The notes under the pieces: model-generated
The model's input: only the letters and a program-made list of their open reading frames with translations
Database searches by the model: none
Told to the model about the DNA's origin: nothing
Program-made: the position numbers and the translations under genes
Assembly (NCBI GenBank): GCA_964187785.1
Contig: OZ076409.1
Span: 66,466,001-66,530,000, forward strand
Length of the DNA stretch: 64,000 nucleotides
Source: Amphiscolops sp. MND2022
Lineage: Eukaryota
Direction: 5' to 3'
In this document: piece by piece, positions 1-64,000 of the stretch
How the letters are laid out: each line of letters opens with the position of its first letter
Numbering within the stretch: position 1 is the stretch's first letter

Positions 1-1527
1 AACTTTGTCAGTTTAAACCCTCCCAAAGCAAGCATTTTAACAAGATCCTTCGCTTTGTTTGAGGCTTCGATAGCTGGACTTGATTCGAGGTAATCGTCCA
101 TATAAAAGTTGTTGTGGATGCTTCGTGCTGCATCTGGAAAGTTGGCTTGGTTATCTGTGGCAGTCCGTTTCAATGCGTAGTTAGCGCAAGTTGGCGAATC
201 TTTGGAGCCGAAAATATGCCGAACATACTCCAAAACAGCAACTTCAGCTGCTGGGTGCTCCCGCCACAAAAATCGAAGTGATGGTCTGTCACGTGGGATA
301 ACTCCAACTTGGAGAAACATTCCTTCGATGTCTGCAGATACAGCAAAAGGATATTGACGGAAACGGAAAAGAATGTGGATTAGGCTCTGTAGCAAATCTG
401 GTCCTGCTAGAAGAGCACTATTCAAGGACTGACCATGAAATTTTCCGGCTCCATTAAGAACCCTACGGACTTTGCCAGGCTTGTGAGGATGCACGACCGG
501 ATGGTGCGGTAAATACCATTCCCGGGGCTGGTCTACTTTAAAACAATCGGTTTTGTCCACTTGAACAATATAGCCTTTCGAGAAATCGTCGCTAATTGTT
601 TTCGTATAACTGGTTTTCAAATCAGCATCTTTTTGAAGACGGCGCTCTAGCGATTTCAGTTGAATAAGTGCAGAAAAATAATTGTTCGGTAAACAACTTT
701 CGTCGTCGGCCCACAACTTACCCACTTGGTATCGGGACCCATCGTGGTATGTTGTTTCATCAAGTATCTTTGTCGCTCTCGCGTCGGTTGCAGAACGGGA
801 ATCCACTTGTTTGTACGCGCCGTACGACTCAATGTCGTACCAGCTTCGGAGTCGGTCAGAGAGTGTACAATCGTGCTCTTTCTGAGTTACAGCTTTGAAG
901 CATGTCGAAAATAGACCCGTGGTCGACGGAAGGGGTCCACTCAGTACCCAGCCCAACGGTAAACGGACGGCAACTGGGGTATTTCGGCGGTCGGATTCGA
1001 AATACTCCAGTGGGCGGATAGCGTGGAAAACGTCCTGACCAAGAATCATTTTCACATCTGTGTAGCTGTACTTCCTAAGAGCGATTGGTTCTAAGTGTGG
1101 ATAGCGAGTCTTCAAATCATCTACGTCAATCACATCATTTCCAATAGTCAATTGATCTCGCACATAAGGTTTGACAGTAAAGGAGGAGCAAGAGCTACCC
1201 GAATGAACCGGTGTCAACTTGAGCTCGACCATTTGAGTGTCAACAACCTTATTGGAGTTAATTCCGTGTACAGTCAGTTTGGTCGGCGTGCCGCGCACGT
1301 CAAGTTTGTCAGCTAGCTCGGAGGAAATCCAAGAATGGCTACACGCTGAGTCGCACAAAACTAAGACTTTTGCAGATTTCTCAGAAGTTTGCACTTCCAC
1401 TTCCGTTATTTGTAATAATCCTTTCACATCAGAGATGGAAGGGAGGCATGAGGTGACTTCGTCTTTCTTTTGGATCGCTGTCGTTACGCTACAAGTAGTT
1501 GCTTCACTATTGCCCGCTTTCCCAGAT
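1..1527 (-). pseudogene. pol: BEL/Pao pol (protease + reverse transcriptase), partial
   Basis: Manual translation: KVLVLCDSACSHSWIS, LPLGWVLSGP, PHKPGKVRRVLNGA, GPDLLQSL, HIFGSKDSPTCANYAL, NFYMDDYL. Out of frame with upstream gag near 1550; absent from the ORF track, probably because it runs off the edge. Confidence 0.88.
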
Positions 1528-3995
1528 TCAGATTTTCTCGGGAAAATCTTCTGCACCATGTAGCAAAGTGTTGTGCGTACTTCCACAGCCATCTTTGGTG
1601 CATTTGCGTGGCAGGGGGCAATTGCGGAAAGAGTGTTGTCCATTAAAGCATGAGAAACAAAGTTTGTTCTCGGCAACAACTTTTGCTCGTTCTGTTGGAG
1701 TCTTCTTTCTGAACACTTGACATCGCCACAACGGATGCTTATCTTTGCAAACTACACAATCAACTTGGAATTTCTGGGTAGACGGCTTGGTTGCGAAGAA
1801 AGTTTTAGTGGAAGTTGTTGTTGCAGCGAACACTTTAGAATTGGTCTTGGTTTTCGTTACGTTTCCGGTTGGAGTTTCTTCAACTTTTGGTTTTCCTGAG
1901 GAAGCTTTTATCCTCTCGTGAGCTTCGGCTTTGTCCTTCAGCCAATTATTGAAGTCAATCAGAGTCGGTCGGCTCAAATCTCGCTTCACCGTATGCATTG
2001 ACAGCCCTTCTTTCAAGTTCGGGGGAAGCTTTTGAGCCGCTTGACCGAGCAATGAAGCACTCGAAAGATCTTGAACGTAGTTCAGAGATCGGAAAACACC
2101 AACCAAGGAGCAAATTGTAGCTGCATAACTTATGATGCTTTCGCTGTTATGCATTTTCACTGGAGGAACATTCGCTATTTTGTCCAAGTAGGCACTGACC
2201 AACGTCTGTGGTTGGCCAAATTTTCGTTCAAGAGTCTTCAGTGCGTCTTTGTACATTGTCCCACAGTACGCAAACTCAGCAATTGCTGTTTTGGCTTTTC
2301 CAGTAACCAGTGTCTTCAAGTAAGTGAGTTTCACGTCGTCTGTAAGTGAAGAAGAATCAATGGCACTCTTGAACTGGCCGAACCATTCATGCCCTTGAAG
2401 AGGGTCGCCATTAAACTGTGCCAGTTTCCACTCAGGAAGATGGTCTTTCTTCGTCGAACTCAAAAGCTGTGCAAGGTCTTGCAATGTGAAACTATTTACA
2501 GACGGTTGTGGAAAAGTAAACGAACTGGCAGGTACAAAAGGAGGGGCAGTAACACTGGGAAACGTTTTTACAGTTTGAGGTACACTACAGTTTGTTGTCG
2601 ATGTTACCACGGCAGTCGGCTCCACGTAGTAAACAGTTCCTCCATTCGTTATTGGGAAAACTTGTGCTGTAGATAAGACACTATTGTTGGATGGAATGAC
2701 TGTGGGTAAGCTGGTAGCGGGGGTGGTACTACAGAGGTGGTGACTGCTGATTGTTGGAAGGATTTGGAATCCGGAAAACTCCAGGCAGACAAGTTAGGTA
2801 AAATGTGATTTACTGGAAGTGTGACGATCGGATTAGGTCGAGGCTGAGCTATTGTCGGTGCTGAAGTGATACTTACTGAAGGACAAGGATGTTGCAAAGT
2901 GCTAGCATTGTTCGAAAACAAACCAGTAGCAGCGGAGTTAGTAGCAGTTAAATTAGTTTGACCGGGGAAACGCGGAAGCTGGCCAGGTAAACTAGCAAAC
3001 GTGTTGTTAGGGTGGTTCAAAGACTCAGTTGTTGTAAGCGACAGTGGAGCCGTACCTGTGGTGTTTTCCGTTTGGGGCGGAACATTATTTTGCACCGTAA
3101 CAAATGTAGGCGCTGATACACTAGTGTTTTCATTTGATGGAGATGCAGCTAAGGGCAATGGTTGCGTACCAACGGTCTGTTCCGGATTCGATTCAACAAT
3201 GGGTGTTTCAGGGGAACGTTGATTGGTAGCAAATATCAAAGTGGGAGAATTATTAACCCAGTTGTTAACTCGGGTTGACTGATGTTCGTGGCTCTCCTCA
3301 CTCAACAATGATAGCGTCTCCTGGAATTCTTCGTTTGTCGCCGACAGATCATCTTGAAGTTCTAATTCAATCAGTGTCGCCTCAGCCAGTTTTTTGCGTT
3401 TCTCTTCCTGCACCTCGGCGACTCTAAGTGCAATTTCTTCCTTGAGACGCTCTTGTTCTTGCTGCATTCGTTTGATTTCAAGATGTTGTTTTTGCTGAGT
3501 CAGTCGGAGTGTAGCTTCATTTTGCTTCTCAATTTCTTCACGCCTTTGTTTTGCAAGGAGTAGCTCTTTTTGCCGTTGACTTGACGTCTTTGATCGACGA
3601 GAGCTTGAAACTTTACTAGACTTTGTCTTGTTCGTCGATAGAACTATTGAAGTTTCCGAAGCGTTGTCGGTTTGCAGACATTTCTCCAGATAATCGCGAG
3701 CTTCCGTCAGTATTTCATCGTTTCTGACAGTAACGTCGTTTAACCACTTTTCCAAGTCTGGCTTCATTGACTCTGAGTTGGTTGATTTGTTGGCTAAGTC
3801 TAGGAGTTGTTCGTTTTTTGCAAAGGCTTTAGTCATAGCTTCGTCACACGAGGTGATTAATCGATCAACGCGAACACGTCGTTCGGCATTTCCAACGGCG
3901 TCATTGAGCTTTTGTTGGATCTTGTTGAGCTCCGCTTCGGCTTTAGCGCGGCTATCATGCAACTTGGCGACTTTCTCTTGCATCCTATCAGCCAT
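1528..3995 (-). pseudogene. gag: BEL/Pao gag, split into ORFs 2649-3995 and 1528-2625
   Basis: Coiled-coil N-terminus, Pro/Thr-rich linker, LPEWKLAQFNGDP...KLTYLKTLV...ALKTLERKFG capsid-like region and three zinc knuckles; interrupted near 2625-2650. Confidence 0.85.
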
Positions 3996-4072
3996 TGAAT
4001 GTTTTCTTAACTTTTTGGTTTAATGTAGTGTGTTATTAGGACACGAATTGTAGTGTTTCCAGCACTAAATTA

Positions 4073-4397
4073 TGTTTAGTTCACAAAACAGCAGAATCAC
4101 CTACAGAATATCAACCAGACAACTAAGTCCGGACATAATACTGAAAGTTAACTATGCGGTTGTCAAAGAATGGAAATTCTACAGTGACAGATCAAAAGAA
4201 GATACTACAAAACGTACAAGTACAAAATCTACAAGTTTAAAATGTTGCGGAGGATGTTGCGTTGGAAAGACGGTTTTGGTTCAAAATTAGGCACTAAGGA
4301 ACTACGAGGACGGTATAAGACAAGAGTAATGAAGAACACGCAGTTATGGTATTGAAACGGTCGTTTTGAACGTCAACCGGACAGTCAAGTCCGGACA
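4073..4397 (-). repeat. Putative 5' LTR of the left BEL/Pao element
   Basis: Minus strand begins TGTCCGGAC and ends ACTAAACA, followed by PBS-like TTTAGTGCTGG upstream of gag; the partner LTR is outside the window. Confidence 0.6.
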
Positions 4398-4430
4398 CAG
4401 TCCAAAACTTGGAGGAAAGTTGTTGCGACT

Positions 4431-5088
4431 TCAACCTGACAATGAAGTCTGGTCACTGTCACAACAACAGTCCTTTGGGGAGGATGAAACTTCACTTTGA
4501 TTTGAAGCAGTGTTCTTCAAAGCCTTACGGGCACGTTTACTTGGTCGCTTAGGGCGACTTTTGGCTGTAATCCGCGCTAGATCGGTTTCTTTTCGGAGAA
4601 TGATGTCCAAATACTTGAGTTCAAACTCAGGTCTTTGGTGTATTGCCTTCAATTCGTTCAAAATTTTTGGATCATTTTGTTTTCTTGTCGAAAAGAAATC
4701 AGTTTCAATTCGGAAAACAGGAATGCTTTGCGTTTTTAAAATATCAGAAATGTCGGGCGTTCGAATTCGGTGGCAATGCACAAGAGCCCGGAGTTTGTTT
4801 TCTAGAGATCGTAAAATATCTAGTAATTCAGAAACAGATAACGCTCGAAAATTGTTGCTTTTATGTTTTGACAAGCTATTATTCAGCACATCGTGCCAAA
4901 TCACGATCTCATTTTTTTGCAAAATCTTTTAGCAACAAATTTTGGACAATTTCTTGCGGGTTTTTTGCTTGATTATTCAAACTAAGGCCCGGAATGGTGT
5001 AAATTTTTTCTTTTAGGAAAGAATTTTCTTCAGTTTGTAAAGTCTCTAAAGCATGATGCAATGAGCTCGCACCCAAAATAAACACCAT
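4431..5088 (-). pseudogene. SGNH/GDSL-hydrolase-like protein, frameshifted in an A-run near 4915
   Basis: ATG at 5088 gives MVFILGASSLHH...IYTIPGLSLNN...; second frame gives IVIWHDVLNNSL...AIHQ and a basic tail. Motif spacing resembles SGNH blocks I, II, III and V. Confidence 0.45.
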
Positions 5089-5981
5089 TACATTTTACAA
5101 TACAATACTTTTTTTTCGAAGATTTTCTTTTTTGACTACTCACAAAGTTAGTAGTTTTTTTTCAATGCAAAAATTTGTTGTATTATTCAAACGTTTTTTT
5201 TCAAAGAATTGTTCGGACAGTTCACGAAAGATGGGTTTTTTTCGAATTGAAAAATTGTTGTGTTTAGTCAAAGGTTCCTATCAAAGGCCTTGCTATTGAA
5301 GGAGCAACGCTTTTACAGATGATATCACAAATTAAAATGTAGCTCAAGTTTTTTTTTGATGAAGATAGTTAAATTAGTTTTTATTGTTCGCACGTAGTGA
5401 CATTCTTAGTAGAGTTTTAATTCCTGTTGTTTCCACTACTTTCCTCTGAAATCCACGTTCTGTACTCGATCCCAAGTTTTCATGCATCTGGGTACAGCAG
5501 GAGCAGCAATAAGAGAATTGCACTAACGATGACGATAAACCAGAAGATGTTTCTCAAAGTAAAGAGCGTGTTGGCCCTGCCGGGTTCATTCTCGTTAATC
5601 TTCTTGCAGCAACAACTCAATTCGAGCAGAGGGATCCGATTGGTCAATCAAGGGTCAACAGAATTTGGGGCAAATGGGGGGACGAATGGCGGGTGTTCTG
5701 AATCGATATTTATGCTTCTTGGAAAGTTGGGCGGTTTAGGAGGGAAATTGATGACGAGGCCTCTCTATGGCCACCATGAAAATCTTTAGAAGTACTAAAG
5801 ATTGTATTGTCAATCAAAATTAAAATAACAATGAAAGTTGAGTTAAAATTATTGTTATTAACCGCCAAGTCAAAACTTGATCACACAATATGAGTCACTT
5901 TTTAATCTGAATAGCAAGGCCTTTTCGAGAGTATTTCTACCAAAATCGGAGAGATATTTCCAAAATATAAAAATATTTTAC

Positions 5982-6048
5982 ATGTCCGGGAATCGAACCC
6001 ACGCCGATCAAGTACCGGCTTTGTATTCTACCGCTAGGCCAAGCTGCC
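5982..6048 (-). ncRNA. tRNA-derived (Pol III A-box/B-box) element, not a canonical tRNA
   Basis: Minus strand GGCAGCTTGGCCTAGCGGTAGAATAC...GTGGGTTCGATTCCCGG contains A box TGGCCTAGCGG and B box GGTTCGATTCC; no proper acceptor stem. Confidence 0.5.
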
Positions 6049-6094
6049 TTAATATTTGTTTGCTTTAAATTAACGATATTGCTACCGCAACATC

Positions 6095-7875
6095 CCCTTC
6101 TAGATTATTTGGCACCATGCGACATATCGGAGACAAAAAAAAGTGGAAACAAATTCGAAAAATTCGGATTTTTTCAATTTTTCGTCACGCGGGTACTGTA
6201 GAAGAGAATACTTGACACTTTGAAGTCCTTTTGCTATTTTTGAGCCTTAGATATGCCGCCGACTTGGGCCGTTCCCGGCTTGTTTTTTTAAGACCAACGA
6301 AGTTACAGATTTCATAACCTTCATAAGCTGGCTTCCACTAACTGCATACAGACTACTGGCACTTGTTAGTCGGCGCTTTTTGTAGAGAAACACAGACTAT
6401 AGTAGTGACTTTTTTTAGTCGGCGCTTTTCCGTAAAAAAACGCAGACTATAGTAGTGACTTTTTTTAAGACCAACGAAGTGACAGCTTTCGTAAGCTTTA
6501 TAAGTTGACTTTAACTAACACTAAATGCAGTAGTTCTACTGGCACTTGAGATAGGGAATATTTAGGTTTTTTGAGGTCCCCTTCTACATTTTTTAGAACT
6601 ATGAGTCTTGTCGGAGGCAAAAAAGTGAAAACAACTTCAGAAAAGATTGGGATTTTTTCAATTTTTCCTCATGCGGGTACTGTAAAAGAGAATACTTGAC
6701 AATTTGAAGTCCTCTTGCAATTTTTGAGCCTTAGATATGGCGCTGACTTGGGCTGTTCCCGGCTTGTTTCTTTTTTAAAGACCAACGAAGTGACAGATTT
6801 TATATGCTTTATAAGCTGGCTTCCACTGACTGCATAGAGACTACTGGCACTTGGCATAGAGATAAATTAGGCTTTTTTTGAGGTCTGCCAAGCAGAAACA
6901 CGTGGGTTCGAGTCCCGGCCATGACCAAATTGTTTCATGTACAGGTTTTTTGTGAGACTTTTTTTCGCGTTTTTTCGAGGAATCCAAAGGGTCCCCTTCT
7001 TCTTTTATTTTTCAAAAAATTGGATGTTCAAAAATTCCCGAAGGCCCCCCTTTTAGATTTTTTGGCCATATGCGACTTACCGGAGACCAAAAAATATCGA
7101 GAACAATTCGACAAAAAATTCGCATTTTTTCAATTTTTTTCTCACGCGGGGACTGTAGACGAGAATACTTGACACCTTGAAGTCCTTTTGCTATTTTTGA
7201 GCCTTAGATATGCCGCCGACTTGGACCGTTCCCGGCTTGTTTCTTTTTTTAAAACCAACGAAGTGACAGATTTTATAAGCTTTATAAACTGGCTTCCACT
7301 AACTGCATAGAGACTACTGGCACTTGTTAGTCGGCGCTTTTCGTAAAAAACCGCAGACTATATTAGTGACTTTTTTAAGACCAACGAAGTGACAGAATTC
7401 AGAGGCTTCATAAGTTGACTTGAACTAACACAAAATGCCACACTACTTCTACTGGCACTTGAGATAGAGATTAATTAGGCTTTTTTGAGGTCCCCTTCTA
7501 CATTATTCGGCACTATGCGACTTATCGGAGACAAAACACTTGAAAACAATTTCAAAAAATGGGATTTTCTTCAATGTTTTCCTCAGGCGGGTACTGTAAA
7601 AGAGAATACTTGACACTTTGAAGTCCTTTTGCTACTTTGGAGCCTTAGATATGGCGCCGAATTGAACCGTTCCCTGCTTGTTTCTTTTTTTATAACCAAC
7701 GAAGTGACAGATTTTAAAAGCTTCATTAGCTGGCTTCCACTAAGTGACTAAGTGCATAGAGACTACTGGCACTTGGCATAGAGATTAATTAGGTTTTTTT
7801 GAGGTCTGCCAAGCAGAAGAACGTGGGTTCGTGTCCCGCCTATGACCAAAATGTTTTTTGTGCAGGTTTTTTGTG
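6095..7875 (+). repeat. Complex satellite-like tandem repeat, left block
   Basis: Recurrent modules GCGGGTACTGTAGAAGAGAATACTTGACAC, GACCAACGAAGTGACAG, GAGACTACTGGCACTTG and GGTTCGAGTCC; about 1.2 kb nearly duplicated at about 37560-38790. Confidence 0.9.
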
Positions 7876-9066
7876 AGTTTTGTGAGTTTTTTGTGAATCG
7901 GTTTTGTTCACTAAAAATGCTTAATCATCCTTATTGTTTCAGTCTTTTCATCGTTAGTTTGACTTTTAGACTTCCTAGTCACGACTCCCTTACGGAGAGC
8001 CTGTTGAAATCATTTTTGTTCAACATTCGTATTTCCGGTTTAGTTAAAGAAATGGCGGCAAAATAAAAGTCTAGTTGAAGTTCTACCGCAGAAGGCAGGC
8101 CGGCATGAACAAGAAATCAGCGCGTAGACAGTAGGAAATCACATTTCGCGGCAAACGAATGACAAGCAGGAAAGTGATTCCAATAACTTTACGAAAAAAA
8201 GTAAAAGAACACCTTCCAAAACTATATCACAACACTTTGCAAAGGCAGCTATTTTCCTTGTCTACAGCACAACTTTTCAAAACATTCCTAGCAAGACGGA
8301 AAGTGAGCGGAGCAGAGTGATCCTAACACTGTAATTTTTCCATTATTCCGTAACGATTCCGTGTGTTTTAGGATTAGATATAGCGGACTAAACTGTACTT
8401 GGTTTTACAATTCGCTCCGTAGCTGCTCCGTACGTATTAAGATTGGTTATAGTTGAAAGGCTGTAGGCCGAGATGTAGAGGAGCGCTTAGGTGTTCATTT
8501 TCTTTCTCTCAGTTGAATGGTGTTGCTATGTTAACACTCTTATTAAGCTAAGCTCGAGTCTTGTTGAATTGAGCTCAAAAAATTTGGCCGAGGAACGACG
8601 CTATTGGTCCGTAAGATTAGAAATTGCCAACAAGTCTCGTCTAAACGGTGTCCATTACGTTGTTAATACTTATCTAGATTACGTACTTGTAATCTCAATA
8701 GGTTTTGACAGCTACTTCAACAACTGTTGTGCCATTTCTACTGTGTTTTTGTATTTTCCCTTTTTAGAGTTGACAATGTCATCCGTTAGAATCGCGGATT
8801 CAAATATTGATCTCCGTTTTTGTTTTTCAGGGTGGAAAAGAATTAACCTTACTTCGTTTATGTTTCTTTTCAATTGTTTGGATTGTTATGGAAAGCACTC
8901 CGGATTGGGAGCGGAATTACAATCTTCAGACGTGAAATAATGAACCGGAAGTTTTAAATTGTCAGAAATCACTTTTTGAATATTTACGTAGCAGTTGCGT
9001 TTGTTTAAAAAATCTTCCGCCTTACTTTTTGTGCTGTAGCTTAGGAAGAACCAGGTAAGATATTTA

Positions 9067-11389
9067 CTTTTCAAAAGCTGTGTTTGCCGTGGCCAAGTCC
9101 AGTGGCGAATTTGTGTTTGCCTTCATGACAAGTATAGCATCGACCGGGAGCGGGTCGTGACAGATAATAAGACCCTTCCAAAAGTTTGCTCCCAGGGGAA
9201 CTTTAGAGTATTCGTTGTTCTAAATAGCATCAAACAAAGCCTGCAATAAGATTTATCGAAATTGACTGCCTCTGTTCCGTTGCATAAAATGCCAAAATAG
9301 TCCACAACCTTGCTCTTTTTTGAAGTTGGAATTACTATGCGGTACAGAGTATTATCAGTCAAGGATCTGAAAAATAGAAAAGATGAGGGAAAAATGAATG
9401 AGCACGAAGTTCACATAAAGGTAAAGAAAAGAATGAAGTAACAAAATCCGTTCATTAGGTGAAATCCGTTCCGAACCGTTAGTCAACATCGAGTTACCTA
9501 TCTGGGCTGTAGAGGAGCGAGTGTGTCTTTTCAATCAAATTTGCTGTTTGATTAGTTTGAGTTGACGTTAGTAATTGTTCACGCAGGCGTACGCGGGTAT
9601 ACATCGGTGTGAATGTCGTGGAGGTCAAACAAGTCGGTGGTGCACACCTCTACTTTCTAGAAGTACGAATATATATGCCATTTTCGTTTATGGACGATGA
9701 GTTAGGCACCTAAGGCCAATGAATCGCGAAATGCTTTTTTTTGACAATACAAAGAATCTTGGAAACCCAAACCGATAACTTGAATCTGCTAACAAATGTT
9801 GCAAGTACTTGATTTTTAGTCAACGCTTTTTGTGGAAAAACGCAGACTATAGTGGTGACTTTTCTTTTTTAGTCGGCGCTTTTCGTAGGAAAACGAAGAC
9901 AACAGTAGTGACTTTTCTTTTTTTAAGATCAACGAAGTGACAGATTTTATAAGCTTTAGGAGCTGGCTTCCACTAATTGCATAGAGACTACTGGCACTTG
10001 TTACTACTACTGCCACTTTTCAAAAGCTGTGTTTGCCGTGGCCAAGTCCAGTGGCGACTTTGTGTTTGCCTTCATGACAAGATAGCACCGACCGGGAGCG
10101 GGTCGTGACAGATAGTAGGACCCTTCCAAAAGTTTGCTCGCAGAGGAATTTTAGAGTATTCGTTGTTCTAAATTGCAACAAAGCAAAGCCTGCAATAAGA
10201 TTTATCGAAATTGACTGCCTCTGTTCCGTTGCATAAAGTGCCAAAAAAGTCAACAACCCTGCTCTTTTTTGAAGTTGGAATTATTATGCGGTGCAGAGTA
10301 TTATCAGTCATGGATCTGAAAAATAGAAAAGATGAGGGAAAAAAAGGTCACGAAGTTCACAAAAAGGTAAAGAAGAGAATGAAGTAACAAAATCCGTTCA
10401 TTAGGTAAAATCAGTTCCGAACCATTAGTTCCGAACCAACATCAAGTTACCTATCTGTGCTGTAGAGTAGCGAGTGTGTTTTTTTCAATCAAATTTGCTG
10501 CTGGATTAGTATAAGTTGACGTTAGTAATTGTTCACGCCGGCGTACGCGGGTATACATCGGTGTGGATGGCGTGGAGGTCAAACAAGTCGGTTTTGCACA
10601 CCTCTACCCTCTAGAAGTACGAGTGTATATGCCATTTTTGTTTATGGACGATGAGCTAGGCACCTAAGGCCAATGAATCGCGAAATGCATTTACTTTTGA
10701 CAATACAAAGAATCTTGGAAACCCAAACCGATAACTTGAATCTGCTAACAAATGTTGCAAGTACTTGATTTTTAGTCAACGCTTTTCGTGGAACAACGCA
10801 GACTATAGTGGTGACTTTTCTTTTTTAGTCGGCGCTTTTCGTAGAAAAACGCAGACAACAGTAGTGATTTTTCTTTTTTCTTTTTTAAGACCAACGAAGT
10901 GACAGATTTTATAAGCTTTAGGAGCTGGCTTCCACTAATTGCATAGAGACTACTGGCACTTGTTACTACTACTGCCACTTTTCAAAAGCTGTGTTTGCCG
11001 TGGCCAAGTCCAGTGGCGACTTTGTGTTTGCCTTCATGACAAGATAGCACCGACCGGGAGTGGGTCGTGACAGATAGTAAAACCCTTCCAAAAGTTTGCT
11101 CGCAGAGGAAATTTAGAGTATTCGTTGTTCTAAATTGCAACAAAGCAAAGCCTGCAATAAGATTTATCGAAATTGACTGCCTCTGTTCCGTTGCATAAAG
11201 TGCCAAAATAGTCAACAACCTTGCTCTTTTTTGAAGTTGGAATTATTATGCGGTGCAGAGTATTATCAGTCATGGATCTGAAAAATAGAAAAGATGAGGG
11301 AAAAAAGGAATGGTCACGAAGTTCACATAAAGGTAAAGAAGAGAATGAAGTAACAAAATCCGTTCATTAGGTAAAATCAGTTCCGAACC
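9067..11389 (+). repeat. ~960-bp tandem repeat: units 1 and 2 and first part of unit 3
   Basis: Units start CTTTTCAAAAGCTGTGTTTGCC at 9067, 10016 and 10978; unit 3 is interrupted by the Gypsy insertion. Confidence 0.93.
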
Positions 11390-13557
11390 TGTCGAGCCCC
11401 ACTGTGTGGGCCGGCTTTGAAGAACTTTGCGATGACGAAGGTAAGTTATTTTCGTCACTTTTACTAATAACTGCCATTAATAAGTTCTTCAGTTGACTAA
11501 ACTCGCTTTGTAACTCGTTTATCTTCTTCTCATAGTTTTCCCTTATTTCAGACAACTGGGACGAGATATCTGAAGCTTCGTTGTTGTCAGAGTCATTGGC
11601 GGACGACTGAGCCATGTCTGGATCTATTGGAGAGGAGGTTTCTGACGAGGAATTTATAACTCTACCGCTTCTAAGTTCGGTGCCTTGATCTGGATTCATG
11701 TAATCGAGAGAAAAGAATTATGAGAAGACTGAATTATCTGAGATGTTGTTTCGATGTATTTTACTGATTTAAGTGGTTATTCGATCTCAAAATTCACTAA
11801 TCTGAACTGAGATGTTTTAGGAAAATGAAGTCGTAACGAGCAAGTAAGCAGTTAGGTAAGAAGAAGGAAATTAGCAAGTTAGGAAAAGTTCATCCGATTT
11901 TCATCGCAGTCGTAGATGTACCAAGAAATTACTCAAATTCAGTTCTGTACCTTCTGAAGATGAAATAGAGATGTGTTTTAATGGCTTTCACGTGTTAAAA
12001 TATCCAACCGGTCGGTAGCTTGTCTCAATTTGGGTTCTCTTGTAATCGCTAATGGCGGTCCAAATTACAGCAGTTCACGTGTCTTTTCGGTTGGTAAGAC
12101 GCTAAATCTCTTACCAACCTTCTCTCATTGGCTGTTACCAGCTGGTGTTAAAATGGTAAGTCACGTGACCAGTGTTGTGAACTGCCGCAAGGTGGCTACG
12201 CATCATGGTACATCTACATATGTTAATGGTGTTTAGTCATCAATTTACAATGTCGCAATTGCCTGCACGTAGCATCATGGTTTCTACAACAACTAAAATG
12301 AGCTCAAATCATTCAATAACGCACTAATTTTAAGTCAATCTAAGGTAAAGCACAATCCGGGATGGGAAAACGATGTTTTCCGCTGACTCTAGCGCCAAAA
12401 CCAATGATTTAAAAATTGAAGATGGAAAAGCGATGAACTTGTAAGAATATTTGCTGATTTTCAAGTCTAGTTTAGCTCTGGATGAAAATGCGATGAATGG
12501 TGGTCTTTCTCGCTCGAAAATCAACACAATTCAAACTGACGATGATAAAAGGATGAACTCCACGTATAATTTGCCAATTTCCAGCACAGATTAAACTGAC
12601 GATGAATTCGGGATGAATCCAGTCGATAAATGCCAATTCTAGTACAGGTGAATTTTGGCGATGGGTTTAAGATGAACTTGTCAGTTAAAACAGCAAATAC
12701 CAAAGCAATATGAACTGGCGATGAGTTTAGGATGAACTCATCCTCCAAAATGGTTAATTTTTAGCACGGACGAAATCAAGATGAATTAAGGATGGGTTTA
12801 CTAAACAAATCAGATAACCAGCACTTTCACTCTTTTTTAGGATGGATTAAGGATGTACTTTCTCATTTCACTTCTGTACTAGTGAACACGATGAGTAAAG
12901 GATAGGTTACTGTTCAGGAGTTTCTAAGTGAGATAATCGCGATGAATTAAAGATGAGTTTTGCTAAAATAAGTCCCATAAAATCCGCTGATGGATAATTG
13001 ATGAAAATTAGTTTAAAGTCCTATGTAAAGTTCACTCGCAATTTTTGAGGATGGGGTTGCGATGAACTTTAGTTAAAAGCACCGTTGAATCCGCTGATGG
13101 ATTCCAAGTGAAATTTCTAATCAGGTCAAAGTCATCACCAAATTCGACGATGAATTTGTGATGAATTTAGTGGAATTTGTCACAACTACATACTCTGAGG
13201 CGGGGAGTTAGTAGAAGTTATACTTTCCATTACTTTCAATATCTCTCGGTCCAGTCTGACCGGAAAACTTCTCTCCCTTGTCGTGACAAACCAATATTTA
13301 TGAAATATAGCACTTTTTCAAGGCCATTTTCTGGCAAGATCATTTATGCGGACATCGGAACTAGAGCGCTCAGTATTAAGTAAATATATATAACTCACAC
13401 TCAAGGGGGGAAGGGATTAAAGTACAAGTAACGTAGGGTTGCTCACAACCATGGCCTTTATTATATGACATCATATTGCCCATATCTAAGTACATAGGAC
13501 ATAATATTTACATTACAGATATTTAGTAGATTATATTTCCATCATGCTGGCATGACA
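11390..13557 (-). repeat. 3' LTR of the Gypsy element
   Basis: Near-identical to 28403-30599; preceded on the minus strand by purine-rich GGGGAG (13558-13563). Confidence 0.95.
12361..13163 (+). promoter_or_regulatory. Phased GATG-N7-GATG motif array in the LTR (second copy at 29380-30205)
   Basis: Motif at 12361, 12421, 12481, 12541, 12601, 12660, 12720, 12780, 12841, 12941, 12989, 13050 and 13149, with divergent spacers. The array is seen directly; a regulatory role is inferred. Confidence 0.7.
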
Positions 13558-14699
13558 CTCCCCGGGGTGGGATTTGGATTGAGAATGCAGGGGCCAAATG
13601 TGCAGAGGATGGTTGTCTCGGCGTTGGCTTCGACTGCTTCCTTCGTTTAGTTGGGGAGAAAATGACCTTCGTTAGTTCTGAATTGGCATGTCCTTCGTTT
13701 ATTCTGTCCTATGCAAACCTTCTCTGAGAAGAGGACTTTCGGCAATCGTCATGTCTGGTTTCAATCTGGGTGATTTCGGTTAAATTTTCTCGACGCGGCA
13801 ACTCTAGTTCTTGGTCCATCGAATGTCCGCTGACCTGCATTTTATTGGTTGTCATGCTTTTGATGGGAGTTTCGGCTGGTTATTTTCGGTAGAAGTTGAT
13901 TTCTTCGGAGAAAAGTTTCCCTCCAAAACGCCTACACTGAATAAACAATTCGACTAGCTTCATTGACAAATTGGCAGCGAGTCGGAGATGAATGAACGAT
14001 GAATTGTTTTTACGGCGAGACATCGATGTTGATTTAGCAGACGAATGGCGTCGTTGCTCTACTATCAGCTTCCGCGATAAGAAAGAGATGACTCGTTGTC
14101 ATAGTAACCGTTGAAGCTACTTCCGCTGTCTGAAATCTCAGCGATCAGAAAGAGATGGCCTGTTGCCATAGCAATCACTGCTAAATCTGATTGGCTGAAA
14201 ACTGAATTTTCTGAACTTAAAGAAATCCAACCGATTGTCAACAAATATTCTCATCCTTGAATCATCTTCCGTCAAGTCGGTTTTGAAAATCGCCACGATT
14301 TCCTTTGCGCGTTTCCGCTCAACTTCATCGGTATTGATCTGAGACTGGCAGCTGTCATCAAAATCAAATACTTGAAGTTTTTGTAGTCAAATTCTGGGGG
14401 GTGATTCATTTTCAGAGAAAATTGTCAAGTTGGTTGAACTAGGAAGAAAAGTGTAGGCAGTCATTGAAATCGGAGAGTTTTTCATCGATTTTCCATCTTC
14501 TGAATTCCAAGTATTTGGTTTGTCCTGGCATTCAAGCTGTATCCGCGCTCTTTGAAATTTTCCGCGAATTTGTATCTCGCAATCATGGTTGATCAGGCCA
14601 TTTAATTACTGATCAAATTCTTGTCCTCAGATTCTTCGATTTCGTTCCTTTCCGCACTCTCTTCCGTTCCTTTTCAGATTGTTTTGCAAAACTACAGTG

Positions 14700-16169
14700 A
14701 TGTCTGACATCCAATTTGTTCATTCTCTTCCAGAGACCGAAGCTACAGAAAGTAAGTTTACCATTTTCTTTTCTTTCACAAACGGGTCAGGGAACAATTA
14801 GGTGCTGAAAACGCGTCTTGGCTTTTTAGCGGACTCGGTTCAATCTGTCGGCGTCGTCTCTGAGCTGACTACTTTGCAGACCGTGCCGCCTCAAGAGGCT
14901 CCCGAAGCTCAAGCAGCAGCTCCTGAACCTCAGTTTCAACTTGATCACCCGTTTGGTCAGGCTCCCAATGTCCCGTATCTTCCGCAGTGTAAGTTCTGTC
15001 CCTCCAGATCTTCAATTCAGTCCACAATCTCTTCATTCCTCATCTCTGGTCCCTTCAGATGTTGACTCTTTCCGTTTGATGTTTAGATCATTATCCTTGG
15101 CATGCTTCCCTCGGTAGCATCACCTTCGAGTGGTATGATCGCCACATGCGGGACATGCTACGAGATAGCATCCAGCAGTATAGTGAGTTGACTCCTTTTC
15201 ACATTTCCGTCTGTACTAAGGTATCGTCCGGACACTCCGATGTAATTCCGATGTAAACATCTCATCTGCATGTAGTGCCCTTCACGGTCGATTACCTATA
15301 AAATTCATTTTTGAAGATGAATCTGGGATGCGTCATGGACATTCACTGTCCTTCGTGGCTAATCCGTTTGCGAATTCCATTTTTGAGGGTGAAATTTTGG
15401 TGACTTCGTTTCCCGTTTTCTTTCTTCGCGCGGTGTACGCGCACTCTCTTCATCATCTGTCGTCGTCTGATTTTTTGTTTTTCTTCTTTCAGGTCCGACT
15501 CCTATCCACGCCCCAAGGCCTCTCCCTATCACGTACTCCGTGGGTATAGGAACGAGCAACTTTGGTGCATCACAGGTTGATGCTGCTACTCAAGGAGGGC
15601 CTTCTTCCCTGGAGATGTCCTCGTTCCTCCAGGACTTGTCTCTGGGTGCGATCAGCTCCCCAGTGGCACGTGCCCCAGTGTCGGTGCTCTCGCCGAGCTT
15701 TCAGCGATTTCTGGACCGCGAATCAGCAATTGAAAGTCCTTCTCCTCCTGTTCGCGTCACCGTAGAGGCAGGAGTCAGTGCCGTCGTCACTCCTGTGGAT
15801 GTGGCAGTCGATGCCTGCGTGGCTGTTGTTGACCAGTCCGTTCAGGCCGTTGTGGAAACTGGCGAGACTTCCACGGATTATGATCCTCCTGTGGAACCTC
15901 TTTCAGCTGCTCCCTCTCCGCCAGCTAGTAGTGTCCCTGAAACTGTGGAGGCTGACGTTGGGCAGTCTGACGTGCCATCAACCGACAGCACTGATACCCT
16001 TCTAGAAGCAGTCGAGGATGTCCCTGCTGGTGATCCTCTGTCCGCTGAGCTGCTCCAGAAGGTGCTGTTCCCGGTCTGGTTCCTGTGTCTGCTGAGACGT
16101 CTCCCATGGGACCCAGTCTCGTGGACTCCGACGACGAGCCCATTGCGTCTCGCTTGCCAGGTTACCTAA
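14700..16169 (+). CDS. Antisense spliced accessory gene A in the Gypsy element (low-complexity Pro/Ser/acidic protein)
   Basis: Exons 14700-14751, 14830-14988, 15087-15182 and 15493-16169 are joined by GT(A/G)AGT...AG phase-1 introns that keep the frame. A probable frameshift near 16050 suggests it may originally have continued into gene B. Confidence 0.6.
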
Positions 16170-16757
16170 ACAGCTTTAACCCTGTGAAGTATCTGATCGG
16201 TAGCTTTTTTTCATTTCTTCTTTCATTTCCACTTTCACCAGTGTTTTTCACGTCTTTCTTCTTTTCCATCTATTTTCCATCGTTTTTCTATTTTTCTATA
16301 TGATTTTCTGCAGTTTTTCATTTTCCATCACTTTCTCATCGCCAAAAGTCTTGAGTATAGCGTTTTTTCTTTTCTGATCATTTTTTATAACTTTCCATCT
16401 CTTTTACATCCTTAAATTTTCTCGTTCGGTTTTTAGTTACTCTATCGTTTTCTTTTCAGTTTACATCTCTTTTTCATCGAAAAGTTATTTTCGCTTTAAA
16501 ATATCTCAATTTTGGTTCAAAGTCGTTCTATACATCTCTTTTTCATCGTTCGGGGCTTCCGTCTTTTAAAGTTTCAATTTTCTGTCCTGGTGGCTTGCAA
16601 ACACATCTCTTTTTCATCTTTTCGTTTTTTCGTCGTTTCTCGCTTATATTTCCAATGAAAATATTATTTTACATCATGTTTTCATCACTCCGGGTGAGGT
16701 TTTTTTTGAAATGTTCGGTTGAATTTCTATTTTTCGGTATTCTAGGATGTGTAGAGG

Positions 16758-19469
16758 ATGGAGTTAACAATTTTCGTTATTCTTTTGATATCAGGAAGGA
16801 AAATTCTCAAGTCAGCGTGGTTTGACCACGCTTATTGTGGATTGGCGCTCGGTTTCCCGAAGGATCACCTGACGCGCGATTCGTACGCTAGATGTCTACT
16901 CTGCAGGCAAGATGTCAAGATCGGTAGCCGCGGTATAACAACCTTCTTTGAACACTGCCGGGGAGTCAGACACCACCGGCTGGACTGTCTGACGCGATTG
17001 CGAAGGGGCCTACCGCTGCGCAGACGAGATGGGACACTGATGTCCCAAGCCGATTCAGACGTATGTGGTGCCGCATTAATTGGTGAGTCAGTGCCGTTGA
17101 TTGAGACCTGTCCAGATGTGACTGTTCTGGAGGCACTGCAGATCGAGGCGAGTGATGGTTCAGTGTGGGGCACAAGGCGAGTCTCAGAGGATGTCGACCA
17201 CATTGACAGTTTTCGGTTGTTCGTGTGTCTAGTGATTGATGCGGTCTATCGGGACTGTAATTTCGCAAGTGTGGGACATCTTTGGGACCTGATGGTTGCC
17301 TCCAATTCGCAGCATGCTATCATGTTTGGCGCGACTTGTCGAGAATCCGACGTTCTGGTTATTATGAATCTTTTCCGGATGCATGAAATAATTACATGTT
17401 GCATGTATTGTTATTTGTATGGTACATGTGAAACTTCCGAAAATTTTGGAGTATTTGTATGAAAAATTCCTTTTTTTTATTTTTTTTTAAAAAACTCCAA
17501 GGTTGGGGTGTGTGTTAAGTGAGTGGTGAGTAGGTAACTATATGAGAAAGTAAGACGATGATTGTAGGATGAATGTATGGTCTTGTTTTAGAGCGTTGTT
17601 CTTGTTGGGCTCTGGCCGTTTGTGATTGGTTCGTGGTCCGAAACAGAATACAGCAGTTTCGGTGTCACATTAGTGGCGGACAGAGTGGTGGGCACTCTGA
17701 ATGTATGTACCTCGGAAGGGCCTGCGAACTATGTGGTCTTTTCATTTGTTTATGGACAAGAGTGGGAGCAGCGAGTGGTCTCGTGGGCTGTCAATATGGT
17801 GTGTTGCGCTGTGGGGCAATTGGCACCTGTTGGCCTCAATTGTCGACTGTTGTCTGGGCTGGAAAGGGTGTTAGTCAGCCGCTCTGGACCAAGGACAGTC
17901 TCACTTGTGTCGTTAAAACTTACCGAGCTAAACAAGCGTCTGGTGGATGCGAGCATTCGTGTGATGGGCGGGAAAGATGTACATACGATATTGAACCATT
18001 TGCAATCAAGGCTAAAAGAATTCGTCCGGGACCCAATCTTTTTAGCTTGTCCAAAGCTCTTGCAGGTAACTATCTGCTATTTTTCGATTATTTTTCACTG
18101 ATGTTGATGTGTCAATTTTTGGGGGTGATGCTTTTCGTGGTTGTATCGTGTGTAATTTGGGAATTTTTTATTTTTATAAATTCTTGTTTGTTATAGTCCG
18201 TGTTAGACGGAGAGGTAACCCTCTGGGACGTACCGGACGTGTTGGCTGAGTTGTCCGAGAATTGGGCAGAGGTCTCGAATCTGTTGAGAGTGCCTAGTGG
18301 ATCCGGCATCATTGAGTCTTTGGACTTTGTGCTGTGTGGGGATCGTGCTATCCCTTTCCGTTTGCAGGCCTTAGCTAGTGTCTTTCGTGCACGTATGTAT
18401 GTTTTTTGTTTTCTTGGTCCATGTCGTTTCGTTATTTACAGTGTCTTAATTTAATAAAAGATATTTGGTTCGGGAATCGAGTAGAGAGCGTGTGACTTGA
18501 CTATGGTTTTTTTTGCATTAATTTTTGTTGTTTTCAGTCGTCGATTCGTATCGCTGGAGCTTCAGCAGTTGTCCATTGAGGAGTTTTCATTGGGCGTACG
18601 AGAGTGCGTGTTTTGTGCACGCAATCTTAGTCAAGCTGATAGACGACGATGACCTGCCTAGTGTGACTGAGGTGAGGGCTTGCTTGGAAGTGGACGTGGA
18701 CAATTTGACTGTGTCAGATGCCAAGTTGCGAGCCATGAGGGATGAATTCGGTCCCTACTTAGGGCAAGTTGCAGAAGCTGCCGTAATTGATGAACACTTG
18801 GCGATGGTGCAAAGCTTCATGTTTGTAGTGGTTGAAGAAATTCTAGCTGCTTCCGGGATGAAAGAAGAGGTGACGTATCATTTGAGTGTGGGTTGTCCTG
18901 CTCTTTTGTTGCGTGGTGAAATTGACGTTTTACGAAATGAAGCTGAACAATTTACTGGATTGCTCATGGATCTGAGGAGGATAGGACTCGCTGAGAAGAG
19001 ACGAATGGATGGGAGCTTCGTCTCATTCGTGACCAACTTCAGGCAGAATGCAGTTGATTTGTCCGTAGGCAGTGCAAGTTCAGCAGTGGACATTTTGCGG
19101 GCATGTGAGAGTTCATCGTGTCAACGCTTCTTCCGTTTCTTGATGTGTCTGGGTGAGACTCCTGTATTCCCAGCAGGTATCAGTTGCGTCAGCGTGGGAG
19201 GGTTGAGCAGTGATGTTACGACAAGTGTGTGCTCAAGTATTCTAAGTTATTTGAGGACGCATTCCATCAGACAGTTCGAAACTGTGAGTGGGCCGTTACT
19301 TGAGGAGGTTACGGAGTCAATTGGTCATTTCACAGCTTTAGCAGATTTGACAGAAGAGATGCTGTGGGATGATGTAGGAGTGGTCGCTGATGAAGAATAC
19401 CGTCAGTCGTTGTACGATGCGATCGGATTTACAGCTGCTGGAGAGCGCGCAGCTAGCCCTGAGGTTTAG
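16758..19469 (+). CDS. Antisense spliced accessory gene B in the Gypsy element: N-terminal BED/C2H2-like zinc finger plus unknown domain (~730 aa)
   Basis: Exons 16758-17357, 17592-18065, 18197-18392 and 18538-19469 are joined by GT-AG introns (phases 0, 0, 1) that link the four ORF-track frames exactly; ARCLLCRQDVKIGSRGITTFFEHCRGVRH zinc-finger motif. Confidence 0.75.
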
Positions 19470-22342
19470 AATTGACTTTCTGTTTATTATTATTTTTTGA
19501 AACTGTTTGTATCTTTCATGTTATTTTATATTACTGTATGTTATAGTATTGTATCTAGCAAATGGGTGACCAATTTGTATGTCGCCTTAAGTGACATGAG
19601 AGAGGGAAAAAAACGCGCTGCGTCGGAAAAATCGGCAGTGTACTATGTACAAGTTAAATATTTGGCACCCGAAATTGTTTTTCTCTTGAGTTAATAGTGA
19701 GTGGGAATGCAGGTAGAATTCAGTTAGGTTCACACTAGTTAAGTTCATTTGGTAGGTTGCGTCAATCGGCGGCTCTGTTTTTCATTGGTCATCGCTTCCC
19801 TATCATTTTTCAGTTGATAGAAATTGTAAGAGACTTTTGTCACGTTGTTCATCGTTATTACATCTCGTGTAAGTGTAGTTAGATTATCAGTGTCTCGTTG
19901 TGATTTTTCATCTCATTTTCATCACGTTTTCCTCAGTCGGCCGAGCGACGTCGCGAAAACTGTTTCCTCATCTTTTTTACATCGTTCGTTATATGTGAAT
20001 CAGTGCATGTTGTTACATGTGGTTTTTCTACATAGATCATCGTTTTTTCATCTGTCGTTTTCATTTTAACATTTTGGCTAGTTTTTTGCTGTATTTCATC
20101 GTTTTTGCATCGCAAGTTTTGGCTTGTCGGATTTTGCTCATTTTGCTGCATAGTTCATCTTCTTTTCATCGTAATTTTGGAAAATATTTATCTTGCGTGT
20201 TTTTCGTGTTTATTTTACTATAACGTAATCGAGAGTTGCATTTTTCATGGTAGATGAGGGTATTTTATCAATTTTGCGGTAATTTGGGAGTGTTTTCTTC
20301 ATGTATTTTAGTGTCATATGGTGTTGATCGTTTGTTAGGTTGTCGAAATTGCATGAAATTTAGTGTACATGTGTTATACTCATTTTCGTTGCGTTTCGGA
20401 TTTGTCAAAGTTTGAACATCATTGCATGAATCATTTTTTCGGACTCTTGTGACCGCCAATAGCGTGGCAGTCGAAGAGATGTTCACTCAGCAATGGTATT
20501 GGTACCCCGTAGGCGTGCAAGGTTCTTGAGGTACCAATCTAGAGCTGGGTGAGTGGAGCTGCTCCGCTCCTTTCAGATGAATGAATTCTCTCAGTTTTGA
20601 GCTATATATAGACTTCATGTTAATTTTTACGTGTCGGTTGTTTGTCATCAGACGTCGAAATGGTTTTGTCCATTTGACGTTTAATCTGATCAATCAAGGT
20701 GATTGACATCTATGGCTTTGCATGTTTCGAATTATTAAATTTTGTGATATTGTGTGGTTTCATGTTCGCGTGTTTTCATAATGTATTCCTTTAAATGGGT
20801 TGCCCCATTATCGACATGTTGTTATATGTTCGGTGTTAGTTTCAAGTATTTTAATTTGGTGTTTTTATTTTCGTTCATTTGGACAGGGCTTTGTCGTCAC
20901 AAAGCCCCTACAAAACTAACTGAGAATCCACTAGCCGCTGGATAACCAACGCAGCAAGCTTCATCCGAATATGGTTGTGAGCTCCCCGCCTCAACTAACC
21001 AGCACTCTTTTCAGAGAAATGCCAGCCAGCACGAAGGAATGTTTTGGCTTTTCGATGGGGGTGTTTTGCTTGTTATGAACTGATGTTTACTGGGGGGCTC
21101 ACTCCTTTATTCGTTTTGTGGTTGTTTTGTCAGTTCGTATATTTTGCATGTAAGTTAGTAGGCTTCATGTATTTTCGATTGTTTGTTTCATTTTCATTTT
21201 TCTAGGATTGTATGTCTTTGGTTTGAATTGCATATATTATCTCGTTCATTTTTAAACGGTACATGTATGTTTCCGTGTGTTGCTCATTTGAATTGCATTT
21301 AGTTTGGAGTTGTCAATTTCTTTCGTGACGTCATTGATTTGGCAGGTCTTTGAACCTTACATGTATTGTTCATTTTCGTTTTTGTGAGGCATAATTCTAT
21401 TTGCGTGATTCGAAATTAGTTCGGCGGTTTTTTGTCGTTTCGTGGAGTTACATGTTGTCTGAGAATTAGCTGATTTATTGTGATTTTATGTGGATGGTGT
21501 TTCCCATCACAAGGAGGTTATCGTAAGTCATTTAATATTTTCGAATTTCCATTTAGACTAAATTCATCGTTTTGACATCCTCCAGCGAAGCTAGAGTATC
21601 GTGTCAGGCTAACGATAAATTCGGTCACGATTTGATGGTAGTTTCCATCACAAATTCATCTCATTAATTGTTTTCATGTAAGTTCTGAATAATTGAATCG
21701 AGTTCATCGGTATTTCATCCTCTAGCCGAGCTAGAGTATTATGAAAGCATGAACGTGAGTGCGTTCGCATTCTGATGGCATTTTCCATCTCAAATGCATC
21801 GCTAGTAAATATTGTATGTTGATTGGTCGAATTTTTGACTGAGTTCATCACTTTTTCATCTCTCGTGTGACTGAGATAAATTTTCATGTGATTTCATCCT
21901 TTTTTCATCTCAAAATTTTATGTGTTGTTTTTTCTGGGTTTTTTGGTCGTTTTTCATCCGTTTTACATCGTGTTTTGTTTTTATGCGTTTTTCATGTGAT
22001 TTTTAGTAACTTTTCATCCATTTTACAACTTCATGTTCATTTTAAATTGAAATTGCATGTAATTGATTCGTTTTTGTGAATTGTTCAACTTTAACACATC
22101 GTGTGTTTTGAAATGTTGTTTTACTTGGCTAAATCGTTACGTTTACTTTGTTGGTCTTTCTCAGAGAGTTTCTGGCTGATGTAATCTCATGAATAAGGAA
22201 GTCAGGATATTTTTTCGGTGTAGGGTTCTCGCGTAACCTGTACCTACTCTGATTGTTTCTAGACGGTCTAGAACTCATCCTATCCTCATCTTCAGTTTGC
22301 GTGTTTGTCTGTTGTGACTGATTTTCGTGTTGTTCGTCTCTC

Positions 22343-23515
22343 TTATCCTACTCTCATCGCGGGGGGGGGCGGTAGAATAATTTCCTCTTGCGTTCCAAAT
22401 CTAACTGTAGGTGGTCTAAAGTTGTTGTGGTCAGTTTCTACTTGCTGATATTCTATTCTCGTGGTTATTTCTGGTGGAATTACTTGTGGACTGTGTCGTT
22501 CTTGTACCTGCGGAATTATTTCTTCTGAAGGCTCTTCTTCGACTAAGTCTTGATCTAGATTGTCATTCTCATTCTGATCTACTTCGTCGGTCGTCGGAAA
22601 ATTCGAGTCGAAAATGTCCGTGTCTTCAACCCTTTCAGCGACTGGGTAGAGATGTTTGGACACGTTGATGTCATCAATCGGACATTCCGGTTTGAACAAC
22701 CTCAGTCGCATTCTGTGTACGCACTGAGTCTGGTGTGTGCCTACTTTGCGGATGATGTAGTTGCTATCGGATAGCACTTTCATCACCTTGTACGGTCCTT
22801 TCCAATGGAAAGTTTTAAACTCTTCTTTGCTTGTCTGAGAGTCGTACTTAGGATCTAGTAGGAACACAAATTCATTCACCTTCAGTGGTTGTGCTCGTGC
22901 TTTTCTATCATAGTACATTTCGTACTTGTGATAGGCGGAAATGATGTTATCTAGATTGTCTCTGATGAAGTTCATTTTGTCTAGAATTTCGTTCACGTCC
23001 TTGCACTTTGTTTCAGCCGGCTTGTTTGCGTTTCGGAGTTGCAGATCTAGTGGGTTGTATGGTGTTCTTCCGTGGAAAATTACAGTTGGTGAACATTTCA
23101 GTGAATCATGATACGTTGTGTTATGGGCCATGATTGCTATGTCGACATAGCGGTCCCATTGTGGTCTGTCTGCGTTTACACTAATTTTAAGGATCTTTTT
23201 CAGTTTCGCGTGCGTTCTCTCCACCATGCCTATTGTCTGTGCGTGCTTTATCGTGGCATGGGAGATGTGAATATCAGCCGCTTTCGCGATTTCAGACAGA
23301 AGTTCAGCCGTAAACGCCGTGCCCTTGTCCGTCAGAATGTGCTTGGGCACATACGCGTGTTTCGTGAAGATCGACAGTAATCCTCTGACTACGGAATGTG
23401 TATCAGGTCTCTTCAGCGGAACGGCGAACAGGTAGCGCGAAAAAACGTCAACAGCCGTCAGAATGTGTGTAAAACCGTTCGACGCCGGGAGTGGACCAAC
23501 GATGTCTATTTCCAA
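22343..23515 (-). pseudogene. Gypsy integrase core and C-terminus (frameshifted from pol)
   Basis: IDIVGPLP, VDVFSRY, TDKGTAF, GMVERTH (DDE); WKGPYKV (GPY/F); tail ...RYRLRENP continues to about 22130. Confidence 0.92.
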
Positions 23516-26500
23516 CAGGTCTTCTGGTCCGTCGCACGGGTCGTAGATTTTTGTAACGGTGGACGTAGTTGCGTTTCTTTTACACTTTTAGATTTCATGA
23601 AGTTTTCACAACCGTCAAGGACTTTTTGAACTTTACAGGCTAAGTTAGGAGAGTAATATCTTTTACGAAGTTCGTACACCATTTTCTTTAAACCAGGGTG
23701 TCCTTGTACCGGGCTGTTATTTAGAGTCCTAATTATTTTCAAAATACAGTCTTCAGGAACAACTAACTGCTTGTGAGACTCCAGTCCCGTGTGATCAAAA
23801 AACTGTCTGTACAAGACACCGTTTACAACTTGTAGGCGTTTTCGATTTTTGTGCAACTTTTGAAAAAACTGATCTTGCATATTAACTGGGTGTTGCAAAA
23901 TTTCAGTACCTTCTAAAAATCTAATCATTTTTTGAATAACCCAGTTATTTTTCTGGACCTGAATTAGATCGATCCCCTCAGCGGGGCTAACCTGACTCAT
24001 TACCGGGTGTGATAATGATACTTTACGGATGAACTGCGAGAGTTGAATCGGCTCGTTCACGTCTGTGAGGCGGTACGTCAGATGGTTGTCAGTCGCGAAG
24101 TCATCTGAGGCCGCTGTTCTCTCACAGTTGGTGAACTTCATCCCTTTCCCATCGTCATGAGCCACGTCAGTGCCAGTTGCCAATTTCATCTGTTTGACAT
24201 CCTTCTGGCGTTTGCATCTGAGTGGTTCGCTCGTGGGAAAGTAATCAGGCTCGTCTTCCTCCTGTTTTGGTGTACGGGAGGCGATGTCGATCTCGATTCT
24301 GTGAATTGGAATAGTATCAGTCAATTTTAAATGTACACGGTCTTCAGGTCTAATCTCAAGCCGAGATAAGTAACCCGCTGCGGGATTTTCAACTCCTGGA
24401 ACATGTGCTAATAAAAAATTGAACTGAAGGGTTTGATCGCAAAAGTTCCAAAGTGAAGGCGGGATATGCTTCGCCTGAAAAAATCTAGTCAAGGCCTTAT
24501 TGTCAGTCATAACAATGATGGGTTTTTTTGCACCCCACAAAATGTGGCCAAATTCATCGAAGGCAAAGTGCATAGCTAAAAACTCTTTGGCATACATTGT
24601 TAGAGACATCTGGCCGCCCTGAAATTTCTTGGAGCCAAATGCAACAGGGGCGTATGTTTGTTTGACTGACGGGTCAGCATAATCCTCAATTAACAAAACA
24701 TAGCCGGCAGCGTGTTCGCTGGCGTCACACATGATTACCAATTGTTTATCAGGTAATGGCAATTCCAGAAACACTTTTGTTGCTTTTAACAAACTTTCAT
24801 TGATTTCAAAAATAGCATCTTTATGTTGTTGGTTCAGCTTGAAAGGGACGTCCTTCTTGATCAACTCCTGTAAACAACAAGTTTTATCAGCTAGGCGGGG
24901 AATATAAGACCTGTAAAAGTATACAAAACCAAGATAACGTTGCAACGCTTTCACTGAATTGGGGGGTTTCAACTTGGTTAAGTAATCTGTTACGCGTTTT
25001 TCAATGGGAGCAATACCGGTGCTAGAAATGGTTTTTCCCAAGTACTCAATTTGTTTTTGTCCAAATTCACATTTACTCATGCTAAGTTTAAGACCAGCTT
25101 TGTTCAACTGCTGAAAAATAAGTTCAAGGTTATTGATCAGTTCGTCAGGGGTGTGTGCTGCAATTCCAATGTCATCAACATATTGAGCACACCGGTCCGC
25201 TTTGACCAAGGGGTCCAAATTCTCACGGACTACACTTGTGAATGCTGACAAAGAACGATTAAGACCCTGTGCTAGACGTAAAAAGGCAAAAGTTCTAGAA
25301 CCAAAATTAAACGATAACAGTTGGACAGACTGCTCATCGGCCATTGGGATGCAATGGTAGGCCTGGGAACAATCAAGTTTACAGAAATACTTTTTCCCGG
25401 CCATGTGTTGGGCAGCGTCAGCAATTGTTGTTACGGGATGGTTGTGTTCACCGTAATCGTTTTTGATCAAGTGGTTTATTCTTCTCAAGTCAACTAAAAT
25501 CCTCAATTTACCATTAGGTTTACGTTGAGCAAATATCGGAGATGAGTATTTGCTGTGAGGCAAAGTAGTTATGATCCCGTACTCTTGCATTAAAGCTAAC
25601 TCTACGAGCAAATCGTCCTTCAAATTTGTCGGAGTAGGGAGACTTTGTGAATAAACAGGTTCTTCATGTTGGGGTGTTAGCTTAACTTTAAAATCAGTGT
25701 TCATGCCAATATCAAAACGATGTCTAGCAAAAATGGAGTTGTACTTTACCAGCAACTCCTCTACCTGTAACCGTTGAGACGGAGTAAGAAGCGAGTCGTC
25801 CCAGTTGAAGTTCTTCAGGAAGTTCATCCGTTGTTCATCGGATTGGGACGGGTCAAGCTTCTCGAGCTCTCGCAGTGCCAGAATCTCATCATAGATTCGT
25901 CGCTCAATTGCGTTGAGTTTGTCTGGCTCACTGCACGTCTCGGGAGTTGGGTACCACTTGGTTGACTTCATTTCAGGGTTCACGAACAGTTGGTTGATCA
26001 CCGCTTTCGCCTCATCTGGGTACTTGGTGATCAGGTTCAAGTGTTCGACTGGCATAGGTGTGATGTTCGCCGCCTGATGTGGTGTCGGTATGCGAAAGTG
26101 TGCCAGAGTGGTGTTGGCATCAAGTGTGAACGTGTGGTTGTTCGGGTTGGTGACCTGGATTGTCGTATTGCCCTCGTCTAGGTCAACCAAAGCTGGGGAA
26201 ACAAGCAAACACGTCTTTCGCATGAATCCAGGTGAGCCCTCAACTGTACCAGTTGTAAGTGAGATGTCCGCGTCACTGTGGACCTGTATCATCACTTGAT
26301 GGAGAGGAGGGATCACTGTTCTAGTACTGGAACACAAATCAATTAAACCAGTTTTGAATCTGTTGTTCTTTTGCTGTCTAACTTGCATGGACATCATGTG
26401 ATTAGGGAAGTGGACAAGGTGGTTTTTTATGTCTAAGTTGACTGAGTACTTTTCAAAGAATGACAATCCAATTAAAATTGTGCCCATTGTTGGAAGGATT

Positions 26501-27210
26501 AGGAACGTTTCTTCAAAGACTTTTCCAGCAACGTAAAATCTAAGTGAGACTTGCTTACGCACTGGGACTAAGTTCCCGTTTGCTATTTGAATTTTGAAAT
26601 TCGGAGGGGGAAGTTCTTGAAGGATGGCTTCTGGATGAGCCGTTGTTATTTTTCGCAATTCTGCTTCAGACATTGCGCTTTGAATTGCGCCTGTGTCTAA
26701 CAGTGCATGGTTTTCGTATTTATCAAACTGAAGAGGGACGTACAGCATTTTATCTTTCTTGTTTAAATGTAAAGTGGGACTAAGAACGTGAATTTCTGTT
26801 TTAGTTGCATGTTTGTTATCTTTTGAAATGTTAATACTACTATATTTTGCATGTTTTTTAATACTAAGCCGTTTGTCGATTGTTGAGTATGAAGTCGAGT
26901 CGTCGTCTAGATGGTTGGTGTCCATCTCTTTGGCATCGTCCACCTGCCTCATGGTGTTTTGTTGCCAGTTCATCGTTTGTTCATCGTTGATTTCAGCGAG
27001 TGGAGAAAAGCGGCTGCCGTTGCGTTGACGTGCATTTCCCATCGCTTTTTCATCGTTGGAAAGTCTTCGCTGATAGACGTCGTCAGCTATTGGTCGTTTG
27101 TCCAGTGAAGGCTGCCATTTCTTCATTGGACGGTTGTGTGTAGTCGGTTGAGTCGAAAGTCGTTTGTCGCGCGTTGTATTTCTAGCGGGCGGAAATCGTG
27201 GCTGAATCAA
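23506..27210 (-). CDS. pol: Gypsy Pol: protease, RT, RNase H, integrase zinc-finger region
   Basis: ALLDTGA; LRILVDLRRIN; LDCSQAYH; YVDDI; MCDASEHAAG; MTDNKAL; GHPG...C..(C). Confidence 0.95.
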   Translation of the reverse strand: MIQPRFPPARNTTRDKRLSTQPTTHNRPMKKWQPSLDKRPIADDVYQRRLSNDEKAMGNARQRNGSRFSPLAEINDEQTMNWQQNTMRQVDDAKEMDTNHLDDDSTSYSTIDKRLSIKKHAKYSSINISKDNKHATKTEIHVLSPTLHLNKKDKMLYVPLQFDKYENHALLDTGAIQSAMSEAELRKITTAHPEAILQELPPPNFKIQIANGNLVPVRKQVSLRFYVAGKVFEETFLILPTMGTILIGLSFFEKYSVNLDIKNHLVHFPNHMMSMQVRQQKNNRFKTGLIDLCSSTRTVIPPLHQVMIQVHSDADISLTTGTVEGSPGFMRKTCLLVSPALVDLDEGNTTIQVTNPNNHTFTLDANTTLAHFRIPTPHQAANITPMPVEHLNLITKYPDEAKAVINQLFVNPEMKSTKWYPTPETCSEPDKLNAIERRIYDEILALRELEKLDPSQSDEQRMNFLKNFNWDDSLLTPSQRLQVEELLVKYNSIFARHRFDIGMNTDFKVKLTPQHEEPVYSQSLPTPTNLKDDLLVELALMQEYGIITTLPHSKYSSPIFAQRKPNGKLRILVDLRRINHLIKNDYGEHNHPVTTIADAAQHMAGKKYFCKLDCSQAYHCIPMADEQSVQLLSFNFGSRTFAFLRLAQGLNRSLSAFTSVVRENLDPLVKADRCAQYVDDIGIAAHTPDELINNLELIFQQLNKAGLKLSMSKCEFGQKQIEYLGKTISSTGIAPIEKRVTDYLTKLKPPNSVKALQRYLGFVYFYRSYIPRLADKTCCLQELIKKDVPFKLNQQHKDAIFEINESLLKATKVFLELPLPDKQLVIMCDASEHAAGYVLLIEDYADPSVKQTYAPVAFGSKKFQGGQMSLTMYAKEFLAMHFAFDEFGHILWGAKKPIIVMTDNKALTRFFQAKHIPPSLWNFCDQTLQFNFLLAHVPGVENPAAGYLSRLEIRPEDRVHLKLTDTIPIHRIEIDIASRTPKQEEDEPDYFPTSEPLRCKRQKDVKQMKLATGTDVAHDDGKGMKFTNCERTAASDDFATDNHLTYRLTDVNEPIQLSQFIRKVSLSHPVMSQVSPAEGIDLIQVQKNNWVIQKMIRFLEGTEILQHPVNMQDQFFQKLHKNRKRLQVVNGVLYRQFFDHTGLESHKQLVVPEDCILKIIRTLNNSPVQGHPGLKKMVYELRKRYYSPNLACKVQKVLDGCENFMKSKSVKETQLRPPLQKSTTRATDQKTCWK

Positions 27211-28712
27211 AAACCCTGGTTAATGTCTTCATCAGAGTAGCTTAGTTGTTCGTCGTCTTCAGTAATTGCTTGCATTGGATTCATCGGCTTTTGCTGTCGT
27301 TTTAAATCTTGTCGTCTAGCCTTGTTGTCGTCCTGTGAATTCGTTGTGTATGGAATCTTTCCATATGCAGAGCTGCTTTCCTTGGGAATGCGTCGTCTGC
27401 AGTCTCTTGCAGAGTGGCCGGTGTATCCACAAATCAGACAAACCAGCTTGGGATTGTACTTCGGTTTGTCTGGGTCGGTTGCTTTCTTCATCGGAATTGC
27501 ATCTTCTTTCTTAATGCCGTTTGCTTCGTCACGTTGTCGGGCGCGACATTCCGTTTTGCGGTGACCTGTCTTTCCGCAGTAGAAGCATTGTCCCTCAAAT
27601 CGTTTTCGTTCTGTCGGTTGCGTTGTCGTCGTTGTTGCTGGTTTAATCGTTGTGTTGGTCGTTGGGACCGAGGAGGTGACCGCGTTAAATGGTTGAATTG
27701 CCGTAGGTGGCGCAACGTACTGCTGGTACTGGTACTTTCTCATCAAGTATGTCTTGATTTCTTCTGGTGAGCTCTCCTCCTTATTGGCCATCGTAAGTTC
27801 TTGTTGTATTTCGACTGGGAGTTTACCGAACAAGAACATTTTGATGATTTTATCCGCTTCTTCCCCAAATGCTTGTTTCGCAGTCTTTTTCAAGTTTTTG
27901 AGGAAGTCGCTGAATGTTTCTGTGGTGGGATCGTAACGGGCTTGATCCCATTTGTAGCGAGCTACTTCTGTAAGGTCCTCTTTCGCGAATTTTTTCCTGA
28001 AGAGGTCGAGTACATCTTTCAGCGTTGTTAGTGGCGTTATCTGGATGGATTGCCAGTACTCTATTGCATCATCTCTCAAAAGGCTTTGAAAGAAGTGGAG
28101 TTTGTTCTCTTCGGTGATTTTGTTGGCGAGCGGGCTAAGGTGGTTGAGGAGAAGGTGCTCGAATTCCACGAATTTGTCTTTTTGGCATCTGAAATTTGGG
28201 ACGTGTGTCTGTAGTAGTTTCGTGTTGGTGGTGGTGCTTTTGATTCGTTGGGGGATCGTCTCGATTGCATTGAGTAGTCGTTCCTCATTGCTTCTAGGAG
28301 TTGATTCACCTTCTTCGTCCGAGTCGTCTTCTTGGTATGTCCTGAAGTTTGTGAAGCTGGATGTCGGGCGGGTGGAGCGGGTTTCTGTAACTCCTGTCAC
28401 CATGTCGAGCCCCACTGTGTGGGCCGGCTTTGAAGAACTTTGCGATGACGAAGGTAAGTTATTTTCGTCACTTTTACTAATAACTGCCATTAATAAGTTC
28501 TTCAGTTGACTAAACTCGCTTTGTAACTCGTTTATCTTCTTCTCATAGTTTTCCCTTATTTCAGACAACTGGGACGAGATATCTGAAGCTTCGTTGTTGT
28601 CAGAAACATTGGCGGACGACTGAGCCATGTCTGGATCTATTGGAGAGGATGTTTCTGACGAGGAATTTATAACTCTACCGCTTCTAAGTTCGGTGCCTTG
28701 ATCTGGATTCAT
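27207..28712 (-). CDS. gag: Gypsy Gag with two CCHC zinc knuckles; ORF starts inside the 5' LTR
   Basis: CFYCGKTGHRKTEC and CLICGYTGHSARDC; ATG at 28712 lies within LTR 28403-30599. Confidence 0.93.
   Translation of the reverse strand: MNPDQGTELRSGRVINSSSETSSPIDPDMAQSSANVSDNNEASDISSQLSEIRENYEKKINELQSEFSQLKNLLMAVISKSDENNLPSSSQSSSKPAHTVGLDMVTGVTETRSTRPTSSFTNFRTYQEDDSDEEGESTPRSNEERLLNAIETIPQRIKSTTTNTKLLQTHVPNFRCQKDKFVEFEHLLLNHLSPLANKITEENKLHFFQSLLRDDAIEYWQSIQITPLTTLKDVLDLFRKKFAKEDLTEVARYKWDQARYDPTTETFSDFLKNLKKTAKQAFGEEADKIIKMFLFGKLPVEIQQELTMANKEESSPEEIKTYLMRKYQYQQYVAPPTAIQPFNAVTSSVPTTNTTIKPATTTTTQPTERKRFEGQCFYCGKTGHRKTECRARQRDEANGIKKEDAIPMKKATDPDKPKYNPKLVCLICGYTGHSARDCRRRIPKESSSAYGKIPYTTNSQDDNKARRQDLKRQQKPMNPMQAITEDDEQLSYSDEDINQGF
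27210..27216 (-). other. -1 ribosomal frameshift slippery heptamer G GGT TTT at the gag-pol junction
   Basis: CAG GGT TTT TGA ends gag; the -1 frame (GGG TTT TTG ATT CAG) is the pol frame; matches X XXY YYZ. Confidence 0.75.
28391..28402 (-). other. Primer-binding site (tRNA-Leu-like) of the Gypsy element
   Basis: TGGTGACAGGAG immediately follows the 5' LTR end; one mismatch to the tRNA-Leu complement TGGTGTCAGGAG. Confidence 0.6.
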
Positions 28713-30599
28713 GTAATCGAGAGAAAAGAATTATGAGTGAAGACTGAATTATCTGAGATGTTGTTTCGATGTATTTTACTGATTTAAGTGGTCATTCGAT
28801 CTCAAAATTCACTAATCTGAACTGAGATGTTTTAGGAAAATGAAGTCGTAACGAGCAAGTAAGCAGTTAGGTAAGAAGAAGGAAATTAGCAAGGTAGTTA
28901 GGAAAAGTTCATCCGATTTTCATCGCAGTCGTAGATGTACCACGAAATTACTCAAATTCAGTTCTGTACCTTCTGAAGATGAAATAGAGATGTGTTTTAA
29001 TGACTTTCACGTGTTAAAATATCCAACCGGTCGGTAGCTTGTCTCAATTTGGGTTCTCTTGTAATCGCTAATGGCGGTCCAAATTACAGCAGTTCACGTG
29101 TCTTTTCGGTTGGTAAGACGCTAAATCTCTTACCAACCTTCTCTCATTGGCCGTTACCAGCTGGTGTTAAAATGGTAGGTCACGTGACCAGTGTTGTGAA
29201 CTGCCGCAAGGTGGCTACGCATCATGGTACATCTACATATGTTAATGGTGTTTAGTCATCAATTTACAATGTCGCAATTGCCTGCACGTAGCATCATGGT
29301 TTCTACAACAACTAAAATGAGCTCAAATCATTCAATAACGCACTAATTTTAAGTCAATCTAAGGTAAAGCACAATCCGGGATGGGAAAACGATGTTTTCC
29401 GCTGACTCTAGCGCCAAAACCAATGATTTAAAAATTGAAGATGGAAAAGCGATGAACTTGTAAGAATATTTGCTGATTTTCAAGTCTAGTTTAGCTCTGG
29501 ATGAAAATGCGATGAATGGTGGTCTTTCTCGCTCGAAAATCAACACAATTCAAACTGACGATGATAAAAGGATGAACTCCACGTATAATTTGCCAATTTC
29601 CAGCACAGATTAAACTGACGATGAATTCGGGATGAATCCAGTCGATAAATGCCAATTCTAGTACAGGTGAATTTTGGCGATGGGTTTAAGATGAACTTGT
29701 CAGTTAAAACAGCAAATACCAAAGCAATATGAACTGGCGATGAGTTTAGGATGAACTCATCCACCAAAATGGTTAATTTTCAGCACGGACGAAATCAAGA
29801 TGAATTAGGGATGGGTTTACTAAACAAATCAGATAACCAGCACTTTCACTCTTTTTTAGGATGGATTAAGGATGTACTTTCTCATTTCACTTCTGTACTA
29901 GTGAACACGATGAGTAAAGGATGGGTTAGTGTTCTTTAGAAATGAGAAGCACATTTCAGGAGTTTCTAAGTGAGATAATCGCGATGAATTAAAGTTGAGT
30001 TTTGCTAAAATAAGTCCCATAAAATCCGCTGATGGATAATTGATGAAAATTAGTTTAAAGTCCTATGTAAAGTTCACTCGCAACTTTTGAGGATGGGGTT
30101 GCGATGAACTTTAGTTAAAAGCACCGTTGAATCCGCTGATGGATTCCAAGTGAAATTTCTAATCAGGTCAAAGTCATCACCAAATTCGACGATGAATTTG
30201 TGATGAATTTAGTGGAATTTGTCACAACTACATACTCTGAGGCGGGGAGTTAGTAGAAGTTATACTTTCCATTACTTTCAATATCTCTCGGTCCAGTCTG
30301 ACCGGAAAACTTCTCTCCCTTGTCATGACAAACCAATATTTCTGAAATATAGCACTTTTTCAAGGCCATTTTCTGGCAAGATCATTTATGCGGACATCGG
30401 AACTAGAGCGCTCAGTATTAAGTAAATATATATAACTCACACTCAAGGGGGGAAGGGATTAAAGTACAAGTAACGTAGGGTTGCTCACAACCATGGCCCT
30501 TATTATATGACATCATATTGCCCATATCTAAGTACATAGGACATAATATTTACATTACAGATATTTAGTAGATTATATTTCCATCATGCTGGCATGACA
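28403..30599 (-). repeat. 5' LTR of the Gypsy element
   Basis: Direct repeat of 11390-13557 with few substitutions and ~23 extra bp near 29930-29955. Confidence 0.95.
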
Positions 30600-30604
30600 G
30601 AACC

Positions 30605-32204
30605 ATTAGTCAACATCGAGTTACCTATCTGTGCTGTAGAGGAGCGAGTGTGTTTTTTTTCAATCAAATTTGCTGCTTGATTAGTATAAGTTGACCTTAG
30701 TAATTGTTCACGCCGGCGTACGCGGGTATACATCGGTGTGGATGGCGTGGAGGTCAAACAAGTCGGTGGTGCACACCTCTACCTTCTAGAAGTACGAGTG
30801 TATATGCCATTTTTGTTTATGGACGATGAGCTAGGCACCTAAGGCCAATGAATCGCGAAATGCATTTACTCTTGACAATACAAAGAATCTTGGAAACCCA
30901 AACCGATAACTTGAATCTGCTAACAAATGTTGCAAGTACTTGATTTTTAGTCAACGCTTTTCGTGGAACAACGCAGACTATAGTGGTGACTTTTCTTTTT
31001 TAGTCGGCGCTTTTCGTAGAAAAACGCAGACAACAGTAGTGACTTTTCTTTTTTTTAAGACCAACGAAGTGACAGATTTCATAAGCTTTAGGAGCTGGCT
31101 TCCACTAATTGCATAGAGACTACTGGCATTTGTTACTACTACTGCCACTTTTCAAAAGCTGTCTTTGCCGTGGCCAAGTCCAGTGGCGACTTTGTGTATG
31201 CCTTCATGACAAGATAGCACCGACCGGGAGCGGGTCGTGACAGATAGTAAGAACCTTCCAAAAGTTTGCTCGCAGAGGAATTTTAGAGTATTCGTTGTTC
31301 TAAATAGCAACAAAGCAAAGCCTGCAATGAGATTTATCGAAATTGACTGCCTCTGTTCCGTTGCCTAAAGTGCCAAAATAGTCAACAACCTTGCTCTTTT
31401 TTGAAGTTGGAATTATTATGCGGTGCAGAGTATTAACAGTCATGGATTTGAAAAATAGAAAAGATGAGGGAAAAAATGAATGAGCACGAAGTTCACATAA
31501 AGGTAAAGAAGAGAATGAAGTAACAAAATCCGTTCATAAGGTAAAATCAGTTCCGAACCATTAGTCAACATCGAGTTACCTATCTGTGCTGTAGAGGAGC
31601 GAGTGTGTTTTTTTCAATCAAATTTGCTGCTTGATTAGTATAAGTTGACGTTAGTAATTGTTCACGCCGGCGTACGCGGGTATACATCGGTGTGAATGGC
31701 GTGGAGGTCAAACAAGTCGGCGGTGCACACCTCTACCTTCTAGAAGTACGAGTGTATATGCCATTTTTGTTTATGGACGATGAGTTAGGCACCTAAGGCC
31801 AATGAATCGCGAAATGCATTCATTTTTGACAATACAAAGAATCTTGGAAACCCAAACCGATAACTCGAATCTGCTAACAAATATTGCAATTACTTGATTT
31901 TTAGTCAACGCTTTTCGTGTAAAAACGCAGACTATAGTGGTCACTTTTCCTTTTTAGTCGGCGCTTTTCGTAGAAAAACGCAGACAATAGTAGTGACTTT
32001 TCTTTTTTCTTTTTTTAAGACAAACGAAGTGACAGATTTTATAAGCTTTATAAGCTGGCTTCCACTAATTGCATAGAGACTACTGGCACTTGTTAGTCGG
32101 CGTTTTTCGTAGAGAAACGCAGACTATAGAAGTGACTTTTCTTTTTTAATCGGCGCTTTTTCGTAAAAAAACGCAGACTATAGTAGTGATTTTTTTAAGA
32201 CCCA
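30605..32204 (+). repeat. ~960-bp tandem repeat (rest of unit 3, unit 4 from 31148) running into the satellite
   Basis: Sequence resumes exactly where unit 3 was cut at 11389. Confidence 0.92.
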
Positions 32205-32209
32205 CGAAG

Positions 32210-35200
32210 TTTTAAAATATAAGAAGTCATAGCATGTTTCGAAGCTAGAAACAAAATTTTTGTTATGTATGAACAACTTCTCTAGTTAAAACAAGTCACG
32301 CTTTTTGTATTTCAGCGAGAGATAATCATTAACTTCTGATGTTTGTTTTGTAAATCACTTTTCTGTTAACTTCTCTGAATACAGTTGAATTGAAACTAAC
32401 AACTCTTCGTCTCACTCAGCCTCAAAAGTCAAGAGGTTATGCGGCCTTAACCAATCATCTGAAACAAAGGTTGCTGTCACTTTTCGATGAGAAGTCACTT
32501 TTCGATGAGAAGTCACTTGAACACTGCAGCGAATGATGGCAAGCAGAAGCGAGAAGTAAGAAGTCAAGCAGAAAGAAGCAATATTTTTTCCAGTGAACCA
32601 CTACGCCATGCAGTCAGAAGTCAACTTTCAGAGATGAGAAGCGAGTAAGCTTTTCAAAACTCAGACTCAAACTTTCTTGATGCTTTTGTAAATTTTCTTG
32701 CTGTTTTTCCTAGGCTGAGTAGAGTTGAGTTTGAAGTTGAGTGAGAGTACACATAGGTAAAAATTTGTTTTTGAGAAACTTTTTCGGAAGATTCAAAAAA
32801 AGACTCCAGTGAAATTTAACTAGGCTTGACAAAAAAATCTTAGTGACATTTTTTCTGACAGACGTTTCGATAGCATTTCTTTGTTTTGGTTGATTTCCAA
32901 AGTGCACGTCGCTATGCACTGCATAGCATCACGGGAAGTAAGAAATTTTCTGAGCTTAGTTTCTGCTTCAAAACGCCTGTCATTCGGGTTTTTTGTTTGT
33001 AAATTGTTTTTTGCGACCCAGACAATCGCCCTTATATGTAAAACAATCGAAGCAACATTCTCACAAGGTCAAGGAGCACAAGAACAGGTTCACAAGGCCT
33101 TAGCGTTTTGAGTGTCTTTGTTAATTTACACAACTGAGATATAAGATGACTAACTGTACAGTCTAAGTTGGAAACGTTGTTGTTTTCGGGAAAAGACGAG
33201 GATTTTGAATATTTTGCTGAACGTTTTGAAGCTCGGCTTCATTTATTGAAATTGAGAACTGTCCTTCTTGATCAGGAGAATTTGCCTGAGGAAACAGATG
33301 AGAATTTTGCTAGTGAGCAAAACAAGTTGAAAGAAAAACAGTTCGAAGTTTGGTGTGAACTGGTTCAATGTCTAGATAGAGAGTCATTGAGTTTAGTTAA
33401 AACAGCGAAACCTAACGGTACTCAGGCTTGGAAACTTCTGCAAGAATGTTTCAAAAGTCGTGAACGTCCTCGTATCCATCAACTTTTGAATAAATTAACG
33501 AACCTAAAAGTGTACTCACAAGAAAGTATGCGCGATTATTTGATGAGAGCTGAAGAACTCCAGCTTAATCTAACCGACGTTGGAGAAAATGTTAGCGATC
33601 AAATGCTATGTTCGGTAGTTCTAAAAAGTTTGCCGAACAGCTTTGCAAGTTTCGTAACTGTTTTCAAGTTTTCGCATGAAGCTGAAACCTATGCAGATCT
33701 AAAACGAGATCTTTTGAATTTCGATAGTGAGAGTTGCCGAGGTCAACCCAAACAGGGAACAAGTTCACATTTCACTAAAGACGTGAAATGTTTCAAGTGT
33801 GGTAAATTAGGCCACCGACAAAGTGAATGCAGAGCAAAAGTGTCTGTCATAGTGTGTTACGAATGTGGTGCAAAAGGCCACAAGGCAAAGGAGTGCCCCA
33901 AAACGAAAAATAAGTCGAAAACAGGAGCTCCGCGTGAGACGACTCAAAACAAACGTTTTTACACGAAGCGAAATGAGAGTAATCTAACTGCTGAAAAACA
34001 AGGTTTCTCGTTTCATACTTGTCAAATACATTCGACGTGTAAGAACATAGATCTTCTAAGGGACAGTGGCTGCACGAGTCACATGATAAAGGACGCTGAA
34101 TTGTTCAGAGACTTAGACATTTCGAAAATAGGTAATGTTGAATGTGCGAACGGCGCTGAATCTAGCATTGAAGGTCGAGGTTCCGTTAGTTTTTTGGCAA
34201 AAGACAATCAAGGCCAAGATCAAATCTTGGAACTTGAACAATCGTTGTACGTTCCCCAATACACAAAAAATTTAGTTTCGATAAAAAAAACTGAACGAAC
34301 AAAATGCGAGCGTTCATTTTGATGCGAACCCTCGTATAGTTCAGGATGAAAGATGTTTTCCGTTAAAGTGCGAAACTAACTTGTTTTATCTACAAGTTGA
34401 TTGTTTGCATGAGCAAAGCAATGCCGCAACTGCAAGTCTTCAACTATGGCATGAACGACTTGCTCACAATAACAAAATTGATGTTCGAAACTTGGCAAAG
34501 GCTGTAGTCGATATGAACATAGTTGATGAAAGAAACGAACCTTGCGATGTGTGTAACACCGAAAAGGCTAAGCGGTTACCGATAAGCCGAAAAGGTGCAA
34601 CTAGAGCTAAAAAACTTTTAGACATAGTCCACGTAGATATGTCGCCAGTAAACACAGGGTCGATAGATGAATTCAAGTACGCTCTAGGATTCGTTGATAG
34701 CTTCAGCAGACTCGGTGCTGTTTATCTATTAAGAACAAAAACCGAAGTCGGAACGAAGCTTTTGAAGTTTATAGCTGAGCTTGGCAAACCTCGCAAGATT
34801 GTCACTGATAATGCTAAAGAGTTCAAGTTTGGAAATTTCGCTGACATTTGCTTACAGCAAAGATTCATCAGGAGTTTACTTGCGAATACACTCCAGAACA
34901 AAACGGTAAAATAGAACTAGTTTGGGGAACCATCGGCGCGATGGCGAGGTGTCTGTTGAAAACAGCAGGCTTACCTGAAACGTTTTGGTCGTTTGCATAC
35001 CGAGCAGTTTTCCACATAAAAAACCGGTGCCTTCACTCTGCTCATGGCATGACACCGTTCGAGAAGTCTTTTGACAAGACACCTGATTTGTCCCATTTTC
35101 GAGTTTTTGGATGTCAAGCATTCATGTACTTAGAGAAACCAAAGCGAAAAAAACTTGAAAGTAGAGCTTTGGAAAGTTTTTTACTCGGCCATAGCAACAA

Positions 35201-37457
35201 TTCTAAGTCATATCTGATCGGATTTTTCGAGGGTGCAGAGCTTATCACGAAAAATAGCCGAAATGTAAAATTCAACGAGACTAGTTTTCCAGGAAAAACA
35301 TTTTTCGCAAACAATGAAAGTGGCAGTGAATTTTTCTTCAAACTCAACGAAAGGGGGGTGAAGTAGAGTTGCAGAACACGGAATCAGTCGCCGATACAGA
35401 CAACTTGATAAAAGATGTGAGTGAGTTGCCAAACGGTGACTTAGGCGGTGATCAAGAAACTTTGTTTAACGAAATTTCCGACGAGAGTCTAACACAAAAT
35501 CAACCGCATAGTTCGACTGTGCATACTACGATTAGATACGGACGAAAAGTCAAACCGCCCAACAGATACGCCCCAGGAACGAGAAGCAACTTGTCTTACA
35601 ATTTAGGTTCGTCTGAGTTCGATGAAATTGAAACGCTTGCATACCATAGCGATTATGTTGATCAAGAGTTACCGAAAAGCATTGAAGAAGCACTTTTTTC
35701 TCCAGAGTGGTATCGTGCGATGAAAGCGGAATACGACTCTTTACAGAAAAATGAAGTTTGGGACATTGTTGAAATGCCAGAAGGAAAAAACCTCGTTACA
35801 GGTAAATGGCATTTTGCACTTAAGCGAAACAGTAAAGGAGAAATTATTAGGCACAAAGCAAGATACGTGGCTAGAGGATTTAAACAAAAACGAGGTGTTG
35901 ATTACGATCAAACATATAGTCCGACTGTCAAAATGGTAACACTTCGAGTTTTACTGAGTTCGGCAGTTCAAAACGAAATGAAGTTGAAACAGTTAGACAT
36001 AAAAACCGCTTACTTGAACGCAGGTATAGAAGAAGAAATTTTTGTTGATCAACCACCAGGATTTGTTAAGAAAAATGCCAACGGCAGAAGCTATGTTTGT
36101 AGATTGAAAAAATCGCTTTATGGATTGAAGCAGTCCGATCGCAACTGATTCATTACACTTAGAGATTTTTTGCTCAGCATTCAGTTCAAGCCTTGTTTGT
36201 TTTCGAGGGAACGAAACGGTCATTAGGATTTTGTAGCAAGTTAGGTAAACCATTTAGTCTACTGTAGCCACGATATTAATTTTTACGAAAAATTTGAGAA
36301 AGCACTGAGCACAAAGTTCTTGATCAGTGAAGTTGATGACTCGAACTGGTTCTTGGGAATGCAAATCAGACATGAAAAAGGTAGACTAGAAATTTCCCAA
36401 GAAAACTACATCGAAAAACTACTTGAAAACTTTGGAATGAAAGATGCCAAAGGACTTATTACGCCTGTTGCTGAAATGCAACAAATCAGTAGGTCGGACT
36501 GTCCTGACGAAGGCAGCCAAGAACAAAAGGAGATGAAAAATTGTAAATTTCGTGGAATGATTGGTTGTCTGAATTACTTAACGAACACAACAAGACCTGA
36601 AATAACTTTCGCCGTCAGAGCTTTAAGTCGATACGTTCAAAATCCAGGCCGTAAACATTGGTTACAAGGAAAACACATTTTGAGGTATTTAAAGGCAACA
36701 AAGTGTAGGAAGCTGACGTATAGAAAATCCAAAACACTCGCGCTCACAGGTTTCAGTGATGCCGACTGGGCAGGAAAGTTAGATGATAGGAGGTCCACCA
36801 GTGGTTTTTGCTTCTTTTTGAACTCAGAATCAGGAGCTATTAGTTGGAGTTCTAAGTTACAGACAACGGTGGCGACCTCAACAGCTGAGGCAGAAACAAT
36901 GTCGTTATTCGCAGCATCTCAAGAACTTGAGTTTCTGCGGAGCCTAGCGAACGAGATCGGAATTGACACTGAAAAGCCTACTAAGGTACATGTAGACAAT
37001 CAGGCTTGTATCGCCATAACTAAAAATACAGTGAATTCTCAGAAAGTGAAGCATTTTGCAATTAACTTGAGCTTCATACAAGAAAAAATAGAAATGCGAC
37101 ATTTGGTTTTGTCCAACCAGTGAAATGATTGCCGACTTGCTAACTAAACCGTTGGCAAAAGTTGAGGTTGAAATGTTCAGCAAAAGACTCTCCGGAGAAT
37201 GTAACTTGTAATCGAGCTCCGAAAAGGGGGAGTTTTAAAATATAAGAAGTCATAGCATGTTTCGAAGCTAGAAACAAGATTTTTGTTATGTATGAACAAC
37301 TTCTCCAGTTAAAATAAGTCACGCTTTTTGTATTTCAGCGAGAGATAATCATTAACTTCTGATGTTTGTTTTGTAACTCACCTTTCTGTCAACTTCTCTG
37401 AATACAGTTGAAATGAAACTAACAACTCTTCGTCTCACTCAGCCTCAAAAGTCAAGA
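32210..37457 (+). mobile_element. Ty1/Copia LTR retrotransposon, full length but decayed
   Basis: 225-bp LTRs 32210-32434 and 37233-37457; TSD CGAAG; PBS GGTTATGCGGCC; PPT GAAAAGGGGGAG; gag-PR-INT-RT-RH order. Confidence 0.96.
33168..37215 (+). pseudogene. Copia gag-pol polyprotein with multiple frameshifts and stops
   Basis: Two CCHC knuckles, DSGCTSHM protease, WHERLAH, TDNAKEF, TPEQNG, KARYVARGF, LDIKTAYL, LKKSLYGLKQ, FSDADWAG, STAEAE and VDNQAC spread over six ORF pieces. Confidence 0.93.
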
Positions 37458-37462
37458 CGAAG

Positions 37463-39175
37463 TGACAGATTTCGTAAGCTTTATAAGCTGACTTTAACTA
37501 ACACTAAATGCAGTAGTTCTACTGGCACTTGAGATAGAGAACTTTTAGGCTTTTTTGAGGTCCCCTTCTACATTTTTTGGCACTATGCGACTTATCGGAG
37601 GCAAAAAAGTGAAAACAACTTCAAAAAATTGGGATTTTTTCAATTTTTCCTCATGCGGGTACTGTAAAAGAGAATACTTGACACTTTGAAGTCCTTTTGA
37701 TTATTTTGAGCCTTAGATATGCCGCCGACTTGGGCCGTTCCCGGCTTGTTTTGTTTTAAGACCAACGAAGTTACAGATTTTATAAGCTTCATAAGCTGGC
37801 TTCCACTAACTGCATACAGACTACTGGCACTTGTTAGTCGGCGCTTTTTGTAGAGAAACACAGACTATAGTAGTGACTTTTTTTAGTCGGCGCTTTTCCG
37901 TTAAAAAACGCAGACTATAGTAGTGACTTTTTTAGGACCAACGAAGTGACAGATTTCGTAGGTTTTATAAGCTGACTTTAACTAACACTAAATGCAGTAG
38001 TTCTACTGGCACTTGAGATAGAGAATATTTAGGCTTTTTTGAGGTCCCCTTCTACATTTTTTGGCACTATGCGACTTATCGGAGGCAAAAAAGTGAAAAC
38101 AACTTCAAAAAATTGGGATTTTTTCAATTTTTCCTCATGCGGGTACTGTAAAAGAGAATACTTGACACTTTGAAGTTCTCTTGCAATTTTTGAGCCTTAG
38201 ATATGGCGCTGACTTGGGCTGTTCCCGGCTTGTTTCTTTTTTAAAGACCAACGAAGTGACAGATTTTATATGCTTTATAAGCTGGCTTCCACTAACTGCA
38301 TAGAGACTACTGGCACTTGGCATAGAGATTAATTAGACTTTTTTTGAGGTCTGCCAAGCAAAAACACGTGGGTTCGAGTCCCGCCCATGACCAAATTGTT
38401 CCTTGTGCATGTTTTTTGTGAGACTATTTTCGCGTTTTTTCGAGGATTCCAAAGGGTCCCCTTCTTCTTTTATTTTTCAAAAAACTGGATGTTCAAAAAT
38501 TCCCGAAGGCCCCCTTTTAGATTTTTTGGCCATATGCGACTTACCGGAGACCAAAAAATATCGAAAACAATTCGACAAAAAATTCGCTTTTTTTTCAGTT
38601 TTTTTCTCACGCGGGGACTGTAGACGAGAATACTTGACACCTTGAAGTCCTTTTGCTATTTTTGAGCCTTAGATATGCCGCCGACTTGGACCGTTCCCGG
38701 CTTGTTTCTTTTTTTGGGACCAACGAAGTGACTGATTTTATAAGCTTTATAAACTGGCTTCCACTAACTGCATAAAGACTACTGGCACTTGGCATAGAGA
38801 TTAATTAGGCTTTTTTGAGGTCTGCCAAGCAGAAAGACGTGGGTTCTTGTCCCGCCCATGACCAAATTGTTTTTTGTGCAGGTTTTTTTGTGAGATTTCG
38901 CAATTTTTTTAAGGTTTCCAAAGGGTCCCCTTCATTTTTTTTCAAAAGAGTGGATGTTCAAAAACTCCCGAAGGCCCCCCCTTTTAGATCTTTTGGCACT
39001 ATGCGACTTACCGAAGACCAAAAAAATCGAAAAAATTTTCAACGAGAAATTCGGATTTTTTTTCAATTTTTCCCTCACGCGGGTACTGTAGAAGAGAATA
39101 CTTGACACTTTAAAGTCCTTTTGCTATTTTTGAGCCTTAGATATGGCGCCGACTTGGGCTGTTCCCAGCTTGTTT
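37463..39175 (+). repeat. Complex satellite-like tandem repeat, right block
   Basis: Same modules as 6095-7875; near-identical translated fragments at 6669-6857 and 38135-38323. Confidence 0.9.
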
Positions 39176-41058
39176 CACTGTTCAATTAATTGTTGACAGT
39201 CCATGATCGAGAAGTTGCCTTGTTGACCAATGTGGTCATCGGAATCGGAAATGAGCAGGGAGAGCTCCATGCCCGAGGAAACCAAGTTCCGGGCCTCCGA
39301 ATTATTGAGTGTAAATATTGGGTAATCGACTAATTTTTCAGTTAAAAAACAATAATGAGAAATGTGAAATGTCATATTGGAAAACGAAAGCAGAACAACA
39401 AAAAATGACGTTCATGGACGAAAAAGGATTCAAATGTATTAAAGTTTCTAAGTGTCCCGGATTTGCAACAAACCACTCGAAAAAAAGTCTTATAAGAAAG
39501 TTCAAGAAAATGATGAGTTTCGCACGTGGAAAGTTTCTTCCAAAATTTATAGGAGACACGAGAACCCAACGTGTTTCCAGAAACGCAATTGCATGGAAGA
39601 CCAACTCATCTTCCATTTGCACATGCTGTTTGCAAGTAGTTGTTGATAATTGAAAGTTTTCAGATTACTTTACAATTTGTCAAATCGAATATCAGCTTTA
39701 GAAATCTTGTTTATCCTCGACAGTGATTTCGTCCTCCTTACTGTCCGATTGGACAACTGATCAAGGCCGGATAACGACCGGAGCGGAGCGGACCGGACCG
39801 GACATTATCCTCAACTGTAAGCGATGAAAGATTGTTTTCAGAATTCGCAACGAGAATGACGAAAAGCAAAAGAAATTTTTGTTCTAGAATAACGCAAAAC
39901 TTGTATTCCATGTTCCTTAAACATGATGTCCGGTAACCCCTACAAGAAATGTTTCGAAAATAAATGCACAGTACATTAACAAAGGGGTCAATTGTCTAAC
40001 AAAAAAAAACGTTTCATACATTTCAATTACTCATCCTTCTTTCTCTAATTTCCATTTTCACCACATTTGGATTAAAGTTCTAATGTCAAGCAGGATTGTA
40101 ATTGTTTTTTTACAGGGCAGCTGTAGAAATTAATCAACTTCTTAATCGAACGAGATTCATTTTTTGCAGCCACTAAATCTTGTTAACCATGCAACATTCA
40201 ATCAAATAAACTTTCTTTCTGATGTGAAGCGATGTCATTGATCTTTTTTAGGATACCGGATTTGTTATGAGTTGTTTTTTGATCATCTACCGTACTTTTT
40301 ACTTGCCATCCTGTAACAGAATTCAGCAACAAAAAATAGTTTCTTATCATATCCAAAATCGTTATCATATTTAAAGAGGTATCTGGCGTGTGACATTTAT
40401 CTGTATTTGGAGATAAATAACAAATTACAGAAATTTAGCATAAAAGCGTAGTTCCTATCAAAACCAGGATCACTTATTTTCTCTCACTGTAAGTCGGGCT
40501 TGCCAAAAGATGTCATGGAAACTGCGGAAAATTTAAATAATGGGAATTCTCGCTTCCCATGTACAAAAAGAACAAGGAATCTGGCTCCACTTGAGCCGAA
40601 AATGTCAGGAGTTTTTGAATATCCGGGAAACATCCCGGTACTTAACAAAACTGCCGGTGTTTACAAAAAATTGTTCGAATCCCAGTGTCTACACTAATTT
40701 ACCATTCATCCATCTAATCACACAAACTAGATCACACAAATATTTTCGTTCAACTAATCTATAAATAGATCACTCGTCTGTTATGACAGTCGCTAAAATG
40801 TTCAATATGTTTTAAATTAGGACTGAACTTCATGCCAGACACACTAATTTCTTGAAATGTCTGTACTCAAATTAATGTTTGCTTCAGTTGGCTGGGTTCC
40901 TATAACTGCTTCGGTTCATTTTCAAATTTCAAAAGGTCGCAAGTCGCCAAGTACTCGCATCATGTAATCACACGTGAAGTCAGATATATAAGAAGTTGTT
41001 AGCCCCAAGCAGTAGCCGATGTCTTTTTTACCGGGTTGACCCCACACAATTAAGTCGT

Positions 41059-41667
41059 TCAATGCAACTCGGCCGTCTCTGGTTGCCCAATTTTTGTGAA
41101 AATCTGGAAAGTTGTCATAGTATCCGGAACTGTACCAACGGAGGAGCTAGACTCTGTTTCTCTTTCCGGGCACTCACTTAACCCTCCATGGGCCGGGGCT
41201 ACGCATATGGGTTCAGACTGACCACCGACTTGGATCCACGCAGCATCCTGTCGTTTTTTTTTGCCTATTTGGCAATAGTTGGGCAGATCCTCATTTGTTA
41301 TACTTCTGATCCAATCACCTTCCCTAAACACAGGAACTTGCTCCCTGGTCAAACCCCAGTATTCAGTTGCGGAGTTGCTTTCAAAACTGGCCAAACATGT
41401 GGAGTACGCATCACCGGAATTCAACTCACAGACGCGGGTGATCCGGAAGTTGTAAGATCGGCACTCTGGCTCCAAAGCACAGAACATTGCACAAGTGACC
41501 CTGCGTTGAACGAAAACTCTTCTCAAAACTGTTCCAACTAACCGTTGCTCGGACTTTTGGTCATTGAAAAGAATGGACCTTTCAGCCAGTTGACCCCAAA
41601 TCAAGTTAACCAAGATTGTCATGGTGATAAGGGGCAGCTTTATACGCTTCGTTCCAGTCATCTTCAT
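41059..41667 (-). CDS. Probable secreted PAN/Apple-domain protein (host gene or exon)
   Basis: Hydrophobic N-terminal segment, then RLVG...VTCAMFCALEPECRSYNF...CELN, the PAN/Apple cysteine pattern; splice-acceptor-like sequence just upstream of the ATG. Confidence 0.7.
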   Translation of the reverse strand: MKMTGTKRIKLPLITMTILVNLIWGQLAERSILFNDQKSEQRLVGTVLRRVFVQRRVTCAMFCALEPECRSYNFRITRVCELNSGDAYSTCLASFESNSATEYWGLTREQVPVFREGDWIRSITNEDLPNYCQIGKKKRQDAAWIQVGGQSEPICVAPAHGGLSECPERETESSSSVGTVPDTMTTFQIFTKIGQPETAELH

Positions 41668-43619
41668 AAAACTGAGAAAAAATCTGCAACAAAAAGCACC
41701 TGACGATAAAGTTCTGCTGGAATTGCAACTTTACTAAAATAACAAGGAATTCATCTAAAATTCACAGTGCAATTTTGTGCAAAAATCGATATTATTTCGA
41801 AAATCTAAAGTTATAGGAAGAAAATCAACGAAAGTATCAGAGAAATGTATGAATAATTTTTTTCTTTATGGTTTTCTTAACAGCTGCAACAATTGCAATT
41901 AATTTCAGACCAAAATTGTATTCAAATAGTCATCAAATACTTATTTCGCTAGGCGTTTTTTCATCTCACTGGTGGAATGGTTTTTCGTTTTTTGGCTCTG
42001 AATTTTTCATCGCTCAGTTAACGAAAAAAAAATTCCCAAGAAAGGTTTTTTGTTTGCCACCATCAAGCTAGAGCTGAATATTGGAATGAAACTTTCAGTA
42101 ATTTCAACAGCTGGTAAAGCCCAATAAAAAGAGTCAATCGATGATACGTTTGCCATAAATTTGCATGAAATTTCATTCTCAGAGAAAACCCTTTGATGAG
42201 GTAAAGCAACCTAGTCGGACGTTAACGGCCACTGACAGCCTCAACGCTCTCAAAGACATTCAACTCTCAGACTCATTCGTTTCTTAATTATTTCAAGTCG
42301 TATTCGTCTCTGTGATTTCGAACGTTATCACCCTCCACACAAACCCCCTCTGCTGACCTGGGCAGCACATGCAGCTTACTGTAGGAGTCAGTTGAAAACC
42401 TGAATCTTAATTCTTGACTATTGCACTATTCGAGTTTTTCTTAGTGCAAACTTTTCATAAATCAGTGAATCTTCGGGGGCATCCAGTTAGCGTTTAGATC
42501 AAAGGCTTCGCTAAGAAGGCTTACGCCATTCACATAAACCAGTTCTTTTTGGTATAGTTCGGATTATTGTTCAAGCATGACCGGCAGTGTTGATTACCTG
42601 TGAAAAACTCACGCATTTGAAGTATTGCATTTTTCCATCTTTTCCAACAACTAAATCACTATATGTTGATTTGAAAGTACCGATTTGAGATCTCACTGCT
42701 CCCCTAATTACATCAACAGCTTTCGAATGAAATCCTTGCTGGAGTGTAGCTCAAGAGAACAATTTTGACAAAATCTGCTCTTAATCAACGACACTCCACA
42801 CAGCAGCACAGCCTGAAAAACACAACATTTGGAAATCAGTAACCAGTTGGTAGAGACTAAAGTCACAGGCCTTTCCTGTAAAAGGACACCGTCAGAGCAG
42901 AATCAATCTTGAAGTATTCAGGATACCGTTATGTCAATTTTGCCGTCAAAATCTTAACGCTAAAACTAGCGTCGAAGGGATAGGATGGAATCAGGTCGAA
43001 GGACTTATAACGGAATAGTGTCGAATTAGTTGTGTCTAATGATGTAGAATGGAGAAGTCGGAATCGTCCGAGGATATTTAGGGGGCAAATGCAATAAAAG
43101 CACGCTCGCTCACCCGAAGCCTCAATTCACTAATGAAAAGGGTTTATCAGGGTTTCGCCTTCAGAACATGAGTTTCGACGCGAAGACCTTGCTGGTATAT
43201 TAAAGTATTTACTGTTCGACGCTTACTTGACACCTCAAGAGCCGCCTCCCGTGAAAATCAAGTAAGTACGCCCTTATTTGTCTTCCGGTAGCTTCAGCAG
43301 TAATCGAGAAAGTTAAATCTCCACGGGTCTACTCCTTCGACGACGTATGGCAAAATTTTTTGGCCAAAGGTGGACAAAAGTGTCTCTGGTTATTTTTTTG
43401 ACCGTGAGCAGGGCCCCTTTACGGCCGGATGCTTTTCAAAGGAGCGGGTACTATTTTTCAACCAAGTAACAACTCCTCATGAAAAAAGGCCAAGTAAAAA
43501 CAAGAACGTTTAGGCAATCCAATTCAGTTTCATGACAGGTAGAAAATATCAGATTTTACCCGTTCTTTTCAGTGCCACTCAGAGGGAAAAGATTCTTTGT
43601 CTCGTTTGGAGGCTATCAA

Positions 43620-45240
43620 ATTAATGAATTGTAAAAGTTGGAAACAACTATAAGTTCGGAAAAGGTTTCACGTAAAAAAAGTTGTTGATCTTGTGGCTAA
43701 ACCAAAAGAGTTTCCTTTAATGAAACGCAAATGGATCTCTGTTGCAGAATGATGTTCAGATGGTTTAATTTCGAAGCATAGAGCCGGTTTTGTTTTGAAA
43801 GGCTGTTCACAAGTTTGTAGTCAAAATTACACTGAAACTTTTTCAACCACCGTGGTGCATTCAACCATACGTGTATTACTTGCATTAGCGACCAAAACTT
43901 CAAAGAAAATACATCAGATAGGTGTCAAAACAGCTTTTATCAATTCTTCAATAAAAGGTGATATCTATTGGGAACAACCCCCGGTTCCATTTAGAAGGGG
44001 CATGAAAACAAACTCTCGAAGTTATAGGATGTTTGTATGGTCCTAATCAGGCATTTCGCGCATGGTCGAATAAATCAATATTTTTTATCTTGGGATGATG
44101 ATACACTCATTTGTATTGATGAAGTCCTCCGAAAGTGGAAGTTCAATTGAGAAATTTTTGCAAACAGAAGATCAAAGAGTTGTTGGAAACTTTAAGGACA
44201 AGGAAAGGCAATTGAATAGTGGAACAAACGCCACTTCTCACGAGGGATATAATTTAAAACAACCTGAAAAATAGAATATAGGTGACTGCCAGTTAGCCAA
44301 AAACCAAATGTTAAACGCGTATTCAATGAAAATCCAAAAGCTTTTGATGAAATTTGCACAAAATTAGGTGGTTCTTTCTTTACTTAACTGTTCTAACACG
44401 ACCTGTTCTAGCTATTATTGTCAACAGATTACCTCAATTCAATAACAGTCCGAGAGAAACACATTTTGTTGCCACTAAGCATATACGGCGATACCTCGAG
44501 GGAACGAAGAAAATCAACTTGAAGTTTTCGAACGATAGTTTTCGCAACAAAAATCTTTTCTGTTACTCAGTTGCAGATTGGGGAACTCACAAGGATCCAA
44601 AATCAATTTCAGGGGTCCCAAATAATTTAAACATCATAATTGGTTTCGCCAATTGTTTGGCGATGTTCCAAACCAGTCGTGGATTTGACTTTCAACTTGC
44701 GAAGTTGAATACACAGCATTTATGTTATTGGTTCGAAAAATAAATTTTGTAGCGAATGTTTTCACAAGTGTTCTATTGAACTATAATGATTCAGTTTACA
44801 GAGATAGTCAGTCTGCAAAGGCTTTGATTAGAAATCTTATCATTTCCCAGAAATCAAAACACATGGAATTGTAGAATCATTTCTGCAGACAGCTTTTCGA
44901 GGATAGTTCTACAGATATATTCTATGTGGACACGAACTCAAACATGGCAAACGTGTTCACAAATGCCTCGAATGGGAAAAAATCAAACAATTCGTGTCAA
45001 AGTTGTCCTTAGAGTCATGAATTGAGGAGGGGTGTTGGAACTCAACATTTCCCACCAAAATCAAACATTAAACTCTATTCTGGAGTTGATTCATCAACAT
45101 CTTATGTAACCTTTGACCATCATTATGGTTGTGGTAACCTGGATCATATGAAGCTATCTCCATTTTCTGAAAATTCTTGCTCGTCAAGTATCAAAGAAAA
45201 TAAAAGTTGCAAAAAAGACATGTGCAAAGTTACCCAGCTT
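43620..45240 (+). mobile_element. Highly decayed Copia RT/RNase H relic with PPT and 3' LTR start
   Basis: Remnants YTETFS, HQIGVKTAFINSSIKGDIYWEQP, TRP, HFVATKHIRRYLEGT and YSVADW; PPT TTGAGGAGGGG followed by TGTTGGAA at 45033. Confidence 0.75.
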
Positions 45241-45258
45241 TGAAGGCTGGAGTATCGT

Positions 45259-46817
45259 GGGGCGGGTCAGGGACATTTCGTCACCAGCCATTTGGGCCTG
45301 ATTTTATTAGACCTGATTCTACGTAGCCGTCTCGGAGTGTACTCCTTTGATCTAATTGCTTGGGTCTAATGGAATTAGATCTAACTGTTAGGTCTAACTT
45401 TCAGATCTAATTTTATCTAAAATACTTAGGTCTAACCCCTTTATGATCTAATATGTGTTCTGAAAGCGAAAATATAATGTGGGGCATATGCGATGTATGC
45501 ACGCTCGCCCTCACTGTCGCAAAGACCAGCTCCCACTACGATCGCTTCGCGATCTCCGTTCCCGCTAGGTCTTTGCTCCTGTTCGACCTCGCTTAGCAAG
45601 ATGGGAATATAAGAGGCCCCAAGGGGTCGCGGGGCACTAGAGGAAATAGGCACATATCCGAGAGGCTACGTGGAATCAAGAGAGGAGGCAAAACTTTCTG
45701 GCCACTTTCTGTTAATTTTGCTCTGAAATTAGATCAAATTAGAAGAGATTTTCAGACCTGAATATTCAGATCAATTTATTTTGATCTCAGTTTTGCCCCC
45801 TCTCTTAGATCTATTTCATTAGACCTGATTCCACGTAGCCGTCCCGGGTATTGGTCACTTGGCTTAAAGTCATTTGACTTAAAACAACTTAGTTGATAAC
45901 ACGTGTCGAACCTCTAGTCCACGTGATAACACGTGATAACCTCTAGATTTTGTCAAATTTATCTTTATAACGTAGTCAGCGTAAAATTTTAACATGTCAT
46001 ATCAAGTACCCATCGGATTTGTCCCCATTTCCTCTAGTGCTTATGGAGGCCGCTTATATTCCCGCTTATATTCCCATCTTGCTAAGCGAGGTCGAACAGG
46101 AGCAAAGATCTAGCGGGAACGAAGATCGCGAAGCGATCGTAGTGGGAGCTAGTCTTTGCCACCGTGAGGGCGAGCGTGCATAGACCGCATATGCCCCACA
46201 TTATGATATTCCCGGGAGTTGACATATTTTTTCCTTGAGTTGGAATGGAGTTGGCTTAATTTTGTGGTCACTTGGCTTAAAATTTTTAAGCCAAGTGACT
46301 CGACGAAAAATTTAAGCTAGTTGGTATTAAGCGGGTGGCTGTAAATAGGTCGAATTTTTTTGGTCGAAAGGACAGAGGTCGAACCTTTTGATCGAATTGC
46401 TGGGATCGAATGGAATGCGGTCGAATTTTATCGTATTTGTTGTATGGCTCGGTCGCTTCGCTCCCTTCGCCAAGTAGCAACATTGAGGCATGACCATATG
46501 GCACGTCGCTTCGCTCCTGCATTCAGAGCACTAGGGGTATGTGAACATATCTGACTACGTTATAAAAATTTCGATCCGAGTTTTTTCGATCCCATTGAAA
46601 AATTTGGTATAACGACCCGGGTCTAACTCTGATTTTCGAGCCCGTTCCTTCGACCTACTTCCGCCCACCCGTATTAAGCCAAGTGACTGGTAACCACTAG
46701 GGGTATGTGAACATTTTTGGACATTCAGTCAACGGGACATTTGGGCGACATTATTGTCGCCGAAATTGGCTGAAATTTTTGTCGCCCAAATGGCTGGTGA
46801 CGTAATGTCCCTGCCCC
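45259..46817. mobile_element. Non-autonomous DNA transposon (MITE) composite with nested elements
   Basis: 30-bp inverted repeat CAGGGACATTTCGTCACCAGCCATTTGGGC (45268-45297) and 46784-46813; TCGT on both flanks as a possible 4-bp TSD; contains two inverted copies of a ~190-bp core. Confidence 0.65.
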
Positions 46818-46834
46818 TCGTGAGGCATGTAAAT

Positions 46835-47405
46835 CCGCTAGGTGACTAGGTGAGCTAGGTACTGGTAACTAGGTAAAATTTGACTAGTTGACTGGGTATT
46901 TTATTTTTGAAAACTGGGTAAATCTTTTCGAAATACTTTTGTCGAAGTAATCGCGTCGATGTCATTGCAAATGTTAAATTGTCAAACATTTGTTTTGACC
47001 GTCGGATATGCCCCATTTCATCTAGTGCCTCGCGGCCCCTTGGGGCCCCTTTTTTTCCCATCTTGCTAAGCGAGGTCGAACAGGAGCAAAGATATAGCGG
47101 GAACGAAGATCGCGAAGCGATCGTAGTGGGAGCTGGTCGCTGCGACGGTGAGGGCGAGCGTGCATACACCGTATATGACCCCATATTTATTTATATGACC
47201 CCATATATTAATTTATAAGGTCCCAAGTTTCGTCTAAAAGCAGATAGTTTTGATCTATGTCGTCGTTAATTGTCTCAATTTACAATTTTCTGACCATTAG
47301 TTTTGCTAAGTGTCTCAGAATTTAATTTACCTAGTCGATTTTCCTGAAAAACCTAGTAAATTTTTCACCCAGTAACGATTTACCTAGTCAACTAGTTGAT
47401 TTCTC
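46835..47405. mobile_element. MITE-like element with ACTAG-rich inverted arms around the ~190-bp core
   Basis: CTAGGT/ACTAG repeats at 46836-46900 are mirrored at 47326-47400; core at 47003-47187. Confidence 0.5.
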
Positions 47406-47808
47406 ACACTCTTTTTCCACGTACTACCAGAGGTGACCGGAAGTTGCACCGGAAAAGACCTCCTTGGACAGGGAACGGTTGAAAAATGACTTTTTACCAC
47501 AAAAAAGAAGCAGTTCTGAGACAGAAGCATTGGTAGTCCAACGGTTGAAGCAGCCGGTAGTGCAGTTTGTGAAAATCAGCGGTAGTGCATTCAAAGATCA
47601 ATTCCTAGTACCCATTGTGTCACCAAATTTTAATCGTGATTTTGACACCAAGATATTCTGCCGTGACGGAGTTCTCTTTTCCTTCTTTGGAAATCATATT
47701 TTCACCCGCATTCTGTCTTTCTATATTTCTCACTATAGTTGTAATTTTATTCATGTGTAAATAATCGAATTGTACATATAACTGACCTGACAACCTTCCC
47801 TCAATTCC

Positions 47809-50800
47809 ATGGCAGATCAAACGCATTGTAGTGAATGCAACGGGCATCTGAGGGGCGGAGGTGTATGGTGCAACGAGTGTGGCTACATTCATATACGATG
47901 CAGCGGTCTGGCATCCGGACGAGACCACTACGCCGGTTTCATCTGTCAAACCTGCAATCTTGCCGCCGCCCCGCAAGATGACACCAACACACCGCCCGCA
48001 GCGACGCCACAAGCCAATCCGCTTACAACTGTAGAAATAAACCGAAACGACCCTGACACCTCCCCCAATGTCACTCCGCCCACACCCGCCGACTTCTGGA
48101 CGAAAATAACACCAACACATACTGACTTCATCAAAAAATGCTACACTGAAATAGTCCACTGGAAGCCCCAATTTGTCACTCTCAGCAAAAACAAAACTGG
48201 ACATTGCCTCATCGAAAGCCTCAGCATTATCTTCGATGAAGTTGCCGAAAAAATCGCGAAACTCGAATGTAGCACTTTACTTCGCGATGGTAATGCCCCA
48301 TCTAGTTCTGGCCCGTACGAAAGAGAAACGTGAAACATCCATCGGAAAAACCATTCAAAGACGAATGGAAGCATGGCTTAGCTGCGAATTCGAGGCGCTC
48401 TTCAACGAAGCAAAGGCACTGCAGCTACGTATACCAAAAGTGCGGAAAACCCAGAACCCCGATGAAATGAAAAGTTTTGACATCCAAATGTCATCCGGGA
48501 AAATCTCAAATGCATTGCGGTGTCTGGATGAGTCTCAGAATAGCAACGTTCTCTCGCTGCAAGAAAGAGTGGGAAACAAAACCGTAATGAAAATCCTTCA
48601 GGAGAAACACCCGAAACCGATGACATCAAAAGACAGCTACGTCACTAACGAAAATGACCACACCCTCGAACACCATCACAGTATTTTCGACAAAATCAAC
48701 GCCTCGTTAGTCCGAAAAACAGCCATGGTAACGCAAGGTAGCCACGGACCATCCGGCGTCGACGCCAACGACTGGCGCAGGTGGCTTTCACATTTCGGTC
48801 AAGCATCCACGAACCTCTGCAAGGATCTTGCGGCATTTGCCCGGAGGCTCGCAACAGAACAAATGCATGATCTAACTCCCTACAACGCATGCCGTCTCAT
48901 ACTGCTTGACAAAAACCCAAGTGTCAGACCAATCGGAGTGGGCGAAGTCATCAGACGCATAATTGGGAGGAACATTCTTCGATGCATCGGGAACGATCTC
49001 AAGATCTTGGGCCAGAATAGGCAACTCTGCCTTGGTCAAAAATGTGGCATCGAACACGCCATTCACAGTCTACGTGAGACGTTCGAGCTGCCAGAGACAG
49101 AAGGGCTTCTCCTGATTGACGCCAAAAACGCGTTCAATAGTCTAAATAGGGATCTGGCCCTGAAAAACATTCAGAAAACCTGTCCATCCATCATAACAGC
49201 GCTCCGAAACTCATATGGTACACCTTCAAACCTTTACGTGAATGGGAAAACTCTCTTGTCGCAAGAAGGAACTACTCAAGGCGACCCTTTGGCTATGTCC
49301 ATGTATGGCATTGCGCTTCTACCGTTAATGGACCTCGTGAACGAAGAAGGAGTGCTACAAAAATGGTATGCTGACGATGGCAATGTAGCCGGTAGCATCG
49401 AATCGCTTCGAAATCTCTTCGAAAAACTGAAGCTCCACGGTCCCGCATTTGGATACAACATCACTAAATGTCATCTCATCACGAAAGATTCCTCCCTTGA
49501 CAAAGCAAAAGACATATTTAAAGACGAGGATGTTGAACAAGTGGGAGGACACCGTGTACTGGGTTTCGTTATTGGATCGCCCGAGGCCTGTCACGCTTTC
49601 CAGTTCTCCAAACTCACTGAGTACACGAACATTGTAAACAAACTTGCGTCACATGCGAAAAAGTCACCACAGAATGTCTATCATGCATTTACAAAAGGTG
49701 TTCAACACAAACTCACCTTCCTGTCAAGAACAACACCTGACATGGAAAACACACTTCAAAACACCGAATCTCTCTTAACGATGAAACTGATCCCTAACAT
49801 CACCGGCCGTGGTCAGTTATCTATAGCAGAACGTTCTCTTTTCTCCCTACCGCTCAGCAAAGGTGGGCTGAATATCCTTTCACCCGAAGACAGAAGAAAC
49901 GATCTGCAGTGGTCAAAGGATGTTACTTCTCATCTAGATGAAAAGGATCTAACCACCGCTGAAGCGAAGCAACACTCAACAGTAAACATGATAAAGAAAC
50001 AAAAGCAAGAAATTCAAAAAACTAAGCTTGAAGAAGTCAAATGTAACTTGAATGACGAACAACGACACGCAGTTACACTTGTTTCGGAAAAAGGAGCATC
50101 CAGCTGGCTAGCAGCCCTCCCACTGAAACGCTATGGTTTCACTCTTACGAAGTCTGAATTTCGGGACGGTCTCGCGCTGCGCTACGGTTGGGAGCCAAAG
50201 AATTTACCTGCCAAATGCCCATGTGGTGAACCCTTCACTGTTGCCCATTCCCTACACTGCGGAAAAGGAGGCTACACTCACATGAGACATGACGAAATAC
50301 GCGATACGTTCGCAAAGATAATGAAAGACGTTTGCTTCGACGTTGAGGTGGAGCCAAAACTTCAGAGGTTAGAAGGGGAATCCTTCGAATATAAATCAAC
50401 TTGCACTGAAGATGAAGCTCGTCTCGATATCAGAGCAAATGAACTCTTGGATTCACGATTCTCGAGAACGTTTTTTGACGTCAAAATTTTCAACCCGCTG
50501 GCCAAGTCCTGTCCGAAAGAAGTAAAGGAAGCGTAGAAATTTCATGAAACTTTGAAAAAACTGAAGTACGAACAGAGAATCCTTGATGTGGAAAACAGCT
50601 CATTCAATCCTCTTGTCTTCGCGTGTTCAGGAGGCGCAGGTCTTTCAGCCTCGAAAGTTATGTCCCGACTTGCTCTGAAGATCAGCGAAAAAGGACAAGA
50701 CAGCTACTCGGACGCCATAGGATACATCAGGACGCAAATTAGCTTCGCTTTGCTACGCAGTTCCGTGCTATGCCTCAGGGGATCTCGATCTATTCGCCGT

Positions 50801-50854
50801 CAAACTGAGGAATCATCTATCTCTGCAATGGTTGAAGAGGGAGGGTTGTCGTGA
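47809..50854 (+). mobile_element. CRE-like non-LTR retrotransposon (PHD finger, RT, CCHC, restriction-like endonuclease), mildly disrupted
   Basis: CSEC...WCNEC..IHIRC...FICQTC; RPIGVGE, IDAKNAFN, QGDPLAM, YADD; CPCGEPFTVAHSLHC, RHD, RLDIRA...FFDVKI; frameshift near 48260 and stop at 50534. Confidence 0.88.
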
Positions 50855-51088
50855 CTTACCTCGACGATCCTAATTTGGTGATTCTTGCGATATATTTACA
50901 GCTGATGTTTTTTTAATTCCTAGTATCATGTAACTTTTAACGTTTCATCCGAAGTTCCCATTGGACAGTAAGTGTCACAATGTTGATGAACAACGTCCGT
51001 CACCTGAATTTACAAAAGTGTTTCCAATATATCAACGTAGCACTATATCGTGGGATGCTGTGAAGCAATTATAAAACTAGAAGAATAC

Positions 51089-52700
51089 TGTCGCATATAT
51101 TAATCTGAATAAATTTCAAAATGATTCCCCAAGAAAGTGGAAAGATTTATCGAATTCATTTACAGACCACGAGCTGTGCAATTTGAATCCACATGAAGTG
51201 AAATATTTTTGAAGAAATGTATTTTTGTACTTTGTATATTTTTAAAGCTTGAAAGCGCTCCTCACCTCATGAAAACCTGGACCGTCTTTTCCCCCTACTT
51301 CTTCCCCGCGAACCCGGCTGTCTTATCGCACGCCTCACTCCTTGAGGCTGATATTGCGCACCCAGGTGCTGAACGCGCTCTTCCTCGGCCCCCTCGACCT
51401 TCAGTGTGGTGGTCATCAAAGCCGCTGGCCCTGGTCCCGTCAATACACAGTGTGCAGTCAAGGAGGAAAACAGAACTACGTCACCGGGCTCCTGGATGCA
51501 GTATGCTATATTTGCCCGGAATTGCAGCAAGTCATCCCGGAGCGTACTAGGCAGGGAACGATGCCTTTCCAACGGAGGCACAATGCGTTTTCTGCAGAGG
51601 GTCTTCACCTCGCGTGTGCGAGTGGTGAAGAACCAGAACTTCCTCCCCCTTTCCAGCTGGCTGACAATGCTCCCTCCCGGGTTGGAGTCTATGTGCCAAC
51701 CACTCCATGCCCAACCACCACTTGCAAGGAGTGAGACGTGCTCGATGGAGTGCCCGCCAATATCTTGGACAACCTCCACATACTGCTCTGCTAGCGGGTC
51801 TGGGTATAGGGCCTCATATCGCCAGGGAGCCTCTGGAAGTCCATCAAAAGCAGCGTCCTTCATCCGTGTGCCCTTGAAGGTTGCCAGAAGTTGCTTTTCA
51901 ATACGGAAAGAAACAGCAACGCTCCTCGCTGCTCCGTTGGTATAACGTAGGACAGGATTGCCACGTATAATAATGGGGATGTTCTGTTTCCTTAAGAAAT
52001 CTGTTATGCCCCCCTCCCTCACCCGAGTCAAAGGAAGCCTCCCCGACTCTAACTCCATTGTCAGGCTTAATGCAGCCTCAAGCTCATTCATCTCTAAAAT
52101 AGCAAACTTTACTCTTTCTTCATGTATGTTTGTGGTTGATATTGTGATTTATAACTTTTAGTTGAAAACGAATTTTTGTGTTCATACAAGCTCACTGTGA
52201 CAACGCGCTGAATGTTATCTTTGTTTGATTGACCTTTCCCAACCCCATTCATTCTCATTGCTTTTGCTGAATATATGTTTTACGTTGCCTATTTGTTGTA
52301 TAGACCGAATTGAACAAGGTGTTTTGCCAATGCATACAACATATTTGTTAGCCAATAAGCGTGCAGTTACATAACTCCAATTGCATCATACTGTGTCATT
52401 TATGTCCATTGACTGGTACATGAATCCTAAATATTGTGCTTCATTGTCAAAACCTCACCCACCATGATGAGAGCTGTGAATTGTCTTGAACTGCAAGAAC
52501 TTGCAAAACGCGATAATCTTTTAGTTTAATAAAGCTTCAAAGCTTCAACTCAGTTTTGTTCGAGTCTCTTCAGCAAAAATCATAGTTTTATTTCCTGATA
52601 GTGGTCAGGTGGTCCGCCATTCAAGAACCAAGGGCGAGACTACTTCGCAAGCTACAAGCAAAGCATTCTCGCAAACAACCGAGGGACATCGGCGCGAACA
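51089..52700 (+). repeat. 5' LTR (1612 bp) of the BEL/Pao element
   Basis: Direct repeat of 58167-60477 after removing the MITE; AATAAA near 52528. Confidence 0.95.
51267..52091 (-). CDS. JmjC-domain Fe(II)/2-oxoglutarate oxygenase (copy in 5' LTR)
   Basis: SGWHIDSNPGGSIVSQLERGRKFWFF (HxD and 2OG Lys) and CIQEPGDVVLFSSLTAHCVLT (distal His); basic NLS-like C-terminus; minus-strand TATAAA at 52148-52153. Confidence 0.85.
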   Translation of the reverse strand: MNELEAALSLTMELESGRLPLTRVREGGITDFLRKQNIPIIIRGNPVLRYTNGAARSVAVSFRIEKQLLATFKGTRMKDAAFDGLPEAPWRYEALYPDPLAEQYVEVVQDIGGHSIEHVSLLASGGWAWSGWHIDSNPGGSIVSQLERGRKFWFFTTRTREVKTLCRKRIVPPLERHRSLPSTLRDDLLQFRANIAYCIQEPGDVVLFSSLTAHCVLTGPGPAALMTTTLKVEGAEEERVQHLGAQYQPQGVRRAIRQPGSRGRSRGKRRSRFS

Positions 52701-52720
52701 TTTGGTCCGCCGAACCGGAT

Positions 52721-55700
52721 ATGGCTGAGGCAGGAACAAACAACTGGGAGGAAGATGTTCGCAAACTGTACGTGTGAGGGCAGGACACAAGGCAGCTTTC
52801 ACAAAGTACGAGACCAGAGTTGATGACCTCGTATTAGATCACGCAGTTACCAGTGAGAAGCTCTGTGAAGCGGAGGCGCTGTTTTCTACGTTGCAAAACA
52901 AGTACAAAACAATTCTCAGATGGGACGCAGAGATCGAGCTCAAAATTGAAGACGATGCCAAGCTAGCACAAGAACAGGAGGCATTCTCAGATTACGAGAC
53001 TAGGATGAACGATGCCATGGCTCGACTCAGTGTACTTATTGACAATATCAAGACCCAGTTGAAGGCGGGACTTACAGCAACCGCATCAACCTCTTCAAGC
53101 CTGCCAACTACAGGACGCATGCGTCTGCCAAAGCTCCAAATGCCAACTTTCACTGGTGCCTATACCAATTGGGTATCTTTCAGCGATCTCTTTCAAGCAG
53201 CAGTGGGCTCAAGCAGTCTTTTATCTGACTCTGAGAGACTAAATTACCTGAAAGCCTGCATAAAGGGTGACGCTGCGAAAATATTCAGCTCACTTAGAAT
53301 CACAGATGCCAATTACCCCATTGCGTGGCAGCTACTAAAGGACAGATACGACAACACACGAAGTATAGTGCATGCTCATTTACAAGCCATTTGGTCTCAG
53401 TCGTCAATGAAGGTAGAATCTGGGTCTGGCCTCAGGAAACTACACGAAACCACCAATGAGCACCTGAGGGCATTAGAAGCTTTGGGTCAACCAGTGAACC
53501 AATGGAGTGCTGTATTAGTTTTTTGCATCGCCGACAAGCTCAATGCAGAATCACGGAAGCAATGGCAGCTCAAACATTATGGCAAAAATGTCCTTCGCTG
53601 GGATGATTTATCCAAGTTCCTTGATGAAAGAAGCAGGGCATTAGAGAGTGGTGCAATCAAAGTGATTCCCCAAGCCAGCAAGATGAGCGATCAACGTGAG
53701 CCTCGACATCAGTCTTACGCAGCTTCAATGACGTGTAGTGAAATATGTGACGTAGAACATAAACTCCATGCGTGTCCAGAATTCAAGAAGATGTCAACGT
53801 CCCAGAAGTATGACTTGGTGAAGAAGAAGCGTGCTTGTTTCAATTGTTTGCAGACTGGGCACAGTGTCAGCGAATGTGGTTCTAAATTCAGCTGCAGGGA
53901 GTGCAGGGCCAAACACCACACTCTACTTCACCGACCAAAGCCTGCGACAACTTTGCATGACGGGTCAAACAAGACAATAGCGAGGGTGTCAACTTCTGCC
54001 AACACAACAATTCAGTCTGCCGGCTCAGCAGGTCAGCAAGCCGATACTTCTGTCTTGACTGGGCATTGCGGGTCTGGATCTCCAAACGCCGGTGCTCTAC
54101 TTCCAACGGCAATGGTACCCATCCACAATAAATCAGGTGAAACGGTACATCTTCGAGCCTTGTTAGATTCCGGATCACAGGTTAGCTTCATTACAGAGGC
54201 AAAAGCGAAGGCACTAATGTTGAAAGTGCAAAAAACACCGTCAACCATCATAACTCTGGGTGCTTCTAGCTCACAAAAGACATGCGGCGTGTTACCAGCT
54301 ACGATTGCAGGTTCGATAGACGTTAACTTTCACGTGATCCCGAAGATAACTGGTTCACTGCCTAATGCAATTGTGGATATCTCCCAGATGCGTCACGTAG
54401 ATCATCTGAAGCTGGCTGATCCCAACTTCAGTGTACCTGGCAAAATTGACATGCTTCTGGGAGCCGACATCATTGAAGATCTAATGCTGGACAATAGAAT
54501 CAGAGACAATGGTCTCATCCTTCCAGAGTCACTCCTGGGCTGGAGTGTTTCGGGTCCAATATTGGAGACGAGTGGTGTAATCTCGACTCATCATGTGACA
54601 GTGGCAAGCGATGGGGAGTCAAACAAGTTACTAGCGAGGTTCTGGGAACTAGAGAGTGTACCAGAAAAGAAGCACCGCACGATGGAAGAGGCTCATTGCG
54701 AAGAACATTTTGATGCAACAACCACACGAGACTCAGCCGGAAGGTTCTATGTGAGGTTACCTTTCAAGGCAGACGGTCACTTGCTGGGTCAGAGCCGAGT
54801 TCCTGCAATGAGACGATTCATCAATCTGGAAAACAAACTGAAACGTGACAACTTGCTGAAAGTCAGGTTTTCTGACTTTGTTAATGAATTTTTGAAATTG
54901 GGTCATCTAGAGAAGGTACCTGATGGAGAGTTGGACAATGTAAACCATTACTACATGCCCCATCATTGTGTATTAAAAGATGCCAGTACAACAACGAAGC
55001 TGCGGGTGGTCTTTGATGCTAGTGCCAAGACAACAACAGGTCTTTCGCTAAATGACTGCTTGATGGTGGGCCCGAAACTGCAAGACGATCTATTCAGCAT
55101 TTTGATACGATTCCGATTCTTCAAGGTTGCGTTGTCGGCAGACGTTGCCAAGATGTACCGACAGGTTGGTCTAGACCCCAGAGACAGGGACTTCATGCGA
55201 CTCCTCTGGCGATTCAGTGAAGACGAGCCTGTACAGTCTTTTCGTTTGACGCGTGTGATTTACGGGGTAGCAAGTTCCTCTTATCACTCAATCAGAAGCT
55301 TGAGGGAAACAGCCCAGCTTGATGGTGTACCAATAGCGGCCAAAGAAGCAATTCTACGTGATTTCTATGTGGACGACATTTTAACAGGAGCTAGTAGCAT
55401 TGAGGAAGCTGAGCAGCTTCTCAATGATATGATACAAACTCTTGAACGAGTTCAATTTGATCTGAAAAAATGGACCAGCAATGTTCCTTCTCTTGTCTTA
55501 GCACTTCCCGCAGAGTATAGGGAAGCAAATGAAAACCTGAAGTTTCTTGATCCAACTCATACCATAAAAACAATGGGTGTCACTTGGAACCCTTTTGATG
55601 ATTTGTTCTCGTTTGAGGTAGCTCACATCTCTGATGACATCAATGACGATGGAATGACAAAAAGACAAATGCTTAGTGACATCGCTAAAACTTTTGATCC

Positions 55701-58029
55701 TCTGGGCTGGTTGTCTCCGGTGACAATGCTACTGAAGAGCATGATGCAACGGGCCTGGCAAACAAATGTCGACTGGGATCAGAAACTGCCAACCGAGATT
55801 GATGTGAGCTATCGGACCTGGCGGAAGAATCTATACAGTTTGAAAGAGGTCAAGTTGCAACGCTTTGTTCTGAGCGAAGAACAGCAAGAGCCCTTCGAGT
55901 TACATGTCTTTTGTGATGCCTCAGAGAAGGCATATGCAGCCTGTGTATACGTGGTCTCGACCAATAATCGAGGTGAGAGAAGTTCCAATCTACTTGTGGC
56001 AAAATGCAAAGTCTCTCCACTGAAAACACAATCTATTCCTCGCTTGGAATTGTGCGCTGTGCTTCTCGGATCCCGTCTGGTGTTATTAGTCACTCAGGCA
56101 CTTGAGCGAATTTCTGTCAACATACGTGCAACAACGGGCTGGAGTGATTCCACAATTGTTCTCTGTTGGCTTTCTCAAGAACCAAGTAACTGGACAACGT
56201 TTGTCGCGAACAGAGTTGCCGAAATACAACGCAATGACTGTGTTCATTGGCAACACGTACCCACAGAGGACAATCCAGCTGATGCAGCATCTCGTGGTGT
56301 TGAGCCAAGTGCACTCAAGAGCCTAGAAATTTGGTGGAGGGGACCAACTTGGTTATGTAGTGGAGTGCTACCGTCACAAACGAAACTAAACTTCACTGAA
56401 GATGAAACAAAAAGGCCAGAGCGACAGATCCTACACCCTAGAGCGGCTAAAAAAACTCCTTTAGCAAGAGTGGTAAGAACAGTCCCAGCAGTGTCCCTTG
56501 CAGTTACAAAGGTTCACAACTATGCAGGTGACATCTTTGACCTTTCGCTATTCAGTTCTCTATCGAAGCTTCTCAGGGTAGTGGCGTATGTCAAACGATT
56601 TATACAACGCATTTGTAACCGAGGCACCAAGGAATCATTAGACACCATCTCATCTGACGAAATGACGGAGGCGATGATGATTCTTCTACGGCAAGAACAA
56701 AAGAAGGTTTATTCCGACGAAATAAAAACCTTGGAGACCATGCCTCAGGTAAAATCGACAAGCAAAATCCTAAAATTGTACCCATTTTTATTCCAGGGAG
56801 TCCTTTGTGTTGGAGGTCGTCTTGCCCACGCCAATTTACCAGACGAGGCTAAAAATCAGCGATTAGTTCCGAAGGAAAGCAGACTCGCTACACTTGTCAT
56901 TAAGAAAGCTCATCTGGATACGCTACATGGGGGCCCCAATCAAGTGATGGCTCAGATCAGATCCAATTTGTGGATACCCAACAACCGTAGTGTTGTGAGA
57001 CAAGAACTCCAGCAGTGCGTGAAATGCAGCAGGTTCACAGCCAAGTTGAGTGCGCCGCTTATGGGAGACCTTCCTAAGGAACGCATTGACGTCCCAACTA
57101 GAGCCTTTGAAAACGTTGGGCTAGACTTTGCAGGACCATTTCTATGCAAACCAAGCAGCAAGGCCAGAAGTCAGGACAAAGCCTACATGGCTTTGTTTGT
57201 TTGTTTCGCCAGTAAAGCTGTCCACATTGAGTGTGTATCCGATATGACCACTTTGGGGTGTATGGCAGCAATACGACGTTTTATATCTCGAAGAGGTTGT
57301 CCCAGTCAAGTATTCTCTGACAACGGAACCAACTTTGGTGGCGCAGCCAACGAGATCCAGCAACTGCAAGAGGTTCTATCCAACAAGCATGACAACTCGC
57401 TGCAATCCCAATCTAGTGCTCTTGGCATTCGATGGAACTTCATACCCCCAAGGGCTCCTCATTTTGGAGGTTTATGGGAAGCGGCAGTGAAAAGTGCGAA
57501 AAAACACTTACGCAGAACGATGGGCAACAGTGTCTTGACATTTGAGGAGTTAACAACTCTTTTTTGTTAGATCGAGGCAGTGCTAAATTCGCGCCCAATC
57601 AGTGTAATGTCCGATGATCCCAATGAAGTTGAACCACTTACACCAGCACACCTTTCAATTGGACACAGACTAGATGTGTTACCTTCTTTTTTATTGGACC
57701 AAACCCATGACGTGGACAACTGCAGTCCCTCAAAACGATGGTATCACATTCAGAACATTTTGTTGCATTTTTGGAACAGATGGACCAAAGAATACGTAAC
57801 CACATTACAGGAAAGAAGCAAATGGAGACGAGAAACAAGCAATTTGAAAGTGGGCGACTTAGTTTTCATCACCGATGACAATTCAGCACCTCTACAATGG
57901 CCAATTGGTCGCGTTCATTACGTCTACAGTGGACCCGATAGTGCCGTCAGAGTAGTCAAGGTGAAAACTCCAACTGGAATATACAATCGCTCTGTTCACA
58001 AGTTGAAAAAACTACCTATTGATACTTAA
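52721..58029 (+). pseudogene. BEL/Pao gag-pol polyprotein (frameshift near 52770, premature TAG at 57568)
   Basis: LPKLQMPTF, three zinc knuckles, LLDSGS, YMPHH, LRVVFDAS, YVDD, FCDAS, WSDS, DFAGP, SDNGTNF and GGLWEAAV. Confidence 0.95.
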
Positions 58030-58347
58030 TCTCCTCAAACTTTAATGAAACACCCTGTAATCAGCTGTTTGTTAACGCTCGCTCATTGTCAACTCCTTTG
58101 ATGCTATATTTGTACGTCATGCAACTTTTTATTGATTTGCGCCACGCAAAATCAAGGCGGGCGGTATGTCGCATATAATAATCTGAATAAATTTCAAAAT
58201 GATTCCCCAAAAAAGTGGAAAGATTTATCGATTTCATTTACAGACCACGAGCTGTGCAATTTGAATCCACATGAAGTGAAATATTTTTGAAGAAATGTAT
58301 TTTTGTACTTTGTATATTTTTAAAGCTTGAAAGCGCTCCTCACCTCA

Positions 58348-59169
58348 TCAAAACCTGGACCGTCTTTTCCCCCTACTTCTTCCCCGCGAACCCGGCTGTC
58401 TTATCGCACGCCTCACTCCTTGAGGCTGATATTGCGCACCCAGGTGCTGAACGCGCTCTTCCTCGGCCCCCTCGACCTTCAGTGTGGTGGTCATCAAAGC
58501 CGCTGGCCCTGGTCCCGTCAGTACACAGTGTGCAGTCAAGGAGGAAAACAGGACTACGTCACCGGGCTCCTGGATGCAGTATGCTATATTTGCCCGGAAT
58601 TGCAGCAAGTCATCCCGGAGCGTACTAGGCAGGGAACGATGCCTTTCCAACGGAGGCACAATGCGTGTTCTGCAGAGGGTCTTCACCTCGCGTGTGCGAG
58701 TGGTGAAGAACCAGAACTTCCTCCCCCTTTCCAGCTGGCTGACAATGCTCCCTCCCGGGTTGGAGTCTATGTGCCAACCACTCCATGCCCAACCACCACT
58801 TGCAAGGAGTGAGACGTGCTCGATGGAGTGCCCGCCAATATCTTGGACAACCTCCACATACTGCTCTCCTAGCGGGTCTGGGTATAGGGCCTCATATCGC
58901 CAGGGAGCCTCTGGAAGTCCATCGAAAGCAGCGTCCTTCATCCGTGTGCCCTTGAAGGTTGCCAGAAGTTGCTTTTCACTACGGAAAGAAACAGCAACCC
59001 TCCTCGCTGCTCCGTTGGTATAACGTAGGACAGGATTGCCACGTATAATAATGGGGATGTTCTGTTTCCTTAAGAAATCTGTTATGCCCCCCTCCCTCAA
59101 CCGAGTCAAAGGAAGCCTCCCCGACTCTAACTCCATTGTCGATCTTAATGCAGCCTCAAGCTCATTCAT
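58348..59169 (-). CDS. JmjC-domain oxygenase (copy in 3' LTR)
   Basis: 273 aa; 7 substitutions relative to the 5' copy and one codon shorter; catalytic motifs identical. Confidence 0.85.
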   Translation of the reverse strand: MNELEAALRSTMELESGRLPLTRLREGGITDFLRKQNIPIIIRGNPVLRYTNGAARRVAVSFRSEKQLLATFKGTRMKDAAFDGLPEAPWRYEALYPDPLGEQYVEVVQDIGGHSIEHVSLLASGGWAWSGWHIDSNPGGSIVSQLERGRKFWFFTTRTREVKTLCRTRIVPPLERHRSLPSTLRDDLLQFRANIAYCIQEPGDVVLFSSLTAHCVLTGPGPAALMTTTLKVEGAEEERVQHLGAQYQPQGVRRAIRQPGSRGRSRGKRRSRF

Positions 59170-59646
59170 CTCTAAAATAGCAAACTTTACTCTTTCATCA
59201 TGTATATTTGTGGTTGATATTGTGATTTATAACTTTTAGTTGAAAACGAATTTTTGAGTTCATACAAGCTCACTGTGACAACGCGCTGAATGCTATCTTT
59301 GTTTGATTGACCTTTCCCAACCCCATTCATTCTCATTGCTTTTGCTGAATATATGTTTTACGTTGCCTATTTGTTGTATAGACCGAATTGAACAAGGTGT
59401 TTTGCCAATGCATACAACATATTTGTTAGCCAATAAGCGTGCAGTTACATAACTCCAATTGCATCATACTGTGTCATTTATGTCCATTGACTGGTACATG
59501 AATCCTAAATATTGTGCTTCATTGTCAAAACCTCACCCACCATGATGAGAGCTGTGAATTGTCTTGAACTGCAAGAACATGCAAAACGCGATAATCTTTT
59601 AGTTTAATAAAGCTTCAAAGCTTCAACTGTTTTGTTCGAGTCTCTT

Positions 59647-60337
59647 GGCGACGTATAACCAGGTCGAAAAAGTTTGGTCGAAAAAACTGAGGTCGAAACT
59701 GGTCGAAAAATAATTGGGTCGAAATTGAATATGTAGCATTTTTTGATCGAACGATTAAGGTCGAACTGCTTTTCAAGATAGAATTTAGTCGAAAAAATTA
59801 ACCAACAATCTTATTTAATCTAATTTCAGGTTTGGTTATGGGTGACCGCGGTCGTGAACACATCAAATGGCAGAGACTTTTAGTTTATATAATGTGGGGC
59901 ATATGCGATGTATGCACGCTCGCCCTCACCGTCGCAAAGACCAGCTCCCACTACGATCGCTTCGCGATCTCCGTTCCCGCTAGGTCTTTGCTCCTGTTCG
60001 ACCTCGCTTAGCAAGATGGGAATATAAGCGGCTCCAAGGGGCCGCGGGGCACTAGAGGAAATGGGGACATATCCGAAGCACGTTTTGTACTAAAAAAACC
60101 GCGTTAAAGTTCGTCCATTCTGCAAAAAATCGCATTTCTGAACGTTTTGACATTTTTTGAGCAATTCTGACCACTTTCTAGTTGTTCGACGCTTTTCCTA
60201 TTTTTCTATTCGGTATAGGTCCGTTTTTTGCAAACTTTCGACCATTTTCTTCGATCATTTTACTTCGATCAATTTCGTTCGATCACAGTTTCGCCGTTGC
60301 AATTCGACCGGATTATTTCGACCCGTTTCGTGTCACC
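59647..60337. mobile_element. Mutator-like non-autonomous element (MITE)
   Basis: Absent from the 5' LTR; 9-10-bp TSD (C)GAGTCTCTT; termini GGCGAC/GTCACC; GGTCGAA and TTCGACC subterminal repeats; core at 59889-60075. Confidence 0.85.
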
Positions 60338-61433
60338 CGAGTCTCTTCAGCAAAAATCATAGTTTTATTTCCTGATAGTGGTCAGGTGGTCCGCCATTCA
60401 AGAACCAAGGGCGAGACTACTTCGCAAGCTACAAGCAAAGCATTCTCGCAAACAACCGAGGGACATCGGCGCGAACAAATACTGTTCAGATCATATATTT
60501 AAACATATCTGATCTAACACCGATCATCGGAAATTTGAGCGATTCCCTCTTTTTGGACGTTTGAAGGCAAAAGCTTTCAATTCAGCTGATTACAAGGTTC
60601 CACGAGGGTTGCTGAGAAACAACCAAAATAAAATTTTTATGCCGTGAAATGCTTCAATCAGGGATGAACGGACACGCTATAAAGTAGTGATACATGTTTC
60701 TTTCGCCAGGGTTGTCTTCAAAGAAATCGGTTGAATCAACGTTTATAAGTTCCCGGGGTTTCTTCACATACCTGAAATATAAAAAGTGTCATGTTCAATT
60801 TTTCAGGCATCCGAGACGTTTTATCTATCTCAATAGATTATTTCTACATCCTCAGAAAAACGTGCTAGTTAAGAGTGTAGTCTAGAAAATTTTGAAGGGA
60901 TGTTTTACATAATCCAATTCAGAAACAGGTTGCTGATACACTTTTGGAACAAACGCAAAACGCTTCAATGAGAAGGATTCCATTGAGATTTTGTTGAGGT
61001 CAGGTTTTCGAGGCCAAAAAAACTAGTTGAATGAACAGCCAGCGCGAATAACGTAAAATTTTCCTCTCGAGAAAATCTGCTTTCTGGTCTTCCTATTGAT
61101 TTTTTGCAAAGAGGGTGACAGCGATGTTTAGCTGAATAAAAACAAGCAATTTCCGGTTCTTGAGAACCTTATCGCTTTGCATCGGTGGTGACAAATGATG
61201 AAACTCCCGTGTTTGTTGCTAAGGCGGAAAAACACATAGAAACGCAGGTTAAAATATCCAAAGTCGGTGCCAAAATTCTGTCTGGAAATTCAAGAAGTCT
61301 GGAATTCAATTTGATTCTATCAATTAAATTCTAAAAAAAGTCCCCTATTTGCGGGTGGATATAGATAATGATTAAGTCCTTTAGTCGAAATAGGTCCTGT
61401 CATAGATGGCTAGGCTAAGAGTCTACGTCACTT

Positions 61434-61830
61434 TCAACTGTCTAGGATTTCTGTCTCGCAAATAAAGGACTTGAGGGTAGCACAGTCGTCGGGGTTGAAG
61501 ATGTTCAGATCTTTTATGTTGCTTGGGCGGGCTGGTTCATTGTTGGCACACCGGAAAAAATAATGCACGCTATCACCTTCTTCCTTTCCACATGTGCATA
61601 GAGGAGAGGCAATTTTACTAAGGTTCCAGGCGTAATATGGTAGTTTCAAGGAGTTACCGATAAACAATTCACACAGTTTGTTGGCACGATAGGGATTTCC
61701 ATTCGTAAGGGGGCTGTAGACACCGTGGCTGGGGATCTCTTTAACAAATTGTTTCAGAGAGCATTCGTTGAATGTGCTTTTCCATCGACTTTGGCGTAGG
61801 GATTTAGCAATTGTACGGTCTGACTTGTTT
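61434..61830 (-). mobile_element. 3' fragment of a LINE-type non-LTR retrotransposon ORF2
   Basis: SPLCTCGKEEGDSVHYFFRC is the C-terminal CCHC typical of LINE ORF2; ends LKSFICETEIL. Confidence 0.65.
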
Positions 61831-63770
61831 TCGACAGTTGTCGTGTCCGAACATTGATAGGTATATACAAAAACACTATCTTTTTGTAACCTTCAAGATT
61901 CCAAAACGGGAATGAATGTGTTCCACTATCCGGAGTTCCTTATCAGACATGCATTTCAAATGTCACACCGGGCACCATTTTTTTCGAAGCAGTGATTTTC
62001 CATGTGATTTCATGCACAACCACGTTTTCGAAATTCCCACAAAATGAGCGATTTCTTTGAAGTTGCTAGTTGTTTCCAAAGGGTTTTTGATGAGAAGCCC
62101 TTGTTGGCCTCCAATGTTGATAACCTGATAGCTTGAATTGGTTTTACAAGATAAATCAAACGAAATCTGAAGAAAGGTTGTTTTTAGAAGTTTCCTGTTG
62201 CTCTGCAAACTAACTGACTTAATTAGTCAACGTATTTTTCAAGATCAGAAAAAGTTCGTATCAGGTTGTTACCAGGTGGCTCGAAATGCTAACTGAACCA
62301 ATCTTTCGGTTTACGAAAAACCCTAAACCTCCCTTAATGCCATGCTACCCTGTGTAGCGTTAGAACTCGGCGAAAATTTTTTTTGGGCGACGTTTCGCAT
62401 TGTCGCGTCAGTGTTGATACCAAGTCGGTCTAAGAGAAGTTGTAAAGTTGCTGATTTTTTCTGTTGACAGTCGATTTAGTCTGTCGAGTTCACAAAGTAG
62501 TGTGGGAAACTAATTTGCTTTTCCATCAATTGAAAATAAAAAAGTGGTACCTTAAATTTTCGGGATAAATTCGATTCGGGTTCTTTTCCTTATTAGTAAG
62601 TTTAGATGTCACCCGTTCTTCCTTTCAGGTGTTTAAGTATAAAGGACGGTATATGCCCAGTTTGCCGAATCCGAGGGACAGTTTGCCGAATTTTTCGGCA
62701 AACTGTCCCAAATTCTAAAGGACAAATAATCCAACTTTGCTCTAAAGTGTTTTCGATAATGCAAATTGCTGATCTGTACTCGTGTGAAAACCGAATCAGA
62801 AAAACATTCTATATATAATTGGGTCTTGGGGAATAAGGTATTTCGTATAAACTTACTTTTCTGCCCCTGTGGCTCTACTAAAACCTGTACGTAGAGAAAC
62901 CTTTAACTCCTTCAACTGTAAATCAACGCTCACCGTCTGTAGGCATGCCGAGACACCTTTCGACAACGAGCGCCGAATACAAACAAGGGCGCGACCACAT
63001 TCTGGATGAGGTTGCTCTGCTGGAATTTTCAGATTTACTGACAGCTGAAACCTACCAATTCTGTAACACTTGCACTTTAGCGAGTTGATATCGATTTCCA
63101 TTGAATACGCTTGCTTTTGTGTTGGAAAGATTTTGTGGATTGTGCTTGCTTTTGTGAATTTTGAAAAAGTTCAAGGAAAGGCGTCTAGGATGAACGCTGC
63201 AGACCAGCTCTGATGGAAAGAATGATGATCTTTGACACTGTCTCCTACTGATAGTATTGGAGGAACAACTCTATTGGAAGTCAAACAAAAACTTCAGACA
63301 TTGGGGCGTGGCGTCGACGATCTTCCACGTGGATGTTGACGTACTTCTATCCGGACTCAAAAACTGATTAATATCAGTTCAGACCTTGGGGGATGGTGTC
63401 GACGATAGAGAATGGCCGTGAAAGGGCGAAAAGGGAAGGTTTTGTGACAGACCCACGTGAAGACCTATCTCAAACCAAACAACTAAGAACTGGGAAGTTT
63501 GTAAAGCAACGTATTCTCTGGGGCTCAAATCGATTCCAGACTGTTAAAACACTTATTAAAATACTCATATCGCAGTAGATACAGCTACACAAACTTAGCA
63601 GACTCTCCGAAAACTTATGGCTCTGTATAAGATGGAAGATGTTTACAAGTTTTCTAGAGGAAACATTTTATATTGATTATATTCTTTCCTAGCGTTTGCA
63701 ATATTGTGGTTATAGCGACACAGTATGCTGAAATATCTGGTTATTTTCTAGAGATTAATGTAGATGAGGG

Positions 63771-64000
63771 ATGCCTTCTCATGAGCTAGCTGAAGAACTT
63801 GATCCTTCCAACTCAGACCATGATGCTGATGGAGAGCATGTAGATGTCATACCGACATCTCCAACACCTAATGAAAATGATGGTAGAGTGAGTGAGACTA
63901 GCCAACAGAATCCATTGGATGACCCACCCCCGCCTTATGTAGAGTTCGAAAGTCCTCGGAACTCTAATGAGAACTTGGATGACGATGCAGTTTCTGGGGA
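63771..64000 (+). CDS. Possible host coding exon (acidic, PPxY motif), runs off the right edge
   Basis: Acceptor-like TTTTCTAG at about 63751, then ATG and open frame MPSHELAEELDPS...DDPPPPYVEF... to the window end. Confidence 0.35.
   Translation, partial: MPSHELAEELDPSNSDHDADGEHVDVIPTSPTPNENDGRVSETSQQNPLDDPPPPYVEFESPRNSNENLDDDAVSG

Follow-up and report, generated by a model that had tools for sequence, protein, structure and literature searches.

The passages of a 2019 review that bear on the subject count only three anti-silencing mechanisms encoded by transposable elements (TEs), all of them in plants (PMC6719617). In the Arabidopsis VANDAL/VANC system, as excerpts of PMC5735166 describe it, a plant Mutator-like DNA transposon encodes an accessory protein that acts via loss of DNA methylation, and a short motif has been amplified in the non-coding parts of the element, with related families differing in motif. 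TnpA of Spm, a derivative of the transposase that the element itself encodes, works at the element's termini; the excerpted text makes no mention of LTR or retrotransposon (bioRxiv 10.64898/2026.08.24.746577). In the plant Gypsy elements Retand, Grande and RIRE2, an antisense ORF situated between pol and the 3' LTR is conserved and has a predicted DNA-binding domain (TRP28); these elements also contain family-specific tandem arrays. Passages of the papers that describe them give the function of this ORF as unknown and report no matching of motif to protein (PMC11963269, PMC7264820). Finally, the BED domain of Hermes, a hAT element, recognizes a tetranucleotide followed by AT-rich DNA and binds cooperatively in pairs, according to portions of PMC10368747.

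The locus described here lies in a window of 64,000 nucleotides (the whole stretch of DNA that was analysed) and resembles each of these systems in part. As in VANDAL/VANC, there is a predicted element-encoded accessory protein and a short motif, different in related families, that has multiplied in non-coding DNA; but the element is an LTR retrotransposon without a CpG signature, its motif is bipartite and helically phased, its spacers have diverged and some of its sites lie in pol codons. Whereas TnpA comes from its own element's transposase, the regulator here would stem from another transposon class, and its sites occur throughout the element. The likeness to Retand, Grande and RIRE2 lies in the Gypsy backbone, in the position and predicted DNA-binding domain of the antisense ORF and in family-specific arrays, but the antisense proteins differ, and the word intron is absent from PMC11963269. 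With Hermes the locus shares an N-terminal C2H2-type finger, many sites per element and a tetranucleotide core, GATG, followed by A-rich bases, and binding would likewise be cooperative and in pairs; unlike a hAT element, it has no terminal inverted repeats, and its gene, which lies within an LTR element, showed no invariant acidic triad in alignments of exons 6 and 8. In the literature covered, whose scope excluded most subscription papers and Repbase, no Gypsy lineage combining a BED/hAT-like antisense gene with family-matched motifs was found.

We propose, with a probability of roughly 55%, that this Gypsy lineage possesses a VANC/TnpA-like system of self-recognition, in which the zinc finger of each family reads that family's motif and likely keeps its own copies active. 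The evolutionary scenario has, in our judgement, an even chance of being correct: the lineage would have captured a DNA transposase as an intron-bearing antisense gene and made it a lock-and-key regulator, with dozens of families each carrying their own finger and correspondingly rewritten DNA, synonymous pol codons included.

Structure of the element and its antisense gene

The element spans 11390-30599 (19.2 kb) and reads on the minus strand as an LTR retrotransposon of Ty3/Gypsy type: TG..CA LTRs are flanked by a target-site duplication, GAACC (11385-11389 and 30600-30604), and gag is followed by protease, RT, RNase H and integrase (Pfam). An earlier annotation made from the letters alone (the sequence-only reading) had placed both ends correctly. 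The 5' LTR (28403..30599, -) and 3' LTR (11390..13557, -) are 97.9% identical and hold 16 motif sites each. The start of gag (27210..28730, -) falls within the 5' LTR; this ORF encodes two zinc knuckles (Pfam zf-CCHC, E 8e-7) and has one motif site outside the LTR, at 27489. Eight sites lie in pol (22144..27219, -), chiefly in linker-coding stretches; in the window copy pol is read in pieces, namely 23509-27219, 22346-23587 and, as its tail, approximately 22144-22290. A putative primer-binding site that starts with TGG (28385..28402, -) lies within the gag frame, and a purine tract adjoining the 3' LTR (13558..13577, -) would, from its position, be the polypurine tract.

On the opposite strand, splice sites and phases predict a single gene of ~1,060 codons in eight exons (14700..19469, +): 14700-14751, ~14830-14988, ~15087-15182 (the starts of exons 2 and 3 being set by eye), 15493-16199, 16795-17357, 17592-18065, 18197-18392 and 18538-19469. 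The sequence-only reading had divided this region into two genes, A and B, a division that we rejected: the exon phases match, and in sister families a single long ORF continues into the finger. The predicted protein consists of a low-complexity N-terminus, a zinc finger, an alpha/beta domain and a helical domain. The window copy has a frame shift near 16050, where the frame is open in 9 of 9 close copies. When 32 elements from across the lineage were sampled in the genome, 31 had an antisense gene of this kind; judged from their sequences, these genes are under purifying selection; dN/dS of the finger was 0.02-0.09 in the three of seven pairs that were not saturated.

The antisense protein and its possible hAT origin

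The BED-like zinc finger (16797..17009, +; C-x2-C-x9-G-x6-H-x5-H) is the best-conserved portion of the gene within a motif class. Its residues C33, C36, G46, H53, H59 and R67 are invariant in all 20 aligned rows, five of which gave a sub-threshold zf-BED match (best E 0.014). The protein probably derives from a hAT transposase, to which the evidence points below customary thresholds. In the Atlas, 23 of 30 hits to a sister family's last exon fell in a set led by a cluster of PF05699, the hAT dimerisation region (60% of members; 0.93), on 133-153 shared features only; the set also includes FAM200/GTF2IRD2-like clusters and carries the warning that one of the ten best hits shares the family of the top one. 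The window's last exon gave no usable Atlas match. Window-clade and sister exons are homologous when profile is compared with profile (hhalign, 97.8%, E 8e-13), and the window-clade profile did not match one lone sister sequence.

Pfam had no match for the four exon ORFs of the window, and PF05699 was absent from 35 rows; PDB sequence-profile searches found nothing. The model of exon 6 (pLDDT 64, pTM 0.38), inspected for an RNase H-like catalytic fold, shows a helix, three strands and further helices, and neither it (best Z 4.9) nor the model of the last exon (pLDDT 61) clearly resembled any PDB entry. In the alignments made of exons 6 and 8, no invariant D/E column emerged as a candidate for a DDE triad (the best single D reaches 89%). 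Among 20 unexplained ORFs in element flanks, none looked hAT-like by eye. Nor did Pfam match VANC (DUF1985) or TRP28/PMD in any sequence submitted, which were the same four exon ORFs, 14 ORFs of sister families and the members of the alignments. The likely transposase origin of the gene had been missed by the sequence-only reading.

Enrichment of a bipartite motif within the element

The element contains 69 exact sites (37 GATG-N7-GATG and 32 CATC-N7-CATC), more than the 55-60 or so that had been claimed by eye, while every other spacing from k=0 to k=30 yielded 0-5 sites and the remaining 44,790 bases of the window a single one; the sharp, element-confined peak at k=7 that had been predicted is thus present. 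With one LTR counted, there are 53 sites versus 0.5-1.6 expected from Markov models of order 0-3, and none of 200 simulations gave more than 6.

Thirteen of the 16 sites of the 3' LTR form an array at 12361-13163, with steps mostly of 59-61 bp. Scattered sites follow at 13987..15330, three upstream of the antisense gene (13987, 14252, 14483) and two in its intron 3 (15239, 15316); the positions listed earlier were correct except for 14252, given as 14232. Intron 4 carries an array of eight sites directly upstream of the zinc-finger exon (16267..16760; steps 59-71 bp). Six sites form an array in the spacer that separates the antisense gene from pol (19850..20170, -; steps 59-69 bp), and a second spacer array has seven (21565..21969, -; steps 49, 59-60 and 81 bp).

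Across the whole genome we counted 100,399 sites, versus 26,360 in a reversed control and ~26,100 expected from tetramer frequency. Candidate loci numbering 1,500-1,600, with 33-56 sites each, would roughly account for this excess of ~74,000. In 20 random 7-kb stretches (140 kb, none matching this clade), spacings k=6, 7 and 8 occurred 5, 6 and 7 times, indicating no excess of the motif there.

Motif and zinc finger change together among families

Six motif classes were recognized: GATG-N7-GATG, CCG-N5-GGC, GAC-N5-GTC, TAYRCG-N4-TAYRCG, AACAGCAT and ACG-N8-ACG. Each motif is high only in its own family and each class has its own zinc-finger type, in agreement with the earlier prediction that the two would change jointly across related families. 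GATG-N7-GATG was present in 16 of 16 elements of its class, and a family motif was present in 26 of 32 elements, the motifs having been picked after a scan of the very elements scored. Random sampling added three gene-bearing elements with ACG-N8-ACG at an 11-bp period (39, 42 and 28 sites versus ~6), as well as a CCG-type gene in a 7-kb stretch that contains 12 CCG-N5-GGC sites. The CCG motif lies at the edge of noise in one copy (12.5 versus a null of 7-12), and an unrelated tandem repeat likewise contains some 10 copies of GAC-N5-GTC.

Two clades share the GATG motif unchanged, with 49-54% identity in the finger region and 24-28% in later exons. Between motif classes, identity to the window's finger region falls to 14-20% versus 71-73% for RT. 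Motif, finger and pol have a common history, and the elements yielded no recombinant that joins two motif classes, so this co-variation is no proof of co-evolution. Scans of IMG/VR returned nothing, nor did metagenomes scanned with the last exon; a scan with pol gave 21 contigs of 1-5.9 kb, too short to judge, with no gene match and no motif excess.

A proposed mechanism and its alternatives

The accessory gene is probably a hAT-type transposase that the lineage captured and that has lost the ability to cut DNA; because it lies antisense, its introns would survive in the genomic RNA. Its zinc finger would read a core of 3-4 bp, and an oligomer would place two fingers on paired cores one helical turn apart; the phasing of neighbouring pairs could align several such complexes on the DNA. 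In each family a finger of its own would have evolved while the matching site spread through LTRs, introns, spacers and pol codons, a pattern that is observed and from which we infer binding. The protein would mark its own family alone, including copies whose gene is broken or lost, and would most likely keep them open or transcribed, by analogy with VANC and TnpA on plant DNA transposons; that it activates rather than represses is a guess. CpG depletion is absent (o/e 0.98) and the excess of CpG transitions in 19 LTR pairs is small (2.3% vs 1.7%), so any silencing opposed is unlikely to be 5mC, and the mechanism of VANC, loss of 5mC, probably does not apply. The analogy to VANC drawn from the sequence alone therefore fits in anatomy but probably not in methylation.

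Binding could also serve another end, self-restraint (repression or clustering of copies) or the handling of cDNA and the integration complex, which we consider unlikely. The evidence put forward for binding supports these functions equally, the sites span the whole element, pol included, as a coat needs, and there is no methylation signature to counter. In fission yeast, Tf2 LTRs are silenced by transposase-derived CENP-B homologues. Self-restraint, however, would be less suited than escape from a shared control to explain why finger and motif diverge by family, and the densest phased arrays belong to numerous, young families (LTR pairs 96-99.7% identical).

It is quite unlikely that host transcription or chromatin factors, one per family, bind the motifs while the antisense gene serves otherwise. 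LTR families commonly rely on different host factors, but here six such factors would be needed for as many unrelated cores, of which five have a 10-11 bp geometry, and the genome-wide excess of the GATG motif matches element number, with no excess in 140 kb of random DNA. One family (P0210-type) has the gene with no motif above noise in 6 of 6 copies, and in one deleted copy the motif is present but the gene is missing, as host factors would allow. Kin share both motif and finger, so the alignment of their classes could reflect ancestry alone; against this stands the finger, which is conserved among members of a motif class but has diverged from one class to another.

Were self-recognition by the antisense protein correct, it would be a case of TE-encoded, sequence-specific self-activation outside plants and outside DNA transposons, show family-by-family self-regulation of thousands of retrotransposon copies, offer a natural library in which zinc fingers are paired with their targets (six or more such pairs being predicted here) and suggest a function for Gypsy antisense ORFs. 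With ~74,000 excess sites of one motif in a 1.07-Gb genome, the protein might influence the chromatin of the host as well.

Conservation, synonymous codons and helical phasing of the sites

Over eight relatives, core bases are 95.5% conserved, compared with 82% for the spacer, 75% for flanks, 85% for lone GATG and 78.5% for all non-coding DNA. Family motifs in pol exceed synonymous-codon shuffles in four cases (12 vs 2.2, 12 vs 1.9, 18 vs 4.1 and 9 vs 1.9; each matched in 0 of 500), as do those in the window's pol (7 vs 0.8; largest shuffle 4). A recent tandem repeat was rejected as the source of the LTR sites: Tandem Repeats Finder reported no array over them, and the units are 31-38% alike outside the motif.

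That the sites are left over from tandem duplication, or are RNA elements pairing plus-strand with minus-strand sites in genomic RNA, with no protein reader, is very improbable. LTR array units are faintly similar (38% vs 28% shuffled), true tandem arrays, of 33 and ~40 bp, occur in some sister families, and inverted pairs in clade II could make hairpins, but spacers are near background divergence while cores and spacing persist, pairing would conserve the spacer along with the core, lone pol sites surpass synonymous shuffles, and the same steps, of 48-49, 59-61, 68-71 and 81 bp, recur in four separate arrays and in the pol linkers.

Same-strand sites of clade II show no spacing periodicity; this clade has instead 43 inverted pairs 24 bp apart. 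Where gaps between sites are ≤105 bp, 33 of 33 fall within one half-turn of the helix (phase 3.5-8.5 of 10.5; matched by none of 2,000 uniform draws), a phasing between sites that the sequence-only reading had overlooked.

Organization of the Gypsy element and its antisense gene

The Gypsy element (window 11390-30599) has TG..CA termini and is flanked by a target-site duplication, GAACC; its LTRs (2,168 and 2,197 bp) are 97.9% identical. Both gag and pol are encoded on the minus strand and follow the Gypsy order, pol being read in pieces in this copy. Between protease and RT, pol residues 294-374 gave a weak dUTPase-like match (E 0.036); a dUTPase label is precomputed on some Pols of sister families. 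A satellite with units of ~950 bp surrounds the element; at 6093-11389 and 30600-39176 units of ~470 and ~950 bp occur, with an internal 53-bp repeat, and this satellite also contains a Copia element (33150-37123).

On the plus strand, genes A and B of the sequence-only reading form one gene (14700-19469) with eight predicted exons, ~1,060 codons and GT-AG introns of matching phases. We positioned the beginnings of exons 2 and 3 by eye. The window copy has a frame shift near 16050, a position at which the frame is open in all nine close copies. Exon 5 opens with a C-x2-C...H-x5-H, BED-like zinc finger (16797-17009) whose dN/dS is 0.02-0.09 (three of seven pairs unsaturated); values for exons 6 and 8 are 0.26 (one of five pairs unsaturated) and 0.15 (one of six), respectively.

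A phased and selected motif

The earlier expectation of a peak at a spacing of seven, confined to the element, was borne out: 69 GATG-N7-GATG sites lie inside it, every other spacing from 0 to 30 yields 0-5, and the remaining 44.8 kb of the window hold one site. With one LTR counted, 53 sites were observed versus 0.5-1.6 expected. Introns 3 and 4 of the antisense gene hold ten of the sites, intron 5 holds another, and a further site is exonic. A-rich bases tend to follow both half-sites.

The sites are phased. Same-strand neighbors are separated by 48-49, 59-61, 68-71, 77-81 or 99-100 bp; the LTR, intron 4, two spacers and the pol linkers share these steps. All 33 gaps of ≤105 bp fell within one half of the 10.5-bp turn, and equal periodicity appeared in none of 2,000 uniform draws, although gaps of one array are not independent of each other. 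They are also selected: across eight relatives, conservation in non-coding sites reaches 95.5% at the core bases (2,498/2,616), versus 82% for spacers, 75% for flanks, 85% for lone GATG and 78.5% for all non-coding positions, figures to be read knowing that the relatives are not independent and that motifs help to anchor the alignments. Outside the motif, array units share just 31-38%. Two non-coding blocks (20863-21055 and 13561-13853) are kept between the two GATG-N7-GATG clades, I and II, and are possible RNA elements.

The searched genome (G000; 1.07 Gb) contains 100,399 sites compared with ~26,000 by control or expectation. Equal enrichment genome-wide, which the sequence-only reading had named as counter-evidence, was not found: random DNA showed no excess, and there is little excess outside the elements. 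The last exon of the antisense gene has ~1,500-1,600 loci in G000, which are first-look candidates rather than copy numbers; at 33-56 sites each, these would explain the genome-wide excess.

Sister families carry the gene with different motifs

We examined 32 elements, three of which were met by sampling at random; the others were picked from search lists for diversity. In one element the 3' end is missing from the stretch examined. The antisense gene occurs in 31 of the 32, in the same place and orientation. Profile comparison supported homology across families for the last exon (97.8%, E 8e-13, 276 columns) and exon 6 (87.6%; controls 0.1-0.2%), though a profile of the window's clade gave no match to a single sister sequence.

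With one LTR counted, all 16 elements of clades I and II carry GATG-N7-GATG (33-56 sites). CCG-N5-GGC marks the P0172/P0176-type family (20 and 15 sites), GAC-N5-GTC two near-identical P0202-type copies (26 each), and TAYRCG-N4-TAYRCG one P0223-type copy (10, with 33-bp-step arrays in intron and spacer). The P0258-type family has AACAGCAT (44 and 10 sites; an LTR array and, in the first copy, an intronic tandem array), and the three random finds have ACG-N8-ACG (41, 42 and 32; 76-134 relaxed sites). Five of the six are paired motifs whose geometry is 10-11 bp. Scan scores were 19-64 (12.5 in one copy) versus 7-12 for 12 shuffles; in all six P0210-type elements the scan found nothing above noise. 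Motifs are family-specific, with 0-6 sites in families not their own, except for 5-21 ACG-N8-ACG in the GATG clades, where ACGATG belongs to the GATG motif.

Clade II (L023-L025, L036-L045) favors CGATG half-sites and arranges the GATG motif in inverted pairs at a distance of 24 bp, of which six elements hold 43. An internally deleted element (L077-L078, G000:C9:53.63 Mb; LTRs 99.7% identical) lacks the antisense gene and keeps its LTR motif array, making it a candidate non-autonomous target. At L104 (G000:C2:55.00 Mb), an LTR-like stretch that includes the start of gag, without pol nearby, has seven GAC-N5-GTC within ~1.3 kb and is perhaps a solo LTR from another GAC-class family. About ten GAC-N5-GTC also lie in an unrelated 17/26-bp tandem repeat (L117, L127; G000:C10:30.006 Mb).

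The lineage extends to other genomes: in the protein collection, a last-exon homologue and a Pol match G000 at just 30% and 67%. At least 188 finger clusters were found in that collection, unnamed in all 120 among the matches listed.

The finger changes together with the motif

The conserved finger gene changes with the motifs. Between the GATG clades the finger region is 49-54% identical, exon 6 28%, exon 8 24% and the RT core 95-96%; between motif classes, finger regions are 14-20% identical to the window's and RT 71-73%. Residues ahead of the first histidine differ by class (ITTFFEH, PYEILRH, AREIVRH, SLEILSH, SGEFKRH); we matched them by eye to the Hermes BED helix that enters the major groove (PMC10368747). 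Clade I elements (L012, L015, L026-L035) are 38-83% identical to the window in the last exon and 85-96% in pol, with rankings that disagree, which may reflect rapid evolution or accessory-module swapping.

Motifs are also in excess within pol codons. Against synonymous shuffles that kept the protein (0/500 in each test), two families tested reciprocally had 12 sites versus 2.2 and 12 versus 1.9, and ACG-class pols 18 versus 4.1 and 9 versus 1.9, the tests being not fully independent since motifs were selected on the same elements. As an independent case, a random find with a CCG-type gene had 12 CCG-N5-GGC sites in 7 kb.

Proposed mechanism and alternatives

Together, the results indicate that the motif feature is real, strongly selected and part of a lineage-wide system. 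We propose that the finger binds the motif core, that a protein oligomer would read the pair and bind phased arrays cooperatively, and that the protein would act in trans upon every copy of its own family. Our guess, by analogy, is that it would either activate these copies or protect them against silencing. CpG shows no depletion, and comparison of LTR pairs reveals barely any rise in CpG transitions, which makes 5mC less likely than silencing based on histones or small RNAs, or than plain transcriptional activation.

The same binding could instead have a repressive or structural role, which we consider unlikely. Slightly less likely still is that host factors bind the motifs; because kin have motif, finger and pol in common, the comparative pattern alone is insufficient against this explanation. 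That RNA pairing or repeat relics explain the sites is very improbable.

Recognition by the element's own protein would work like VANDAL/VANC (PMC5735166) and Spm/TnpA (bioRxiv 10.64898/2026.08.24.746577), as the available portions describe them; unlike these, it involves an LTR element and a protein outside the VANC and TnpA families. In its build the element resembles Retand elements of plants, which have arrays and antisense ORFs as well, but the protein is another one, judging from the accessible text (PMC11963269, PMC7264820). Excerpts from further sources describe plant retrotransposons carrying PMD proteins with structural likeness to VANC (10.1101/2024.09.27.615353) and, in a 2019 review, TE-encoded anti-silencing in plants only (PMC6719617); the terms anti-silencing and VANC are absent from a 2026 review (PMC13269885). 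Our literature searches found no description of this Gypsy lineage.

The antisense-gene protein matched no Pfam family above threshold; zf-BED was the most frequent weak match to the finger (5/20, E 0.014). In the Atlas, a sister family's last exon lies beside hAT C-terminal and FAM200/GTF2IRD2-like clusters at 0.93; few features were shared, and the placement carried a family warning. The window's own last exon had no match there. Predicted folds gave no clear match, and an invariant acidic column was not found in alignments of exons 6 and 8. The domain order and several short motifs resemble those of hAT transposases, a lead only; a hAT origin is probable.

Additional open reading frames and elements

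Sister families have a second accessory ORF of 230-390 aa with C-x2-C near its end (L047:7025-7990, L053:7124-8080, L072:3990-4979, L076:3921-5084, L065:9119-9886, L068:4627-5316). It runs in the gag-pol sense, adjoins the 3' LTR and is divergent from the antisense gene; the two scanned had no Pfam match, and no homologue was found in the window or four GATG-clade elements.

In the window, a BEL/Pao element (51089-59646) has two 1.48-kb repeats, 98.5% identical and likely LTRs, each with a 293-aa JmjC-domain ORF on the minus strand, antisense to the element (51267-52148 and 58348-59226). The Pfam score was 24.2 bits versus a cut-off of 24.0, and H-x-D...H was seen by eye; the ORF, absent from the other loci examined, is possibly a captured demethylase or hydroxylase. 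Together with the spliceosomal introns of the antisense gene, a BEL/Pao element may point to an animal host. The window also contains a PAN-domain ORF (41059-41730), inverted-repeat (MITE-like) copies (45264-47192) and a non-LTR RT ORF (48155-50536).

Follow-up and report, generated by a model that had tools for sequence, protein, structure and literature searches.

Comparison of copies indicates that an LTR retrotransposon in the genome of Amphiscolops sp. MND2022 carries, antisense to its own gag and pol and between the integrase and the 3′ LTR, a conserved accessory gene with multiple introns; the gene is almost certainly genuine, and its splicing is predicted from the way in which diverged copies agree. 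The stretch analysed, here called the window, comprises 64,000 nucleotides (assembly GCA_964187785.1, contig OZ076409.1, positions 66,466,001 to 66,530,000 of the forward strand), and the coordinates below are counted from its first letter. The place and the orientation of the gene had been proposed in a preliminary description of this DNA, and both have stood.

The element that encloses the gene is a Ty3/gypsy LTR retrotransposon of 19.2 kb on the minus strand of the window, recognised as such by its TG...CA LTRs, its target site duplication, its gag and the order protease, reverse transcriptase, RNase H and integrase. The LTRs are 97.9% identical to each other, with the duplication GAACC on both sides: the 3′ LTR (11390..13558, minus strand) is preceded by it at 11385-11389, and the 5′ LTR (28403..30600, minus strand) is followed by it, on the plus strand, at 30601-30605. 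A PBS-like TGG stretch lies within the 5′ LTR, also on the minus strand. The gag (27207..28730, minus strand) has two CCHC knuckles and begins within the 5′ LTR, so that its first ~100 codons are also present in the 3′ LTR. It is followed by pol (22343..27219, minus strand), which encodes protease, a weak dUTPase-like stretch, reverse transcriptase, RNase H and integrase, here in two frames; the dUTPase-like match (E 0.036) falls between protease and reverse transcriptase, at residues ~294-374 of the frame 23509-27219, and the pol and integrase frames, which differ in the window copy at ~23500-23590, seem to be continuous in sister copies. Beyond pol there is a non-coding spacer (19470..22342) with 14 copies of a motif that is written CATC-N7-CATC on the plus strand and GATG-N7-GATG on the other. 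The distance from the integrase to the 3′ LTR amounts to almost 9 kb, and it is this stretch that the antisense gene occupies.

The element lies within a tandem array of ~950 bp units (6093-11389 and 30601-39176), nested in turn in an array of ~480 bp units that also contains a copia element (LTRs 32208-32434 and 37231-37457, 97% identical). Further along the window there is a BEL/Pao element (51089-59226) with an ORF of 1613 aa, LTRs that are 99% identical and a minus-strand frame of 292 aa in those LTRs, preceded by a reverse transcriptase frame of 793 aa (48155-50536). There are also a minus-strand frame with a PAN domain (41059-41730), possibly a host exon; four MITE-like arms of 140-180 nt in inverted pairs (45470-47192 and 59889-60066); and, at 1528-4019 on the minus strand, another BEL-type gag in fragments (DUF1759) with a frame of 456 aa that has no Pfam match.

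The comparison of copies supports a gene of eight coding exons, all on the plus strand, that would encode ~1050 aa from an ATG at 14700. The preliminary description had proposed four exons, separated by three GT-AG introns, that join into 733 aa with no internal stop. These exons and introns were confirmed, although the model was incomplete, since they are four of the eight coding exons and the ATG then taken as the start (16758) is intronic. The predicted exon 1 (14678..14751) follows a conserved 5′-UTR acceptor (14676-77) and contributes 52 coding nucleotides; exon 2 (14830..14988) has 159 nt; exon 3 (15087..15182), with 96 nt in families A and B of the element, encodes an aromatic and acidic peptide common to both; and exon 4 (15493..16160) is of low complexity, rich in Ser, Pro and acidic residues, with a length divisible by three in 15 of 20 sister copies. 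After a long phase-1 intron (16161..16794) that holds eight copies of the motif and the ATG 16758, exon 5 (16795..17357), formerly the first exon, carries a BED-like CxxC...HxxxxxH finger and a helical region. Exon 6 (17592..18065), for which a helix, a three-strand sheet and a second helix are predicted, is 12 nt shorter in the window copy than in most sisters; exon 7 (18197..18392) has 196 nt, and exon 8 (18538..19469), predicted to be all-helical, ends at the stop TAG 19467-69.

The splice sites were compared in 20 diverged copies spanning the identity range. At the three introns first described, the donor GT is present in 20/20 copies in each case and the acceptor AG in 19/20, 18/20 and 20/20; the last two exons each keep their length in 19/20, while the lengths of the introns drift, and the GC content of the four exons is 48-54% vs 30-32% in the three introns. 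The upstream four exons are bounded by splice sites, each in phase 1, that at most one of 21 sequences lacks. The acceptor at 16793-94, placed 36 bases past the ATG 16758, is conserved in 19 of 20 sisters, and the exon that it opens has 563 nt in 11 of 15 family-A copies; with ATG 16758 as the start, the distance to the first donor would be a multiple of three in only 6/20 copies. An ORF at 15221-15492 was also considered as an exon and was rejected, as it contains stops in most copies. The eight-exon frame is fully open in three of the 15 sampled family-A copies (1049-1051 aa) and in phase in ten of them; the window copy itself is broken by a frameshift in exon 4, near 16050. In family B, with a pol identity of ~67%, the same four exons lie upstream and are joined in phase to the finger exon in 7/10 copies, and in the one copy of family C followed in detail the last introns have matching positions and phases. 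At 16161 the donor (CAG|GTTACC) is a weak one that departs from the consensus. At the start of the long intron, ~16 bases have been conserved in both A and B (16161-16180 in the window; near 8706 in loci L161-L170), and, unspliced, they would read G-x-L-N-S-F; a short isoform or an RNA element is a possible explanation for this conservation.

That the gene is cargo of the element, as had been proposed, is strongly supported, since 52 of the 54 copies fetched, which belong to three Gypsy families, lie antisense to pol or integrase (19/20 in family A, 19/20 in a mixed A/B set and 14/14 in family C), these copies having been sampled through matches to the gene itself. The pol identity among the families that carry it ranges from 57 to 97%, and family C differs from the window to the extent that the integrase is ~57% and pol up to 70% identical. 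The gene stands where an env might be expected, and the suggestion that it is not one was borne out: it runs on the strand opposite to pol, and no env family appeared in the Pfam scans. Nor is it a secondary insertion, as no inverted pair brackets the block within 16161-20400 and the gene is present in sister copies. One locus combines two families: ~5 kb downstream from a family-A copy, a family-B copy of the gene takes the place of pol (L032 952-2149, minus strand).

Selection on the protein, which the preliminary description had put forward as a check, is purifying, with a median dN/dS of 0.13 in exon 5, 0.22 in exon 6 and 0.18 in exon 8 (22, 32 and 16 unsaturated pairs, respectively); no pair exceeds 1, and the opposite-strand reading gives 0.95-1.20. 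The families that carry the gene are very abundant, with 1593-3894 first-look candidates in the genome. A search with exon 8, in which the best 128 of 1593 candidates were scored, gave identities of 60-100%, ten of the copies having a stop, and with the finger exon 150 of 2448 candidates were scored. A HMMER profile scan of 1.8 billion proteins gave 102 matches, of which 100 are short exon-sized fragments and none is a full-length transposase. The ten matches that were checked all come from ENA assemblies; two of these are only 32-45% identical to their best counterparts in the Amphiscolops genome, and because of this distance they probably come from other hosts, so that related hosts probably carry the gene as well. 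Word-index searches with exon 8 and with the exon-5 alignment found no homologue among longer proteins, a result of little weight.

The exons do not all share one history. Several elements match the window at 91-98% identity over LTR, upstream exons and integrase, but from ~16600 to ~19900 their identity to it is only 54-68%; that is, exons 5-8 have been swapped as one block between near-identical backbones, with alleles that go down to 40% identity. The left edge of the block falls within the long intron and the right edge within the spacer. In one copy the integrase has a pS of 0.000 vs 0.79 in exon 8, and in a second the integrase pS is 0.047 vs a pN of 0.38, the exon 8 protein being only 40% identical. 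Deep alleles on young backbones, together with purifying selection, indicate that diverged alleles circulate between backbones, and template switching in reverse transcription is the likely route. The swapped block coincides with the four exons first described, and may be the unit that was originally captured.

As for the protein, a disordered stretch, acidic and rich in Pro and Ser, makes up its N-terminal third; in the copy measured, the 325 aa of this stretch are rich in Ser, Pro, Val, Ala and acidic residues and have no Lys. The CxxC...HxxxxxH finger, already pointed out from the single copy, is conserved across the three families as R-C-x2-C-x2-D...R-G-x6-H-x5-H in exon 5. Its likeness to the fingers of hAT proteins held in part: zf-BED (PF02892) is matched in 7 of 25 members, all below threshold (best E 0.027), and the ten best Atlas matches of the finger that have a family all belong to the hAT clan, with scores of 0.81-0.86 that lie below the 0.9 level, which makes a BED-like finger a lead. 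The earlier idea of a catalytically dead hAT transposase fares in the same way for the finger and less well for the rest, since outside the finger a profile-profile comparison with two hAT alignments (17 ORFs of Ac-type hATs from the genome, and 30/54 Tip100-type homologues of 690-860 aa) did no better than reversed controls. These hhalign comparisons gave an alignment in register at the first strand of the hAT core (E 0.4-0.5), and the score of a stretch in register with the C-terminal dimerisation domain of hAT did not exceed that of the reversed control; that domain (PF05699) had no Pfam match, and when exon 6 is aligned across the three families no Asp of a DDE triad is invariant.

The structural searches are of a similar tenor. 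The Foldseek check that had been proposed, run with parts of the gene against PDB and viral models, returned no match at E<=0.001, and PDB sequence searches found none either. A low-confidence model of exon 6 (pLDDT 52) has a best Z of 4.8, with RNase H-like folds, including integrases, among its weak matches (integrases and actin-like folds, Z 3.6-4.7); in the VIA fold comparison the best values were Z 4.8 and 5.4, and Hermes was absent among the matches listed. No hAT match was found for exon 8 in fold or Atlas searches, and neither TRP28 (PF04195, absent at E<=1) nor any other Pfam family was matched above the cut-off; a search of the genome with DUF4371 gave no match, with the controls likewise blank. 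The family-C exon 8 (L183 4746-5720) resembles basidiomycete proteins in the Atlas (0.87-0.90), with no hAT among them, and the family-C protein has a basic C-terminal tail that resembles a nuclear localisation signal. In any case, descent of the body encoded by exons 5-8 from a hAT transposase stands at about an even chance.

If the protein has a finger, the element offers a candidate for what it reads. The motif GATG-N7-GATG occurs 69 times in the 19.2-kb element, in both orientations, vs a single time in the remaining 44.8 kb of the window, and is absent from 134.7 kb of hAT loci; only the gap of seven bases is enriched, other gap lengths giving 0-3. By family, there are 472 in 200 kb (A), 320 in 110 kb (B) and 7 in 140 kb (C). 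The copies cluster in the LTR, in the long intron and in the spacer before the integrase, with seven more within pol, and are densest in the LTR, where 13 are arrayed at ~60-bp spacing over 12361..13163 (plus strand), likely in U3. Across 11 LTRs the GATG positions are 95-99% identical vs 72-78% at other bases, GATG is kept at 0.92 in diverged LTRs (rank 1 of 55 four-mers), and GATG/CATC ranks first in the long intron (1/37) and in the spacer (1/100), although these word-conservation counts may be inflated by repeats anchoring the alignment. A second set of enriched words (TGCATG, TTACAT, CATGTA) is common to the spacers of A and C (19470-22340 in the window; L181-L194).

The finger and the motif vary together. 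The finger loop SRGI[T/S]T is common to A and B (21 of 25 rows), which also share the motif, even though their exons 6-8 are only 22-32% identical. Sub-family C1, in turn, has the loop GRGLHN and carries GACTG-N7-CAGTC in LTR and spacer, 29 times in C loci and not once in A, B or hAT loci, a count that includes near-identical copies as well as orthologous positions and corresponds to a density of ~4 sites in every 10 kb. The gene of sub-families C2 and C3 has a third loop, and no strong motif was found in their loci. The co-variation is drawn from three or four clades that are related to each other; it is circumstantial, and common descent could by itself be enough to produce it. The BED domains of Hermes read short repeated motifs through a loop and the helix before the last ligands (PMC10368747), and in our reading the finger loop here would be the counterpart of that base-contacting segment. 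GATG-N7-GATG is a probable target of the finger.

The function that we favour, by a slender preponderance, is that the finger protein binds the motif of its own element and acts as an activator or anti-silencer, by a logic like that of VANC and TnpA. A promoter within or close to the 3′ LTR would drive transcription of the gene, whose introns would likely escape removal during retrotransposition, being antisense to the packaged RNA. The product of ~1050 aa would use its BED-like finger on the GATG-N7-GATG sites arrayed over the element, presumably as a dimer or oligomer, the 11-bp repeat being about one helical turn; the disordered, acidic N-terminal third would have an activation-type role, and the bound protein, whether as an activator specific for this sequence or as an anti-silencing factor, would help to keep the element active. 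Exons 5-8 may derive from a captured, catalytically dead hAT-type transposase, for and against which the balance is roughly equal. The fuller account, in which that captured transposase became a private factor with family-specific pairs of finger and motif, and ancient alleles are traded as a cassette, is put forward more tentatively.

The same observations admit other explanations. The protein could bind the motifs to the opposite end, repressing the element or putting a brake on its copy number, or it could serve as a structural coat of the cDNA for nuclear import or integration; the spread of the motifs over the whole element, seven of them within pol, is in keeping with this, as are the basic tail of family C, similar to a nuclear localisation signal, and the nuclear or regulatory roles proposed for plant antisense ORFs (PMC7264820). 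However, the densest array lies in the LTR, at the likely promoter, and the families with the gene are very abundant (1593-3894 first-look candidates). Activation regions are, moreover, often disordered, acidic and rich in Pro and Ser, and the N-terminal third has this character, so that we regard a brake or a coat as unlikely. Or the motifs could be sites of a host transcription factor, with the protein acting otherwise, e.g., against a restriction or piRNA factor, in which case the many old alleles would reflect host conflict or allele incompatibility. Alleles saturated at synonymous sites on young backbones, as in the copy with pS 0.000 in the integrase, would suit such a conflict, and the family-A motif stays unchanged when the allele changes; yet the motif is missing from the hAT loci and occurs once in the rest of the window, the finger loop is constant across family-A alleles and differs where the motif differs, and pairs with dN/dS above 1 are lacking. 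We consider host sites, and likewise the host-conflict origin of the alleles, quite improbable.

It is also conceivable that Gag or Pol could be the binder of the motif instead of the accessory protein. A nested DNA transposon, or a host gene passively transduced, with no role for the element, could account for the BED-like finger, in a genome where hAT elements are abundant, and for the discrete edges of the block. But the place, the orientation and the intron positions are alike in three families, the protein is under purifying selection, and there are neither terminal inverted repeats nor an invariant catalytic Asp; such a passenger is largely refuted, and its probability is slight.

Antisense accessory ORFs of plant Gypsy elements are known, as are sequence-specific helpers in plant DNA transposons. 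The former are reported from Ty3/gypsy elements (TRP28 of Retand, gene23 of Grande, RIRE2, PvRetro13), and also from the fungal Boty, in the portions of two papers covered (PMC11963269; PMC7264820), and like the gene described here they are antisense, lie between pol and the 3′ LTR and are present in most copies, within a long 3′ internal region that bears repeats, with products predicted to be DNA-binding or nuclear (same sources and portions). In contrast with Retand, there is no match to TRP28 here and there are seven conserved coding introns, as predicted, the word “intron” being absent from the main text of the Retand paper (PMC11963269); the candidate cognate motif and the swapping of alleles are likewise features of the present gene that do not figure in the portions covered of either plant paper (PMC11963269; PMC7264820). 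The host, too, is probably an animal here, in agreement with the BEL/Pao element in the window, BEL/Pao being elements of animals.

At the level of logic, the closest likeness is with the helpers of plant DNA transposons. The short motifs to which VANC binds have been amplified into degenerate tandem repeats, also within its own introns (PMC5735166), and TnpA (Spm) is reported as transposase-derived (bioRxiv 10.64898/2026.08.24.746577). The present gene would resemble them in that it is accessory and contains introns, varies more than the core enzyme (PMC5735166) and is accompanied by family-specific short motifs amplified in non-coding DNA, a likeness that fails for C2 and C3. Unlike VANC (VANDAL/MULE) and TnpA, which belong to plant DNA transposons, it is carried by an LTR retrotransposon, its anti-silencing role would be ascribed by analogy, and no homology to either was detected in Pfam scans. 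The comparison with hAT, ZBED and CGGBP-type proteins is similarly mixed: common to them are the CxxC...H...H finger, with weak zf-BED matches and Atlas neighbours of the hAT clan, a predicted helix followed by three strands where the RNase H-like core would be, and a length of ~720 aa for exons 5-8, whereas no significant profile or fold match was obtained outside the finger, the DDE is not invariant, terminal inverted repeats are absent, and there is an additional disordered N-terminal third. Among animals, LTR elements of bdelloid rotifers are also Gypsy-type; they have captured ORFs other than env, and a dUTPase lies between their protease and reverse transcriptase, but the extra ORF3s described in the part covered are env, DEDDy or GDSL ORFs, with no use of “intron” and a single “antisense” that refers to small RNAs (PMC5408684). 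In a search that lay outside most subscription journals and Repbase/Dfam, no LTR element of an animal was found described with a spliced antisense gene for a finger protein.

In summary, these copies point to a gene with seven predicted introns that has been propagated by reverse transcription, probably in thousands of copies, and which repeat masking would conceal from annotation. For the plant antisense accessory ORFs, both function and origin are described as unknown in the portions covered of that literature (PMC11963269; PMC7264820), and the present system, with a protein domain, a defined candidate target in GATG-N7-GATG, a natural variant in GACTG-N7-CAGTC and many alleles, bears both on the role of such ORFs and on the way in which retrotransposons may escape silencing in animals.
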